From positions 63,550,001 to 63,614,000 of the forward strand of contig OZ260661.1 of assembly GCA_965285935.1 (NCBI GenBank): a stretch of DNA of 64,000 bases, given 5' to 3'. The number at the start of each line of letters is the position of its first letter. Positions within the stretch are counted from its first letter, which is position 1. The position numbers and the translations under genes are program-made. Positions 1-64,000 of the stretch are shown one piece after another. The stretch is from Ophelia neglecta (lineage: Eukaryota). Below the pieces are notes generated by a model that worked only from the letters and a program-made list of their open reading frames with translations, was not told the origin of the DNA and did no database searches.

Positions 1-3000
1 GAAGTTGAACAATAGGCTGTGTGTATGCTTTACTTTCATTTTCTAGATTTCATTACTTTGAAATACTACATGAACCATTGCTGAAAACCATTTACTCTTT
101 GGTTAAGTAGGATATCATTTGAGTAGTGAAGTGACTAGCTGTCTTTGCTTTTAACTAGGTATCTCAGGTCAAGTTAAAGGAATTTTGCCACTTAATAACT
201 CTTTATTTGATCTAGTGATGGTTTTCATCTGTTTTATCAGAAAAGCAACACCACTTGACCAGCTTGACCTGGGGTCAACCAGGCTCAGGGTTTGAACAGT
301 CATGGGCATATCATTTATTGGTATTATACATTGGGGTTTCTGCCTTTTTTTCAGAAATAATTCTCAGGTGAAAATCTAAATACATGTCATCAAATTTTCA
401 TGTGATCAGTCTTATTCTCGCGAAATTAAATCTCAACAATCTGCAGCACTTAGTTATTATCAGAGAGTAAAAACACCGAAATCATGTTTTTTATGGTTAT
501 AGGATGCAGGCTGAATGGCCATGCAGCAAACCATGTCACAGTTTCATTTCATCAATGATGTGCATCATATGATGTTAATTTATCATTATGTGTATAATAT
601 TTGATTGATAACCAGTGAAATAAATAAGTACAGTCCAAGTTGATTGATTAGTTTCTCAACACTTTTTAATTGATTGAGTTTGTCTTGCATCTTTGCATCT
701 AGTGAAAAAAAAAGGTATAACTTATTTATATGAGTGTGTGTGCTGCTATATGTTAAACAAATATAGGGTAAAAATTAACTGGTAATAAAATGGCAAAAAT
801 GTAGTGCTTTATAAAACATATTTTTTTAAGCCAGGTATATTGAGTGTTTTTCCTGAGTAAGTAGCAGAAGTTTGATATATAATTTGAAGTTTGGAAAATG
901 TGAAATGATGTCACATTGATTAGGTATGTACATTTATATGTACTTAAAACACAAGTGGACCTAGCAAATGGAGTTGAAAGGTTTAATCTTACAACATTTG
1001 CACACTTTCTAGCCAAATAAAAGCATCAATAAATATTTATTCTGATTTGTGTACTAGTACATGTGCTTCTTATATTGTGTCATATAACCTCACATTCATC
1101 AGTAAAGGAATGCTTCCTTCAGGTCGGCTTATCTGTCCAGAATAAGGCATCTTTTGGTAGTTTGAGCCAAGAAAACCATAAAACTAAAATTATATGTGCA
1201 AGGAACCCTTTATGCAATTAGTAGCCAAGGGTAATAACCTACAACCTTGTTTAAAGTATTTTGCATATTTTGAAACATACAGGTAGTAGTATATCCCTCA
1301 ATTATTCCAGGAAAAGAAATGGATTGGATTTGTGCAATGTATGCACTGTAAATTGAATCTGTTTTATGCATATATGATATTTGCTAAATGATAAAAATTA
1401 TAATCCTAAACCAGATTCATCTTCTGCGTACATCCAGTGGTACACTGAACTTTATTGGATCATTAATAAAATCAGATTTTTCCATATTGAGCAAATGAAC
1501 ATGTTTACAAACCAGTGCCACTCTAGGACCTACAGTCTGGCGCACAATGTTCCCAGCTGATATTATTACCTTGTTGAAGTAATGGACAAACACAATTACA
1601 GTTGCTCCGTCATAATTAACCATGTCCTACTAGGAAAGCTTTGTATTAAACAAAGGTGATGTGGGACCGAATTTATCATGTGGCTTCAATTAGATGTCAT
1701 AAACCATGTTGTATGAATCAGACTGATGTTTGCTGTGATGCCTGCTTTTCAGCCTGTTGTCCTCATATTCAGGCCTATTATTACAATGAAGGTGAATGTG
1801 TTGCCTGGAGATATTACTTACAAGTGGAATTATACATCAGTGGTCAATGAAGCATAATCATTTAACAGCATATGTAATAGTCCATTCAGTAGTGTGTTTG
1901 AAATTTCAGTATGTATCAATGTTTATGTGGTGAATATAGTTTTCCCCGTGGAAACTACATCCATATAACACCTGTTGACTACTGTGAAAGGACTGATGGA
2001 TCTCGAATTATTGTGATTTTCCTCTTTCAAGAATATTAATGGAATATTAATGTCTGTGTTTGTGAATCTGTTTTTGTGAAACTTATATACATGTAAATGA
2101 ACATCAGTATATAAAAGTCTGATTTTGTCTGTCATACTCATCGGTATATTGCAATTCCTGCCTGTGAACATTACATACTGGGACATGTAACTATGTTGAG
2201 GCTATGTCCAGACTGAGGAAGAGACCAGGGTGTAGAAGATGTCAGTTACCCCCTGGATTACCTTACATATATGTGGAAATTTATACTCTAAGTAAGTGCT
2301 TGACAGGTTCATTTTTATAGGCCATTCTTTCCAAGCAGAAATATATTTAACTTCCACCTCTGAAATTTCCTCATGGGAAAATATCATGTTTTGATTCAGC
2401 ACAATTTCCTGCCATTAAAAATAGTCTGGTTTACAGTAAGTAATTTTTTCACTGAGTGAAGTAGATAACACATTCTTTTATCTGTCTTCTTATCTGCAAG
2501 TAAGTAGTGAACAATGAGTTGAATGGATGTCAGAAACCACAATGTACTGTACCTCAAAGGGTTCTTTTACAAGGGATGTAAAAAATAACATCACTGTGAC
2601 AGGGTCCATTACTCGAGGGCCACCTGTGGATAATTATTTTGATCAAGTTAGTAAGAATTAAAGGAAGTTCCCACTCTTAATAGCATAACTTAATGCCATA
2701 CTAATACAAGCAGTTACAAGAATGTTGATCTTGAACGCAACATCAGTTGATTTTAATTTCATTAGAAACTCCAGTTCTTCATATGTTGGTTTTAATAGTC
2801 TGCATAGAGAACTAGATTAACACATCTTGTTTATAGTCAATTATGTAAATTATGGCATTAACGAACCAAATTTATTTTTTAACAGATTTCCAGTTTGTTG
2901 GCAAATTAGTTTTTCTACTCATTAGACAGGGTTGCATTGCTACATTCTAGTTATGGTGTTTTATCTCGTTCATGTGTTTGTTGTCGGTCATATGACTATG

Positions 3001-3950
3001 GTATGTAATATTGTTTTTTTCCCTACAGTTGGTTCGATCTCTAATCAGTGTTGAAGTAGACAGAAGTGCATTTGAAAAGAGTTATTACATCAAGAATATT
3101 ACATTTTGGCGACATTTTTCTGGGCCATGTTTCCTAATTTAGAGTCTAGATTCTTCAATCAGCAACTCAACCGTGACCGAATTTATGGGGAATAAATTCC
3201 TCAATGATAATCATTAGAGAATCTTTATTTAGATCTACCAAAATGTGCTGATAATTCTTGTTCTAGCTTATTAATGCACTAGTGATAATTATTAGCAGCA
3301 TGATAAGGCCTGCCAGAGAACAAGGGTTACTAGATATGGATTCAGTGTGGGGCCTACTAAGTCACTGTTGTCAGGATCCCATCAATGACTGACTGGTTAT
3401 CTGTTGCTATCAGCAGAGTGCTGGTCATTATTAGGATACTAGAGAAGTAGTTATAAATCTCAGCTTACTGCAGTCCAATTCATGTAGGTGTGGATATGCT
3501 GTGTACCAAACATACACTTGAAGGCTGGCTTATCCCCTGTATATATACACCTTCAACTAATAATGTGCCTAAAAAATCCTTATACAACCTTGTGAAATGT
3601 TGCCTGGTACATATTGTAGCCTTGGATTTCCTTAATTGAACTGGAACGGCAGGACGCTTTAGAAGGCTATGGTGTGGTGGACATGCTTCGTAGAGACATA
3701 TATGCAGTATCACTATTTTGGATAATGAATCATAAGTGTTTGTTTTGAGCTTAAGTCATTTACTCTGGACTATGTGGGATTTGACAGACAGCCCATTCGG
3801 TTACTCAGGCTGGGGGTTCTTGGCACCAAATGGTTGTGGTACATTTTCAAATTTCGTACCATACTTTCCCAGTCCACTATGAGGATATGTTTGTGATGAA
3901 TTATTTGAAAGTGGAAAAAGTTTCAATACAGTGAGCTTAAAGTGGAAAAC

Positions 3951-4410
3951 ATGGAAGAGAGAAAAGTGCGAAAATTGAGCAGGGATTGGCAGCATTTGGC
4001 ATACAACCCTAAACCACTGCAGAGACAGAGGGCCATGTCCCAAAATTCCATGCCTAGCCATGTTTCCCCTCCACAAAACCCAGCACTTAGCTCTTTTGAA
4101 AGTCAGCAAAGATTATCTTATGCTGGCACTGATGACATTGATAGAGCAAAAACTTTGCAGGCTCTCCAGAAACATTTCAAGATGATGCATGGGGCGAGTC
4201 TTGACAGTGCTGACCGTTCTGAATCTTCCCGCCCCTTCATGTATTCTAGAAGCAACAGTTCATTAGGCCTACAGGAGCAAGACTTGGAGCAAGAGGTGGT
4301 GACCAGTCACCAGGCTCAGCCCTCTCAACACATTGTTGAGTGGTACCAAAGCTTAAAAAAAGAAGTTGGAATAACGATACCCAAAGAAATTGAAACTATT
4401 ATTATTAGGA
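3951..4410 (+). CDS. SYNE1: Putative (alternative) first coding exon of nesprin, 153 aa
   Basis: aaacATGg start with upstream in-frame TGA at 3906. Donor A|GTGAGT at 4411 is phase 1, matching the acceptor at 6085. Confidence 0.7.
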
Positions 4411-5101
4411 GTGAGTATCAGGATTTTAAAGGTTGCTTGATTATTATCTTTAACAAAAGCTCTTTGATGTTAATGTTCATATACTGAAGATGATAGGGAT
4501 AATCCAAGAAAGATTTCATCTGGTCTGTTAGCTTATCTTATTACAAGTTAGTCACAAGCAAAATATGCAAAACTGCCTGTTGTTATCAGAGATTACCACA
4601 GATGATACTAACAGCTAATGCCCTTTATCTGAGACAGTTTAAACCAGGATCCGTAGCTGGGATTACATGAAAAACCCAGTACCTGTGCTTACATACAGTA
4701 CAAGGAACTCCCTGTCCTTCTCTGATGTCTGTCCATTAGACTATCTATCCAATCAAGGTCTTTAGTATTGATATAGAAAGGCCACCTCAAGTGTGTATTC
4801 ATGCTGTTTCAGTGTTTGGGAGAGTCACATGTACATGTTAATACATGTTAGAGAAGAGTGGGTTTACTATTGTGATGTTGTGATATTGAATGACTGACAT
4901 GAACATGAAAGAAACCCCCATTATGTTTTTTTTGATGGTTGCATTGTACTGAGCCAATCTCTTGATCCAGTGCTGAGGTTCTTATACTTGAAACCTTCAC
5001 ACAGTGTGTCTTAAACATCCCATGTGTGTACATATACATGTAAAGTATAAGTTAAGAATGCTATTTGAGATGAATACAAGGAGAATGTAATTAGCTATAT
5101 A

Positions 5102-5135
<34 letters not shown>

Positions 5136-8100
5136 CTACCTTTGAACTCTTCTGCTCAAATATACATGTATATGGACAATAAGTAATTTAGCAAACAATT
5201 GGATATCTTGAAGGGGGGTGAGGGGGGAGGGGCTGATGTATATTTTTGAAGAAGAAAATGCTTAGCTTGGCTTGTTCTTGATTTTCCCAATTGTGTCCAT
5301 CTGTGGTTTAGTTCACTCAAATGTACAATAAAGAGGGCAATGATTGAGGTTTATTTCATGAATTTGAAAAATATTCAAACTAGTCATATCATCATGTGCC
5401 TAAATGACCAGGCAGCAAAATTTATTTGTAGTTTTTCAGAGAGTTGAGGTTTTTCTATTTTAAAATGCTAAAAGTCTGAAGGTTAAGGCTTATCACATAT
5501 GTTATGGGCAATCTAAAATAATTCAGTATGATCATGCGTATCACATGGTGCCTTCGACATTGGTAGTAAGTTTAGTAAACTCATGATGCACATACTGTAT
5601 TTTCTCCTAACAAGATTCATCCATTCATCTGATGGTGATAGGCGGTATGAAGACATTTCTTAAATGCCATCAATCACATTAAGGATGAAATTGTAGTTGT
5701 CATTTAATCGTTATAAATAAACTAAAATGAACTACCAATATCATACACAGCATTGGATGAGTAATTATGGAGTAGAAATACTATAACTTCTCACTATCAT
5801 AATTATGCCATAATATTTTTTTTAGATGACTACATATTCTTAGTCACATTTGGAGATTTCAGGTTGAATTCCTAATGTACATGATCAATTTTCACTACTC
5901 AATATTTATTAAAAAACAATCGTAATAAAAATTTAGATTTTTTAGGTATGCACCCTAAAAAGGCTGTTTTATTAATGGAAGAGGTTAAATATTGTATTTT
6001 TATATTGTATGTTGTTTTTAATGATGATTAAACCATTAAATTAAAAACTCAATCAACTCAAAATTCATTGTTCGACTTTTTCAGATGAACAAGAAAGGGT
6101 GCAGAAGAAGACATTTACAAATTGGATCAATTCCTACCTCACAAGGGTAAATATTAACAGATTTATTTATTAAAATGTGCATTTAACCTTTATTTTGAAA
6201 TCATATACTAGCAGAATTTTTTTTCTTAAAGCATTTGTATGATTTGATATCGACTCCTGTTCATTTTGCCTGATAAGAAGGTGCAAAATAAATAAGACAT
6301 ATGAGTTGTAATGTGTAGTTGTACAAGTAACCTAGCAATAATTTATTTTCAGCATGACCCACCATTACGATGTGGGGACCTTTTTGAGGACATCAAAGAT
6401 GGTGCCAAACTCCTTGCCCTTCTTGAAGTATTGTCGGGAGAGTCACTGGTATGCATAAAATGAAGTGTTTTATTAACATTGAATTGTTTGCCCTTGTTCA
6501 CATTCGTATGGTGAAATATAGTACAAGTAGGTTCTGAACGTATAGTGGTATGTACTAGTAATATATTTTAAAAATATTAAGCCAGTAAATGGTCCTTCAA
6601 CTATACTGTGATGTTTTCTGTAAACAAGTTGGTTCTTTCCTATTTTGACAGCCAAAAGAAAAAGGTCCCCGGTTAAAGAGGCTTCACTTCATCAGTAACG
6701 TTACCACCGCTTTAAAATTTCTAGAAAACAGAAAAGTAAGTGAAATTTATCTGTTTTATTAAGTGGCTTGTCTTTCAGCACTAAACCCCTCAACTGAGAG
6801 ACAAGCAGTGTTGAGAAAGCACTGCTGACTCAACTATAGTCATTTTATAAGTTTTTGTAAATCTAAGTTGCCCCCTTCTACAGGTGAGAGGTGGGTGGCA
6901 GAGCTTTAAATCTTATAATTTGACAGGTAAATGCTATTATTTATAACCCAATTATCTCTCTCTGTATAACTCTATGGCCAAATGTAAAATCATCAGATGA
7001 TCACACTCACAAAAACAGCTTTTTCCTTTGAAATTACCTTCTTTTTAGCAGTTTTATGATTGATAACTCTGATTCCTTTGGAGAGAAAGGCAACATATTT
7101 ATTTCATTAGTTCCCAAATGGCAACAATCATTAGAATTCCTCTAAATGCCAATTCTCTTAATGAAAAACACAAATTCCAATCTGTTTTCTGGGTTTGATG
7201 TTCAGGCCAAAAGCAATGTTGTTCTGGGTAAGGATATCCCCATTCCTAACAGACAACAGGTTAAGATGGCCAAAAAATGAATACTTGACATACACACCAC
7301 ATTGTTTGAAGTAACATTTAAACCCAAGGAAGCTGGCCTAAAATGTACAAACTGTAATAATATGCATACTGCTGAACTAATACAGCATAGCTGGAATGAA
7401 TCATAATTTACTGCCACTTTATGATCAAATGGACTACGCATGAATTTGCTGTTTGCTAACATACAAAAGCTACAAAGCAACATAGCAAAAGCTACATAGC
7501 AATTCAAATAGCATTTTGAAATCCTATTAACTTTCTGAATGTACAATGTATTTACAAGTTTAAAAAGTAATAACTTACAAAGCTCACAAACACACCCTTG
7601 TTATGTGTTATTTGAAATAAGATACTAAAGAAAGTGCATATTCATTACAGTTTATCGGTAGCATTAATGAATGGAACTATGAACATTTTCACATTTGAGC
7701 CCCCCCCCCCCCCCCCCCCAGCTAAAGAAAAGTCAGCTTCAGTTAAATCTTAAATGGTCATTATTTGTGCACAGTTTAACAAAAAATGTAAAAAGTGTGC
7801 ATAAAATAACCCTGCTCTCTATGTAGGTAGTATGACATTAAACATCATAATACTACTAGGTACTCCAAGCATAAACTACTTGCCTGTGGCCCTGGTATTA
7901 AATCAGAACAGCATATTTGACCATTCAAGAAGCCAGTGTTCATTAGCAGTCTCAGTGGAAACATCTCAGGGAAACTCATTTTTTGATTTTTACAAATACC
8001 ACAGGAAATATTCAGCTACAATCTTTAGCTTGAATTTGTAAAGAAAGTCCACTTTTAAGTGATTGGTTTTGAATGACTCTTGGCCGAGGAACATGCCATT

Positions 8101-11100
8101 TTGAACCAGTGAGGCATGAAAATGAATATACTGTACCTGGTTGTTACCGATACTATGAGAATGCTGACAACTGAATATTGTCAATTTGGTGTTATTTTTT
8201 ATGAAAGGTACCACTTTCTATCACCCTATCAATGCTGACATTTGCCTGGGCAAACCCCATTTTACTTTGCTGTAATAATTCTCAGGGGAGAGTTCAATTA
8301 TTAATAGCAAAATGGGCGCACCTTGACCATAAAAACATAGGCATATGGGTCCTTTTGAGTGCTTGGTCACAAAATGGTTTAAATGATGGTTTAAAAATAA
8401 AGGTATTTTTTCATGCTGGCGATGAGTTCATTGCCTTTGGCTCAAAACTTGCTACTTTCCCCTTGCAAGTTCAAAGTTAATATTTTGTATGTTCCAATGC
8501 AGATATTATGATAGAGACAACAATTATCTGCAAAAGAAAATGTATATGAATATTACCATACAAGGATCACAGAAAGTTATATTGAAAACAATGCAGGTCA
8601 CTGAAGAAATTCTCTGTATAATACAATCAGCCTCCCACCCCACCCCCACCCCCATCCCCAGGATAATTCAGTTTCATCATATGTTGTTTAAATAGTGTTA
8701 CTCTTTAACACAGATATATATTTTGTTTGCAATTAAGGAATTGGTGTTACCATAGTTACTATTCCCCAATATATGTCATTTGGAAACAAATGAATTGTAT
8801 TTCCAAAGGCATGTCCTAATATTAGTTAAAGGGAAAAAAACTACTGGTAAATTTTCCTTGTATGTGTATGTGGCCATGCATCTATGTCCCCTTTAAGGAT
8901 ACAAATCGTGTACATATATCACTGTTAATTAAAAGTAAAAATTAACTTAGATATCAAATAGGAAATTTATATCTGGGGCAATTTATAATAGCATTTTGAT
9001 GTTTTTTCTGTTCTTTTTTCAGATAAAATTAGTCAACATCAATCCATCAGATGTAGTAGATGGAAAACCCTCCATAGTGCTGGGTCTAGTATGGACTATC
9101 ATTTTATATTTCCAAGTAAGTTTAAGCCAAATTAAAGCTTAATGTGTTGATATTTTGTAATATGAGTACTGGTGATACTTCAGTAACATTATATATGCTT
9201 AATTTCATTCATCGATTAAATAAGGCTACAGATATAAAGTAAAAATTTAGCTGTACCCATAAATCTTTCTGTTTTCTTAACATTTTGAAGGAAAAAACTG
9301 CTTTAAAAAGAAATGGCTTGCATGAAACTGTGATTAAAAATTGTGTATCAACTATGTTGTTTATTCTGACATAATGTGTACATATTCTCCACTATAGCAC
9401 AATTAACCATGATACTGACAGTATATAAATTTTCTTTGATTTAATTTAAGATTGAGGAATTTACCAAAACCCTGGCCCAGCAGGCTGCCTCCACACCATC
9501 CAGTAGTAACAGTAGTCTTGCCAGCGATGGTGCTTCAAGCGCCAAGCGGCCCCGACCTGGCCTGGAGAGATTCAAGAAAGCCGGCGCCAAGCAGGCCATG
9601 CTGCTGTGGGCCCAAAAAGCTGTCACCAAGTAAGTCAAACTCGAGTCTGTAATCATTCCTTATCTCATTATGGTGTTGGTCTGTGGTAGAAATCTGATAA
9701 TGTACTGTATGTGAAGGTAAAAGAATGTACTTAACCTGGTGTTGTAGTTAATTTTAAAATTGCAATATCTTCAAAATGCATGTCTAATACTGTAGGCACT
9801 TGTGTGATTCCTGTTAGTTAATGTATGGAGTTTCATTGGGGTCTTTTGTCATTATTGGAACATGTCAAAATTCTGCTGTAAAGGTGATCTTGTCAACTGA
9901 CCTTTAACCCTGTGGGATCACCAGATTATAGATCTCCAAGCAACATGCTCATAACTATGTGCTTCAGATAATAAAAACATGTGATATCATGTGAAAACGG
10001 TGGTTAGTTTGACCCATGCTGGCTTGTTGGCCATAATTGGACATATCGCTCCTATGTATTATCTCAGTTGCACACAGTGCACAGACTTACATCACCAGGA
10101 AGTGTCACCATGTTATCCCTACAGAGGAAAAGGTCTGACTAAATATTCATGTACGTCTACATCATTGATGATTGGTGGTTTAAAATAAATCTTTTTTATC
10201 CATAATCTAAGACCAGTTTTATCAAATGTTAGGCAAATGCCATGCAATTATCTAGTACAGTCTTGTCATGTACATGGATGTTTACATGGCAGCTCAATGG
10301 ATTATCATTTATTAAAGTTGTGTAATAAAAATTGAGTTACAGTCACTTGCATGCATAGTCACTAACCAGACATTTAATTTTACAGGTTTAAGGATGAGTA
10401 AGTTGGGTCACAATGTGTGGATGCTTCAATATATGCTCACTCACTCACTAACACTCTCAAACTAATTTCAATTGTTAGAAATAGATTACCGTAGGTTAGT
10501 TATAAAATGTAGGTCCCTGGCACAACATAGTTAAATGGTAATATGGCCATGTTTTATCAACCAAGCTTGGTGTAAGCATTTAAATAGATTCAGAAATACA
10601 TGTCACATAACTTTTCCATTTATCCCATAGCCTTTAAATGATTCATCCCTTTGCCAAGTCCCGTAGATAAAAGGTCCAAGATAGTATTAAGATCAACTCC
10701 TATCCAGGTGTACTGTAGGACAAATGATGTCCCAACGCTACCTGTAAATACACAGAACTCTGTGCCTTGCAGCAATTCCAATATTCTTGATGAATTGTAT
10801 GATACTTGGAACATACATGTAAGTGTATACATGGAAAATTTTTTGATGTTCATTGCAAAACAAATTCAAAGTTGCTGTGCCAAGAGGTTATAATAAAGCA
10901 AGTCTTTTGCAAGTGTGAAAGAGTATTAAGCTTGCTTGTAGAGTTTTTCTCTTGATGCGGGGCTTTCCTCAAATACATGTACATGTAAACAATTATTTTC
11001 CATGTAATGAGCTTGATGTTCCTGTCCTGGTGTGCGGTGTAAAATTTATATATACTATTGATATCAAATTGATGTTTCAGTGCGACGGATGAAAGCAATT

Positions 11101-14100
11101 TTTTTGGTCCAATGTGTCGTTCCCCTAGCCTAGTTTCACATTCCTCAGCCAGTATTTATATGCTGCTGCATTTTCTATTTCCTGCTATATTACATTAGTA
11201 TAAATCATATAGACTGCATCATTGTCATTTAGGCAGGTGGAGTACAGCCAGTTCTCCCCAAATAAGAATATTAAATGATGTCATGCTTTTATTTAGTTTC
11301 CTGTGCCATTAAGCATAGTACACAAATGTATGTATTCTGGGGTACATGCATATACACACAGGGAACCAATATTTTATTAAAGATGGAATTATTAAACAGG
11401 CACTGAGCAGTTTTATTTTTCTAAATTACTTAATGTTGTTTGCTCCTATACATTATGCTACCAGCCTTAGCCAGCAAGTGGTGCCCTCTACTGTACATAC
11501 CATGTACTTGTATTGTTCACTAACTTGACCATGATGGCTATTAAAACCATTCATGTTCAAACAGCTCTAATTTCAGCCAACTGTTCTAGGTAGTTCTTAG
11601 CAATTGTAGATAAACAAACCATATACATATATACATAATATTGACAAATGTACGTGTGTTTCCTGGATAGCCATGTACAGAGTTTAAGAGATTTCGTGGA
11701 GCAACTACTAAAAAAGATGACAAATGCACATGTGTATATGAAAATCTGAACCTGATATGTACACAACATTTAATAGGTCTAAAATCAATCCCCAATAGAA
11801 TCTTATTGATAGTCTTAAGGAAAAGTATTGGGCCATATTAAATCCTTGTTCTTGTTGAATGGAATAATATTTGCCCTGAATTTTAGGTGGAGCTACAATG
11901 AAATTACTGTAGGTTTCCAAACAGGTCTCTTATTTTGAGTTTAAAGATTAAATTCTGTATTCATCTTTTTATTGGAAAGACTGTAAAGCCAATTTAAATG
12001 GTATATTTTGTACTGGTTAAAATGCTTTTTCTAGCCTTATTAATGGAGAAAGTTGGTTATTATTGTAGGTATAGTCACCTGGAACAACATTTTACAAAGT
12101 AGGCCTACTTTGGTATGTGAAGGGCATGTAGAAGTTGGTATGGATACAAAATGAAATGTTTGGGCTGGAACTGTTTTTAATAAATGCCGATATTGCATTG
12201 ATTGGTCTCACAATTTCATCTTGTTCTTGCTAACCTTTTACAAGGTCATTGCCACCAAATTGAAAGTCATTCTCAGATATTTTTATATGCAAATTGATGA
12301 CATTGTTGGTGATTGCAGCACACTATTGTCACCTCTCAGGTTTCTTTGCTAAACTATGTTTAAATCCCTCACAACAGCCCACAATCCTCCTGGCTTAAAC
12401 AATAGCAGCTTTGTTGGTCTCTTTAACGCAATCAAAATCTTTCAAGTCCTTAGGTTTCCATTGTTCTGACTGTAACATGTTAAAGGATTTAAGGTTTTAA
12501 TGGTAAAAACCATCTCAAGTTTGAAATCACAAAAAGCAGGTCTTATTTGTTTTATGTAGTATTTTCTCATCTAAACAACATGTAAACAATATCATCAAAA
12601 TAAATGACAACCTATAAATGACAACCGCTTGATTTATTTTATATGAAAAAAATGTCCATTAAATACTATGATAACCTTTTTGCTGTCAGTTGTTGCTAGT
12701 TTATACCTAGCTGTGCCTTGGCATGTATCAGATTAAGTATTCACTGGTGTCATCATACATCATATTGTTTAATACTGAAATTGAGAAAACACCACACACA
12801 AATTTGTGCAATGAAAATTTATATCAATGTACGAATTTTTCCTAGTCACTTTTTCTGCTACTGGCAACATGAATCAAATTAATTGTTCAGAATGTTTGAT
12901 CAAGATATTTCAATTAGGTAATTGTTTGTTATATGCTATTAAGGTAAAGACCTAGTACAGCAAACAAACAAAACTGTCTTGCCTGGGCCCCCAACTATTG
13001 ATATTTGCTAGGAAAACTTTTGCGCCAATAGTTCATGTACATGTTGGAGGCAAGATAGGTTGTGCATGTGTATATGTATTGAGTCCTGATCATTTTGGAG
13101 GCTAGAGGGTGGCAAGTCTGAACATGTACCTGGCCCCACTGATTTCATATGAACATGAAAGAAGCCAATTCATAGGTACAGGGACCATCATAACTTGGCC
13201 AATTTTCAGCTGTTGTTATATTTTCATCTTCATTCAGCTGATAAACATGTGGTATATGACGTATTAATCCAGATTTTAATCTGTTTAAGTACTCTCTTTT
13301 TATACTATTGATTAAATTATATTGACTTTGAATTAAGTGCAGTCATAAGCCATTTTGTACTGCATAAATACATGTGTAATCAATTCTAGGCTCTGTTTGT
13401 GACTCCTGAGTTGAAGTTGGTGTTAAAGGTGAACAAAACGCACAAAACTTATGTAATTGAAGTACATGTTGCACAAGGGCTCACAGCAATGATTATATAA
13501 AAAAATGATAAGCGTGTTAAAGCTAACCAATTAGGTTTGTATAACAGAACGGCTTGGCCAGGAGAGCTTAGAGACATGGTTTGGGAGGGTCCTGGCAAGG
13601 AATAAATATAGATCCTGCGTAGGCATTGCTGGGGGATGCCCTTTCAGAAGTACAGTGGGCGATAAAACAAAACTGAAGACTTAGGCTGAGGTCAGGGAGA
13701 AGTTTATCCAGCTGGTAGATACTCACTGACAGATACTGGGAGGACCTGTGTGTTTTGAATAGATCAAGTCTGGATACTTGCTAACTGTCAGGAATGCCTG
13801 TGTTGGCACTATTGGATTAATTTATTACATCATGTTGATACCTTGATAATCCCAGTAAAGTTTATGATGCGTAACTGGTGATAAAGGGGGCAAATAAGAT
13901 AAAAGGCACTCCGACACCCGGGACAAGGCTCTTCTATGTTCATATTGACTCTACAATTGGCTGTAGTATCGAGTGGTAGTATAAAATTATTGTATATCTG
14001 AAGATATGTGAAGAGCTTTTTACGCCATGGAAAAAGCGGCCCATGCTATTTGGTATTATTATCATTCCCAGCCTAGATTATTAATAGTGCAAGTTTTACT

Positions 14101-17100
14101 GGGCTCGATTGAGACCTTGTTTTAGGATTTTGATCGGCACCATGTCATTGATAAAACTTGTTTGTTTGAGACCGTGAAAAGATAAGTTATTGTGATCTGC
14201 TTAGGCAGTTCCGGTATGGAGATTTGGTTATTTACTTGATTCATAGGTGAACCATTGAAATAAATAAAATGGCTTACATGGACTTACTCATAAGTTTGGA
14301 CAACTGAATGCTATTGATATTAGCTTTACCTGGATTTGGATCAAAGTCTTCGGTAGACTGGTTGGCTGAGCCTAGTGCAGGGGTGTTTGCGTGTGTGTAC
14401 ATGGCTGAATGTTGAATAGAGGTGCCGCCAATCAGCGCCAATCAGCTTCAGATCCCACCACCTTGTGCTCTGGCTCTGTCAGGGCATATACCACCGATCT
14501 GCATGATTGACCAATACATAATCAGATCTCCACAGTTTGGTTCACTTGGTGCTAAGCTGATATCTGAGCTAGCAGGGAGCCCAGTACTGGAACTGGCAGT
14601 CATTGTAATCTGGCGGTTTAATTCTGAACTTCATACGCATTCTTTCCCCAACGAATTTTCATGCTAACATCTGGATATGTTATGGTTACTGACACCCTTA
14701 TGAATATGACGCGGAAGAAGACGCCTAGACAATGATTTTTATGTCACAAGAATTATTGCCAATTTTCGATATGGATGAAGCAAACCGTGCTGTGTTGTGT
14801 TTTAGTCCTTCAGTTGACAACAGAATGGATATAGCTAGTTTACCAACTAAAGGAATTACTAATCATTGGACCATGAACAAGTTTCAGACAGAAATCATGG
14901 GCTAAGAGACACTGAACCAGCTTCACCGGCAGAATCTAGTGGCATAATTTGTGTTGGGCATTGATTCATAGTTTCTCTGACTGATTCTCCACTTGTGGCA
15001 TTGTGGAGAATCCAAATAAATTTTGACCTGGCTTGGTTTGGTGTGTCTTTAAACAGGAAAAAGTATTTTCTACCAATTCTTATTACCCCTATTACTGTCA
15101 TTACAATGAAACAAACATTTGTTACACTTATAAAGGATGCTGTTTAATTAATATAAATCACATATTTAACAGAATACTAGTATAATTATCAAGTGCAAGT
15201 CTATCCAATGTTAGAATGAAACATTATTGAGAGTCAATTTATAACATCAAGTCAATGTGGCATATGTCAAGAAATTGACCTCTTAATCTAATTAAAATGG
15301 CATCCAAAGAACCTAGGCCCAAGAGCCGCAGTGGCAAGAAAAAGTCTCCGTCCCCGGATTACGCTGCCATGTCTGAAACCTCAGGGTCATCAAGGTATTC
15401 AGAAAGCCCCAAAGTGAAAAAGAAAAAAGTGCGAAGCCCTGCTCTAGATGTGACGCCCAGCTCCGACTCGGTCTCCCCATTGTCCAGCCCCAAAGTGAAA
15501 AGAAAAAGCAAAAGCAAGGACAGGAGTGCAACTGCTTCCCCATCCATTAAGTCAGATCGCGAGGGAAGCCCAAGTAGGGGGAGGGCAGAGTCAGTGGCTA
15601 CAACTCGAGTGTCAAGTGCCAGCAAGTCTAATCCCAATAAGAAAACCATGCTCAAATACATGATACACGAAGTCCGGGAGCTGAAAAAACAACTAGATCC
15701 AAATGCTCCTGACATTCACGTAAGACGTCGTAAAGGGGGTACTCACTCGCCCTCCAGAGAATCCCAAGCAGCAGGCTCAGTGCTTGTCCTCACTGAGTCT
15801 GATATTGAAGAGCAAGAACACAAACATGAAAAAGTGCATGAAAAAACTAGGGAAGTGATAAAAACTGAAGATGGTGAGAGAATAATTGAGAAAACCTACT
15901 CCAAGAGGGCTGAGAGCCATATATTGCGGAGATCCCCAGGTCCTCAAGAGGGAAGCCATAGTCCATTGTCTAGACGAAGAATGTTTCCTGCTGCTTCAAT
16001 GGAGGAGACTGGGGATACGGGGACGTCCCCTGTTGAAGTGCAGCTTCTTAATCAAACGTTTCCTCCCACTCGGCTGGATCACAGAGGCAAGACCCCTCCT
16101 GGAAGAGAAAGGCTTAACAGAACTACAGCAGGCATATTAAGAACTCCTTTGCCGATTGTGCAAATCTCCCATGAAGGCTCAGACTACTCACCACAGTATC
16201 TAATTGATGCTCTGAAAAAGTATGTGTTTCTTCATACATTAGTTTCAGTTTCAATTTTTAGCATGATGGGTACTAATCGTAATCAGATTCGATAGAACTT
16301 GAAAGCTATAAATGACATATTTGATTAAGCCAAAATGAATGGTAATTTTCCACTCGGTTCTTTTTTCCCTGACTCCACAGTAGGGAAGGGCCATTCTTCA
16401 GTTATGTATTGATGTAAATGACCCCATGGGGGTGTCTTTTACAACCATACAAAGGTACTAAATTTAAATATACAACAATTGATCAGGTCATCTGACTTTA
16501 CTTTTTTAGCTCCAATTTCAGCACATGTTTGATAGTAAGCTGGTAGCAGGCATTCGACTGTTCAATTCAACCCACCCTTGCACTGTATCATGTTTACATC
16601 TAAATCCTTAAACATTGGTACAGTTCTTCTTGACTAGGGGTGAAATATATTGATTATATATTATATTTCAAAGTCAAATAGGTTGATCTCTTAGCCAACA
16701 TTTTCCTTTCTACTGGCATTTGGCTTGTTAAAGCTGCTGCAAAATGAGTTTATGGAGGATTTATTTTTTTGGCTTGTCAGTAAGCTTTTTATGGTATTAA
16801 AGTTGAAACACATTCTTTACAATAAATGATTAAACACATTCAAGAAAATGATGGACTACAAGGTTTTGAGAGTTGTTGTTGCAAGTTATGAGTTATTTAT
16901 GCTGAATTTAGAATTGTATATGTTCATGCTAAAACTTGCAAGTCAATATTTTTAATGAATATGGTGATTTTGTTTTTAAACAGAGAGGGAAGCAGGGGAT
17001 TGTGTGTGATAATATATTGTACAATATTAAATAAGCTTCAAAGCTTTTAGAGAAGTCCCCTTGCTGACAGTCATACAGGAATGTATCAGAGAATACCTTG

Positions 17101-20100
17101 ATCAGCATGTCTTGCTAAATCAACATCAACCAATGGTAGCTGTGTGACATAGTCACCCTGGATCTACACGATGTGAACAGATCTTTATACCTAAGTTTTC
17201 ATATCTTAGTGTTGTTTGTACATTTAGAAAAGTTTCCTTTTTTGATACTGATCGATAATAGACTTCTCATCATACATGTGCTACCATGTCAAAATGCTAA
17301 TGGATCTGCAATCGAACATAATTTTGTGAATTGTTCGTTTTGATATAATGCACCTGTTACCTTTTTATCCAGGATATTTACTTATTGTTTGTCTAAAGGG
17401 ATCAAAGAATTGAACATACAAGGTTGGCTGTATAATATATATGTTCATGTACAGTCTCAATGGCCCACTCCAAAAGATGATTGCCTATAATGAAGCAGTT
17501 AAAAAGAAATAAATCCCTTTTGTTTAGTGAATTCGATGGCTTGATAACAGTAAATGCACTTTGATTTATTCTTTGCAATAAAACAAACAATATTTTTATA
17601 GGCTACTTTTGGTCTCTACCTTCATATTATTTTTACATACGCAAATCCAATTGAATGGTTACAAAAGTTCTAGATACAAGTTCAAACATGAGAATCTCTT
17701 ATCATAGAATAGTTTTATTCATTCAAGACCATGAACTGCATTATAAATACCATGGATCCATTTCAGTTAGATTCAGTTTTATTCATATTTTGTATACATG
17801 TATCTATCTAAGCCTAAGAAACTAAACTCCTAGTAAAACCTTAAGTTTACCAAAAGATAATTAACAAAGGTTTATTATGTATATTCATCTATGATATTTT
17901 TCTGGTGTTATGTTTTATTAGATCTGCCACTTTCAAGGAGTCACTTTTAAGAAACAATGTCCACAAACAAAAATGAGAATCCGCTGTTTTTGCTTACAGA
18001 CGCTTTGGCATAGAAGTAAAAGATTTTGGGAGCAGTTGGCGAGATGGCTACGCCTTCAATGCAATGATCCATAACATTCGTCCAGACCTCATAGACATGG
18101 CTGCTCTACCACAAAACCCAAACAGAACCAATTTGGAGAATGCCTTTTCCACTGCTGAGGATCACCTCGGCATTCCAAGACTGCTTGATCCAGAAGGTGG
18201 GACAGATGAATCCTTAATCCAACTTGATTTGAATTTCAATATTTAATCAAGCTTAATTCAGGCTAAATTCATTTAATTCAGATAAAGTTTATTATACAAG
18301 ATTTGCTCTTCCCTATAAATGCTTGGTGCTTGCTTTCAGATTTGGATGTAGCCAAGCCAGATGAAAAGTCCGTTATGACTTATGTGGCCCAGTTCCTAGA
18401 AAAGTTTCCCGACCCTGATGCTGATTTTCCAGATACCAAAGGTGGCTCCAAGGTAGAGTGTGATATTACCATTGATTGTATTTACCAAATCATTTTATTA
18501 TGGTTTTAGTAGATGAGATTGACTTAAAATTTATCTTTTCAAATTGATTTTGAAGAATTAAATGCTAAATCAGACATTTTGTTTTTATTTGAAAAGTTTT
18601 AGGATATTCATAGTTCCAATATACTATGTTTGCTTTGCCTTTCCCTTGAAAATGTTAAATTTTATGGTTTGTCTGTTTGGTAGCTGTCCATTTTTATCTA
18701 TTTTCCCCACAACTCTTAAATATCATTTGTCTGTACAGCCTGCTATACTTGTAAGCAGTAAATGGGATGATGAACTACAGATTGGAGGGGGGAACAATTT
18801 AAGTGTTGGACAACCTTCTTCATTTTTACAAGCACCAGATGCTAAATTTACACAAGTTGGGAAAAAGAATCCCAAGCTGCAGCGCAACCTGTTAGAGGGT
18901 GGTCATGAGCTGATAGCCTTTCACAGTCCAACCCTGGAGCGTAGACAGTTTAGAACAGATCTAAGGGCAGCACTGAGTGCCGGAGCCTCCCCACTAGGCT
19001 CTCCACAAGGCACACCCCCAGTACAGAGGAGAATGTTACCTTCTTCAGACGAGTTCAGGTCCAGTATGGACAGCCTGAGCTCAGCTCCAGATGAATTATT
19101 GAGCTCACTCGACCCTGTTGAAGCCGCCAGACTTCGAAGGATGGAAAGAAGGCGCCATGAAAGGTTTCATCTGACTCCCTCAACAGAAGACATTCACCTG
19201 CAAAAAGCAGCATCAAAAAGCCATGAGTCACAACACATTGAAGGACATAGGCACAGGAGACAAAGGACCAGACAGCTTCTGGTTCCTGGAGAGGAGGAAC
19301 AAAGAAAGTTAAGTTTACCCCCAGAACTTGATACTGTCTCTCGTGGATCTGAATCTCAAAAGCCAGAAAGGCCATTGTCTCCTGAGGAACCAACAGAAGT
19401 GGGGGGAGCCAGACCCAAATCAAAGAGACACAGGAGGGTAAGAAGGCGATCTGACCAACACAAGGGAGAACCAGAAATGGACTGTTCCACACCTGATAGA
19501 TATACAGTTCATAAGAACATTGGCCAATTGATTCCTGGATCTATTGAACATTCAGAGCCTAAACTAACTGAATCCTCTCAATTAAAAGATACTATAATAA
19601 CTTCAGAACAATCAGTTTGGGTAGAACATTCCGAATGGCAGTTGACAAAGTCAACACCACAGAAGATAACTGTAAGTGCACTACAAAGTATGAAACTGAG
19701 AAAATATCCATCACTGGAAGATTTTCAGTCTTTGAAGGAGAAAGCAGAGTTGGCACCCAAAGGTAGCCTTCAGGCCTTGTCTCTTGCGATATTTGAATTA
19801 AACAACCTGAAACCAGATAGGACCAAAGCACCTGAGCAGCCAAAAGAACCTAGTTGTCAATTAAGGCCCTCAAACTATGACTCTTCTAATAAAGTAACTA
19901 CACAATTATATGTTGGACCTTTAGACGCATCAAGCTGGAGATTGTATCCTACCATGGCAGATATTCAGTCTTTGAAAGAAAAAGCTCAAATTGCCCCTGC
20001 TGACAGTCTCCAGTCATTGGCCCTGACTGTTGTAGAACTGCCATCAGAGGGTTATTTGAAAAGTAAGTCAAGTGAAGAACTGTTTCTAGAGCAGCCAGGT

Positions 20101-23100
20101 CAAAAAAGACCAACAGAGACTGTAGTAGTTAAAGGAACAACACTGCAAAAGGAGGAATCTACATGTACTGGTAAAATGGATGCTGAAGCAACACAAGCTG
20201 AAAACTTAACAGTAGATGTTCTTCTAGAACCTGCTTCAAGTCTAAAGAAAGATATTGATATGACAGCTAAAGTAGATTGTGATATAAAATCTGGAAAGCT
20301 AACTCAAGAAGCCCCTGATGACAGGTTCCAGTCAGTTCCTGGACTGGATCTGCCAGCAGATGGTAATCTTGATGAGAGTTATAAAACTGAGTCTCTGATC
20401 TTAGAGCAGCTGGCTCAAAATAGACCATCAAGTCCATCTGAGAATATAATTCCAAAAGCACACATGACAGAGGATACCAGCAACAATGGTGATTCTGTAC
20501 ACCAGGCAGAGGATGTGGTAGAGGGTGAGAATAAATTAATCTCTCTGAATACAGAAAAGGATGATGATGTGACCTTGAAAGATGTGGATGATGCAGAATC
20601 TCTGCAGAATGCTCAAGATGCTCCTGGTGAAGAACTCCAGTCTTTTGACCTTGTTGTAGGAGAACTGCCAGGTGAGGTTGATCTCAACAGAAGTGATATT
20701 ACTGAGGAACAGCTGGAGGAAAATAAAATGCCCGAGTATTCAGACATTAATGGTAAAAAGTCACTGTTGGAAAGGGATACATGCAAAACTGATATTTCTG
20801 GAAATCAGGGGGAACAGACAAAGATGGATGTTGATACAGGGAGTTTTGTTACTTTGGAGAAGGATGCTGACTTAGCATCTAGACATGTGGATCAAAGTAA
20901 CCAGGCCATGAAAGAGAGTACCCAACCCGAGCCTGAGCAGACACAGGGCATTAAGGAGGAACTCCCTACCGAGGCAGTTTTAACCAAGGGCAAAACTGAG
21001 GAAAATCTCTCAATCGAAGGGGGTTTAACCAAGAGCAGTGGTATTGAAGAATTCCTTCAACAGGAAACGCTTCCAAATCTGCCAACAAAACCATCTGAAG
21101 TTAGGAGAGCAGAAGTTCACAATGTGGAGGGTACAGACAAAGCTGACAAATCAGGATATGAGGCTGATACAGTTGCTGAAAGAAAGGGAGAAGCTCAAAC
21201 TATTGAGAGAGGTAAGGAACCAGATATTTTAAGCATCCAAGACAGAGAAACTTTGGACAGTTCTGTATTGATAAAAGTGCCATCACTGGATTCTGGCGTG
21301 GAAACAGAACAAGACCAAGGCCATGTTTGTGTAGAGAAGCCTGAGGTCAGTCAGCCTGAGGACCATGTATCCAGTGAGTTTGAGTTTCTGCGGATTGCTG
21401 ATGATGATGAGGTGGCTGTAGACTCTGGTAGTGAGGAGAGGAGAGCAAACCTGGGTTACCAAGTAATCCAGACGCCAGAGAGACACAAGGTTCTTCCACT
21501 TCTCTTATTGAGCTTGTTGCATCCAGTTAGTGGAATGCCCCTCTCCCATTGGACTAACATCCAGCCTAGCTATATTAAGGCAACCAGCATTATAGCTGTA
21601 CTACATTAGAATGTCTTGAAATGTACTGCAAGATATAACCATCTTTCTGTGATCTTGTACTGTTACATTAGTACCATACATGTCCACCCTATCATCCTTG
21701 GTTTAATATGTGTTCTTCTTCCATTTTTGAGTGAGTTTTCTGAATTTCCCTGTAATTATTACTCAAAGGAACTGATCTTTATTGAGTAATATAACATTTT
21801 ATTGCAGGTCCCCTGAGTGTTTCTTATTTTATTATGTTGTTAATTAATTCTTTTGATTCTTTGCATTGGAATTTCTCCTGACCATTGCATGATATTTGAC
21901 AACATCATTAATGGTGAGACTTCCTTTTGAGATTGTGTGTGCAGTGTATTATTGTTTCCTATTTAAGACTCATTCTCGTCTGTCCTGTCTGATTTAGTCT
22001 CATCTGTCCTGTCTGATTTAATCGTGCTTCTCAATTTCAAAAAAGTTGGATAAAAGCCCTTTTTAGAATAAAGGTCACCTATTAGGTACCTATTTGCAGC
22101 CATGATTAATGATTGTTGTAGATGTACATGTACTGTATATTAAGCTTATAACGATTGGCTAAGTGATTACTTTTAAAAGAAATGTTTTCTGCCATCCAAA
22201 CTTTGCACTTGCTCTGTTGTAAAAGGACTAAATTATGTAAACATGTTCCTTTCTTCCACACAGTGTATATATTGGTTTTCCCAGGGAGCTCCTTGTACAG
22301 TGACACATTATGTTAGGTCCCTGTTGTCTTCATGTTTGCTGAATCAATATCAAACCCGCAACCGTCAGCTTCCCTAGCAAGCTCCATTTCTCTGATCTGA
22401 TTATTAACACTCAGACATTAGACCTCTGCATCAATATTTTATATTAGTGATTTATTGTTCACAAATATAATATTTGACATTGCCAGAATATTTGTAAATA
22501 GCAGATTACCACTGAAGTGTTGTTTGTTACTAATATTTAAGGAATGCCATCTTTAATAGATAGATAACAAAAGTTGGTTAAAGCATGAATGAAATAACTT
22601 TACTGTTATAGAAGTTAATTGAAAACAAAAAAAATTGTCAGAATTAGTCAATAAACATTTAGTACTTATTTTACATTTTCAAAACCATTTAATTAAAGTA
22701 TACTGGTGATACTAAATTATGCATATTTCAGTTGATCACATTGACTTAGTTAATTGGTAAATTGTCAGCTTTACAAACCTAGTTTGTTTGTTTACAGCTT
22801 GTTGTGCAGGTGGATGCAGCACGTCGGGAAGCTCTGAAGGAACAAAAGGAGTATGATGAACTTATTATGTGGCTAGACCAAGCAGACAACTTACTGAAGA
22901 TAGTAGACAGCCCTGTCCATGACAGGCAAGAAGAGTATAAGGTTAGCTGACCACTTGAATTATTATTTGTTTGTTGTGCATATGTACATGAATTCTTCAT
23001 TTTGCTACAATGGCCATATAAATGTTTTTTTTTATAGAACAACTAATGGCTGTATATAAGGTCAAGCATGGGGTGGAGGGCTATAGAGATTCTAGAAAAT

Positions 23101-26100
23101 AAATGTTAGTTTTCTAATTTGGCTATAACCATTTGGTATTGTAAAGGCTAAAAAAATCATGTTTTTCTTTTAATCAGTACAGGGGTTCATGCAATGTAGG
23201 GCCTCCCCTAAATCTAAGGAAACATGGCCCTACATTGCAGGTGGCCCTCCATGGTAGGGACTTAAAGCCCTTCATCAAAGGGACTACTGTACTGGGTTTA
23301 AATATTGTGACAACAAACACTGTTTTGGCCAACAATAGTTTTATATATTAAATTGAAGTGTTAATCAGCAACTAAAGTTTTTATTCTTATTTTCTCTGAG
23401 TTTATATTTGACAGGGTTTTGGGTCCAGACTGAGGATGTGGGGTGGGGGGGGGGGGGGCATTCAAATCTATAAATCTATATTCGTTTTATTTGGGCCTAG
23501 TTGGTGAGTATTACATAGTATTAATAATAGGCCATGGTACAGTGGTCCTAGTTAATGGCCAGTCTGTCTCATTGTAGTGTACGTTTTAAGTGTTTGTATA
23601 TAGTGAAGGATGAATGCTAGGTGATTTATACCCTTCTCCCACGTCAAACAAATTCAGTGATCTGATAATAGAGCTTGTGAGCTAGCCAAGTGAAGTCCTC
23701 TTGCTAACACATCAAATATCACTCACTCCCTGGCCTTGCTCCAAATCCCACCAATGGTGTTCAAATGTTCTAAGCCAATGTAATAACTGTACTGTGTGCT
23801 GGAACTATCTGGGAGTCTGTGGGCTGAGCGGCCAGTAAACAAACCCCACCCAACATTTGGCTGTCAGTCTTACCTGACATAGCCAGAAGGCAGGCACAGC
23901 TTGATCAGAACTCCAGCCTGAAAAAATAGGTGAAACTGATTGAGAATCAGACCTTGACATTCTCACTGAATCCTACAACCTTTACCCAGCTCAATCAGAC
24001 TGTTTGTTGTTTTGATGAGCAGCAACAGTGGTATATTTATGGCAGCAAGTACATGAGCATATTTAGTCTGAAGAAAATGGTTGCCACCAGATTGTAAAAA
24101 CATATTATTATTATTATTATTGATATTAATATCAATATTTATATTTGTAGTTGTCTAATCTACCCTGGTTTCCCATGAATCCCCACCATGGTTATGAACA
24201 AAATTTTCTTATTTGATAAAAAGAGCTGGTGACAAAAAATGACACTTTTCCGGGGGAGCCAGGATAGACTGAACTGTATCAGCAGCAGAAGATTGTATTA
24301 TGCCTCATTACAGATACATGTAATGATATGCAGGTGTTGGCCTGTCAGGTATGGCACAGTGCTAGCAGGGTATCCCTGGCCACCTGGCAGCCAATGTCAA
24401 CATCCACTCAGCCCTCTGGACACTGGCCAGGCCTATTGATACCAGCCAGATGTTTGTCCAGTGAATGCACCTAATCAATTAAGTGGTAGTAAGACTTGTT
24501 GGTTTATTGCTGACAAATAGCCTGTTAGATATTTTACGCTTGTCAAGATCAAGACTTCCTAGTGATTCTAGCTTACATATATGTAGTTCTCCTCTTATTA
24601 ATGGGACACAGAAATCAATTAGTTCTGGTCCAGAGGCAGACACATACTAAGAGACAGGGTACAGGTACTAGTGTTTACTAATTTCCAGTCAATGTAACTT
24701 ACCCCCAATGAAGGAAGTCACCCTACCCTGAGGGGTCACCTACCCTGTGGTCTGACCAGCACACAAGACATGTCTGTCAGCTTCAACAATATTATTATTT
24801 ACCTGACCCTTAAACTCATTTGCAGCACCTTGAAGTGTACCAACTGAGCTGGACTTCCAATTATTTCACTTCCTATCTTGATCTAGATTCAAAATTGTTT
24901 AAAGAAGGCTCACTACATTTGAACTGACCAACCAGTTAAGGTTGGAGCTTGGTTCAGAGCAGTATGTTTAATTTTCACCTCTTCATGGATAATGTAGTGG
25001 TATAAAATGCCATTCAATAATTGCCATGGATATAATGTACAAGAGGGCTGAATGAATTGCAAATGGATTTTTATTCAGCAGGTAATTTTTTAAGGGATAC
25101 CGAGAGCATTTCAGGACATTTATGTGAGTGCTAATGAAGTGGATATTGGAATTAGCAGCTGGTGCTAATTGTTCTTAATCTATTGATGAATTTCTATAGT
25201 TTCAATGGAGAGAAAAGAAGGGAATGAATGTTGTTTTACTTGGTAGTTAGCTTTGGATCCTGCTACATTCTCAGAGTTGAGTGGCCTGGGTGTTAACTTT
25301 TCCTGTTTCAGGTTTCTACCATGATTAAGATTAAGAGAGCTATTTATTTTATATAATAGTCAACCCAATTTTAAATTATGGTTCTGTCAATTGTGACCTT
25401 CATACATTTATTTCTCATGCCTCATGGAGTATGTAAAGGTAGTCAGCCTTCCTCCCTGGAAAGGAGAAAGTCAGTTGCAAGTTTGTTGCAAAAATCAAAA
25501 TCAAGGAAATGTGATAAACCTCACACATGTACAAGTAAATGTGACTACCAATTTGATGTGACTGTTTTGCCATTTCCACAGCAATATTTGGCATTCCAAG
25601 AAGACTTACGATTAAGGTGTGATGTTTATGAGCGCTTCCGTATCAAAGGAGAGTCCAAGACTTTTTTAGTGATAACCGAGGACAAGTGGACCTATCTTCA
25701 GCAGCGATGGAGCTATGTCAGTCAGCAGACACGAGTCTGGCAGTGGAAATTGGACAGCAATCTTCCAGGCCGACTTGGCCAGATTGGCGACTGGCTCTAT
25801 CGGGCTGAGGAGATGATCAAAACCGAGATACACTATGCAGACAAGCATGAAGATACAGTGGAAATCATTCAAACTAAACTTGAAGACATTGGAGTAAGTT
25901 CTAGTTTTTATAATACATATTTATATATTTTGTCCACTGCTGCATCATTTATTTGCTAACTATTGACAAACAGATCCCTGGAGGGGTGGCTTTCATTTTA
26001 ACTTGTCCTAATTTAGACTTTCTCAATTGTTATAGGAATTCTTCAAAGATCTGGAAGGTACCAACCAGGAGTTTCTCCAAATCAAGCAGGCTGGTACTTA

Positions 26101-29100
26101 TGATGGCCAGGTACTTCCAAAAAATCAGTTAGAAAATATGGACCAAAGATTTCAAAACCTCACCAAGACATGTGACTTTGTTCAGCGTAAACTCGAGTAT
26201 GAGGAGTTGAAATACCGACTTTGGGCTTTTCTCGTGGTGGCCGAGTCTAAACTCAAATCCTGGACCATTAAATATGGCTACCAAGATGGTGTTGAATACA
26301 TTTTAGATGATTATATGGTGAGATCAATTTACACGTACTTTTGACATGTCCCTGAATAAGCAGCATATAAAATGCAAATGAAATTAATAATAATAATTTT
26401 GGCTTAGTGCAATTTAAATGTTGCATTATATAATAATTAGGTATCTTCATGTTTATTCAACAGTGTTTTATGAACTTTGTCTAACTTGAAGTAGGCAATG
26501 TTTTATAAGAACCATCAAAAGAGTGCACAATTAAGAATATATTTTTCTTGGTCAGGACTTTGTTCATACCCGTGAGTTATTTGCTGAGTATGATGACACA
26601 TACAGAGATGTGAAGGGGAAAGCAGACGTCTACAAAAGACAGGATCCTCAGAGTGAGTGGTTTAGCATTATCTTACCACTTGACAGATTACCAACTTGCA
26701 TGTCTTACCCTCAGACTGATGCTCATTTAATCATACCCCTATACACAAAAAACGAATAATAGTTTTATTGTCATTAAATATCAACTATTGTAGATATTTA
26801 CTTTTGAATGTCAGAATTTGCCCTAACATTCAATAAAGCATCTTTAGTTTTTTATATGTTGACCTCATTTAGATTCTTGTCAGTGGAGGAAGAAGTCCAT
26901 ACTGACTAAGGTTTCCCTATTTTCAGACAAACAAGAATCTGCCCAGATCACCAAGACTCTGGAGGATATTACTGAGAGATGGAATAAGTTGAAGGTAGAG
27001 ATCAGCTCGGTGCAGACCATGCTGGAGGAAGTGGTTCAGCACTGGAAACGATACACAGCATGTGCTGACCTTTTTACTGTGTGGCTGACAGATGCTGAGG
27101 AGATGCTGAAGAAGCCTGCTGAGGAAAGAGGGGTGAGTAGTCTCAAGATTTGTCACAGATTAGTAGTAACCATAATCTAGCTTAAAGGGTAAGCAGTGTT
27201 TGTTGACAAGATGCTTCTGCTAAAGTTTTGGTTGTAATATTGCCAGTTTTTATGTGGTTGTGTTGTGTAATTATATTGTACTAACATGATTACTGTTGCA
27301 ATTAAGAAACTTTTTAATCTTTAGGAAGAGCTTTGCAACTACATTTATATAGGCCCATATATATATATTTGTGTACATTTTTGTGTTGAATTAACAGAAA
27401 TGAAGATTGCTTCTTCAGACCTTGCCTAGAGTTCTGTATTTTCCATTTCACTTAGATTAGATACTGTAGTTTAGTAGTTACTTTTAACCTATTACATAAC
27501 TTATATTATAATACTTGGCTGCTATTCTATTAAACTTTACCACTTAGAAGCAGTGTATGCTATAGATAATGTAGTAAGAACTAATTTATGCTCTGCAGGT
27601 TAATCTTTCCAATGTTTTGTATCAGCATTTCACAGTGAGTATAATGGGTTAAACTCAGAGTAATGGGTTAAACTCAGAGTAATGGGTTAATCTCAGAGTA
27701 ATGGGTTAAACTATCGAGTAAAGCATTCTCAACTGGTAATAGAATGTCTCTAGACTAAGGGACAGGGCAGTGTCAGTGGTCTGTATTTCATTATCAATTC
27801 ATGTTAACCCTTTTCTTTCTGAAAATCATTATCAACTAGTAGATTCCTGTAGTGTACACAGGGAAAGGGTTAATATATGATATCCTCACTGGTTCTCACG
27901 CTGCAATAGAATTAGCTTTAGAATTTTGTTAGTTTTTTCCACAGTTTTGGTTATATGATGGGAATTACTGCTTGATCAAGTCCCATGTATCTATCTTAGA
28001 CTAGATTCAGAGGCCATTAGAAATTCATTCTCTTGGATTCAGAACAAAGCTTTGTTATGGAACTGTATTTTTATTATAAAAAAAAACATGTTTATATAGT
28101 TATATGGCAAGGCAGATATTTTTTTTAATTAGGTGATGATATTCTATCGCATGCCCTATGAGATTAAATACTTAACACTTTCATTCTAATTTTAATTTTG
28201 GTGTGTCTGGAAGCAGTGTTATTGTTTTTTCTTTTGTTGGCTCTCTGAGAAGTTGACATGTTTCTCCTGTGAGAGTTTGTAAACAAGATGCTTCTGATAT
28301 GATTTCTTTTTTCTTTTGCACATGGGTTTTTCTTGAGAATGCATATGCTTTAGCAGCTGTGAATTGCTTTAGAAGTGAATTCTATGATTGTTCCTGACTT
28401 TGCATATGTTTTCATTTGGTGAATGAGAAGGATTCTGCTTATTTGGATTCCTGCTTTCAGATTTTCTATATTAAATCTTTAAATTGAAAAAAAGTTGAAA
28501 CAAAGTGACATACATAACAACTTAATTGGACATTTATTTCCTTTAAATCCTGCAAGCCATATTTACTAAGAATTAAACCCTTCTTTTCAAAGGATTTCTT
28601 TGACAATTTGGAGAAGTGGGAAGAAAAACTTCGAGTCCTTAAAGAATCCAGCAGCTTTCTTGCCGAGGTTGTCCAAGAGCCAATATCTGTGGAGATTAAG
28701 GAGCGAGTGTTATTTATCGACACCAGATGGCAGGATGTCCACAGGCAGATCATACAGTTTCTGGCTCAGCAGAGGACTGAGAAGGGGCAGCAGGAATACC
28801 AGATGGGCCTGTCCCAGCTGGAGCAATGGCTGAGCAGGGCTGAGGAACTAGTCAACATGGAGCTACCATGTAGCCACTCAGTAGTCAGAGAACATGTACA
28901 ACAGCTGGATGTAAGTTCATTGGCTACACATACTACATAGTATACAGAGTAAATGCTACATGATTAAAAAAAAACAATATTAAATAATATTTGAGTCCAT
29001 GTGTTACAAATAAATTAGGAACATACATTGTTGATGACACCATTCAGACACGTATGTAATTGTGTACGATAATGCAAAATGACTACAAACTGTTGACTTC

Positions 29101-32100
29101 AAATAGACTATAATATTACAAGAATAAGCTTTGCCCTTGATGCCATAGAAATTTTATATACATGTCCAGGGTATTGGACTTTTGATCACCCCACATTTTC
29201 AGCCTATTTGTTCTGTTAATGTTATTGGTATTTTTTTCTTCACACAATATATACTTTGTATCATTTAGTCAGTACTGCAAGACTCTGAGAGAAGTGAGGG
29301 CCAGTTCAAGTCTGTCTCTAAGATGGCCCAGTCCATGGTGAAGATCAGCTCCCAGGCAGCCATCAAGGAGATGCTGGAGAAGCTCAGATTGGTCAAAGAG
29401 CGTCTGGTGCGAGTCAGACGGGACGTTCCTGAACGTCTGAAGCCGCTCAAGTCACTTCTACCCCCGGTGGAATCTCTGGAAATTGGAATCTCAGATCTGA
29501 CACGGTGGGTGGAGGAAGGAGAGGAGCTGCTCAACTCACACAGGATTGATGGCAATATCAACGTGGTGGAGGAGAGACTGGATAAACAAAAGGTACATTA
29601 TACCATTGTCAAAAACAGCCATAACCGCCACCATCACAATGTAAATCACCTAACATTCAGCTAGTTGCATTTGTGTGGCCCCACATTTAGGGTGGCCCCA
29701 TGCTAGCACTCCCTGTGTGTATCTTAAAAGGGTCATCCATGGTCAGTATTGTAATTTTATTTAACTTGATATTTTGGAACAACAGTCTAAAATTAAATGA
29801 ATTAAATTGAATTGTGTTCATTTGAAAACCTTTACACTTACTCCGCTGATTAACTGTATAATCACATCCCTTACTCATTGTCTTCAGGCATACTTCTCTG
29901 AAACTACTTACTACAAATCCATGTTGGAAAGCAAGAACAAAGTATACCAGAAAGTGGCCAAGACAGGAAGCAAGTACATGGACATAAAGGAGGTGGAGAG
30001 CACCATGCTTCAGCTCAACAAAAGGTTCCAGGAGTGTATCAGTGGGGCCAAGGTATATATACAACTATCTAATAATCATGGACATAATTTTACCTGGCTA
30101 TAATGATGACTTTTGAGACACTTTATATGTAAGCTTACTTGTAAATATATAAGGTGTTTTCATGCACTTTATGCTATTTTCAAACAGGAATGGGAGCAGA
30201 GACTTGAGAAGGCACTGCGCCTGTGGAGAACTGTTCAGAACAAGGCACAGCCTGTGGAAGAATGGGTTGTGGAGGCGGAGTCAGTCCTCGCGGAGGAAAA
30301 CGAAAATGTTTCCGATCTCATCGCAAACCACCGAGCCTTCTTTGATGTCATAGACCAGCATATGTTTGAGGATTTCTTGCGGGCTGGCGGGGAGCTTCGA
30401 CACATACTGGATGCAGATGACAAGGAAGACTTGGACACTAGCTTAGCCACCCTGCAGGACAGGTGGAAAGTAGGTTGAAATCCCATTTAAAAAATACTAT
30501 TTTGTAATGCTTGTCAATATGATATCAGTATGTTCTTTGAGCATTAGTGAAAAGAAATCTAATAAAGTCAAACAATATTACCAAGCAAACCAGCATGCAA
30601 AGCTTTGAGGTTTTAAAATGGTCATATATATTTTTTCCACAGGAGTTGCTAGAACTTGCTCCAGTACGGCTGTGCCGCTTGGAGTTCAAGCAGCCTGAAG
30701 AGACATTCATAAGAAATGTGGAAATGGCTGAGGAGACCCTGAGCCAGCAGAGGGAGGCACTGCAACAGAAGGGTGCTAATGTGAAAGAAATACTCAGAAA
30801 ACACAAGGTAACATGCCCTGAAGTCTACCTTTCATAGCATAATCCTTATCATTGCTCAACTCAAATATAGATAAGTCCATGGCTTATTTAGATATTGCCT
30901 AGAAAAAAAGTGGAATAATTTTGCTGTTCTTAACCCTCCCATATTATAGTTATCAAAAGCCTATCATCCAGTAAGTAGGACATCTTTGAGTGTTGAATGT
31001 GCAATGTTTATTTATTTGGTCACTTAATTATACCACTGTTTAGGGAATAAGATAATGCTTTCTATTCTAAAGAAGTAAAAAATCTGCACACAATATGATT
31101 TAGTATTCATTTTACACCTTTTGACACGATGAAAGATAACATGACATCACAGATCACAAGTGTGCTGAGCTAGTGTTTAACACTGTACACGTAATAGGAA
31201 GAATTTGTTTTTTTCTTCCTGAATACTCACTTAAATTTATATTTTTGTACCTCTATAGAAACAAAATGGACTCTGTCAGGTGATCAAAATCTAGAAACAA
31301 ACTATTGAAAACCTTGAAAATAAACCTTTATAATATTGCTTGGGTTCATCTGTGCAATGCACGCAAGCAACATGAATATCAATATTTGAACAAAAGGTTT
31401 GAAAAGGTATAAAACACAAAAAGAACAAATATCAGGTCCTTTGCATTGCAGGCTCCTCTTTCTTTGGGGGGGGGGGGGGGCTAAAAAAAGGATTTTCACT
31501 GAATTGAGTATATGTGTGAGTCGCTGTAATTTATGTGCGCAAGTTTACAACCGACATTGGAATTTTTATCTGGTGTGTTTATAAATGTTTCCTGTACTCT
31601 TAAGAGTTCAAGTAGATTTTAGGAGCAGAGAACCATTTGTCTTAACAGGAGCTCTGCAATTTTCATCACTGTTGATCATCCTGTAAAATTTACAGAATCC
31701 TAATATCAATAACATACTCTATATGACATCCTGGAGGGGATTTTCTGTTTAAGCGTGCAGAGTAACACAATTGAACTGAGTGTGAGATTGACTTTATTTT
31801 GACTTAATTTACCAGTAATGTGTTAAGGCAATCATACACTTATCATTTATCATTTATCAATGATCTCATCCATCCCTCCCGCAGGTGATCTTCCAGGAGA
31901 GTGGGATGGCTCCCACCTGCCAGGAGTGTCTAGAGGAGATGGCCAGAGCTAGCCAGAGACTATCCTCCCTACAGCCGGAGAACCAGTCTCTTCAGGACGA
32001 CTACCAACAATACTACGAGAGATGGCAGAAATTAAAACTGGAGATTGAAGATCTCCGCCTCAACCTTGAAGAGGTCCCAGAGAAATGGAGACAGTATAAT

Positions 32101-35100
32101 CAAAGGTAGGCAGCAGGGAAATCAATGAAATAAAATATTAATGATATGAACTAATTCAGCAGTCTGCCTTAGTTATTACACATTGATATATATATATATA
32201 TATATATACCATGTACATGTGGTAAGCCCCTAGAAGGGACAACACCTGGAGGATAATATTGAAAATCCTAGAATCATTTTTACTTTGAACAGAAGATGTA
32301 GCTAGTTTGCAATGGTTGTCAGAAGAAATTTGATTCCTGTTGTCATAAACATGTCATTGATATTTTTGCTCTTTTAACCATAGGTTGGAGACTTTTGTTG
32401 AATGGATGAACAGTGTAGAGGATACCATACAAGACTTGGAAAAAGAAACACTTTCGGCGAAAGAATACAAACAGACTGTTGCTCGCTTTCAGGTATGATA
32501 TCACAAGGAATATATTTCTCATAAGTGTTTATACATTTAAATAATTCATAACAGAAAATGTACTTTTTAATATATTAAAAAGAAAATTTTGAGGGACTGA
32601 TGTCAAGGAAAAGAGACATGATCATATATAACTTGTTTTAATATGAATAATGATTTCTCCTGCAAACAAAAGAGATTTGAGCTAAGGGCTAGAATTAGGA
32701 AATGGGCTAGTGACCTTCGATCATTCTCCCAGGTTAATATTATCTTTTTATAGATATACTTCACTCTCACAGTTTGTGGTCTTAATGATCACATATACAA
32801 TATATGCTTTTAACTTGGGACAACACCAGAGCATTTTTCTTGCATGAAATATTCTGTTTAATTTATACAAGTACATGTATTAAAATGATAGAATCCCAGT
32901 ATGCCCAAAGTAGAGGTAAGTTGTGTTAAGTGAGGGGTATAGATTTTGTGGTATGTAAATTTGGTCACTGAAGAGTGTTTATTTTCACCATCAGAGAGAT
33001 TTGCCACATTGAATGAGTTTATTTGCTTTGAGGAATGCATGGAATTGTATGTCCTATTTGTTACAAAAAAAGGAGAAAGACATTTGAGCTTTCGGTGGTG
33101 CAGCTGCAAATAAATATAAATAAACATATTGTGCACTGGTTTTGCTATAGTTTGACACATTTTGAGATTGAATTTTAAATGTTCAAGGCAATGATGCATA
33201 GAATGAGACTTAAAAATGTGAAATAGCCTGCCGTATTTGAAGTAATAGGCCCCCTGGGTTATTAAAAGATCATTCTAGCAAAAAATAATTCTAATAAGTG
33301 CTCAGCCTCTAATTAAAACATTGCAATAAGTGCCCTCCACAAAATCTAAAACATTGCAATAAGCGCATATAAGAGCATGAGCGCTAATTGCATCGAATAC
33401 ATTATGCTATTGCTTGTTGCCTAACTTGTAGTGATTGAGATTGTGTCCTTCCAGCAAGTGATAAAGAACATTGACAAACACCGTGATGATGCCCGCTGGC
33501 TGGTGAAGACACTGGATGACCTGCTGTCCACCATGTCAGAGCAGGAGGGTAGTCTAGAGCATCAGAGACTGGACTCTGTCCTGGACAGGTACAAGGCCCT
33601 CATGCCCGCCGTGGAGATCACCACCACACGCTCCTCCATTGTGGTCAAGTGTCATGACTATAAAGACACCGTCGAGTCACAGATGGAATGGCTGAATGAA
33701 GCAGAGGATAAAGTGCGAGATGATGTGCCTCTTGATGACCTCGAATCTGTGAGAGTTCTTCTGGATGAGCAGGAGGTAGGTCAATAAATCTGGTATAACC
33801 CTAGAAGACAATGTTCTTTGTTATATGTAGCTGTCATTTAGCCAGTGTGTGGTAAACATTGTGCGCTCTCTTATTTCATATGATGAAATGATTTTTTTCA
33901 GAGTTTGCTAGCCAGATTGGAGAGTCAGAGGCCTCAGTTGGAGCAGAACATAGCCGAAGGCCATGCCATGCTAACACAGGGAGACATGCCAAACTTTCTA
34001 CTGGAGACTGTCTCCATATTGGAGGACACAGTGCGTGAGACACAGACCCTGGCCCAGACCAAATACCAGTCACTGAGAGAAAGTCTACAAAAATGGGAAG
34101 AATACGAAGGCCTCAAAACTCATACTAGTGATTTCTTGAAAAAGGCAGAGAATGAGTCAGCCAAGACCCCTGCCCTCACTGGCAGAGAAAGTGTACAGAA
34201 GGAGTTGGCTGCTAAGCAGGTTTGCATCAATTGTGGCCTTACTCAGTTTGAGAAATTTGTTAGATAATTATAAACACAATAGTATCATAATAATGAGCTG
34301 CTCATGAATTTTTTTTGCCAATAATCAAATAACATTGAAAAATGAAACAGAATTAGATTATTTTTTTGTTTTGTTTCAGGAACTCCTGAGATCATTGGAG
34401 GAAATGCAGCCTGATTTGGATCAACTGAAAGAGGTGAACGCCAGTTTAATAGATATGGCCAGTGACCAAAGACAGGAGAATCTAAAGAGAGAACTATCTG
34501 ATGTTGTGGACCGAACAAACAAGCTGGCTACTAGCCTGACTGATCGTGTCCTTGAACTTAAAGCCAGCGACGAAAAGTGGGAACATTACTATGATGATTT
34601 CAACACCCTGTCAGATTGGCTGAATGAGAAACAGGAGGCTCTTAAGAAGATCCAAGAGAGCGACCTCCCACCAGATCAGCAATATGATGAGGCAAAGGTA
34701 AACGGTTTAACTTATGTAGGAATAGACTACATTTTGTCCTTATGCATGCTTACGAAACAATTTTCCTTATTGCCTACTTATTAGATACTAGTATTGTTCA
34801 AACTATTCCTTTTAGTAATTGCCATAAATAAAAACAACTTTACTATGGAAACATATTTAACAAGACCAAGTTAGACTCTTTTTTAAAAATTTTTTTTGGT
34901 GATTATTTTGCAGGCAATATGTTCTGAAATATTTGACAAGCATGCAGAGTTAGAGCAGCTTGAAAAGCAGGGACTTGATCTGGCTAAGGGCTTCAGGTCC
35001 CGAGAGACGGCGGCTGTCAAAACAAAACTGACCAATATGAGAAGACAATGGGAAATGCTGTGTCGCACAGCCAAAAAGGAAAGTGACAGCATCTCCGAGG

Positions 35101-38100
35101 ATGTCACACACTGGAATAAATATCAGAACAATGTACAGCAGCTTCACCCCTGGCTGCAAAGTGCGGAGAAATATCTGGATGAGAAAGTGGGCAAATGTTC
35201 AGATCTGGAGGAGGCCAATCAAGAGGCAGCCCACCATGAGGAATTCCTTCAAGAACTAGATGAGTATCAAACTTTGTATGAGCAGCTGGTATCAGAAGGT
35301 GCCCAGCTATCTGATAAGCCAGGAGTGGCCCAGGATCTGGAAGGCATTCAGAAACGATGGGGCCGGATCATCAGTGAATCTGAAGATCGAGGCCAGCTGC
35401 TTCAGAACAGTGTTACAACATGGCTCAAATTCAATAGCCTCTGTGAACAGATCACTGAATTTACACAAAAACTTGATTCCAAGTCTAGTGTTGAGCCAAA
35501 CATTCATTCAAGTGAGCTCGCTCCTTTGGAGAAAGATTTAGGTCTTTACATAGCTCTACATGATGATCTGAACTCCAATAGAAAGGTATTATCACAACTT
35601 GGGGAGGTGGCAGAAGAGGTTCAACCATATGTCAGTCCAATGGGAGCTAGTGAAGTTACAGCCAGGCAGACGGAGGTCACACAAGCCTGGAACAACTTAG
35701 AGGATAAGGTCAACCAACGAAAACATCAGCTAGAGAGAGCCTTGGAAGAGAGAAGAGCTTTCTGGAATAAATGGGACACAGTGGAAAAATGGATAACTAC
35801 AATGCACAGAAAAGTTGATGAAAGCAGTGAAATTTACTCAGATGAAGTTGGCAGCACTAAATCCAAGGTTGAAGCTCTTGCAAAAGACCTGGCAGACCAT
35901 AGCAAAGACATTGATGCACTAGAAGCAGATCTGCAAGAATTGGTTAAGAATTGTTCCCCTGAGGAGAGAAAAGCTATCTTGGATCACTTCAAAGCACTCA
36001 AAGGCTTATATTCTAATTCTAAAGATCTCATTGAGAACCGGGCACATCTTTGCCAGGAATGGGTAGAGTATGCAGTGGTCAATAAAGACAGTCGAAACCA
36101 GATTAAAGTACTACAAGAAAAACTGGAATCTCAAGATCTGTCTCAGGAAGATATTGCAAAGGTTGAAGAAGAGCTACAAAGAGTTCAAGATAGCCTTGCC
36201 ATTTGGGAAGGAAAGCGCAAAAACATGGAATCCTTGATGAATAGTTCTGAGATGACTATAAAAGAGAGACAATCGCAAAAGACATTACACTTCCAAGGTC
36301 AGATGCAGAGTCTGCAGACCACAGTTAACAAAGCAGACATCCTGCTGCAGCAAAAACGTGGCAAGCTGGATGAACTGACCTCGAAATGGTCTGAACTGGA
36401 AAATCTCAAAGAAGGACTAATCACAAGCTTAGCAGACGTCAAAGAAAAAGTTGAAGGGGCTGTAGTGAAGCAGAGTACACAAGAAGGTGTAAAAAATACA
36501 AACCGTGAAATGAAATCTGCTGAATCCCAGTTAGCCAACTTAAACCCTGTGTACGATGAGTTCCGCGATCTGGCCAGACAGCTGATGGCCACTGACTCTA
36601 GCAGGATGCAGCAAGCCCAGAAAAGTCAGGCCAGAGTGGACTCCGAGTGGGAGACAGTCCAGGCCCTTCTGGAGGATAAGTTCACAACTCTGGGCATGGT
36701 CATCACAGACTGGCAACACTTCAACGAGACCAAAAACTCTGTCAGCAAAGCCTTAGCCCATGTCCAACCTATTATCACTGAAGAACAGGTCTTTGACAAT
36801 CAGGCTTCTGTTAAGAGGGCTCTTGACCAATTCAAGGTACAGGAATTATTATTCATATTCCCCTTATATTTATCCTTAAACTTGCATTTCTTAAATTTCC
36901 CAGGCAAGTAACTATTCCATGACAATGGTCACATGAGTGATCTCTAACTTTCAATGAAATAACCATCTCCATCAGCTGACACTCTCTATGGTGATAAAAA
37001 GTAGTGAACAAAGCCTTCTTCTATCACTTGATCTCGTTTACTAAAACTTAAAACAGCCTACCAGCCTGCTTAATTTATATTGAGGAAAAATCAAATTATG
37101 AAGTCAGTCTGCTTCAATTTGCTGAAGAAAAATGTTAGAGTATCATTTTTAATTCCTTGCCTTATAAATGTACAATAATGTTTTAGATGCTATCACTTTG
37201 TAACAAGAATGTTGGAAGACTATGCTTTTGGTGAATTAACATTTTCAAGTCAGTCGTATACTGAGGGGTGTTCATGCAATGATTCCTTTCAGGGTGCCGA
37301 GATGGATCTCCATGGACAACAAAGGCAGTTAGACGTGCTAGGAACGAGAGGCACCACACTAATACAAGATGGCAGCACCCTCCCTGGCTTTGAAGCCTCC
37401 CCAATCAGAGACGAGGTACAGAATCTCCAGCAAAGATGGCAGCACACACAGGCCGATCTCCATCAGGGCAAAGAGAATGTGGAAGAACAGCTAGTATTGT
37501 GGGAGCAGATCTCCAGCAGTAAGGAGGAGCTGTCTGTCTGGCTGGATACCACCCTTCATAAGCTGGAGGATAGCACTGCAAGCTTTGGAGACTCAGTCGC
37601 TGTACAGTCAACTCTTAATACATACAAGGTAAAAGGCAATGGTCCAGCCCATCATTATTTTCAGCTGAAAGCTTGGTGGCTTACATATTATGCTACACTT
37701 CTAATAAGACTGATGTCAGATGATTCAATAAAATACTTGTTTTAAGCCTCATACACAGTATTGTCTCGTTGAAGAAATTACTTTGTTCTAGGTGCTTATT
37801 TTTATGCCATTTGAGTTATGATGAATGTAAAATTAATGTGAGATTTTGGTGTATTCTGTGTTTGCAGAATGAACTGCATGCTATGGAGGAATTATTTGAG
37901 GCAACTATTAAGAAGATAGCAGCCCTGCAGGAGCTCAATGCTAATAATGAGATACCTTCATTGAAAGAATTAAGGCAAAGTCTGGATTCTCAGTTTGCTC
38001 AATCAGCAGAATTATCCCATCAACTTGAAAACCAGCTGGAAGATTTCAGCAGGCAGAGAGGTGATCTGGAGAGCCTGTTAAACCAGCAATCAGATGAGGT

Positions 38101-41100
38101 CAGTCAGCTGAGGGAAACTCTGTCTAAACTGGACGATGTGACCGGGGAAGACAAGGACCTTGTACACAGGCTGGAGGAGGCTCAGGCTGCTAAACAAGAG
38201 TTGGAAGCCCACCGTGATCATATAGAGAAACTAGAGGAGAAACTAGATGGTCTGCAGTCACAATACCAATCAGCAGAAGCTGCTGGCCTTGCCAAAGACA
38301 TAGGACTTCTCAAGAAGAAGTATAATACTTCCCTTCAGAAGGCTAATAAAGTGGAGGAAAGTTTGCAGAATGCCCTGGAGCAGCAGGTTTCAGAAGCTCA
38401 GCAAGACCAACAGAGGTGGTTGATTGCTGCACAGGAGAAAATAACCTGGTGCTCGGATATTTCTGGTGATAAATACAGTGTTGAAGCTAAACTGGCCACC
38501 ATTCAAGAGCTCCTCAACACAGTTGGACATGGTGAGGAAAAGGTTGGAATAACTGCAGAGAAAATTGAATTACTGAAAGGAACCCTTGGTCAATCACAGA
38601 AAAAGGCAGAACTGGATCAGGTCAAGCTAAAGAGCCAAGGAGAATTCAGCAGATTTCTTCATGAACTGCAGGAGACCAAGGTGAAACTTGAATCTAGTAT
38701 GAAGCAATGGGCTGGATATGATGACCTCTATAATGACCTCAACAAGTGGGTTAAGGAGACCGAAGTCAAAGTTAGAAGTGATTCTGGCTTGAAAGCTGAC
38801 CTGCCCTCTAAACAGAGTCAACTTGACTACTTCAAGGTTAGTGCTATCAATTGTCTACCAGTCATCTCTAGTTCATCATTATCACTGTGGAACGATACTT
38901 AGATTATACATTATTATATGGCATTTTAGAGTCTGCTGGTCACTGTGAATATGTATTATTATTCAGAATATAAAGACGGATGTGGTGGCCCACAAGCCTG
39001 GTATAGACTCCATGTTGAGACAGGCTGAGGAGGTGGCACAGACCAGTACTGACTCCAGAGTCCTCAGCTATGCCCAGCAACTCTCCATCAGATACCAAAC
39101 TCTGCACAAATCCGTCTCAGTAAGTACTTGTTACTAATAGATACCATTTTAATGGTTGCACACTGTGCATTGGCTTCTAAGTTTAAACAAAACTGTTTGT
39201 GATTTTCTTTTACTTGAAAACAATGATCTATACCATACAGTTGTATCTGTAATGTCTTTAACAGGACCAGGTTGGCAAGCTAGAGCAGTTTGTAGATGAC
39301 CATGAAGGGTATAATGGCAGCTACAAGGATGCTGAAGAATGGCTGCGGTTAAGCACAGATCGATTGGCAGACGCCTCAGACGGCACCGGGGAACGAGATG
39401 AACTCGAAAACAAACTAGATACTGTCAAAGTAATACTTTATTTTCACTCCATAGACGCTGTGTACCTGTTCATGGTCAGTGATATGCAAAATTCAGATAT
39501 ATAGTGTTAAGTTGGCTTTGATGCATTACTCTGATCTGACCAATCAGTTGTGTTTATTTATGCCTTCCAGAATATGCTGGCTGAAAAAGACCAAGGACAG
39601 ATGAAGTTTAACCTAGCCTTGGAGGAAGGTGAGAAGCTGTATCCCAACACCTCTACCGAGGGCCGAGAGCTGATACGACAGGAAATACGCTCTCTGAGAG
39701 ACAGCTGGGAGGGCTACGTGGACCACCTGAACGACGTCGCTCGTAGGCTGGAACACGCCATGGTGCAGTGGTCCTCCTACAACGAACACTACGAGCAGCT
39801 GCTGTCCTGGCTGAAAGACATGGAGTACCAGCTCACCTGTGACATCGAACTGAAAAACACTCTGCCGGAGAAGAAAACCATGCTGGCTAATTACAGGGTA
39901 CATTTAAGACATCTGTGCAGCGTGACTGCTAGCAATGTTTGATTGTAAACAGTCCTGCTGTCAGTGGTTTAAATGTCATTCTGCAATTGTACAAATGTGC
40001 TTTTATTTATTGTTTGCTGTGCTTTTTGTAGAGACTACTGGGGCACTGGGGTGGAGCTTGACCTAAGGGCAGAGTAAAAAAAATGACTACTTTTTAAAAA
40101 TTATGAAATTATGAAGAAAGTGTTGAGCATCATTAATAAATAGAGGCAGTAGTGACTGAGCATCACTTCTTTAACTTTGTGTAGCCTTGTGGCCATTGTG
40201 TCCACTTTAAGACAATTTCAACTTTCTCTTGAATCACTAGTGTGATGTATTTGAAATTTATATCCATGGCGATGGTCTATTTCGAAATTATTTATTAAAA
40301 TAATTTTTAAAAAATTCCATATTTTAGTAGGCAATATAGCAATGACACTGTAACAGGATTTGTTAAGACTCCCTCTGACTGCTTATTGTATATTGGCTAG
40401 CTGATAGTGCAAAGTAATAGCTTGAAATTTTTTTCAATATTTGCATAATACTTGCAAATTATTAATGCCATTTCTTACACTTTCATCTAAAAGCATTTAA
40501 TAGTAAAGTATGAACTAACAAGTTGAGTTTTGACTTTGGCTTATTTTAATACTTTGCCTGGCTGTGAAGTAAGGCCCAGTGTTTTTATGTAGTGTCTGAC
40601 AGCGCAGGGAAGTGGTTTGTATTTGGATTTCATAGTACTATTTCACATGATTGTAGTACATGTAATTGTAATCCAGGTTTTTAAAAAAAAGTTATTAAAT
40701 GAAAATGGTATACTATCACTATATTATGTTTTGAACTGATTAATGGTTTTTCATCATTTATTTTCTGCCCACAGAGTTTGTGCCAGGAGATCCTATCCCA
40801 CCAGAGCATTGTGAGTAGTGTGAGTGAGAAGGGCCAGGGCCTGGAGTCTAGTATTGTCTCCAGTAAACTAACCCAGCTCACCTCCCGCTACCACACCCTC
40901 TGCTCCACTGTCAAGGTCAGTCTCACACAACGCTGAAAACAATGATCAAAGCATTTGAATTCTTTATACAGTGAAACCTGTGAATTGAGATCACCCACTG
41001 GACTGGAAAATACTGGTCTGGTTATGGAGGTGGTCTGTTTATACGGGTTATTTTAGATGAATAATGAACAATGTGGTATTCATATTTTTGGTCTGAATTT

Positions 41101-44100
41101 ACAGGTTGTCTTAATATAGAGGTGGTCTTTAAGCCTGGTTTCTCTGTATAATGTTCTATATCTATAACAGTTTAATTATCTATTTGATACTACAAACTGT
41201 GTTACCCCAGAATTTAAGTATTCAATATCTATTTAGCCTCCTTTTTCACCTCATGACAACCTGCAGTTTGCAATTTTGGTCATTAGTGAAATTTTCTTTT
41301 GAAAATTTAATTAAAATTTACATTAACGTATTAACACCTAATCCAGGATCATGTCAAGGAGTGTGAAGCCTATGTGACCCACAACCAGTTGTACAGCGAC
41401 ACTCTGATCCAGACCCGAGAGTGGCTACAAGGTTTAAACGACAAGCTGGATGTCTGCATGGAGCCAGCTGCTGATAAACACAGTGTCCAGAACAAGCTAG
41501 ACAGACTACAGGCAAGAGACAATCTTGATGAGTATATCTAGACAATGGGTAGACTATGTTACCAAATCTTCTCATGTGTTTATTGCCAAGACAGAGGGTC
41601 AAGTAAAGCAAATGAATATATTTGAAAAAAAGATTGATATAATGGTAAAAATGTAGGCTTACAATAATGAATTTGAATAGCTAGTATTATATAAGGAATG
41701 TAATACAGTTACTGTAGGTTTTGCTGCAGTCAATGTGAATAAGGGCTAATTGTGTTTTCACTATAAAACTTATTTTGCTATGAATGTCTTCTAAACAAAT
41801 CATAGATATTAAAGATTTAAATGTGAGCTATCTAGAAAAAAAAGACATCAAAATATCATGTATAATAACACTTAATCTGATTAGTAGAAAACATTAAGTG
41901 TTTTTTACTGTATTTAGGAATTACTGCCCACCAAGCAGGAGGGAGAGTCTCGTATTGCCATGGTAAAGAGCCAGTCTGATAGGGTCCTGCCTCAGACTGC
42001 TCCCACAGGCCAGCAGACGATCAGACGAGAGCTAGAATCTCTCAATATTGACTGGGCTCGCTACACCTCCAAGCTGGCAGACACCAAGACCGGGCTGGAG
42101 GAGACGCGTAAAGCCTGGGAGGACTTTGACGGGCTCTATGACAAGCTTGGCAAATGGATGAGAGAGATGGAAGGCCAGATCAAAGACTACGAGCTCAAGT
42201 CCACTCTCCAGGACAAGCAACAGCAGGTCAACAGGTTCAAGGTGGGTGCCAACTTACCATACAGGTGTTTTGTGGACAATACCTACCCTGTGTATGTTTA
42301 CACAACATTGAACCTTGAAGTTCACATATAAACTTGATGCCTAGGAAGTCTTAACAGATTGCATCACTAACATTAGACATGCATGAAAACATGCCAGTGA
42401 AAATTACCATTGTTATACTTCATTTTGTAGGATTATTATTTATGCTTATTTATTATAGAAATTATTAATTGTTTATTGTGGCTTTTAAATTATCACTAGT
42501 GTAGAATTAAGTTTTTTTTAATAATGTAGTTAAAGTTGCCCACTTAGTTAGAATTGCCCCTTTCATTTATAGACCATAGTCTTTTCACTGCATTAATGCC
42601 TGTAAACCAAGTCCTCTCACCCTTTGATATGATATTCCATTACAGTATTCTACCAATCCTTCCAATGTTATGGTACAATATTAATGCCATTATCTGTGAC
42701 ACTTTTACCTAGGAAATAGAGCATGAGATTCGTTCCAAGCAGACAGAGTTCAAATCATTAAGCGTCAAGACTGAGCCTGTCTCTAGTGGGCTGGGTTCCC
42801 CTAGACCTAACCCACCCCAATCCAGAGCTTTAAGCAGTGTCCTGGCCTATAGGGTTGGTTTGCTGCCACCAAGCTTTGTTCCTGTCTAGAACTACTTAGT
42901 ATAAGAACTAGCCTCCTTGACTTCTAACCACCCATACTTTAAGCATAAATCCCAAATAAAATAATGTGTAAATATAAAAAAGTGCACAATCCGTATATTG
43001 AAACCCACTTGGTTAATTCACACTGTACATAAAATAAAATATCATTCTGTTTTTATTTAATTTTTCTCACTATTAATCAACATTAAGAGCTTGTTTAATC
43101 ATCATCAGGGTATCTATACACTTTCTTGATGATGCTGCAACTGAAGAAGATCCTCGTTTTTACTTGAAATTAACACCTTAAATCATAGTACCCCCGTATA
43201 AAAATGACTGTCATGTAAAACATGTCTTCTGTATCACTGCTCAGATGTTTCATGGAGTTTCTATTCTCCACAGCATTAAGACAGGGTACAATGTTTTTCC
43301 ATGCTCCCTGTGAATACTCCCCGCGAATGGCCTAGCGGACATGATGTCACAGTAACTTGGGTTGGTTTCTTCAAGCTATAAGAACATCAATTATGTCACA
43401 ATGAACAACATCATGATTGCGGGGAGCATTTAAGGGGAGCTTTGAAAAGAATTGATCCCTGCCTTAATACCCTTGTGTTGCATTTTGCAAAACTTTGATA
43501 ACTTATAGAGAAAACAGTCTAACTTGAAAACCAACGCTCTTCCAAACTGTGTTAACTTAGTTTAATGTGATGAGGTTTGTGTGTGTTTCAGTTAGCATTT
43601 GTGTAGACTAATGACTGTGAAATTATTATTGCTTTTGATAAATTTCTTCTCAGGATAATTTATCATCATTCAGGTGCTTTTTTTGCTTAAAGACTGTAAA
43701 TGTTTTGTTTCAGAATTTCCCTACATTCTGTCCAAAACAGTTTTAGTATTAAAATGTACAAAAGGAAGCATAGAGGTCAAATTATACTGTTATTTATTTC
43801 AAAAGATATTTTATAGCAAACTAGAAAATACAACACGATTGTTATGAACAGACAGTTTATTATATAAAGGCCGGCATTTTATCCATGTACTGCTATCTTT
43901 AGGTAAAATTTATCCAATATTTCTAGGCCCAGCAGCAGGATATAGCCAGCCGTCAGCTCGACTTCGAAACAATCAGCGTCAAGGCTCAGAATCTAGAGCT
44001 GGGGGAGACCAAAATGGCTGTATACACCACCCAACTCAACCACAAATATCAGACTCTGAAGAGTAATGTCAAGGTCATTATTTTACCTGTTTACTTTATA

Positions 44101-47100
44101 CATGATGAGCAAAACATATTAAACTTGGAATTTCTAACCATTTACTAGCATTATCAAGGCATTTATTTTTTTTCACAAGTAATACTATATTGTTAAGACA
44201 ATATTTATCAATACTATAATAATAAATTTTGTATATATAGATTTATAGTGTATTTATAAAATTTGGACTTTTCAGGATGTGATTGCCAAATGGGAAGTCT
44301 ATGTCCGTGAACACCAGCAGTATGAGGCTAACTATAATAGTTCAATGAAATGGCTGAATGATCTGAATAAACGCCTGACTCAGTGCGTGGACTCTAGTGG
44401 TGACAGACACATCATCGAAGAAGTCCAGATGCGTTTACAGGAGCTCTTCCAGGAGAAGGAACAAGAGGCAGCCCAGATCCACCAGACCATTGATCAGGGG
44501 GAGAAACTGTATCCCAACACGGCCGTGGAGGGACGGGAGATCATCAGACAACAGCTGCGATCCCTCAGAGAGAAATGGGAGAGCATCAGTGACCGCCTTT
44601 CAGAGAATCAGAGGACACTGGAAGTCTCGTTGGTCCAGCTCTCCAGCTATGAGGACAGCTTCAGCCAGTTCCAGAAGTGGCTGACCGATATAGAAATCAA
44701 GGTGAAGAGAGAAGGCGAGCCCAAGGCCTCCCTGCAAGAGAAGAAAATCCAGCTGCAGAGCCACAAGGTTCAGCACCTGGACATCAAATCCCATGACAAT
44801 GTACTAGAATCCCTGCTGGAGCGTGCTCAAGGGCTCAGCCAGCCACGAGTCAAACAACAGATAGAACATCTGTCCAAACAGTACACAGATTTGTGTCGGT
44901 TCAGTGAAGAGCAGCTTGCAAAGTTTGAAAGCAATGTCAATGAGCACCAACAGTATCAGGACTCCTATCAAGAATGTACCGACGCACTGACGGCCATCAG
45001 AGAAAAAATGGCTTCCGGAGGAGATTCTACTGGGGACCATTTTATCATACAAAATAAGCTGGAAACTGTCCAGGAAGTCATTAGTCAGCTCACTGAGTGT
45101 GAACAAAAAGTGAAGCTTACCTCGGAGCTGTGTGACAAGACTACCCTGAGCACCACCATGACTGGCCGTGAAATGTTAAGAAGAGAGATGGCCATGCTGA
45201 ATGATGACTGTAAAAATATCTTGTCAGAGGCTGAAGATACTAAGGTGACCTTGGAAGAGGCCCTGTCCTACTGGCAAGAGTTTGAAGACAGCCACGATGC
45301 TCTTCTACACTGGCTCCAGAAGATAGAACTACAGCTTAAAGACTCAGAATTAAAGTCCAGTCTGGAGGAGAAAGGACAGCAGGTGGACAAATTCAAGGTT
45401 GGTTTGGACAGATTAACTTCCTCCTTTCCAGATCTGTTTATGAAAGTATGCCTTTATACTCTAAATAGTATCTATAAAGGATCTTGGTGCAATTTCAATT
45501 GCATGTATTTAAAACAATTGAAGGTGTTAAATGTCTAATTTCTGGTATCTTACAGAGCCTGAAGGATGATATTCATAGTAAGCAGAGTGATGTAGACAAG
45601 TTTACAGATGTTGCTCAGAATCTGATGCAGACCAGCAATGACATGAGATATGGCACCTATGTTACTCAGGCCACCAACAGATATAGGCTGCTACAGGCCA
45701 ATGTTAAGGTTTGTACCTAACACATGAATGAGTGGTTTGGCAATTTATAACCTCTTTAACCTAAAACCAGCATACATAATCACTAGCCTTACATGACTAA
45801 GGCAGAAAACTACAACTGTGAATATGTAAAATAGAAACAATTAGTAAATTAGCTCTAATAAATGCATTTTATAAATGAGTGTTCCTACAACATGTCTGTT
45901 ATAACTGATAAAACTGTACAATGCCTTGCAGGAGGCTGTGACTAAATGGGAGAAGTATGTTTCTGAACATATCAAGTACCGAGAAAAGTATAAAGAGTTT
46001 ACCGAATGGTTAGCTAACTCCAAGACTAGGATAGATGACGTGGCTGACATGTCTACAGACAAGGACTCGTTGGAGCAAGGCCAGGACACATTACAGAGTC
46101 TGCTCGGGGATAAGGAGGAGGGCATCCAGCGTCTGAACGCCTGTATACAGTACGGAGAGAAGCTCTATCCTGACACCGCCGCTCCAGGCCGCGAGAAAAT
46201 CAGACAGCAACTACGCACGGCCAAGGATGTCTGGGACAGCCTGCTAAGTGACATGATTGAGATGCAGCGACGCTTTGAGAGCTCGCTGGAGCTCTGGTCT
46301 GCTTACAGCAGTGGGGCAGAGGAACTGGATAAATGGATACTGGAGGTAGAAACCTGGCTTAAAACAGACACAGAACTCAAAAATACACTTCCCGAAAAGA
46401 AGTCACAACTACAAAACAACAAGGTAGGGCTGGTCTGATCATTGGTCTATACTGTTCGAAACTTGCTATATATTGTTTTATTCTTTTTATTTATGCTTTA
46501 TTTTTGTGTTTTAGAAACATAATTATTAGCACGGAATTGATTTATTTGCAGGCCCTGATGCAGGATGTAAATTCCCATGGTAGAGTGGTTGACAGTGTTC
46601 TGGAGAAGGCCCAGACTTTGTTACACTCCAGTCAGAACACAGAGGTCTCCCAGTTTATCAAAGACATCAAGTCCAAGTACCTGTCATTACAGAACATGGC
46701 CAAGGACGCCATCGTGAGGTCTGAGACCCGTGTCCGAGACCACACACTCTACACCGAGTCCTACAGCTCAACCTGTGATTGGCTACGACTGATGAACGAC
46801 AGACTGGGCATGTGCAGTGACCTGTCTGGAGACAAACACTCAGTAACCAACAAGCTGGATAGAGTCCAAGTAAACCATATAATTATATATTATATATTAG
46901 AATATTCTAAGTAATATAAGTATGAAAAAACATATACAGTGAGTTCCTTTATCTGAGAGGGCCTCCAAAGAGGTGTTCAAATATGTGCCACAGCAACTTT
47001 TCTCATAAGGAAAGTGAGTTTGAGGAGTTTCTGGAAGAAAATTGCATGAAATTCAGTATGAGAAAATGAAAAAAAGTTTTATTTTAGCCGTTTTGGAGGC

Positions 47101-50100
47101 TGGGTCAGGTTACCAGAAATACATATCAATTTTATTTGGCCTAAACATAAATAAATTGCTTACATACTAACAAGAGTTATCTTCTTTGTGTTTTTAGGAT
47201 CTGCTGAGTTCGAGGGGTGATGGTGAGAGTAAGATTCACTCCTGCGAGGAGTTTGCTCAGGCAACCATGACCAACACGGGCCTGGTCGGCAAACAGAGCA
47301 TACAGCATGAGCTGGAGCTACTCCGCAAGGACTGGGCCAGGTACGAGGCAGAAGTGACCGAGACGAGAGACAGACTGAAAGAGGTCCTAGCTAAATGGCA
47401 GGAGTATGAACTCAACTACGAGAAACTGGTTCAGTGGATCAAGGATATGGAGAAGAAAGTCAAAGACTTCGCACTGGTGCCTACTCTAGATGAGAAAAAG
47501 GCTCTTGTCAAGAAATATCAGGTGGGGTTTTAAATATTTATACATTGATGGTGTCAAGGCAGTTTTATTTTCATACTACTTAGTTAGCTCATTTCAATTG
47601 GTTGAACATATCTTCTTGCATTCTCTGGATGTGTATCTATTACTTCGTAATCACCTGGTGTCAGGAAAGAATTAGCTAGATTTCAGGAGCAATGTTGATT
47701 ATAAATTAATACATATGTTACACTGTCAGCATTTGCTCTGTAAGGGTATACTGGTAAAAGGGGCACATTACCTGATTACATTTTATAACAAGATGAAAAT
47801 ATACAGCTATTAAATAGCTGGCCATTATAAAATGCATACAACCAAGAGCTTTGAATAAGTGTATGGGAATCTGCACCACAGTACTTGAATACCACTTTGA
47901 TTTCACCATGTTTCCCAGGAACTCAAGCAACACATTGTTTTGGGGGAAGATCAAATACTCACTTTGGGTTTTGAAGAAAATGTAAGAGCACCAGCTTGGT
48001 TTAGACTTGCAGTTTTAATCCTTCAAGCACCTAATTTGGTTAACGGTTACATTTATATAGATGTTGCTGGTTTCATTATAAGCTTTAACTGGTACCATAA
48101 CCCTCAGCGCCACAGGCAGCAGACAACATTAGGAATATGGAAGTAGTGGTATATTGTATATTGTCAGCAAGTAGTATGGCTTGCTAATCAGACCCCTTCA
48201 AAATCATTTTTATCAGCTGACCACATCACTCCATCCGACACCTGACACACTGCTACTTGCATTAATATCACTGATGTTGTCCGCTGCCCATGGTCTATAC
48301 CATCCCACCCGCCCAGCCCAACCCAGCCAAACACAAGGTTACCATGTCTGACCAGAAGAATGGCCGCTGTTAACCCTTTTGCACGCTTTCACTAAATCTG
48401 TTCATTCAGTCATATCCACAGACGGGTACAGGTTGTTTAATCACCGCCCTCATAATATATTTGTATCTGGTTAACTTCATATATGACAAGGGTAATGAGT
48501 GTAAAGCAAATGCACTTCCAAAATGACAGTAAAGTGTTCATTTAGAATCGGTATAAATATTTGCAGTATTGGAAGCAGTATATATACAAAAACTGCAATG
48601 CTGTCTTATGTAAGATGACAATGTTGATGGTAATAAATTATGACAGATAAATAGTCATGTTATTGTGCAAAAATTAGAACTACATTTCCAAGTACAAGTA
48701 CATTTGTGACATGTTCTTGTGTAAATAATAACATTACTACTTCACGTAAGCATTTAAGATATTAAAGTTATAATTAATGAAGTAATTTTAGAGTTGATAA
48801 CATTGTTTGAAATTGCATGATTAGTATGTTTAATTGTTAACACATAGCATGAGCCTGGCGGATTTATATATTACTTCTGATTAATATTTTATTTAAATAG
48901 TAAAATCTGCATGTAGTGACTATTAAAGACTAACAAAATAATCACATAGCAGAGCTTTAAAATAAGAATGATGTCCCAGTCACCTAATAATAGTTATTAA
49001 TTAAGAAAACACCGTTTCAACATTTGTAGATGATCACCTGTAATTTTACACAATTAAAACATGCAGCCCTTTAGAGAAGTCTCATGTAGTGAACCATTCC
49101 ATTTTGCAATTACGTGCACAGTAGAAATACATTTAATTTTCAAAGGCATTAAAATAAATTAATCATTTGAATAAATGACATAAATGTATTTCTTTACTTG
49201 CTACCTATTATAAAACAACAAAGTATAACACACAGGATTGTTGCATGCTAATAAACCAATCTTATCATCATAATAATATACTTTTTGGTCAATAGCATGT
49301 ACCTGTAGTAAAACTATCCATATCAACATGTAAAAACTATCATGCCATGTGATGTTTTCTTCCTGAAGTCTTGACATATACTGTTTATATTTGATTAGGA
49401 GTTGCTGCAGACTGTTAAAAGCAGACAGTCTGAGCTGGACAGCCATGCGGACAGTGGACAGATACTGGCCACTACCACTGCTGAGTCCAGGGTGACCATG
49501 TATAGCTCACAGCTCAGCACCAGATACCAGTCACTGCTTAACTCCATCAAGGTACTTAAACAATACAATATATATCTATCAGTAAGAGTCAGCAGGAGAT
49601 CATTAAACTGGTGACAGTTCTGTATCCTTCATCATATATCAAATTGGGGGCTTTAAAAGTTTGTTATTCTCAAATACACATACCTGTACACGTATGTGTA
49701 CCGAAATATATGATATTCAGATATGATTACAAATCATCTGCAGGAAATTCTGAAGAAATGTGAACAGAATATCACAGAACATGAAGCATTTAACGATAGA
49801 CACAGCGACGCGAGTCGTTGGCTGAAGGCCGCAAAAGACAAATACGCCCGATGTGGTGACCTGAGCAGCTCCCGAGATGACCTGCAGATGAAGCAGGCGG
49901 TTGTTCAGGAGCTTTCACAGGAGAAGGACACGGGGTTGTCCAAACTCAACGCTGCCATGGAGGCCGGAGAGAAACTGTACCCGAACACGGCGGCAGAAGG
50001 GCGGGAGGCAATCCGTCAGCAGCTGAGAACACTCAAACAGGATTGGGATACCCTCTTTGACGAAGTGATGACCTCCCATCGTCAGCTGGAGGTCAATCTG

Positions 50101-53100
50101 GTCCAGTGGACCTCATTTGAAGAGAGCTTTGGACAGCTGGATGCCTGGTTGAAGAACATGGAGGCCCAGCTTAAGGGGGATATCCCACTCCACCCCACTT
50201 TTGAGGAGAAAAAGTTACAGCTGCAGACCTACAGGGTACAGACAATTTATGAATTTGTAAAGAAAAAAAGGACATGTTTCAATAGATTTGTGTGATTGTT
50301 TCTACCAGGTGCAGTAGCATACGAGTTGCATCATGCACAAAAAATATTTTGAAACAAGGCCATTCTGCTATTAAAATGTTTGTATTGCACACATTTTTGT
50401 GCATGAGTCTACTACACTAACAATTATGTGATGTCACAAAATATTTTAAGCTAGAGAATGGAGTGAAATGAAACTTATTTACACATATTAATGTGTAGAA
50501 AGTTAAATTTTTTGAAGCTTGAAAGCAATAGTAAAGACTGAACCACTTTGATTATGCTGATTTTGACCTACAAATTGTACTGGTTGTTTTCAGAATCTGT
50601 GCCAGGACGTGTTGTCCTACCAGAGGGTTATAGACTCGGTGCTGGACAAGGCCCAGTCTCTGGCCAGATCCTCCTCAGACCCAAAGGTCACCAAACACAC
50701 TTCACAGGTCAACGAACGATATAAAACACTCTGCAAAAATGCTAAGGTGAGTGCAGATCTACTGCTGTGAGAAGTGCAGTGTTTTATCTTATGATTATTG
50801 CCAATTGGGAGAAACCTTAAAGTTTGAAAATTGTCAGAATGTGTTACTGTTTACTGCATTCTTTCGGTAGTGACATAATGTAACACTGACAACGGATTAA
50901 GTCAGGTACTTTGTTTCAAACAGTCATAATGCCAAAGCCATCCTTTGTATGAATGTATCACATGTGTGTGGTCTGCATCATCAATGAAAGAGAACATGGA
51001 AAGAATTAAACACTTTATAATACATACTCAAACACAATTGTCAATATTATGAAGGTAAAGACAGTATGTGCAGGCATGTTAAATTTGAATTTGTATGAAT
51101 GAGTCTAGAACCATCTCGTACATTTTGTAAACCAAGGCATTTGTAATAAATTTATATGAATGCTATGTTTTGGCTTTTCCACAATAATAAAGAGGTACAG
51201 ATGTTTTTTTTACATTTAAAACTTGGTCTCAAATTTGTTTGGTAGGAGTGTGTGACCAAATATGAGGACTATGTCAATGATCACCAGCAGTACCACTCTG
51301 CTCACTTTGAGTGTAGTGAGTGGCTGGCTATGATGTGTGAACGCCTGGAGATGTGTACGGACATCACCGGCGACCGCCACGCCCTGCAAAACAGACTGGA
51401 ACGCATGGAGGTCAGTACACTCCCTAGTCTACATGTTAACATCCAACCCAATACACTGTGTAGATACTGGGAAACCAAATCCATTCACATAAATACTATT
51501 GTAATTTTCATCTGCTGGATGATCTGTACTTTGTATGGTTGAAAGTGTTGAATTTACCCACTTTAATTAAAGCCAAAAGGAATTCAGGACAAATGTGAAT
51601 TTATTTGATTTTCCAGTCTTGTAAAGTTTTAGCTCTATTATTCAATCATTACAAAACATGTTCATCTATTGTTAGATAAGTACACATGATGTTAGATGGC
51701 ATGAAGTAGTAACTTTATATCTAGAATATACACTTAAGTATTTTATGAATGTGCATGGATGACACTTGTGTCGTAAACACAATTAAAATCTTCAGTATAT
51801 TCTGTCCATTCACTGCAGCATGCTGTAGGATTTATAACTGTTGCATGAAGAATCTTTAATTTTATTATGCTTTAATATACCAGAATTTGTTTATAATATC
51901 AAAGAGTCCTGAGCGGTGTTTTATATTACCTAAAGGCTTCGCTGTGTTCCATATGCTTATTGTGAACTTATCTGGCAAACAGTATCGGCCGTTCACACAG
52001 CAATAAGCCAGGCTCAGCCTTAAACTGCCTGCTATCAAACAGCTAAAAGTATCTTACCTAATGTTTATGTTCTTTAAAACTTTCATATAATTCCTCCATT
52101 GGGAAATTACATTGTGAAAACAGCGCCGTTGTGTAAGTGTAATAATCAAAAATAGTTTGATGAGAAACAGTCACTTTAATTCTGCTGTATCCAGGGCGTG
52201 CTTCCTTTCTTTTGCACAAACCTATGTCTTCTTTTACACAGCATTATAATAACTATCATGTACAGTTCATATACATTATACTAGTTTAAGATCATCATTT
52301 TAGTGTCCGTTTTTGTGTCTGATAGTTTAGTCTGATGAATCCTTTTTGAGTCGTCCATTTCTTTAATAGATGAACTCTTTTGTTCAATTTAGTTAGCTCT
52401 GTGTTCCATTTCAAGATCTGATTCAGTATATTATGCTGGCATATCTAGGAACCCAATGGCTAATATGTGTATGCTGATCCAATACTAATATTGCATGCAT
52501 ACATGTAATACTGTGTATTAATAACCAGCTGTAAGCTTTAGCTTTTTATCTGCAAAAAAAACAATATTATCTTGGGCATAACTCTTACCTCCTTCTGTCA
52601 GCAGGCCATAGTCAGTTCAAATGAATATGTTGTCATTAAGGCATTTATTCTCACACAACAATGTACTTTATTGTATACTCTCTTTAATATTCATATTGCT
52701 CAGCATTATTGCATGACACCTTTAAAGATATATATTGTGTTATTAAAGCAGAACATAGTATATTTGGCATAATGTACCTAGCTTTGCTTACTAACAGAAT
52801 TCACAATTGACTGGTACTGTCGGCCCACTGTATGATGTACCATTAAGTCTTTTGCATGCATGCACGACTGGCAAATTTGCTCATTTGTATAGTTTTTGTA
52901 CATTTTTGTTTACTATGCATAAAACAACACAAGTTTGTATGTGCATGACATTTTTACACCAGTGATCTGAGTAAAGGCTTGCATTTTGGTTTGGCATAAC
53001 AATTCACTATAATCTGCATTTAAAAACAACCCTGATTGCGGAGGGTTTTTGCAATACATTTGTACCATATTCATAAGTATATATATTTGATAATAATTGT

Positions 53101-56100
53101 TGCCATCATGAGTCTGACTTTAATCTCTGTATGAAGGATGTGGCCAAGACCACGGCAGAAGGTGAGCCCAAAGTACAGCAGGTGGTGAGCCTCAGTGAGC
53201 TGATCATGCCCCACACCTCTCCACGGGGTCAGGAGGCTGTCCACAGGGAGGTGGAGACGGTGAAAAAAGACTGGGAACACCTCAAAACACAGCTTACACA
53301 GGTACAGGACTGTCATATCAACACTCTCTCCAAACACCACACATCTGTAATAATAAATTTATCTTTAAGTAAAAACTGTCACTCCAAGAATGGATGGGAA
53401 AAATAAAGGAGTAATAATAAACTATATTTCAAAAGATGATCTCTGGAGGAAGTGTGCTTACCATTCCAAGTAATTGTAGAGCTGGACAACATTTAGTTAT
53501 ATTTCATTGCTTTATATGTTTAAAATGATATACATGTACATGTAGATGTTTTTCATACCTTAAAATGCTGAAATGAAGTTTTCAAGACTGACTCCTGTTC
53601 ACAAATTGTACTTGTATCAGTGAAATCAATTGTTGTTGGTTTTCCTCAGGCCAAGGGTGACTTGGAGAAGGTGATCCAACAATGGCATGAGTACGAGGAG
53701 CATTTTGACCGATGTACAGTCTGGTTAAAAGATTTAGATGGTCAGATGAGAGGAATTGACCTCAGAGCTTCACTGCCTGAGAAGCAGGAAACCCTACAAA
53801 AACTTAAGGTGAGGATGCCCTCAATCATTTAGAATAATTGGCAAATTTATGAAGGTACAGAGTTTTGGTATTACTATAAAACCTATGAAATGATTAAATT
53901 TAGAAATAGAATATTTCTGAGATGAATGTAATGTTTATATTCCAGAGTTTGAATGATGACCTGATGTCCTACCAGGCTGACATTGATGAGATGACAGACA
54001 AGTCCCAGGCCCTTCAGCACACCTCAGGTGACAGCAGAGTGGCCTCACAGGCCTCTCAACTGGCCACCAAATACCAGGCTCTCACTCAAACCATCAAGGT
54101 ATTCTAAACAACCAACCAACAGTACTGTACAGACAGCAGGCTATGCTTTTAAAGCAGTGTTTCATTGCCGCCAAGCAGTTAGGTTTAGACACTTCTGTAT
54201 TAAGAAGAATGAATAATTTGGACGATAGAAAGATTCACTGTGTGTATGTTTTACCTGTAGGAGCTGTTGAGAAGATGGGAACAGTTTGCAGCAGACCACC
54301 AGAATTATGAAGACACCTACCACAACTGTTCTGAGTGGCAGAAGGACATTGCCAACCGGCTGACCTCCTGCTCAGCTTCAGAGGGTGACAAGTTTGCCTT
54401 ACAGAACAAGGTGACAAAAATCCAGGAGTTGATGAACTGCCGGGACGATGGCTTCCATAAACTACAACAGGCAGTGGACAGCGGCCATCTTGTCCTCCCT
54501 AACAGCTCCAACTTAGGCAAGGACAAAATCAGTGAGGACATCCAGAAACTAAGGCAAAACTGGGACCTACTGGTCACTAACATGAACGAGAGCAAAAACA
54601 ACCTGGAGATGGCGGTCTCCCAGTGGGATCTGTATGAAGACGCCTCCGCACACCTCGCAAAATGGCTGGCAGATATCCAAGGTAACATCAAGGCAGAGAG
54701 CTGCCTGCAGAGCAGCCTGCCGGAGAAGAGAGCTCAGATGGAGAGGGTGAAGGTGATGTCCATGAATGTCTCCAGCCAGCAGGCTACTATCACCAACCTG
54801 AAAGACAAGGCAGACAGTCTGGCCTCAGCCACTAAAGACCCACAAATGGCTAGCGAGGCATCACAGCTGATCAAACGCTACGAAGTAATTGCGGAAGTGG
54901 TGGCTGACCTCAGTCAGCGCTGTGAGCAGTACGCTACTGATCATCAATCATACCAGGACAGCTCCCAAGACGTTAGGGACTTCCTGAACACCGCCCAAGA
55001 TAAGTTGGTGGCTTGTTCTGATGTTCGTGGAGATAGACACAGTCTCAACTCCAAAAAGGAGAAAGTTGATGAACTGGTTGCTTTGAAATCGGATGGGCAG
55101 TCAAAGCTGTTGGCAGCTACTGACAAAGCCAGTGTGACTATACCAAACACCGCTCCCAGAGGACAAGATATCATCAGGGCTGAAGTCAAGTCATTCACAG
55201 ATGATTTTGACAACTGGACGACCAATGTCACAGATACTTGCTCTCAGCTGGAAAAGACACAACAACAGTGGCAGGAATTTGACGAATCTTACGAGCAACT
55301 AAGTGGCTGGTTGAAGGAAATGGAAGACAGGGTCAAAGGAGTTGTTGAGCTCAAAACAACCATTGAAGAGAAACAAACTATTTTTCAGCAATACCAAAAA
55401 CACCACGAGGAAGTAGTTTCCAAGCAGTGTGTATTTGATGAGCTGAGTGACAAAGCCCAGTTCCTGCTTCAGAGCAGCACAGATTCCAGAATCACCTCCC
55501 AGCTGACCCAGCTCAACTCCAGATACACATCACTGATGGCACATACAAAAGACACTATGAAGAAACTGGATCAACATGTGGACGACCACAGACAGTATAA
55601 GAACTGCTATGAGAAGTGTGTCAGCTGGCTGGATGCCACAAGCCAGAGACTTGCTGCCTGTAGTGACACCTCAGGCAATAAGGAGAGCATCCAAGCTCAA
55701 CTGGAGAACCTACATGTAAGTCTTCTATAGTGTTTAAAAAACTTGTTCCACTGGTAAAAAAATGCTTTTATTGTTTCAAGTTGCTGCCTAAAATTGTTAA
55801 GCTATATGAGTCGTTCTATTTAATAATGTCTTCTGTTTTTGCCTGTCAGGAGTTTATTGCCTTGAAGGAAGAAGGACAGTCTCAGACCCATGCTGCTAAC
55901 ACCTGGGGAGACAAGACCATGAGCAGCACCTCACTGGAAGGTCGTGACATCATACAGTCAGAAATCAACTGCCTGCAGCGGGACTGGGATGCCTTCCTCT
56001 CAGCGATCAGTGACACACGGGCAGCTCTGGAGTCCTGCCTCCTTCAATGGAGCGACTTTGATGACAGCACGGAGCAGATTCAGCGCTGGCTCAAAGATAT

Positions 56101-59100
56101 GGAGAGGAGACTGAAAGACACTGAGCCTAAGGCTGACCTGGGCGAGAAGAAAGCTCAGCTCCAGAGAATCAAGGTCAGTTTTAATCATCAATCTTTAAGT
56201 TGATCATCATCTCACATTCCACTTGGAGTATACAGTGGTCCCTGTGATATAGTGCCACCCCTAAATCCAAGGAAAAGTGGCCCTACATTGCAGGTGGCCC
56301 TTCATGGGAGGTACTTTTACATGGAAAAGATAGGACAAGGGAATTCAAAAACTGTCCTGCCATCGCAGGTGGCCCTTCATCAGAGTGGCCCTACATTGCA
56401 CGGACCACTGTACTGATGATTTTGTGCTTATAATATAGCTTTAAACTTAAGCAGCATTTGTTGGATGAATGCTTATAATATTCTATTCATTTGGTTGTAG
56501 GGTTTAAAGCAGGATATAAGTGCCTATGAGCACATGATTGATTCTGTTAAGTCAAAGGCTCAGGAGCTCACCACAAAGACCTCTCAGACACCCGATAGCA
56601 AACTTACCGCTGAAAGTGCACGAATAGTTGACAGATATGAACACATTGTGGAAAAAGCTAAAGTAAGTAATTGATTACTTATAGAGTTACCAAATTTTAA
56701 TAACAAAGTATGGCTAAGTTGCATCTTCACTAGAAGAGGACTTTGTGGACACCTGATGTTTATTATTTAAACCTGTATCATCCTCTACAGGAGCTGGTAG
56801 ACAGACATGACCAGGAGGTTGCTGAGCACCAGGCGTACCAGGAGGCTTGCAATGCCTTCCTGGCATGGCTCAGGTCTGCCAGAGAAAAACTGGCCACCTG
56901 CTCAGACACCTATGGTGACAAAGCCACCATCAGTAGCAAAATTGAAAAACTCCAGGTTAGTTCATAGTGTCCTAAAAAAGGGTATGTTTCCTTGTTTTAA
57001 GAAGGGTTATTGCATCTCTGATTGACTATTACCTGATCACTGATAGTGTTTTGTTCTAATCCTCCACAGAGCATTGAACCTGATAAAGAGGCAGGGGCTG
57101 AACTGCTCTCTAAAGCCAAACATGGCAGTGAACAGATTCTGCCAAGCACTGCCATATCAGGCCACCATCGCATAGAGCAGGAGCTACACAACCTCAATCA
57201 AGACTTGACTGATTTTAATACTCAAGTGGACACATCTCTACATAACCTGGACACCTGCCTCAGCCGCTGGAACTCCTACGAGGAGGCTCAGCAGGTGTTC
57301 TCCACCTGGCTGGCAGGCTGCAGCAATGATCTGAAAATAGTGATGGAGCTTCAGGCCACTCTGTCAGAGAAAGAACAACAACTGGAAGAATATCAAGTGA
57401 GTTTGAAGCAGGCAGTGTGTCAAAAGTGAAAGGAACAATTATAAGTCTTTAATTATAAAAACGGAACAGAAATAAGCTATGTCACAACCTAAATTCTAAA
57501 ACTAAGGGTACATTCTGTATTAGATATGCATCATCTATTAAATCTTTTATGGCATTTTATTAGGAATTTTACATGCTAGTACATGTTCATGTATAAATCA
57601 TTAAAGTTTAAACTTGATATATTTGCAGACATTATTTTCTTATTTGCCTTTGTAGGCTAGGCACCAGGAGATAGTGGAGCACCAAGACGAGATGGATGCT
57701 GTGAGTCAGAAGGCCCAGTCTTTACTAGAGATTAACTCTGACGCTAGAGTCTCGCACTCCATCACCCAGCTCACTACCAAATACCAGGTAACAGCATTCA
57801 GTGATTAAACTGTTAACTGTCAACATCTTAGTAAATCACAAGCAAATACAGAATACTAGTAAGAAACGAATAAAGAGCCAACTGGATGATACATTCTTCA
57901 AACCTGGCTTATATGTTAAGTAGTACATATAGAAGGAAATAGTGAGAAATCATTTCTTTACCTACAGGCCCTCATGTCAGCTTCCAAGGAGGCCGTGAAG
58001 AAGGCTGAGTCCCAGTGCAATGAACATCGTAACTACAACTCAGCAGCAGACGACTTCAACACCTGGCTCAACTCTACCAAAGAGAAAGTTAGTGCTCTCG
58101 ACAACGTCATTGGCACTAAAGAGGAACTGGAAGGCAGACTGACCAGGATCAGGGTGAGTGGAATCAAGTCTGACTTGGTGTACCAAATGTTAAGAATTTT
58201 ATGTTATGGGATATCCAACATAGAAAGGTGATCTTTTTGTAAGATCCTTGCATTGTATTGTATGTCCAAACTTTTTTCCATTCCAAAATGTTCTAAAATT
58301 ATTCCTAAATGATGATATAATGACCTGTTGGAGCTGTTTTTTGTAGGAGTTGCAGACGGCTCTGGACCATGGTCATGCCAAACTGAAAACCTCATCAGAT
58401 CAAGGTGACCGAGTCCTCCCCAAGACCAACTCAGTAGGAACCCAGGCCATTAGACAAGAGCTAGAGACATTCAGGGTGGACTATGACAACCTCAAGTCTC
58501 AGATGACACAGGCAAAACATGGAATTGAAACCATGATCTCCAATTGGAGTAACTTTGACCGCACCTTTGAGCAGCTGAATCAGTGGGTTAAAGAAACCGA
58601 GATGAGAGTCAAGACGGATGCCGGCACAAAGGCAGACTTGGCGGAGAAGAAAGCTCACTTGGAGAAGATGAAGATGTTGAACAAGGATATTACTCTGCAC
58701 CAGGGTCAGATGGACACCATCCAAGAGAAGAGCTCCCAGCTGGAAGAGCCCAACATCCAGGCCACAGTCTCAGAGCTGGTGGGCAGGTATGACAAGCTGA
58801 AGACCGGGACAGCTGATCATGTCAACTCCCTGGAGACTCAGGTGGCTGAGCATGAACAGTACAAACAGTCTTACAACCAGTGTACAAACTGGGTTATAGC
58901 TACACGCCATCAGCTACAACAACTGATGGACCTCTCCGGTTCCAAGGAAGACATTCAGAAAAAACTGAAACAACAACAGGTACTTGGGAACTTGTGTCCA
59001 ATATTTTCACTAAGCTGCCTTGTACATGTATTATAAAAATTGATCATTGTTTTTAAAGATAAATGATTCAACTTCCAAATCTCATGTGATGTCTTGTCCG

Positions 59101-62100
59101 TGTAGGATTTGAAGTCTGCTGTAGCAGAAGGAGAGGCTGTGTACAATGAGACTGAGTCACTCAGTGGGCAAGTGTTGACCAACACCTCCTCTGCTGGCTG
59201 TGATCGCATCAGACAAGAGATGCAGATACTCCAGAATGAAATGGGCAGCCTCCATGCCAATCTCAATGAAACAGAGACTGCCCTGGAGTCCTCTCTCCAA
59301 GGCCTGGAGGAGTATGAAACTGAGCATGCTCACTTTGTGGAGTGGTTGACCTTGACAGAGGACAAGGTCAAGGCCAGCAGTCAAGAGCAGGACTTCCGGG
59401 CTCCAGCTCAGGTGGAGGCTAATTATGAGGTGAGAAATGGTGTGCCTGCTAGTACACACAGCAATATCACTTTTAGAATGGTAGGCATCATTATTCTAGG
59501 AACTATGGGTTAATGAATATCATAGAAGCAAAACCTTATTTTATGATACTGACAGACTGACAACCAACAGCTGTATAATTTGTCACTAACTTAGAAAATG
59601 TTCTGATTGTCATTTGAAAACCAATAGTTAGAAGGTATTGGTGCATTTTATTCCGGACTTAAAATCACTAGTATGCTGATTACACTTTTATTGTATGTAC
59701 TGGACAAACATTATTGTATTCGGACAGTAATTGCTAAACCTAATGAATATCTTGGTAGACTTTGCACGAGGAGATCGTAGCACACAAGCCTGACCTGGAG
59801 AGGCTGACTGCCAAGTGTGATGTAGTACTCCAGAGAAGTTCAGACCCCTCAATATCATCAGCCGTCATGCAGCTGGCAACCAGATACCAATCTCTACAAG
59901 CTTTGGCAAAGGTAAATGTCTGCTGAATTACTTTGGTTGTTAGCCTGTATTATGCTGCTTAATATTGTATATACATGTACATGCATTTTCAACTGATTTG
60001 TTAATATGTGTACCCGAGTGAACCATGATGAACATGGCTGCTATATTATTTGCCATAATCATGGTCATCAAACTAGATGTACACCTCACCCTTGGCAATT
60101 CAAATTAATTTGTTTACGAAAAAGAAATCTAGCCTCAATTATAAGATTCCAAGCATCTCAGATTACAACTATCTAATAAGCTGACGATCTGGGATCCTAT
60201 TTGTTTAGTTGTCCATGATCCCATGTAGTAAGCTGTTGTATATATTTGTGTTGATTTCTCCAAATACTTTGCTTTTTGTCATCAGCGATGTTTAATTGTA
60301 AGTGACTTAGACAGTGTGTATTGATTTGCTTCTAAGTGTTGTGTTTCTGGTGTTGCTTGCATACATCACCCTACAAGTACATAAAAAAAATTGGTCACTT
60401 CATTTCACTGTGGTGTTTCATTTATCAGTAACTTTGAATTTTGCAATGTATTTTATCAGTCTGAAGCAGAGTTACAACTACAGGTAGATGTACTTGGTAT
60501 AAATTGCATTCATTAAGCCTGTTTCCTCAATTAATTAAATGGACTAACACAATTAAAGAAGTTTATTTTTTGGAAAATTTTTTTTGCCTTGCATGGAACT
60601 TTTCTAAGTTTCCCTGTTATTGAAATACGTTACATTGACAAACCTCAGTATTTTCTTTCTTTTTTAATTGATACATGTTGAATGTCATTTTAAGCATGCT
60701 ACCAGAATGAAATTCACATACGTGGTCCGTGGTCAAACACGCGGTGACCCGGGTTTTTTCCATGTGTTTTAATAAGGCAAAAATATAGGCCTATTACAGG
60801 TAACATTCCATAGCCAAGTCGGAATTAATGAACGTAACCTAGATTGACCTAACAGTGACCCCGCCTACTGCACGGCTGTCCACTTGTATAGGATAATGCA
60901 ATGTTAGTTAATTTGGAGCTTCTCCCATTCTGTAGTATCAGTTATTTATTTGGCTTTATGGCAGTGCTGATCAAATTGGTGTTAACGCCTTGCTTTTTTA
61001 TTTATAATACATTTGAAGTATGTTTTGAAGCTAGAGGTCGGAGGCTTTTAGCAGGTAGCTGAATTTAACATGCATGACATGCTTGATTTTAACTACCTTA
61101 GTATGATCCTCGGTGGGTACCACATTGATAGTTACAAATCTGTGTCCAGCTTCAAAAAAATGGTGACTCCCAAACAGTTTGTCTTGTTATAAATTTTTAG
61201 AACATCTTTAAAATTTACCAATGAAATAAAACAATTCTTAGGCAAATTATTTTGTCACAGGTTAAAGCAAATAATAAAATCAGAAAGATTTTATGTCAAT
61301 AAAGCATTGGATATCAAGAATATAGCAGATGGCTAAATTATCTTTTTTGTTTTAACAAGGAATCCAGCAAGAGATTAGAGCAGTTCCTAAGAGAGCAGCG
61401 AGGGTACCAGGACTCCCACCAGAGCTGTAGACAGTGGCTAGAGAGTGCCAAAGAGAGGCTAGACCAATGTAATAACACCATGGGAGATATGAAAGTCATC
61501 CAAAACAGACTGGACACTGTCAAGGTCAGATCCTATGTCTTCTAGTAGACTATTCTCTATAGATAAGTATTTATTATGCTTGACTGTTTCCATGGTATCC
61601 GTGTCCAGCTCCCGGAGCATGTGATTAAGAAAGAGTTCATGGGATTTAGATTAAAATTTGAAATAAAGTAAAACCGAAATAAAGTTAAACCGAGAGAGGG
61701 CTCAACTGGAGATAGCATCTAAACGTATCTAGTTCATGATGGTTAACATATCAGGAAAGGTATTTATTAATCTAGATGAATACTGACTTGTATTAAGTGA
61801 TTTTCAAAGTGATGTCTTTGTTTTGTTGTATCAGGAGATCATATCTACGTTTGACGAGGGCATGCGCCGTGTTAATAACACGTGTGAGCAGGGTCAGAAG
61901 CTGCTTCCCCGGGCCAGCCCCGAGGTACGAAACCAGATCGAGGCAGAGATGACCGCTGTCAAACAGATCTGGGACAAACTGCAGAGAGACATCAACGAGT
62001 GCTGTGGTAATCTGGAGGGCCAGCTGGCCAAGTGGCAGGCCTTCACAGAGTGCCACATGGCTCTCCAACAATGGCTTGGAGCTGTAGAGGATGAGCTGAA

Positions 62101-63957
62101 AATGGGAGTGGAGCCTAAGGCGGAGCTAACTGAAAAGAGGGCTCAACTGGAGAAGTTTAAGGTATTTGTCAATACACTGTGTCCAAGCCACAACAACTGA
62201 GTGATTTTATCAATATCCTTGTTTACACATGTAGAATCTCATAAAGCATGATGGTTGGTTTTACAAATGGTAATATATATCCTTGCTGCTAAGTGTTTGC
62301 ATGCAGCATTAAGTGTGCAAGTATTGAACACAAGTTCATATGATTGTATTGTGACAGGATTATTGATTTTTCAGGCTTACATTCTTGCTAATCCTTTACC
62401 TGGTGTGTGTCTGTACATGGGTATTTTACTCATGATCTCTCACTTGCTTCTCTAAAATGTGCAGGAAAAATGCTGGTTGTTGAACTTTGTGAAAGTCATA
62501 TACTTGCATGGCTATCTCTACAAGCACCTGGCACTAAAGATAAGCCTCAGACATTAAGATACATGTGTGTATGCCCGTGTATGTTATACAGTGGAAATTG
62601 ATGGTAAATTAAGGATAATCATGGCCTGTTGAGTGACGGCCCCGCAGTATGTCCAAGGATGTTCCATTTGGCATATGTAGTAAAAGTGTGTAAGAAGGTT
62701 GAAGTACATGCCAATCAAAGGTTAAGTGTTTTGAGATAAAACTTGTGTTTGGCCTTGGTAGCCTTATTTACTACAGCGTGTTGACAAATGATCTCACATT
62801 ACAATGATAGAGATTAGAAAAAAATAGATACCCATACATATGTGTAAAGAAGATGTTATATGATGCATTATGGGACATTGTCCATGTTGGTGCTGCCTGT
62901 GTGTTAATAATTTCTCTGGGTTTTTCTCTGCAGTCGCTGCTTGCTAATCTCAGCAGTCACCATGAGCAGATGGACGAGGCGGCGGGCCTGGTGGCCCAGC
63001 TGAAGGACAGCTGTCCAGACAAAGATCTGGCCTCCCAACTCTCTGACCTACAGCAGAGACATCAACGGGCCCAGGAACAGGTCCAGGTAAGATCACTGCA
63101 CAGGCTCTCTACAGTCAGTGGCAACCCTACCATAGCTCTCTGGCTTGTTTACATATAAGTTTAGCATCAGTTGAAAATTTATATAGTGAAACTCAATCCG
63201 CAGAAAGCAGGGGAGGTTTTGATGTATACACTGCGTTAGTAATCACATTGTTTGGAATTACAGTTTAAAGTAGATGTATATTTGCCAGGTCTCTGTTACA
63301 AGTAGTGTCAAAGCTAGTGCTGCACCAATGTGCAAAGTTCAGTATAAACCTCAAGGACTGTAACTACTTTTGTTTTGTGATATTTTGTCAGGAGAACATA
63401 GCCAGCTTGAAGAGTGCCTGTGAATTACAGAAGTCCTACCGGGAAGCTCTTCAGGAGTGTGAAAAATGGATACTCCAGATGTCCTTCAAACTCATGTCTC
63501 ACAACACACTAGATGTCAGCACTATCGAAAGAACACAACAACAAATCGAAAAGCACCAGGTTAGTATTAATATATGGGGTTGCATTATACTACTTGTTAT
63601 TTATACTCAAAACAAAACTGCATCATTGTGACATATTATTATTTTCCAATGTTTTTTATTGGGTTATCCCATTTTTACATAAATCCTAATTGTGTTAGCT
63701 TTTGTTGGTCCATGGCATGACGCTAATTTTACAAACTCTTTGAAAACTATGACATGTCTGTTGTGTTGTTTGTGCCTCAGGAGTTGCTGGCTGAGATTGA
63801 TGTGTACCAGAGCCAGTTAGACAGTGTGAGGGAGCAGGGAGAGGCTCTGATCACGGAGAGCCACCACCTGCCCTCCTTGGTGCAGCAGACGGAGACCCAG
63901 CTGGCCAACATGGAGGAGAGCTACCTCTCACTGCAGGCCACCGGCACACAGATCAAA
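3951..63957 (+). CDS. SYNE1: Giant nesprin (nesprin-1/Msp300-like), multi-exon, 3'-partial: CH1-CH2 actin-binding domain plus spectrin-repeat rod; 61 exons, about 7,000 aa in window
   Basis: Spliced translation gives [18 protein letters not shown]...[35 protein letters not shown] (nesprin-type CH1), [14 protein letters not shown]...[26 protein letters not shown] (CH2) and the nesprin motif [22 protein letters not shown], followed by dozens of Trp-marked spectrin repeats. All junctions are GT-AG (one GC-AG) with compatible phases. Confidence 0.93.
5104..5135. repeat. Poly-T tract (32 nt)
   Basis: Seen directly. Confidence 0.95.
6085..6146 (+). CDS. SYNE1: Nesprin exon, start of CH1 ([21 protein letters not shown])
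   Basis: tttttcag acceptor, GTAAAT donor, canonical CH1 motif. Confidence 0.95.
6353..6448 (+). CDS. SYNE1: Nesprin exon, CH1 ([32 protein letters not shown])
   Basis: 96 nt, phase 0-0, CH1 motif DLFEDIKDG. Confidence 0.95.
6652..6735 (+). CDS. SYNE1: Nesprin exon, CH1 ([28 protein letters not shown])
   Basis: 84 nt, AG acceptor, GTAAGT donor. Confidence 0.95.
7700..7719. repeat. Poly-C tract (20 nt)
   Basis: Seen directly. Confidence 0.95.
9023..9115 (+). CDS. SYNE1: Nesprin exon, end of CH1 ([31 protein letters not shown])
   Basis: 93 nt, strong pyrimidine tract, GTAAGT donor. Confidence 0.96.
9451..9629 (+). CDS. SYNE1: Nesprin exon, CH1-CH2 linker and first helix of CH2 (IEEFTK...[14 protein letters not shown])
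   Basis: 179 nt, phase 0-2, GTAAGT donor; Ser-rich linker typical of nesprins. Confidence 0.93.
14427..14446 (+). promoter_or_regulatory. Tandem CCAAT boxes (GCCAATCAGC x2), candidate internal promoter element
   Basis: Perfect 10-bp direct repeat matching the NF-Y consensus, about 850 bp upstream of the ATG at 15297. Confidence 0.4.
15297..16219 (+). CDS. SYNE1: Putative alternative internal first exon of nesprin (307 aa, Ser/Lys/Arg/Pro-rich), skips CH1
   Basis: aaaATGg start, long GC-richer ORF inside the 8.4-kb intron. Donor AA|GTATGT at 16220 is phase 2, matching the CH2 exon at 18000. Confidence 0.75.
18000..18196 (+). CDS. SYNE1: Nesprin exon, CH2 ([16 protein letters not shown]...PRLLDPE)
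   Basis: Phase 2-1, canonical CH2 motif. Confidence 0.96.
18340..18452 (+). CDS. SYNE1: Nesprin exon, end of CH2 ([24 protein letters not shown]...)
   Basis: Phase 1-0, AAG|GTAGAG donor. Confidence 0.95.
18739..21489 (+). CDS. SYNE1: Giant exon (2,751 nt, 917 aa) encoding a low-complexity, repeat-containing insert between CH2 and the spectrin rod; probably alternative
   Basis: Acceptor tttgtctgtacag| is in phase 0 within the 1015-aa ORF. Candidate weak donor AAG|GTTCTT is phase 0; otherwise the frame reads on to the stop at 21609. Confidence 0.75.
21974..22021. repeat. 24-bp tandem duplication (TCTCRTCTGTCCTGTCTGATTTAR x2)
   Basis: Seen directly. Confidence 0.9.
22798..22941 (+). CDS. SYNE1: Nesprin exon, first rod exon ([26 protein letters not shown]...)
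   Basis: 144 nt, phase 0-0; second in-frame acceptor at 22810. Confidence 0.88.
23180..23289. mobile_element. Internally deleted TA-flanked MITE, same family as 56233-56410
   Basis: TA|CAG...CTG|TA ends; shares CCCTAAATCYAAGGAAA..TGGCCCTACATTGCAGGTGGCCCTYCATGG with the 56-kb copy. Confidence 0.8.
25582..25893 (+). CDS. SYNE1: Nesprin rod exon (contains [22 protein letters not shown])
   Basis: 312 nt, CAG acceptor, GTAAGT donor, nesprin-family motif. Confidence 0.93.
26036..26317 (+). CDS. SYNE1: Nesprin rod exon
   Basis: 282 nt, TAG acceptor, GTGAGA donor, [13 protein letters not shown]. Confidence 0.92.
26556..26652 (+). CDS. SYNE1: Nesprin rod exon
   Basis: 97 nt, phase 0-1, GTGAGT donor. 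Confidence 0.9.
26927..27132 (+). CDS. SYNE1: Nesprin rod exon
   Basis: 206 nt, phase 1-0, GTGAGT donor. Confidence 0.92.
27642..27712. repeat. 19-bp minisatellite (TAATGGGTTAAACTCAGAG, about 3.7 copies)
   Basis: Seen directly. Confidence 0.92.
27808..27869. mobile_element. Possible minimal piggyBac-like element
   Basis: TTAA|CCCTTT...AAAGGG|TTAA; short terminal inverted repeats only. Confidence 0.45.
28593..28910 (+). CDS. SYNE1: Nesprin spectrin-repeat exon
   Basis: 318 nt, phase 0-0. Confidence 0.9.
29269..29592 (+). CDS. SYNE1: Nesprin spectrin-repeat exon
   Basis: 324 nt, phase 0-0. Confidence 0.9.
29888..30052 (+). CDS. SYNE1: Nesprin spectrin-repeat exon
   Basis: 165 nt, phase 0-0. 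Confidence 0.9.
30188..30469 (+). CDS. SYNE1: Nesprin spectrin-repeat exon
   Basis: 282 nt, phase 0-0. Confidence 0.9.
30643..30807 (+). CDS. SYNE1: Nesprin spectrin-repeat exon
   Basis: 165 nt, phase 0-0. Confidence 0.9.
31885..32105 (+). CDS. SYNE1: Nesprin spectrin-repeat exon
   Basis: 221 nt, phase 0-2. Confidence 0.9.
32384..32492 (+). CDS. SYNE1: Nesprin spectrin-repeat exon
   Basis: 109 nt, phase 2-0, [12 protein letters not shown]. Confidence 0.9.
33231..33402. mobile_element. Degenerate MITE-like element with internal direct repeats
   Basis: Ends CCGTATTTGA...TCGAATAC; internal repeats TAAAACATTGCAATAAGYGC x2 plus AATAAGTGC. Confidence 0.5.
33455..33775 (+). CDS. SYNE1: Nesprin spectrin-repeat exon
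   Basis: 321 nt, phase 0-0. Confidence 0.9.
33902..34219 (+). CDS. SYNE1: Nesprin spectrin-repeat exon
   Basis: 318 nt, phase 0-0. Confidence 0.9.
34380..34697 (+). CDS. SYNE1: Nesprin spectrin-repeat exon
   Basis: 318 nt, phase 0-0. Confidence 0.9.
34914..36836 (+). CDS. SYNE1: Nesprin large spectrin-repeat exon (641 aa, about 6 repeats)
   Basis: 1,923 nt, phase 0-0. Confidence 0.93.
37293..37628 (+). CDS. SYNE1: Nesprin spectrin-repeat exon
   Basis: 336 nt, phase 0-0. Confidence 0.9.
37868..38836 (+). CDS. SYNE1: Nesprin spectrin-repeat exon (323 aa)
   Basis: 969 nt, phase 0-0. Confidence 0.92.
38967..39119 (+). CDS. SYNE1: Nesprin spectrin-repeat exon
   Basis: 153 nt, phase 0-0. Confidence 0.9.
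39265..39429 (+). CDS. SYNE1: Nesprin spectrin-repeat exon
   Basis: 165 nt, phase 0-0. Confidence 0.9.
39571..39897 (+). CDS. SYNE1: Nesprin spectrin-repeat exon (GEKLYPNT type)
   Basis: 327 nt, phase 0-0. Confidence 0.92.
40775..40915 (+). CDS. SYNE1: Nesprin spectrin-repeat exon
   Basis: 141 nt, phase 0-0. Confidence 0.9.
40969..41146. mobile_element. TA-flanked MITE (Tc1/mariner-pogo type), 178 bp
   Basis: TA|CAGTGAAACC...GGTTTCTCTG|TA with internal GGTGGTCT subrepeats. Confidence 0.8.
41347..41511 (+). CDS. SYNE1: Nesprin spectrin-repeat exon ending at a GC donor
   Basis: 165 nt, like its paralogous exons; donor CAG|GCAAGA. Confidence 0.87.
41918..42241 (+). CDS. SYNE1: Nesprin spectrin-repeat exon
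   Basis: 324 nt, phase 0-0. Confidence 0.92.
42713..42889 (+). CDS. SYNE1: Putative alternative exon, diverged duplicate of exon 43927: cassette to 42853 or terminal exon to TAG at 42889
   Basis: Acceptor cttttacctag|, phase 0. [21 protein letters not shown] resembles [21 protein letters not shown]. Donor AGG|GTTGGT; AATAAA at 42955 and 43033. Confidence 0.6.
   Translation, partial: EIEHEIRSKQTEFKSLSVKTEPVSSGLGSPRPNPPQSRALSSVLAYRVGLLPPSFVPV
43280..43463. mobile_element. TTAA-flanked MITE with about 50-bp terminal inverted repeats (Kolobok-like termini)
   Basis: TTAA|GACAGGGTACAATGTTTTTCCATGCTCCC... pairs with ...GGGAGCTTTGAAAAGAATTGATCCCTGCC|TTAA. Confidence 0.75.
43927..44073 (+). CDS. 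SYNE1: Nesprin spectrin-repeat exon
   Basis: 147 nt, phase 0-0. Confidence 0.9.
44276..45397 (+). CDS. SYNE1: Nesprin spectrin-repeat exon (374 aa)
   Basis: 1,122 nt, phase 0-0. Confidence 0.93.
45556..45708 (+). CDS. SYNE1: Nesprin spectrin-repeat exon
   Basis: 153 nt, phase 0-0. Confidence 0.9.
45932..46423 (+). CDS. SYNE1: Nesprin spectrin-repeat exon
   Basis: 492 nt, phase 0-0. Confidence 0.92.
46552..46869 (+). CDS. SYNE1: Nesprin spectrin-repeat exon
   Basis: 318 nt, phase 0-0. Confidence 0.92.
47198..47521 (+). CDS. SYNE1: Nesprin spectrin-repeat exon
   Basis: 324 nt, phase 0-0. Confidence 0.92.
49399..49551 (+). CDS. SYNE1: Nesprin spectrin-repeat exon
   Basis: 153 nt, phase 0-0. 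Confidence 0.9.
49744..50235 (+). CDS. SYNE1: Nesprin spectrin-repeat exon
   Basis: 492 nt, phase 0-0. Confidence 0.92.
50594..50746 (+). CDS. SYNE1: Nesprin spectrin-repeat exon
   Basis: 153 nt, phase 0-0. Confidence 0.9.
51246..51410 (+). CDS. SYNE1: Nesprin spectrin-repeat exon
   Basis: 165 nt, phase 0-0. Confidence 0.9.
53137..53301 (+). CDS. SYNE1: Nesprin spectrin-repeat exon
   Basis: 165 nt, phase 0-0, AAG acceptor. Confidence 0.87.
53650..53808 (+). CDS. SYNE1: Nesprin spectrin-repeat exon
   Basis: 159 nt, phase 0-0. Confidence 0.9.
53946..54098 (+). CDS. SYNE1: Nesprin spectrin-repeat exon
   Basis: 153 nt, phase 0-0. Confidence 0.9.
54261..55715 (+). CDS. SYNE1: Nesprin spectrin-repeat exon (485 aa)
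   Basis: 1,455 nt, phase 0-0. Confidence 0.93.
55850..56173 (+). CDS. SYNE1: Nesprin spectrin-repeat exon
   Basis: 324 nt, phase 0-0. Confidence 0.92.
56233..56410. mobile_element. TA-flanked MITE (Tc1/mariner-pogo type), 178 bp
   Basis: TA|CAGTGGTCC...GGACCACTG|TA, about 29-bp imperfect terminal inverted repeats, internal GTGGCCCT subrepeats. Confidence 0.85.
56501..56662 (+). CDS. SYNE1: Nesprin spectrin-repeat exon
   Basis: 162 nt, phase 0-0. Confidence 0.9.
56791..56955 (+). CDS. SYNE1: Nesprin spectrin-repeat exon
   Basis: 165 nt, phase 0-0. Confidence 0.9.
57070..57396 (+). CDS. SYNE1: Nesprin spectrin-repeat exon
   Basis: 327 nt, phase 0-0. Confidence 0.92.
57656..57787 (+). CDS. 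SYNE1: Nesprin spectrin-repeat exon
   Basis: 132 nt, phase 0-0. Confidence 0.9.
57968..58153 (+). CDS. SYNE1: Nesprin spectrin-repeat exon
   Basis: 186 nt, phase 0-0. Confidence 0.9.
58347..58979 (+). CDS. SYNE1: Nesprin spectrin-repeat exon
   Basis: 633 nt, phase 0-0. Confidence 0.92.
59106..59429 (+). CDS. SYNE1: Nesprin spectrin-repeat exon
   Basis: 324 nt, phase 0-0. Confidence 0.92.
59759..59911 (+). CDS. SYNE1: Nesprin spectrin-repeat exon
   Basis: 153 nt, phase 0-0. Confidence 0.9.
61360..61524 (+). CDS. SYNE1: Nesprin spectrin-repeat exon
   Basis: 165 nt, phase 0-0. Confidence 0.9.
61835..62161 (+). CDS. SYNE1: Nesprin spectrin-repeat exon
   Basis: 327 nt, phase 0-0. Confidence 0.92.
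62934..63086 (+). CDS. SYNE1: Nesprin spectrin-repeat exon
   Basis: 153 nt, phase 0-0. Confidence 0.9.
63392..63559 (+). CDS. SYNE1: Nesprin spectrin-repeat exon
   Basis: 168 nt, phase 0-0. Confidence 0.9.
63781..63957 (+). CDS. SYNE1: Nesprin spectrin-repeat exon (last in window; gene continues)
   Basis: 177 nt, phase 0-0, GTGAGT donor. Confidence 0.9.
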
Positions 63958-64000
63958 GTGAGTCACTGCGATAGTCAGCATCAGATAACACAAAAAAGAA

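What the first reader, a model, noticed from the sequence alone, without database searches (positions are those of the whole stretch)
15297..16219. Hidden internal first exon predicting a CH1-less nesprin with a basic, NLS-like head
Seen: a 307-codon exon inside the intron that splits CH2, with its own ATG and a phase-2 GTATGT donor that joins exon 18000 (...[19 protein letters not shown]...). It has basic clusters ([26 protein letters not shown]; the last two look like an internal duplication), many SP/TP sites and one helix ([18 protein letters not shown]). The isoform would lack CH1 and also the first helix of CH2, which [11 protein letters not shown] might replace. Known: CH1-lacking isoforms from alternative promoters exist in spectraplakins (Shot, MACF1, dystonin) and bind actin poorly. 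I know of no equivalent basic head in nesprins. Inference: a promoter switch turns an actin-linked nesprin into an actin-uncoupled form that may be nuclear, microtubule-binding or membrane-binding.
Basis: partly seen in the sequence, partly recalled or inferred. Interest (0 to 1): 0.75.

Follow-up and report, generated by a model that had tools for sequence, protein, structure and literature searches.

The report
Conserved alternative head exon of nesprin
An unannotated, evolutionarily conserved coding exon sits inside the actin-binding-domain region of a giant nesprin gene and most likely gives a version of the protein that lacks its main actin-binding half and carries a different, basic head instead.

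Summary
A 307-codon exon (15297-16219) with its own ATG ends at a phase-2 GT donor. Its phase matches the CH2 exon at 18000 and equals that of the normal upstream exon (ends 9629).

- Gene: a nesprin, with CH-CH, spectrin/SYNE1 repeats, and a KASH exon 48.6 kb past the window.
- Not chance: 338 open codons against at most 255 in 2000 simulations.
- Conserved: 35 database relatives share an almost invariant [22 protein letters not shown] helix and an amphipathic tail fixed to the exon end.
- Same position elsewhere: in 4 of 6 contigs from other organisms the head lies upstream of the orthologous CH2 exon on the same strand. One contig also shows the CH1 and linker exons upstream.
- Splice signal: a phase-2 NN|GTA donor in 6 of 6 loci.
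- Selection: dN/dS 0.10-0.15 among three relatives.

No RNA run was available, so the splice and the promoter remain inferred. The basic, Ser/Pro-rich character is conserved, but NLS-like K/R runs are not (10 of 32).

Best reading: an alternative first coding exon giving a CH1-less nesprin, analogous to spectraplakin CH2-only isoforms. I found nothing in print. I class it as a new variant of a known kind, of moderate interest.

The parts
15297..16219 (+). Alternative first coding exon (the 'head'): 307 codons plus 2 bases, phase-2 end
   Evidence: coding score +0.22 bits/codon in frame, negative in the other five frames. Relatives; synteny.
15297..15638 (+). Basic, Ser/Thr/Pro-rich low-complexity N-part (residues 1-114), with K runs and an in-frame 22-nt direct repeat (15405-15426 / 15486-15507)
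   Evidence: net positive in 31 of 32 relatives; K/R run of 4 or more in 10 of 32.
15639..15704 (+). Core motif [22 protein letters not shown] (residues 115-136), the near-invariant element of the family
   Evidence: Invariant in alignment A1. M122, H124, E125, V126, R127, D134 and P135 are at least 90% conserved in A2. Listing.
16188..16219 (+). Amphipathic tail [10 protein letters not shown](K), fixed to the exon end
   Evidence: hydrophobic at -6 (34 of 37), -5 (27 of 37) and -2 (35 of 37; Leu in 32), counted from the split junction codon.
16220..16225 (+). Splice donor GTATGT
   Evidence: NN|GTA in 6 of 6 loci whose exon end is present.
16220..16295 (+). Read-through tail up to the stop; not coding
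   Evidence: Coding score -0.49. An 11-nt insertion polymorphism lies behind 16283. There is no counterpart in relatives, whose frames stop at the TAA of GTAA.
18000..18196 (+). CH2 exon that the head is inferred to join (RFGIEVKDF...LLDPE)
   Evidence: Pfam CH, 51.8 bits. Orthologous exon downstream of the head in L012-L015 at 76-85% identity.
18340..18455 (+). Last CH2 exon
   Evidence: L013 counterpart.
9451..9629 (+). Normal exon bypassed by the head: CH1-CH2 linker plus start of CH2 (…[14 protein letters not shown]), phase-2 donor
   Evidence: L013 counterpart at 4250-4423 has the same phase.
6085..9115 (+). CH1 exons bypassed by the head (6085-6146, 6353-6449, 6652-6735, 9023-9115)
14428..14445 (+). 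Two tandem CCAATCAG boxes in a single-copy GC-richer patch, 860 nt upstream of the ATG; candidate promoter element, unproven
   Evidence: Not conserved in L013 or L017.
15129..15157 (+). Two TATAAA hexamers at -168 and -145 from the ATG; candidate core promoter, unproven

Best explanation
Positions 15297-16219 are an alternative first coding exon of a nesprin-1/2-type gene. The proposed mechanism is as follows.

- Transcripts that start shortly upstream of 15297 splice from 16219 to the CH2 exon at 18000. They skip the lead exon, all of CH1, the linker and the start of CH2.
- The product is a giant nesprin whose N-terminus is a roughly 300-residue, mostly disordered head. It is basic and Ser/Pro-rich, and it carries one near-invariant amphipathic helix ([22 protein letters not shown]).
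- A short amphipathic tail follows, abutting the remaining CH2.
- Without CH1 the protein should bind F-actin weakly. The invariant helix would then recruit some other conserved partner.

Shown here: the exon is real, it is under purifying selection, its position and splice phase are conserved, and it lies in a CH-CH/spectrin/KASH gene.

Inferred: the splice itself, a promoter of its own, loss of actin binding, partner binding by the helix, and packing of the tail against CH2.
For: 1. Size and coding signal. There are 338 open codons; none of 2000 simulations reached that. The in-frame coding score is +0.22 bits per codon. It is negative in the five other frames, in three intron ORFs and in the read-through tail.

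2. Relatives. The word search found 4 proteins. The exhaustive profile search found 35 at E<=1e-3, of which 19 were at <=1e-10. All share the core helix and the tail.

3. Synteny. The metagenome scan returned 6 loci. In L012, L013, L014 and L015 the head is followed on the same strand by the orthologous CH2 exon, 76-85% identical, after 450-1090 nt. The window's own closest paralogue of that exon is only 48% identical. L013 also has a CH1 exon and the linker/CH2-start exon upstream, so the head sits in the same intron. The other two loci end too early to tell.

4. Splice signals. A phase-2 NN|GTA donor is present in 6 of 6 loci with the exon end. A Y-tract cag| acceptor is present at the CH2 exon in 5 of 5. 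The normal donor in L013 is also phase 2.

5. Selection. dN/dS is 0.095-0.151 at dS 0.21-0.72 among L014, L015 and L016. All internal indels are multiples of 3. In the window species 4 of the 6 listed SNPs in the exon are synonymous, against 23% expected (one-sided p=0.03).

6. First-exon features. The ATG is the first in the frame and has a Kozak-like context in the window, L013, L014 and L015. No pyrimidine-tract acceptor lies within 300 nt upstream in 5 of 5 loci.

7. Gene identity. Pfam gives CH, Spectrin, Spectrin_SYNE1 and KASH (94.7 bits) on one strand. Spectrin-like ORFs lie in the sampled stretches between the window and the KASH exon.

8. Precedent. Passages of bioRxiv 10.1101/122010 say that CH2 alone binds actin little or not at all. 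They also say that all spectraplakins have CH2-only isoforms started from alternative promoters.
Against: - No RNA evidence. The look-up of sequencing runs listed no RNA holder. The three runs laid were genomic contigs with no joints.
- None of the stored relatives carries a CH domain after the head: 0 of 37 by motif and 0 of 32 by Pfam. This is probably because they are unspliced ORF calls that stop at the TAA of the GTAA donor. It still means no spliced product was seen anywhere.
- No conserved non-coding element or shared promoter motif was found upstream.
- The CCAAT boxes are 860 nt from the ATG, and the motif count in the window is not above chance (5 found, 3.1 expected).
- The start of CH2 is lost, so the remaining CH2 may not fold unless the tail substitutes for it.
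- The listed SNP density in the exon (6 per 923 nt) is only mildly below that of the flanks (33 per 3577 nt). The list is also incomplete: 31 more differences were not shown.
Confidence: 0.75

Rival explanations
1. A separate, unspliced gene nested in the nesprin intron. It would encode a disordered protein of about 300 residues that ends at or just after the conserved tail.
For: In 5 of 5 other loci the frame stops directly after the junction codon, at the TAA of GTAA. All 35 database relatives are stand-alone ORF products of 95-586 aa. No spliced form was seen.
Against: The 'stop' is always the donor GTAA. Where the donor is GTAT (this window) the frame runs on for 25 unconserved codons with a negative coding score and an 11-nt indel polymorphism. 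Other relatives read on for 1-7 unrelated residues. The third base before the T is G in 6 of 6 loci. The phase equals that of the normal donor in both loci where that can be checked. The strongest tail conservation sits at fixed distance from the junction. The head always lies just upstream of the same CH2 exon on the same strand.
Confidence: 0.12
2. An internal cassette or 'poison' exon. It would be included in transcripts from the upstream promoter and would truncate the CH1-bearing protein.
For: It lies within the main transcription unit. The in-frame stop six codons before the ATG would end the upstream frame.
Against: No pyrimidine-tract acceptor lies within 300 nt upstream in 5 of 5 loci. 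A poison exon would not need 300 codons kept under dN/dS of about 0.1, nor a conserved ATG context.
Confidence: 0.04
3. The exon is used as proposed, but the isoform's main role is nuclear: the basic clusters act as an NLS.
For: KKKK (residues 41-44) and RRRK (143-146) resemble monopartite NLS cores. Several relatives have K/R runs of 6-7.
Against: Runs of 4 or more occur in only 10 of 32 relatives. A giant spectrin-repeat protein with a C-terminal KASH membrane anchor is not an obvious import cargo (established knowledge of KASH proteins).
Confidence: 0.1

Closest known systems
CH2-only N-terminal isoforms of spectraplakins (Shot C-type; MACF1 and dystonin type 3)
   Same: An alternative start site gives a unique lead sequence joined to CH2 without CH1 in a giant CH-CH/spectrin-repeat linker. 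CH2 alone binds actin little or not at all (passages of bioRxiv 10.1101/122010).
   Different: It is a different gene family: KASH-bearing, with no GAS2 domain at this locus (the GAS2 hits lie on other contigs). The head profile finds one place only in this genome and none at the spectraplakin-like locus on C5. Here the start of CH2 is also dropped and a conserved tail takes its place.
Alternative-promoter isoforms of vertebrate nesprin-1/2 (Rajgor et al. 2012, PMC3388047)
   Same: Nesprin genes use many internal 5' ends to make N-terminally different proteins.
   Different: In Table 1 of that paper (section 5 read) the most upstream alternative 5' ends are in intron 14-15 (nesprin-1) and exon 49 (nesprin-2). 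That is beyond the CH domains (recalled: the CH domains lie in the first ten or so exons). The passages seen speak only of variants that have or lack the CH domains; none has CH2 alone. Its supplementary maps could not be opened.
Drosophila Msp300 isoforms (PMC11230431)
   Same: A nesprin locus with at least 11 isoforms made from alternative promoters, splice sites and terminators. Some of them have non-canonical heads or tails (passages).
   Different: The passages state that isoforms E, F, G and M lack the CH domains altogether. 'CH1' and 'CH2' occur 0 times in the text, so no CH2-only form is described there.

Membership tests
Nesprin-1/2-type KASH protein (the host gene) | Paired N-terminal calponin-homology domains | tested here: met
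   CH exons are mapped. Pfam CH scores 51.8 bits on exon 18001-18195, with weaker CH hits on 6353-6448 and 9023-9115.
Nesprin-1/2-type KASH protein (the host gene) | Long rod of spectrin repeats | tested here: met
   Pfam Spectrin (49.5-85.6 bits) and Spectrin_SYNE1 (39.8-57.7 bits) are over their cut-offs on 3 of 3 large rod ORFs tested.
Nesprin-1/2-type KASH protein (the host gene) | C-terminal KASH domain in the same gene | tested here: met
   A KASH exon lies at G000:C1:63662575-63662748, + strand, 48.6 kb past the window end: 93.2 bits and 94.7 bits. Spectrin-like + strand ORFs occur in the three 10-kb samples between. Continuity as one transcript is not shown.
CH2-only N-terminal isoform, spectraplakin type 3 / C-type manner | Unique lead exon downstream of the CH1 exons, with splice phase fitting a CH2 exon | tested here: met
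   The same arrangement is seen in L012-L015.
CH2-only N-terminal isoform, spectraplakin type 3 / C-type manner | The spliced mRNA exists | not testable with these tools
   No RNA run was listed.
CH2-only N-terminal isoform, spectraplakin type 3 / C-type manner | Own transcription start or promoter | tested here: inconclusive
   There is no acceptor-like site within 300 nt upstream in 5 of 5 loci, TATAAA at -168 and -145, and CCAAT boxes at -860. No conserved upstream element was found, and no CAGE or RNA data were available.
CH2-only N-terminal isoform, spectraplakin type 3 / C-type manner | Weak or absent F-actin binding | not testable with these tools
   This needs co-sedimentation. It is inferred only from what says of CH2 alone.
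Homology of the head to any described family | Significant match to Pfam, the PDB or another place in the same genome | tested here: not met
   Pfam: nothing over cut-off for the head, and 0 of 32 members with a shared family. PDB: 0 hits at E<=1 and 0 at E<=10 with the profile. Own genome: one place only. The motif string was found in 0 papers.
Classical nuclear localisation signal | Basic K/R cluster, conserved among relatives | tested here: inconclusive
   The window has KKKK and RRRK. K/R runs of 4 or more occur in 10 of 32 relatives and runs of 3 or more in 19 of 32. No functional test was possible.

The most novel reading that the evidence does not exclude
The head is a previously unrecognised class of nesprin N-terminus, conserved across a broad animal group. 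In this reading its invariant [22 protein letters not shown] helix, together with the re-capped CH2, forms a docking module. That module would switch the outer end of the LINC complex from F-actin to another conserved partner, such as microtubules, a motor adaptor or a membrane. Promoter choice would then decide which cytoskeletal system pulls on the nucleus.
Probability: 0.25. Interest if true: 0.7.

Novelty: new variant of a known kind. Interest (0 to 1): 0.5.

Why it matters
Nesprins couple the nucleus to the cytoskeleton, and the N-terminal CH-CH pair defines the 'giant' actin-linked forms. A conserved, selected exon that swaps CH1 for a different head would mean that giant nesprins exist in at least two N-terminal flavours, as spectraplakins do. 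The second flavour would have a very strongly conserved short helix whose partner is unknown.

This gives a concrete peptide for pull-downs and a defined isoform for knock-out. It also shows that genome annotations based on unspliced ORF calls file this exon as orphan 'hypothetical proteins'.

Tried and rejected
RNA evidence. The look-up of sequencing runs (kind rna) listed three runs of one sample, none on record as RNA. Laid on 13500-19400, they were contiguous genomic contigs with no joints. They were useful only for polymorphism.

Context came instead from the single metagenome scan.

No fold of the head or of the hybrid CH2 was obtained.

Second word search. The search with the 32-row alignment returned 8 proteins among 8000 scored candidates, none with a Pfam domain. 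It added two close relatives (P0036, P0037) and nothing else.

Paralogue test. The head profile finds one place in the genome (3 of 3 candidates scored). There is therefore no second copy to compare.

Promoter.
- No Rfam family lies in the intron.
- The GC-richer patch with the CCAAT boxes is single-copy.
- The motif count in the window is not above chance.
- No upstream block is shared with L013, L014, L015 or L017.
- A CAAGTC hexamer upstream of the ATG in 4 of 5 loci is too weak to build on.

Origin of the related contigs. A paper search for their accession prefixes gave 0 papers. The organisms remain unnamed, and the window's own organism was not identified.

Rejected readings. Chance ORF or pseudogene was rejected. 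Homology of the head to spectraplakin leads was rejected.

A resemblance of MIHEV to the 'Spindly motif' of dynein adaptors is recalled from memory only. It was not tested and is not used.

Literature. Four nesprin/Msp300 term searches, one more and the motif search found no CH1-less nesprin. For PMC3388047 I read passages and section 5. For PMC11230431 and 10.1101/122010 I read passages. All other papers were seen as listings only.
Full report
THE OBSERVATION

An ATG at 15297 opens a frame that runs to a stop at 16293-16295, giving 332 aa. The stop-free stretch is 338 codons, 15279-16292. The frame crosses ...CTGAAAAA|GTATGT, so an exon ending at 16219 has 307 codons plus two bases.

The acceptor ttgcttacag|A at 18000 opens the exon [16 protein letters not shown]...LLDPE. 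Pfam places this exon at positions 22-86 of the 109-position CH profile, at 51.8 bits. The normal exon upstream (9451-9629...[14 protein letters not shown]) ends ...CACCAA|GTAAGT, also with two bases of a codon. Both donors therefore fit the same acceptor.

Of the next two exons only 18000 is open in the frame a phase-2 donor sets. It stays open for 82 codons, whereas exon 18340 hits a stop after 8.

CH1 is encoded by 6085-6146, 6353-6449, 6652-6735 and 9023-9115. The head thus lies in the 8370-nt intron that separates the start of CH2 from the rest of CH2. A transcript starting at the head would lack CH1, the linker and the first part of CH2.

The basic clusters, the 16 S/T-P sites and the +22 net charge are real. 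A 22-nt direct repeat 81 nt apart and in frame supports the suspected internal duplication.

IS IT MORE THAN CHANCE?

- The longest open frame in 1000 first-order Markov simulations of the intron was 204 codons. With the ORF's own composition it was 255. None of the 2000 simulations reached 338. The second longest real open frame in the intron is 84 codons.
- GC rises to 0.46-0.49 over the ORF, against 0.27-0.38 in most flanking bins.
- I scored codon usage with a model trained on six large rod exons against intron sequence. The head scores +0.22 bits per codon in frame. It scores -0.09 to -0.42 in the other five frames, -0.14 to -0.40 for three intron ORFs, and -0.49 for the read-through tail 16221-16292.

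WHICH GENE?

Pfam finds Spectrin and Spectrin_SYNE1 over their cut-offs on 3 of 3 large rod ORFs tested. A search of the window's own genome for KASH gives its best match (93.2 bits) on the same contig and strand, 48.6 kb beyond the window end. That exon scores 94.7 bits on its own. The three 10-kb samples fetched between the window and that exon hold further long + strand spectrin-like ORFs. GAS2 domains, which mark spectraplakins, are on other contigs.

The gene therefore meets the three defining features of a nesprin-1/2-type protein. That all parts belong to one transcript is not shown.

The CH2 exon has no close paralogue in this genome; the next best is 48% identical, 44 Mb away. The head profile matches one place only.

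RELATIVES OF THE HEAD

The head has no Pfam family over cut-off and no PDB relative. The word search found 4 proteins of 289-400 aa among 1846 candidates. They share an invariant [19 protein letters not shown] block.

An exhaustive HMMER search of 1.84 billion representatives with that alignment gave 35 proteins at E<=1e-3, of which 19 were at <=1e-10 and 5 at <=1e-30. All are 95-586 aa long. They are very diverse outside four or five short blocks.

What they share is the following:
- An N-part of variable length, often built from tandem repeats. It is net positive in 31 of 32 and 16-45% Ser/Thr/Pro.
- The core helix.
- Looser blocks resembling RRxLPxxP (17 of 38) and TYPP (18 of 38).
- A tail with hydrophobic residues at -6 (34 of 37), -5 (27 of 37) and -2 (35 of 37; Leu in 32), counted from the split junction codon. 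Three stored products without a tail were left out of that count.

None of the stored proteins continues into a CH domain: 0 of 37 by motif and 0 of 32 by Pfam.

GENOMIC CONTEXT IN OTHER ORGANISMS

It returned 6 loci. I then ran tblastn of the window's exon translations against them.

- In L012, L013, L014 and L015 the head is followed on the same strand by the orthologous CH2 exon, at 85, 83, 77 and 76% identity.
- The other two loci are too short downstream to tell. In L016 the head exon ends about 210 nt before the contig end. In L017 the contig ends inside the head.
- L013 is 14.3 kb long. It also carries a CH1 exon (756-851, 81% identical) and the linker/CH2-start exon (4250-4423) upstream of the head. 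The last CH2 exon (11058-11150) lies downstream. The head therefore occupies the same intron there.
- The L013 frame reads the same as stored protein P0003 (compared by eye).
- At the conserved end of the head all 6 loci that contain it have NN|GTA: the window has GTATGT and the five others GTAA.
- The CH2 exon has a pyrimidine-tract cag| acceptor in 5 of 5 loci, and the introns are 450-1780 nt.
- The normal donor in L013 is also phase 2.

The GTAA donors explain why the database proteins end just after the tail. Read through, NNG TAA gives one residue and then a stop. The stored proteins look like unspliced ORF calls, so their lack of a CH domain says little against splicing.

L014, L015, L016 and L017 are close relatives of one another. 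The independent lineages with context are therefore three (L012, L013, and L014/L015), plus the window.

SELECTION

Among L014, L015 and L016 the head has dN/dS of 0.151, 0.097 and 0.095, at dS of 0.21, 0.70 and 0.72. All internal indels are multiples of three. The intron between head and CH2 in L014 versus L015 differs at 23% of aligned sites, with 406 gap columns.

In the window species, 6 differences are listed inside the exon in the genomic contigs of one sample. Four are synonymous (I84, S234, G264, P286) and two are not (P54R, K265Q). At random 23% would be synonymous, giving a one-sided binomial p of 0.03. That table omits 31 further differences, so the count is partial. The listed density in the exon (6 per 923 nt) is only mildly below that in the flanks (33 per 3577 nt).

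An 11-nt insertion polymorphism lies behind 16283, inside the read-through tail. That fits a non-coding tail.

FIRST EXON OR INTERNAL EXON?

- The ATG is the first in the open frame, and an in-frame stop lies 6 codons upstream in both the window and L013.
- The context has A at -3 and G at +4 in the window, L013, L014 and L015.
- A simple search for a pyrimidine tract plus AG finds none within 300 nt upstream in 5 of 5 loci.
- Candidate promoter elements in the window are two TATAAA hexamers at -168 and -145. There are also two tandem CCAATCAG boxes at 14428-14445 in a single-copy GC-richer patch.
- The CCAATCAG count in the window is not above chance, with 5 found against 3.1 expected. Nothing upstream is conserved with the other loci.

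A start of transcription close to the exon is therefore likely but unproven.

WHAT COULD NOT BE TESTED

No RNA run was available. The three runs listed (one sample, one study) proved to be genomic contigs that cross the introns without joints.

The joined step (search or fold of head plus CH2) was left out.

HOW IT MOST LIKELY WORKS

An internal start gives a nesprin without CH1. Passages of the Short stop review (bioRxiv 10.1101/122010) state three things. [quoted passage not shown] CH1 binds actin, and does so better in tandem with CH2. All spectraplakins have CH2-only isoforms (Shot C-type, MACF1/dystonin type 3) with their own lead sequences from alternative start sites. By analogy this nesprin form should be poorly coupled to F-actin; that is inference.

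The tail's fixed register at the junction suggests it is translated together with the CH2 exon and packs on it, partly replacing the lost first helix. In the window the last residues, YLIDALK-, line up with WAQKAVT- of the normal exon: aromatic at -7, Ala at -3, and Leu or Val at -2. Across the family, however, the conserved hydrophobic positions are -6, -5 and -2, so the mimicry is partial. This too is inference.

The near-invariant helix, conserved where everything around it has diverged, is best explained as a docking site for a conserved partner. Its identity is unknown.

The basic Ser/Pro-rich part looks like a regulated, phosphorylatable disordered region. Nothing here favours nuclear import over microtubule or membrane binding.

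COMPARISON WITH WHAT IS KNOWN

It works like the spectraplakin CH2-only isoforms, but it is not homologous to them in the head. The head profile finds a single place in this genome and none at the spectraplakin-like locus on C5.

In Rajgor et al. 2012 (PMC3388047; passages and section 5 read) the alternative 5' ends of human nesprin-1 and -2 begin at intron 14-15 and exon 49. That is beyond the CH domains. The variants are described as having or lacking 'the CH domains'.

The Msp300 preprint (PMC11230431, passages) lists isoforms with or without CH domains and never mentions CH1 or CH2 separately.

Five term searches and a search for the motif string (0 papers) found no description of a CH1-less nesprin or of this head. 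'Not in print' therefore holds only for these searches.

VERDICT

- The exon is real, conserved in position and phase, and under purifying selection.
- The CH1-less isoform is the best explanation (about 0.75) but lacks transcript proof.
- The NLS or nuclear reading is weak.
- It is a new variant of a known kind: alternative-start isoforms of CH-CH linker proteins.
- Interest is moderate, and would be higher if the invariant helix proves to retarget LINC complexes.

Noticed in passing
window 18562-21609 (+): A 1015-codon open frame directly after the CH2 exons. It has no Pfam family and a positive coding score of +0.19, and it ends in a stop after a hydrophobic stretch. It could be a cassette or an alternative terminal exon, and it decides what either N-terminal form continues into. 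The scan already noted it as s1-741995.
   Followed up: partly
window 3951-4432 (+): An ATG-started open frame of about 155-160 codons upstream of CH1, with no Pfam hit and a coding score of +0.16. Phase-1 donors (A|GTGAGT near 4410, G|GTTGCT near 4432) would fit the first CH1 exon at 6085. It is probably the lead exon of the normal CH1-bearing isoform.
   Followed up: partly
window 14428-14445 (+): Two perfect CCAATCAG boxes 10 nt apart, with a third CCAAT at about 14512, in a single-copy patch of GC 0.50 about 860 nt upstream of the head's ATG. It may be a promoter. It is not conserved in L013 or L017.
   Followed up: partly
window 15196-15253; L013, L014, L017 upstream of the head ATG: A CAAGTC hexamer lies within about 100 nt upstream of the ATG in 4 of 5 loci: window -101 and -49, L013 -37, L014 -11, L017 -11. 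The window and L013 share the 10-mer CAAGTCAATG. Its meaning is unknown.
   Followed up: no
window 13500-19400: The three genomic runs of one sample differ from the window at roughly 1 site in 100 in introns. They also carry indels, including an 11-nt insertion behind 16283. The organism is highly polymorphic.
   Followed up: no
G000:C2:69968131-69968298 (-) and G000:C1:86202774-86202932 (-): Two further KASH exons score over the Pfam cut-off, at 84.5 and 47 bits. No nesprin-like CH2 exon was found on contig C2, so the second KASH gene may lack a CH pair.
   Followed up: no
P0022, P0004, P0007; L014 569-1755: The N-part of the head family expands by tandem repeats. Examples are about ten copies of a 16-residue Ser/Pro unit in P0022, four HKHRDSPDV-type units in P0004, and Gly-His-Arg-Ser-rich repeats in L014-L016.
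   Followed up: no
G000:C1:107553581-107553769 (-): A CH2-like exon 48% identical to the nesprin CH2 exon lies on the same chromosome, 44 Mb away. It belongs to another CH-domain gene that was not identified.
   Followed up: no

Follow-up and report, generated by a model that had tools for sequence, protein, structure and literature searches.

Nesprin-1 and nesprin-2 giant and Drosophila Msp300 carry tandem calponin-homology (CH) domains, a spectrin rod and a KASH domain, and numerous cassette exons, as well as alternative first exons and alternative 3' ends, have been described for them (PMC3388047, PMC11230431). The cassette exons of human nesprin-1 tabulated in these papers encode 7-47 residues, and none in the tables lies between the second CH domain (CH2) and the first repeat (PMC3388047, PMC11230431). 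The short KASH-less forms p32CH-Nesp2 and p56CH-Nesp1 are listed as ending by read-through into the intron close behind the CH domains (PMC3388047). Calmin (CLMN), of 1,002 residues, is described as having a CH pair of the nesprin type, a long region of predicted disorder behind it, and at the C-terminus a transmembrane domain that is required for tethering to the ER (PMC12416146). The neurospecific exons of giant ankyrin-B and ankyrin-G are portrayed as very large internal exons, which encode an insert that is for the most part disordered and contains repeats and conserved short motifs (PMC7401806), and neuron-specific inclusion and microtubule binding are reported for this insert (PMC7401806).

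The window, i.e., the whole stretch of 64,000 nucleotides that was analysed, holds the N-terminal part of a gene that is like these nesprins in tandem CH domains, spectrin rod and KASH domain. Judged by sequence, the gene is of the nesprin-1/Msp300 type, a nucleus-to-cytoskeleton tether of an invertebrate. Its relevant exons are the following.

3951..4410, + strand: candidate first coding exon with ATG at 3951 and a weak phase-1 donor (4.9 bits) into CH1, in frame
6085..9629, + strand: exons of CH1 and hinge (6085-6146, 6353-6448, 6652-6735, 9023-9115, 9451-9629), read in frame; we take them to be CH1 by their likeness to nesprin sequence
15297..16219, + strand: candidate alternative first exon of 307 codons with a phase-2 donor into CH2; a homologous exon has the same place in locus L036
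18000..18196, + strand: CH2 exon a (Pfam CH, E 1.1e-13)
18340..18452, + strand: CH2 exon b (CH2b), phase-0 donor
18739..21489, + strand: giant exon of 917 codons, phase 0 at both ends, mostly disordered by prediction; called from open frame, splice consensus, DNA contigs and AlphaFold2
22798..22941, + strand: first rod exon with a strong acceptor (11.8 bits), homologous to that of L036

The CH tandem is thus made up of the Pfam CH match on 18000-18196 and the in-frame CH1 exons. Use of 15297..16219 as a first exon would give CH1-less isoforms. For the rod, PF00435 and PF25034 (Spectrin_SYNE1) were found above cut-off on two rod exons, and a KASH domain (PF10541, 93 bits) lies on the same strand at C1:63662575, which is 48.6 kb after the window ends. 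Rod-like exons lie between the window and the KASH exon, and together they would form one transcript.

The giant exon lies between the second CH exon and the first rod exon, with the acceptor tacag/CCT at 18739 and the donor AAG/GTTCTT after 21489 (a slash marks the splice junction). With 2751 nt it is the largest exon in the window (the other 50 modelled exons reach 1923 nt at most), and it exceeds by far the 7-47 residues of the human nesprin-1 cassettes, which also differ in site. At the intronic stop rate, 917 open codons would occur by chance with a probability of about 1e-27.5. Codon use is coding-like (mean +0.20), and the skip, include and terminal joins each translate without internal stop. 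The initial annotation had proposed this uninterrupted frame together with the 18739 acceptor, the weak donor, TAG 21609, AATAAA 22067 and the acceptor at 22798, and all were borne out. That the frame has no function, is the relic of a mobile element or arose as an artefact of assembly, in favour of which there are the missing Pfam match (no family at E<=1 in the exon) and the near absence of database homologues, is hardly credible: the exon is single copy in the genome, independent contigs span it (from three DNA runs of one sample), and homologues occupy the same site. Among the indels listed, both of those inside the exon are in frame (-15 and +6), and nine of the ten outside it shift the frame, the exception lying in a G run.

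Homologous frames were found directly behind CH2b in three other loci: 587 codons in L036 (8474-10234, in the same intron, between CH2b and the homologous rod exon), 783 codons in L049, and a frame interrupted by the contig end in L044. When an HMM was built from the window and the database proteins P0002 and P0003 alone, these frames ranked as the top three among 10,663 (E values 2.3e-5, 4.2e-5 and 1.5e-3; next frame 0.56). The frames of the window, L036 and L049 start with CAG/CCN (Pro) and end with AAG/GT in phase 0, and their donors are equally weak (5.3, 5.4 and 4.9 bits). All full-length relatives end at the same Lys/Val; P0002 matches up to the donor (PERAK/V versus PERHK/V), with none of 1000 shuffles as good for the C-terminal region and 10 of 1000 for the last 23 residues, and beyond the donor the likeness is lost (286 of 1000 shuffles). 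This matching end supports the proposed inclusion through the 21490 donor, and the conservation speaks for a genuine giant coding exon, disordered by prediction, between actin-binding domain and rod.

P0002 and P0003, which presumably belong to nesprins, were the database proteins with giant-exon sequence among 1.84 billion representatives. P0002 was the sole match among 7,994 candidates of near length and also the only one for a six-sequence profile; longer proteins up to 4,780 residues gave no match among 7,972, a range beyond which full-length nesprins lie. No locus was found in metagenome contigs with the giant-exon alignment, and the literature searches listed no description of the exon. 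In 27 of 35 loci with CH2b and a downstream rod exon, L052 and L059 among them, no open frame of more than 107 codons separates the two, and the fish nesprin-1-like and insect-like loci compared have no long frame at this site.

As proposed, the first third of the insert is rich in Arg, Ser and Pro (residues 1-305: R 10%, S 12%, P 8%, net charge +4) and the remainder is acidic (residues 306-917, net charge -58). The disorder prediction also agreed, since AlphaFold2 gave pLDDT<50 for 876 of the 956 residues of giant exon plus tail, a value that may partly reflect the shallow alignment of only six sequences; FoldIndex could not tell the giant exon (0.79) from a rod exon (0.73). A kilobase exon with predicted disorder, short motifs and repeats is what the giant ankyrins have, while those belong to another protein family, for which neuron-specific inclusion and microtubule binding are reported. 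A motif scan of the window's giant exon for SxIP gave no match. The following elements were recognized.

18856..19143, + strand: conserved Ser-Pro/Arg block, residues 40-135, with core P-x-x-x-R ... LIA[FH]HSP ... R and a predicted helix (126-142) at the block end
19402..19455, + strand: basic patch, residues 222-239, common to P0002; includes the strong in-frame GT at 19438
19705..19800, + strand: first 32-residue repeat, residues 323-354, two predicted helices; common to P0002
19945..20040, + strand: second 32-residue repeat, residues 403-434; half copies, degenerate in sequence, occur around residues 525 and 628
21289..21306, + strand: DSGVET, identical in P0002, absent from L036 and L049

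The Ser-Pro/Arg block is common to the window, the three other loci and the two database proteins. DSGVET fits the beta-TrCP phosphodegron pattern, DSGxx[ST]. Because the repeats and DSGVET are common to P0002 only, function may differ by lineage. The term "flexible spacer" used in the initial annotation undersells the insert with its conserved short motifs and two predicted helical repeats.

We consider it probable, from these sequence comparisons, that the conserved frame is a regulated cassette exon, joined by 18452>18739 and 21489>22798, which would put a predicted-disordered, motif-bearing linker between actin-binding domain and rod in some isoforms. The giant exon would be transcribed and included in some tissues and skipped in others, giving there the standard CH2-to-rod junction. 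Skipping is plausible because both splice sites are weak (each in the weaker fifth of the gene's sites) and because the CH2-to-rod junction is direct in most other loci. Weak sites are no proof of skipping, however, and the L036 acceptor has middling strength (8.1 bits; 27 of 50 score no higher). Loci L052 and L059 are without the exon, though grouped with the window and L036 (support 0.92), so that skipping would give the usual nesprin. The skip join 18452>22798 is in frame without internal stops, as the phase-0 flanks had suggested, but as an argument for skipping this symmetry is at chance level and says little, since 41 of the 50 other modelled exons are also divisible by 3. No RBFOX- or QKI-type intronic motif is common to all three loci, and the window's intron DNA matches neither L036 nor L049.

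If the exon were instead constitutive, every CH2-containing full-length nesprin of the lineage would carry the insert. Conserved ends and motifs, the short upstream intron (286 nt in the window, 237 nt in L036) and the equally weak donors of other constitutive-looking exons of the gene (6 of 49 gene donors score 5.3 bits or less) speak for this; we regard it as unlikely, because three lineages have kept the weak donor, the exon is missing from L052 and L059, and the giant disordered exons of ankyrins are reported as tissue-specific (PMC7401806). It is also very unlikely that shorter versions of the exon predominate. Five rescored in-frame GT sites inside it beat the donor, those at 19438, 20272 and 21346 with 8.8, 7.1 and 7.8 bits, and the 19437 join is in frame; yet the Val codon supplying GT at 19438 is Ile in P0002, codon use after 19438 remains coding-like (+0.22), and protein conservation continues to residue 917.

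Two further features lie behind the donor.

21490..21609, + strand: weak donor, followed by a read-through tail of 39 codons that ends with TAG 21607-21609; probably intron
22067..22072, + strand: AATAAA, at chance frequency

Read-through to this TAG with intronic polyadenylation would yield a CH-CH plus disordered protein of 1384 residues without rod or KASH. Human nesprins are listed with such retained-intron ends, including p32CH, which stops before the first spectrin repeat (PMC3388047). The tail is unusually long, since only 1 of 38 other phase-0 donors reads through at least 39 codons, and four tails are at least 19 codons long (39, about 21, 25 and 19) against a gene mean of 13.8. L036 and L049 show a weak likeness over about 350 nt past the donor (1 of 500 shuffles; the only one of 10 intron comparisons), as would be expected equally of a 3' UTR and of an intronic splicing element. 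Against the terminal form, AATAAA has a density of 1.31 per kb in the gene's introns, 13 of 14 long introns hold one, and the probability of one within 463 nt of the stop is 0.45; tail codon use is intron-like (-0.32, with 66 of 160 open intronic frames as high), these intron statistics being drawn from an exon model with some mis-called exons and a few rod exons inside "introns". Conservation halts at AAG/GT, and the tails are unalike between relatives (286, 551 and 931 of 1000 shuffles). Their best 19-residue hydropathy is 1.57 in the window and 0.82, 0.48 and 1.67 in relatives (up to 1.41 in other intron read-throughs), and this unevenness argues against a conserved membrane anchor. A weak search of 7,997 scored candidates turned up none of 106-1673 residues that joins CH domains to the giant exon. 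The exon being mainly a terminal one is thus decidedly improbable, and a terminal form made in small amounts alongside the cassette is a possibility that we hold only tentatively.

The calmin-like outcome raised initially consequently received little support. Through the include and terminal joins the CH pair directly precedes a long disordered region, as in calmin (1,002 versus 1,384 residues); however, calmin has a vertebrate gene of its own and a transmembrane anchor, whereas here the rod and KASH exons lie further along one gene and the borderline hydrophobic tail is unconserved. Likewise, p32CH-Nesp2 and p56CH-Nesp1 are alike in the putative intron read-through behind CH, but they are of 32-56 kDa, lack a giant disordered insert and have cDNA support, whereas the terminal form is predicted.

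In crustacean-like loci, an unrelated symmetric exon candidate was found in the same intron. No homology of its block with the window-type block was detected (HHalign probability 0.2%), despite a superficial RR..L[IV]AH likeness. A much wider and rather improbable reading is that the CH2/first-repeat junction is a recurrent insertion point, at which separate protostome lineages (window clade and crustacean-like) would each have gained, independently, large symmetric exons that bear motifs and have leaky donors. By these exons nesprin would be switched between a rod-coupled, a spacer-decoupled and a rod-less form. Vertebrate calmin would then be such a rod-less form, made permanent by gene fission, and its disordered region would descend from an old nesprin exon rather than from unrelated adjacent sequence.

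Nesprins pass force from actin to the nucleus along the spectrin-repeat rod. In the cassette reading, the most likely functions of the linker would be those of a length-tolerant tether, whose long acidic part loosens the mechanical coupling of actin and rod, and, through the Ser-Pro/Arg block near the 5' end, of a phosphorylation-controlled docking site for a partner. This short motif belongs to no described family, and its partner can be sought directly. With the second, unrelated candidate that crustacean-like loci have there, the site offers a testable case of convergence, in animals rich in RNA data. If the cassette reading is true, an optional 600-900 disordered residues behind the actin-binding domain would let splicing by itself alter actin-rod coupling, and would do so at a position that seems to be free of inserts in the nesprins of vertebrates and insects.

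The giant exon of 917 codons at 18739-21489 of the window is real and conserved, and the initial annotation placed it correctly, with the acceptor at 18739, the donor AAG|GTTCTT after 21489, 39 further codons to TAG, AATAAA at 22067 and the next acceptor at 22798. The chance of such an open frame is about 1e-27.5. The exon is single-copy in the genome and is spanned by contigs from three DNA runs of one sample; among the indels listed for these contigs, both of those inside the exon keep the frame and 9 of the 10 outside break it. Skipping keeps the frame, as had been claimed, the join being translated without stops, and the include, terminal and alternative-start joins also translate cleanly. 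A second haplotype has five differences within 21568-21623, close to where the read-through tail runs into its stop.

Since its CH2 matches Pfam CH, its rod matches spectrin and Spectrin_SYNE1, and a KASH exon of the same strand lies 48.6 kb past the window, separated from it by rod-like exons, the host gene is of nesprin-1/Msp300 type. Two more KASH-encoding genes are present in the genome (G000:C2:69968131 and C1:86202774). Other open frames lie among the rod exons: a second giant one of 1546 codons in the rod of this gene (L064, 1233-5870; on G000:C1, some 11-16 kb beyond the end of the window) with an Arg/Ser/Pro-rich start, three SxIP-type matches (SRIP, SKIP, SLIP) and no Pfam match found, and a Thr/Ser-rich, non-spectrin one of 457 codons flanked by rod exons (L065, 7027-8397). 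Another in-frame AG at 22810, 12 nt inside the first rod exon, scores 6.0 bits and is a possible tandem acceptor. We also noted a GC donor (CAG|GCAAG, 41511-41513) apparently ending a rod exon and, at 23190-23266 in the intron that follows the first rod exon, a short repeat of very high copy number in inverted arrangement (depth about 30,000 in DNA contigs).

Two database proteins, P0002 and P0003, have the block of residues 40-135, and P0002 (579 residues) is 38% identical to the giant exon over 442 columns, the similarity stopping at the donor (PERAK|V vs PERHK|V). A CH2-signature scan gave 58 loci, and a block HMM made from the window, P0002 and P0003 alone, run on 10,663 frames, ranked L044, L036 and L049 at the top (HHalign E 5.3e-5 for L036). 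L036 has the layout of the window: its hinge exon and candidate alternative first exon are followed by a pair of CH2 exons, an open exon of 587 codons and a homologous first rod exon; the equivalent exon has 783 codons in L049 and is truncated in L044. The window, L036 and L049 have the exon start CAG|CCN and the phase-0 end AAG|GT in common. The candidate alternative first exon is conserved in the intron between hinge and CH2:

Window 15297-16219, candidate alternative first exon
L036 6999-7690, candidate alternative first exon

Both contain KK.MLKY.IHEVRE.K.QLDPN. This candidate also has a ten-residue stretch resembling the giant exon's RRM[FLY]P, and an 11-nt insertion polymorphism lies 3' of its donor.

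In an unrooted tree of 50 of the 59 rows (those with fewer than 80 aligned residues dropped), the window clusters with L036, L044, L052 and L059 (support 0.92). Among 35 loci with CH2b (the second CH2 exon) and a downstream rod exon, one has the giant-exon type, six a crustacean-type frame, one an unrelated 195-codon frame and 27, including L052 and L059 of the window's clade, no frame above 107 codons. Locus labels (spiralian, crustacean-like, insect-like, fish) are our assumption. The second type occupies the same intron in ten crustacean-like loci:

L009, L012, L013, L026, L028, L030, L032, L038, L056 and L057, open frame downstream of CH2b

Its conserved block, modelled from five of these loci, is HEEA.F..KV..WQ..IN.E.GT. 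The frames have phase-0 flanks: an AG precedes their opening RR[RS]S[VI]P, and for most of them a phase-0 GT closes the frame at about 135-195 codons. The three scanned have no Pfam match. Because the tests run detected no homology between this block and that of the window, convergence is the simpler reading.

The apparent disorder agrees with the AlphaFold2 model (pLDDT below 50 in 876 of 956 residues; helices at 126-142, 326-355 and 406-418). The composition is as had been claimed, an Arg/Ser/Pro-rich first third, near neutral in charge, and an acidic remainder. All relatives have a Ser-Pro/Arg block with LIA[FH]HSP, and P0002 alone among them also has the basic patch, the pair of 32-residue repeats and a DSGVET motif that fits the beta-TrCP degron pattern.

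On a matrix built from this gene's own sites, the donor is weak as claimed (5.3 bits; 6 of 49 donors at or below), and the acceptor reaches 5.6 bits (10 of 50 score no higher), against 11.8 bits for the next acceptor. Donors of L036 and L049 are as weak, and the L036 acceptor is average. In-frame GT sites inside the exon outscore its donor; protein conservation and coding-like codon use persist past them to residue 917. Phase symmetry is uninformative, since 41 of 50 exons are symmetric. A regulated cassette is the reading we favour, at moderate confidence. The exon might also be used terminally by read-through, for which human p32CH, a KASH-less CH isoform ending in a retained intron, is a precedent (PMC3388047). 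Long tails occur in all four sequences, at least 39 codons being read through by only 1 of 38 other donors, and L036 and L049 are weakly similar just past the donor (1 in 500 shuffles, one of 10 comparisons); however, AATAAA is at chance level, codon use of the tail is intron-like, and the tails of the relatives past the donor are unalike, with no conserved hydrophobic anchor. The proposed resemblance of this form to calmin holds in outline only, as calmin's membrane anchor and its status as a separate gene (PMC12416146) are unmatched.

The giant exon is apparently undescribed: a literature search, with most subscription papers outside it, found no exon described at the CH2-rod junction. In Msp300, too, other parts of the gene give large isoforms built of repeats (PMC11230431).

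As a cassette, the exon would, when included in some tissues, separate the CH pair from the rod by about 900 disordered residues. With 0.36-0.38 nm of contour length per disordered residue, the insert would span about 330-350 nm and may loosen the link by which actin passes force on to the KASH anchor. The conserved Ser-Pro/Arg block is a likely docking site for a partner, under the control of proline-directed phosphorylation. Skipping would give the standard CH2-rod junction again. The exon's mode of action would resemble that of the giant disordered exons in ankyrin-B/G (PMC7401806). The candidate alternative first exon, if used, would give nesprins with CH2 and without CH1.

Follow-up and report, generated by a model that had tools for sequence, protein, structure and literature searches.

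The segment 42713-42853 on the plus strand of the window (the whole 64,000-nt stretch of Ophelia neglecta DNA analysed here) is, as judged from its conservation, a functional coding exon under protein-level selection, whose reading frame and both splice sites are kept in an orthologous locus (L022). This exon, termed A, lies between exons U (41918-42241) and B (43927-44073), which are followed by exon D (44276-45397), all on the plus strand of a nesprin-1 gene. We put the chances at about even that exon A is an optional in-frame cassette spliced between exons U and B. Its layout, a helix copy followed by a proline linker and a helix restart, is kept across a deep split.

The host gene encodes a nesprin-1

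Pfam profile matches identify the gene on the plus strand as an orthologue of nesprin-1/Msp300, comprising a calponin-homology (CH) domain, a spectrin rod and a KASH anchor. The CH profile PF00307 matches at 18001-18195 with 51.8 bits against a cut-off of 26, in addition to a partial match at 9005-9118 that stays under this cut-off with 23.3 bits. In the rod, PF25034 and PF00435 exceed their cut-offs in exon D, with 56.4 and 52.4 bits, respectively, and in the exon starting at 54261. The KASH profile PF10541 is matched over 58 of 58 positions with 93.5 bits, ~49 kb past the window end, where the protein terminates in GPPPF*. The exons of the gene are mostly collinear with a 5,949-aa orthologue, and the nearest named protein to exon D is a SYNE1 fragment of the clam Tegillarca (44%). 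A tree of one rod segment groups the window with L022 (100/100), and Tegillarca then joins both (89/93). By these matches the host gene is a lophotrochozoan-like nesprin-1, in a tree that holds one named lophotrochozoan and gives no finer placement. The window sits on the largest listed contig of a 762-Mb genome. A search for very long nesprins returned 53 proteins, all but one of which are arthropod by name.

The 108 residues encoded by exon U close one spectrin repeat and open the next, of which they provide helix A and ~11 residues at the start of helix B; residues 66-108 match positions 2-44 of PF00435. The exon ends at the donor AAG|GTGGGT and is 54% identical in L022. The 49 residues of exon B normally carry helix B further and run through the loop into the opening part of helix C, with 69% identity in L022, and the rod continues in the 374 residues of exon D. 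A structure model of exon D (mean pLDDT 93) places the junction equivalent to U|B, at residues 164/165, ~11-12 residues into a helix that spans residues 153-187, and Pfam puts the end of exon U at position 44 of 105. Taken together, the model and the Pfam position indicate that exon U starts helix B and that exon B completes it.

Exon A is a single-copy exon with weak splice sites

The segment 42713-42889 reads as a 58-aa peptide in phase 0. As the sequence-only reading had it, an acceptor (...TTTTACCTAG|) and the donor AGG|GTTGGT after 42853 delimit a 141-nt exon of phase 0/0, which encodes 47 residues. Our analysis likewise confirmed the further sites that it had listed, namely the stop at 42889, the AATAAA hexamers at 42955 and 43033, and the use of the same GTTGGT hexamer after the exon ending at 45397. 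The GC content of exon A is 0.497, compared to a gene mean of 0.49, 0.32 upstream of the exon and 0.28 past the stop. Its acceptor and donor score 3.6 and 6.3 bits, respectively, in the window, and 1.4 and 5.7 bits in L022. Among the sites inferred in the window, 4 of 35 acceptors and 9 of 34 donors are weaker than those of exon A; the acceptor of exon B is weak as well, with 4.7 bits in the window and 3.9 bits in L022. Intronic decoys that score at least as high as the sites of exon A amount to 90 of 847 AGs and 31 of 971 GTs, in a decoy set that included a few real exons.

Protein search of the genome found exon A in a single copy, and a profile built from the two exon A sequences detected no second copy in 264 kb. 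Among the fetched proteins this profile gave no match below an E value of 0.09. The 58-aa peptide matched none of 25 candidate proteins of 103-2000 aa, and its sequence is absent from the Atlas. A protein search with exon U gave 458 matches, and the 150 listed are mostly single-exon frames without the next exon. Allelic sequences came from three genomic-like contig sets, which show no splice joints and were counted as one sample of one study. They list no difference in exon A, compared to 20 sites in 1,746 intronic bases; as the chance of finding zero differences in 141 nt is 0.20, this identity was not counted as support. Exon B carries four allelic differences, of which three are silent and one changes V to I.

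An orthologue of exon A is intact in a distant relative

A scan of metagenome contigs yielded 149 pattern matches, one of which was confirmed and represents locus L022. Between its U and B exons, L022 encodes ALEVESREKQTAFNSLLSYSVEVPQTLPHSAPDRHRPASRTLRTVMNYR at 4490-4636 (49 aa), behind ACAG| and before |GTTAGA. The global alignment of the two A peptides scores 62, reached by none of 2000 shuffles, with 19-20 identical residues over the 47 aa of the window exon; the second half alone is also conserved, with no score as high in 5000 shuffles. When open frames of this intron were compared between the species, in 589 pairings, the A-A pair ranked best with a score of 67, and the next pair scored 34. 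Different codons are used at 15 of 20 identical residues. Fourfold sites are saturated between the two species, being the same at 2 of 11 in exon U and 3 of 8 in exon B, and the introns between U and B gave no alignment above 100 shuffles. The divergence between the window and L022 reaches 1.23 substitutions per site in the exon D segment, compared to 0.82 between two insects in the same tree, where rates may differ.

The sequence-only reading had asked for conservation in related genomes, and had named frameshifts or stops in orthologues as the sign of a dead pseudo-exon. In the single orthologue found, the same exon occupies the same intron and is intact. The L022 orthologue, the mostly changed codons and the unalignable introns together indicate that exon A is not a dead pseudo-exon. 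A dead remnant of an old duplication of exon B is in our judgement very improbable, even though the weak splice sites are matched by some intronic decoys and a profile hidden Markov model (HMM) of the related exon class misses exon A. In a neutral simulation of copies resembling exon B, at three divergence levels with 2000 runs per setting, the acceptor survived together with a frame open over 58 codons in 7.6%, 2.1% and 0.35% of runs, and exon-like GC in at most 0.2%, whereas exon A is exon-like in GC in the window and also in L022.

In ten outgroup proteins, the stretch between U and D is 30 residues long in the Tegillarca model and 46-52 residues long in the other nine, and none of the ten has an A-like insert there. 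The set includes the 5,949-aa orthologue, an intronless frame on an 18.7-kb contig that is transcript-like in look. Exon A may simply be absent from these animals.

The first part of exon A shares its ancestry with exon B

The first 21 residues of exon A fit the gene's class of short exons that follow U-type exons, with a mean BLOSUM score of 17.2. Only one of 792 intronic peptides started at an AG scored higher, and this is itself a real overlooked exon; the class profile HMM alone misses exon A (E 1.8). Compared to the orthologous position in nine outgroup nesprins, the first 16 residues of exon A score 24.7, against 17.6 for exon B and 8.8-19.3 for all 11 paralogous exons. Because the start of exon A outscores exon B and the paralogues against the outgroups, A and B share one ancestral sequence, from which the first ~20 residues of exon A are descended. 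The two copies have diverged, with 7 of the first 19 residues identical.

The proposal that exon A duplicates the rod exon at 43927 thus holds for its first ~20 residues and is not borne out for the 3' half, which aligns neither with that exon nor with the end of exon U (shuffle p 0.08-0.82). A shared DNA motif, AGCGTCAAG, had also been put forward in its favour. The match is real and yet ordinary, since its 23 of 30 identities are tied by two others among 78 paralogous exon pairs, and L022 lacks it. A recent duplication is excluded, as exon A is older than the split from L022 and the A-B match in DNA is unexceptional. An origin by an intron-spanning duplication, with the start of B joined to the end of U, is an attractive possibility, although the 3' half of exon A aligns with the end of exon U no better than shuffles do (p 0.27-0.81).

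Predicted fold of exon A

Modelled alone, exon A is predicted to form a helix over residues 2-17, a coil over residues 18-38 and a weak helix over residues 39-46, with a mean pLDDT of 68 (two sequences). Confidence is highest over the first ten residues (pLDDT 90) and reaches 56-59 in the end helix, whereas the coil is low. These parts correspond to a second copy of the helix B continuation (residues 1-17, 42713-42763), a 21-aa Pro/Ser-rich linker (residues 18-38, 42764-42826) and a short conserved end (residues 39-47, 42827-42853), which carries the motif SRxLxxVxxYR from residue 37 and resembles the start of helix B. The linker region contains five prolines in the window and four in L022, compared to none and one in exon B.

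Further analysis of the exon ends was carried out against two classes. Tyr or Phe occupies position -1 in 262 of 662 helix-B-type ends and in 1 of 347 helix-C-type ends, and the pair of an aliphatic residue at -4 and an aromatic residue at -1 occurs in 229 and none of them, respectively. The last eight residues of the two A exons score -1.1/-2.3 bits against helix-B-type ends and -18.9/-25.5 bits against helix-C-type ends, a contrast inflated by the choice of the helix-C-type set by a motif at -8. For the helix-B-type fit of these eight residues the shuffle p values are 0.035 and 0.10, and over 14 residues the end of exon A fits neither class (-17/-23 bits against helix-B-type). The resemblance to U-type ends, which are helix-B-type, points to exon A being followed by exon B.

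According to the sequence-only reading, the exon would break the spectrin fold. In the light of these models this is one outcome among others, as exon A supplies helix B once more and the bundle might remain folded while carrying an extra helix.

Alternative uses of exon A

Extended through its donor, exon A could mainly serve as an alternative last exon, or as a composite exon, giving a KASH-less CH nesprin of ~3,000+ residues in which A completes helix B and is followed by a Pro/Ser tail with the conserved motif SRxLxxVxxYRV and a stop. Such ends are known: in the available sections of the respective articles, many human nesprin-1 isoforms end via intron read-in with N1-3'E UTRs (PMC3388047), and isoform B of Drosophila Msp300 is CH+KASH- (PMC8616381), providing a model in which translation runs a few codons into the intron, adds a unique tail and stops ahead of a poly(A) signal. 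The window fits this model in several respects. Both AATAAA hexamers (42955-43038), a possible intronic poly(A) site, lie within 150 nt of the stop, and at least two occur in 5.6% of 1031 intronic 150-nt windows. GC remains at 0.50 up to the stop, with a change point that favours the stop over the donor by 3 log units, and a stop follows soon after YR in both species. A faint shared element 140-185 nt past the donor in both species overlaps the second AATAAA; however, with three different scorings 18, 60 and 119 of 500 shuffles score as high, as do 164 of 2385 control pairs, which leaves the flank similarity marginal and not significant across scorings. Conservation stops at YR, where both species have AGG|GTT at the same position with G at +5 (GTTGGT at 42854-42859 in the window and GTTAGA in L022). 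The read-through tail beyond it (42854-42889) has 11 codons to the stop in the window, conserved only in the first V, compared to VR* in L022. Donors scoring 5.7 bits or more are found at 28 of 4269 in-frame positions within exons, at 28 of 218 positions before Val and at 1 of 18 R|V positions, so that, even given a conserved Val, chance would put good donors at this shared position with a probability of ~0.13 squared. In L022, no AATAAA occurs in the 300 nt past the exon, which hold only AATACA and TATAAA, presumably variant poly(A) hexamers. Early stops and hydrophobic ends are moreover common behind true donors: for the 35 inferred true donors of this gene, read-through meets a stop at a median of 10 codons, and six tails end in hydrophobic-x-hydrophobic, the C-terminal pattern of class II PDZ ligands. 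The V-P-V terminus that had been likened to such a ligand is accordingly a chance expectation, and L022 reads YR|VR* instead. From the earlier choice between a hinge cassette and an early terminal exon, the conserved in-frame exon of 141 nt, with its donor kept in L022, has stood; the terminal tail is not conserved, and we regard the terminal or dual-use form as an unlikely, minority reading.

Equally unlikely in our view are A and B as mutually exclusive tandem-duplicate exons, in which case U-A-D would leave the rod length unchanged and weaken or hinge one repeat, where the Pro/Ser coil and the short helix would stand in for the last part of helix B, the loop and the initial half of helix C. 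The two exons share their phases and are nearly equal in length (141 and 147 nt or 47 and 49 aa in the window; 147 and 147 nt or 49 and 49 aa in L022), have weak acceptors in both species and open with homologous helices over the first ~20 residues, and the end of exon A is hydrophobic at -1, -4 and -7, roughly on one helix face. The resemblance does not extend through the exon, however, since the 3' half of A is unalignable to B and the two are not the same structural element end to end. Exon A also lacks the helix-C signature of an aromatic residue at -8 and an aliphatic residue at -5, and the Tyr at its -1 position is found in a single helix-C-type end of the 347. Nor was a forcing device found, as the introns exceed 1 kb and both exons preserve the frame; by eye, among the 25 longest pairings per species, no inverted repeat common to both species could pair as a docking site. 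In the literature covered, which leaves out most subscription journals, we found no nesprin paper on mutually exclusive exons in a spectrin repeat.

Exon A as a proposed optional cassette between exons U and B

The optional in-frame cassette, the preferred reading, fits an exon that preserves the frame (141 nt in the window and 147 nt in L022, phase 0/0) and whose conserved splice sites score low in each species. The weak sites suggest that inclusion of exon A is regulated, although it may be constant in this lineage. In the cassette form, exon U would provide the first ~11 residues of helix B and exon A would complete this helix, to a total of ~28 residues or ~42 Å, as computed from standard rises per residue. 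The 21-residue Pro/Ser coil would follow, measuring up to ~65 Å on the same basis if extended, and the VxxYR end of exon A would restart helix B, to be continued by exon B with the loop and helix C. Of the two candidate helices B in such a repeat, one would be packed while the other loops out. The KASH anchor would be retained. At a single place in the rod, ~3,000 residues away from its actin-binding end, the insert is predicted to create slack, a point of weakness or a surface for binding.

Optional rod inserts are already known in human nesprins (PMC3388047). The closest is cassette exon 93 of human nesprin-1, an optional, in-frame, 47-aa, Ser/Pro-rich exon in a spectrin repeat of the central rod, which the available part of that article lists without a functional test (Rajgor et al. 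2012, PMC3388047). Exon A would resemble it as an in-frame, Ser/Pro-rich piece of 47 residues for a rod repeat, its optional use being deduced here from its sequence features. The two peptides differ in design, however. By eye, the human exon 93 peptide, as given in the accessible text, neither repeats a spectrin helix nor resembles exon A, whereas exon A starts with a duplicate of helix B and ends with a conserved helix-B-like turn. A second counterpart is DV23, a short, conserved, in-frame alternative nesprin exon of 23 residues with tissue-dependent inclusion (PMC3981789). As far as the available part of this source describes it, DV23 is a vertebrate exon near the start of the short nesprin-2-alpha-1 and its splicing was followed by PCR, whereas exon A falls ~3,000 residues into the protein and has a predicted splicing pattern. 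The third comparison, with the KASH-less ends described above, differs in that the tail and AATAAA of exon A are unconserved in the one orthologue, whereas its donor is conserved. A description of exon A itself was not found in the literature covered, from which most subscription journals and supplements are missing.

The anatomy also recalls alternate frame folding, an engineered switch with a duplicated segment and a connecting linker, in which the fold can be completed by one copy or the other while the remaining copy is left loose (PMC12344692, available sections). In exon A a duplicated segment is likewise joined by a linker, as read from sequence, but the engineered copies are near-identical and terminal, whereas those of exon A are natural, internal and diverged (7 of the first 19 residues identical). 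Anatomy alone, in the form of predicted helix copies and a linker, fits this design. A natural alternate-frame-folding switch, that is, a repeat with two helices B on a proline linker of sufficient length to bridge a helix, which splicing controls by tissue, is a long shot. Were it true, the helices could swap under tension and release ~45 residues of hidden length while the fold is kept; alternatively, the spare helix could be lent to a neighbouring molecule. According to the available part of PMC12846774, forces of a few piconewtons are enough for the unfolding and refolding of the spectrin repeats of nesprin-2, which buffer the force on the nucleus. A two-repeat construct with and without the 47 residues would be a way to ask how splicing tunes rod mechanics. 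If exon A is an ordinary hinge or a terminal exon, it would be one further case of the known isoform variety of nesprins.

Other observations in and around the gene

Intron positions differ between the two species. In L022, the counterpart of exon D is split into four exons at 6756-9695, such that introns moved around exon A while A stayed. The exon at 41347-41511 of the window ends at an apparent GC donor, CAG|GCAAGA (41511/41512); L022 lacks the intron and carries both exons as one.

A second GC-rich island is located at 48217-48351, after the exon 47198-47521, in an intron at the same place of the repeat unit as exon A. Read in phase 0, it stays open for 44 codons, which include a hydrophobic stretch (best 19-residue hydropathy 1.47) and become Pro-rich at the end; the acceptor is poor, at -1.6 bits, and the region lies outside the coverage of L022. 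Between exons A and B, a hairpin at 43275-43468 has 50-nt arms that are 78% complementary and 94 nt apart. Loose contig ends at 43384-43431 suggest a multicopy element, of which no second copy was found in 264 kb.

The gene region also holds long open frames. Next to the CH exons lie frames at 3909-4484 (192 codons), 15279-16292 (338 codons, with a Met close to its start and rich in Ser/Lys) and 18562-21606 (1,015 codons), which are possible alternative first or inserted exons. Past the window, between nesprin rod exons, a 1,546-codon frame at 75233-79870 in window coordinates (L013) has Pro/Ser/Arg-rich first 150 residues, and a 457-codon frame at 91027-92397 (L014) has few charged residues; both are candidates for large unstructured alternative nesprin exons.

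Two further observations concern nesprin proteins of other animals. The 5,949-aa CH-containing frame (P0168) has, in two cluster members, a short unique tail directly after the repeat that matches the exon 63781-63957, which may represent a KASH-less end at a site other than exon A. In Ptychodera, the isoforms X1 and X2 (P0221 and P0019) show an in-frame difference of 107 residues, about one spectrin repeat, that starts in the middle of helix B.
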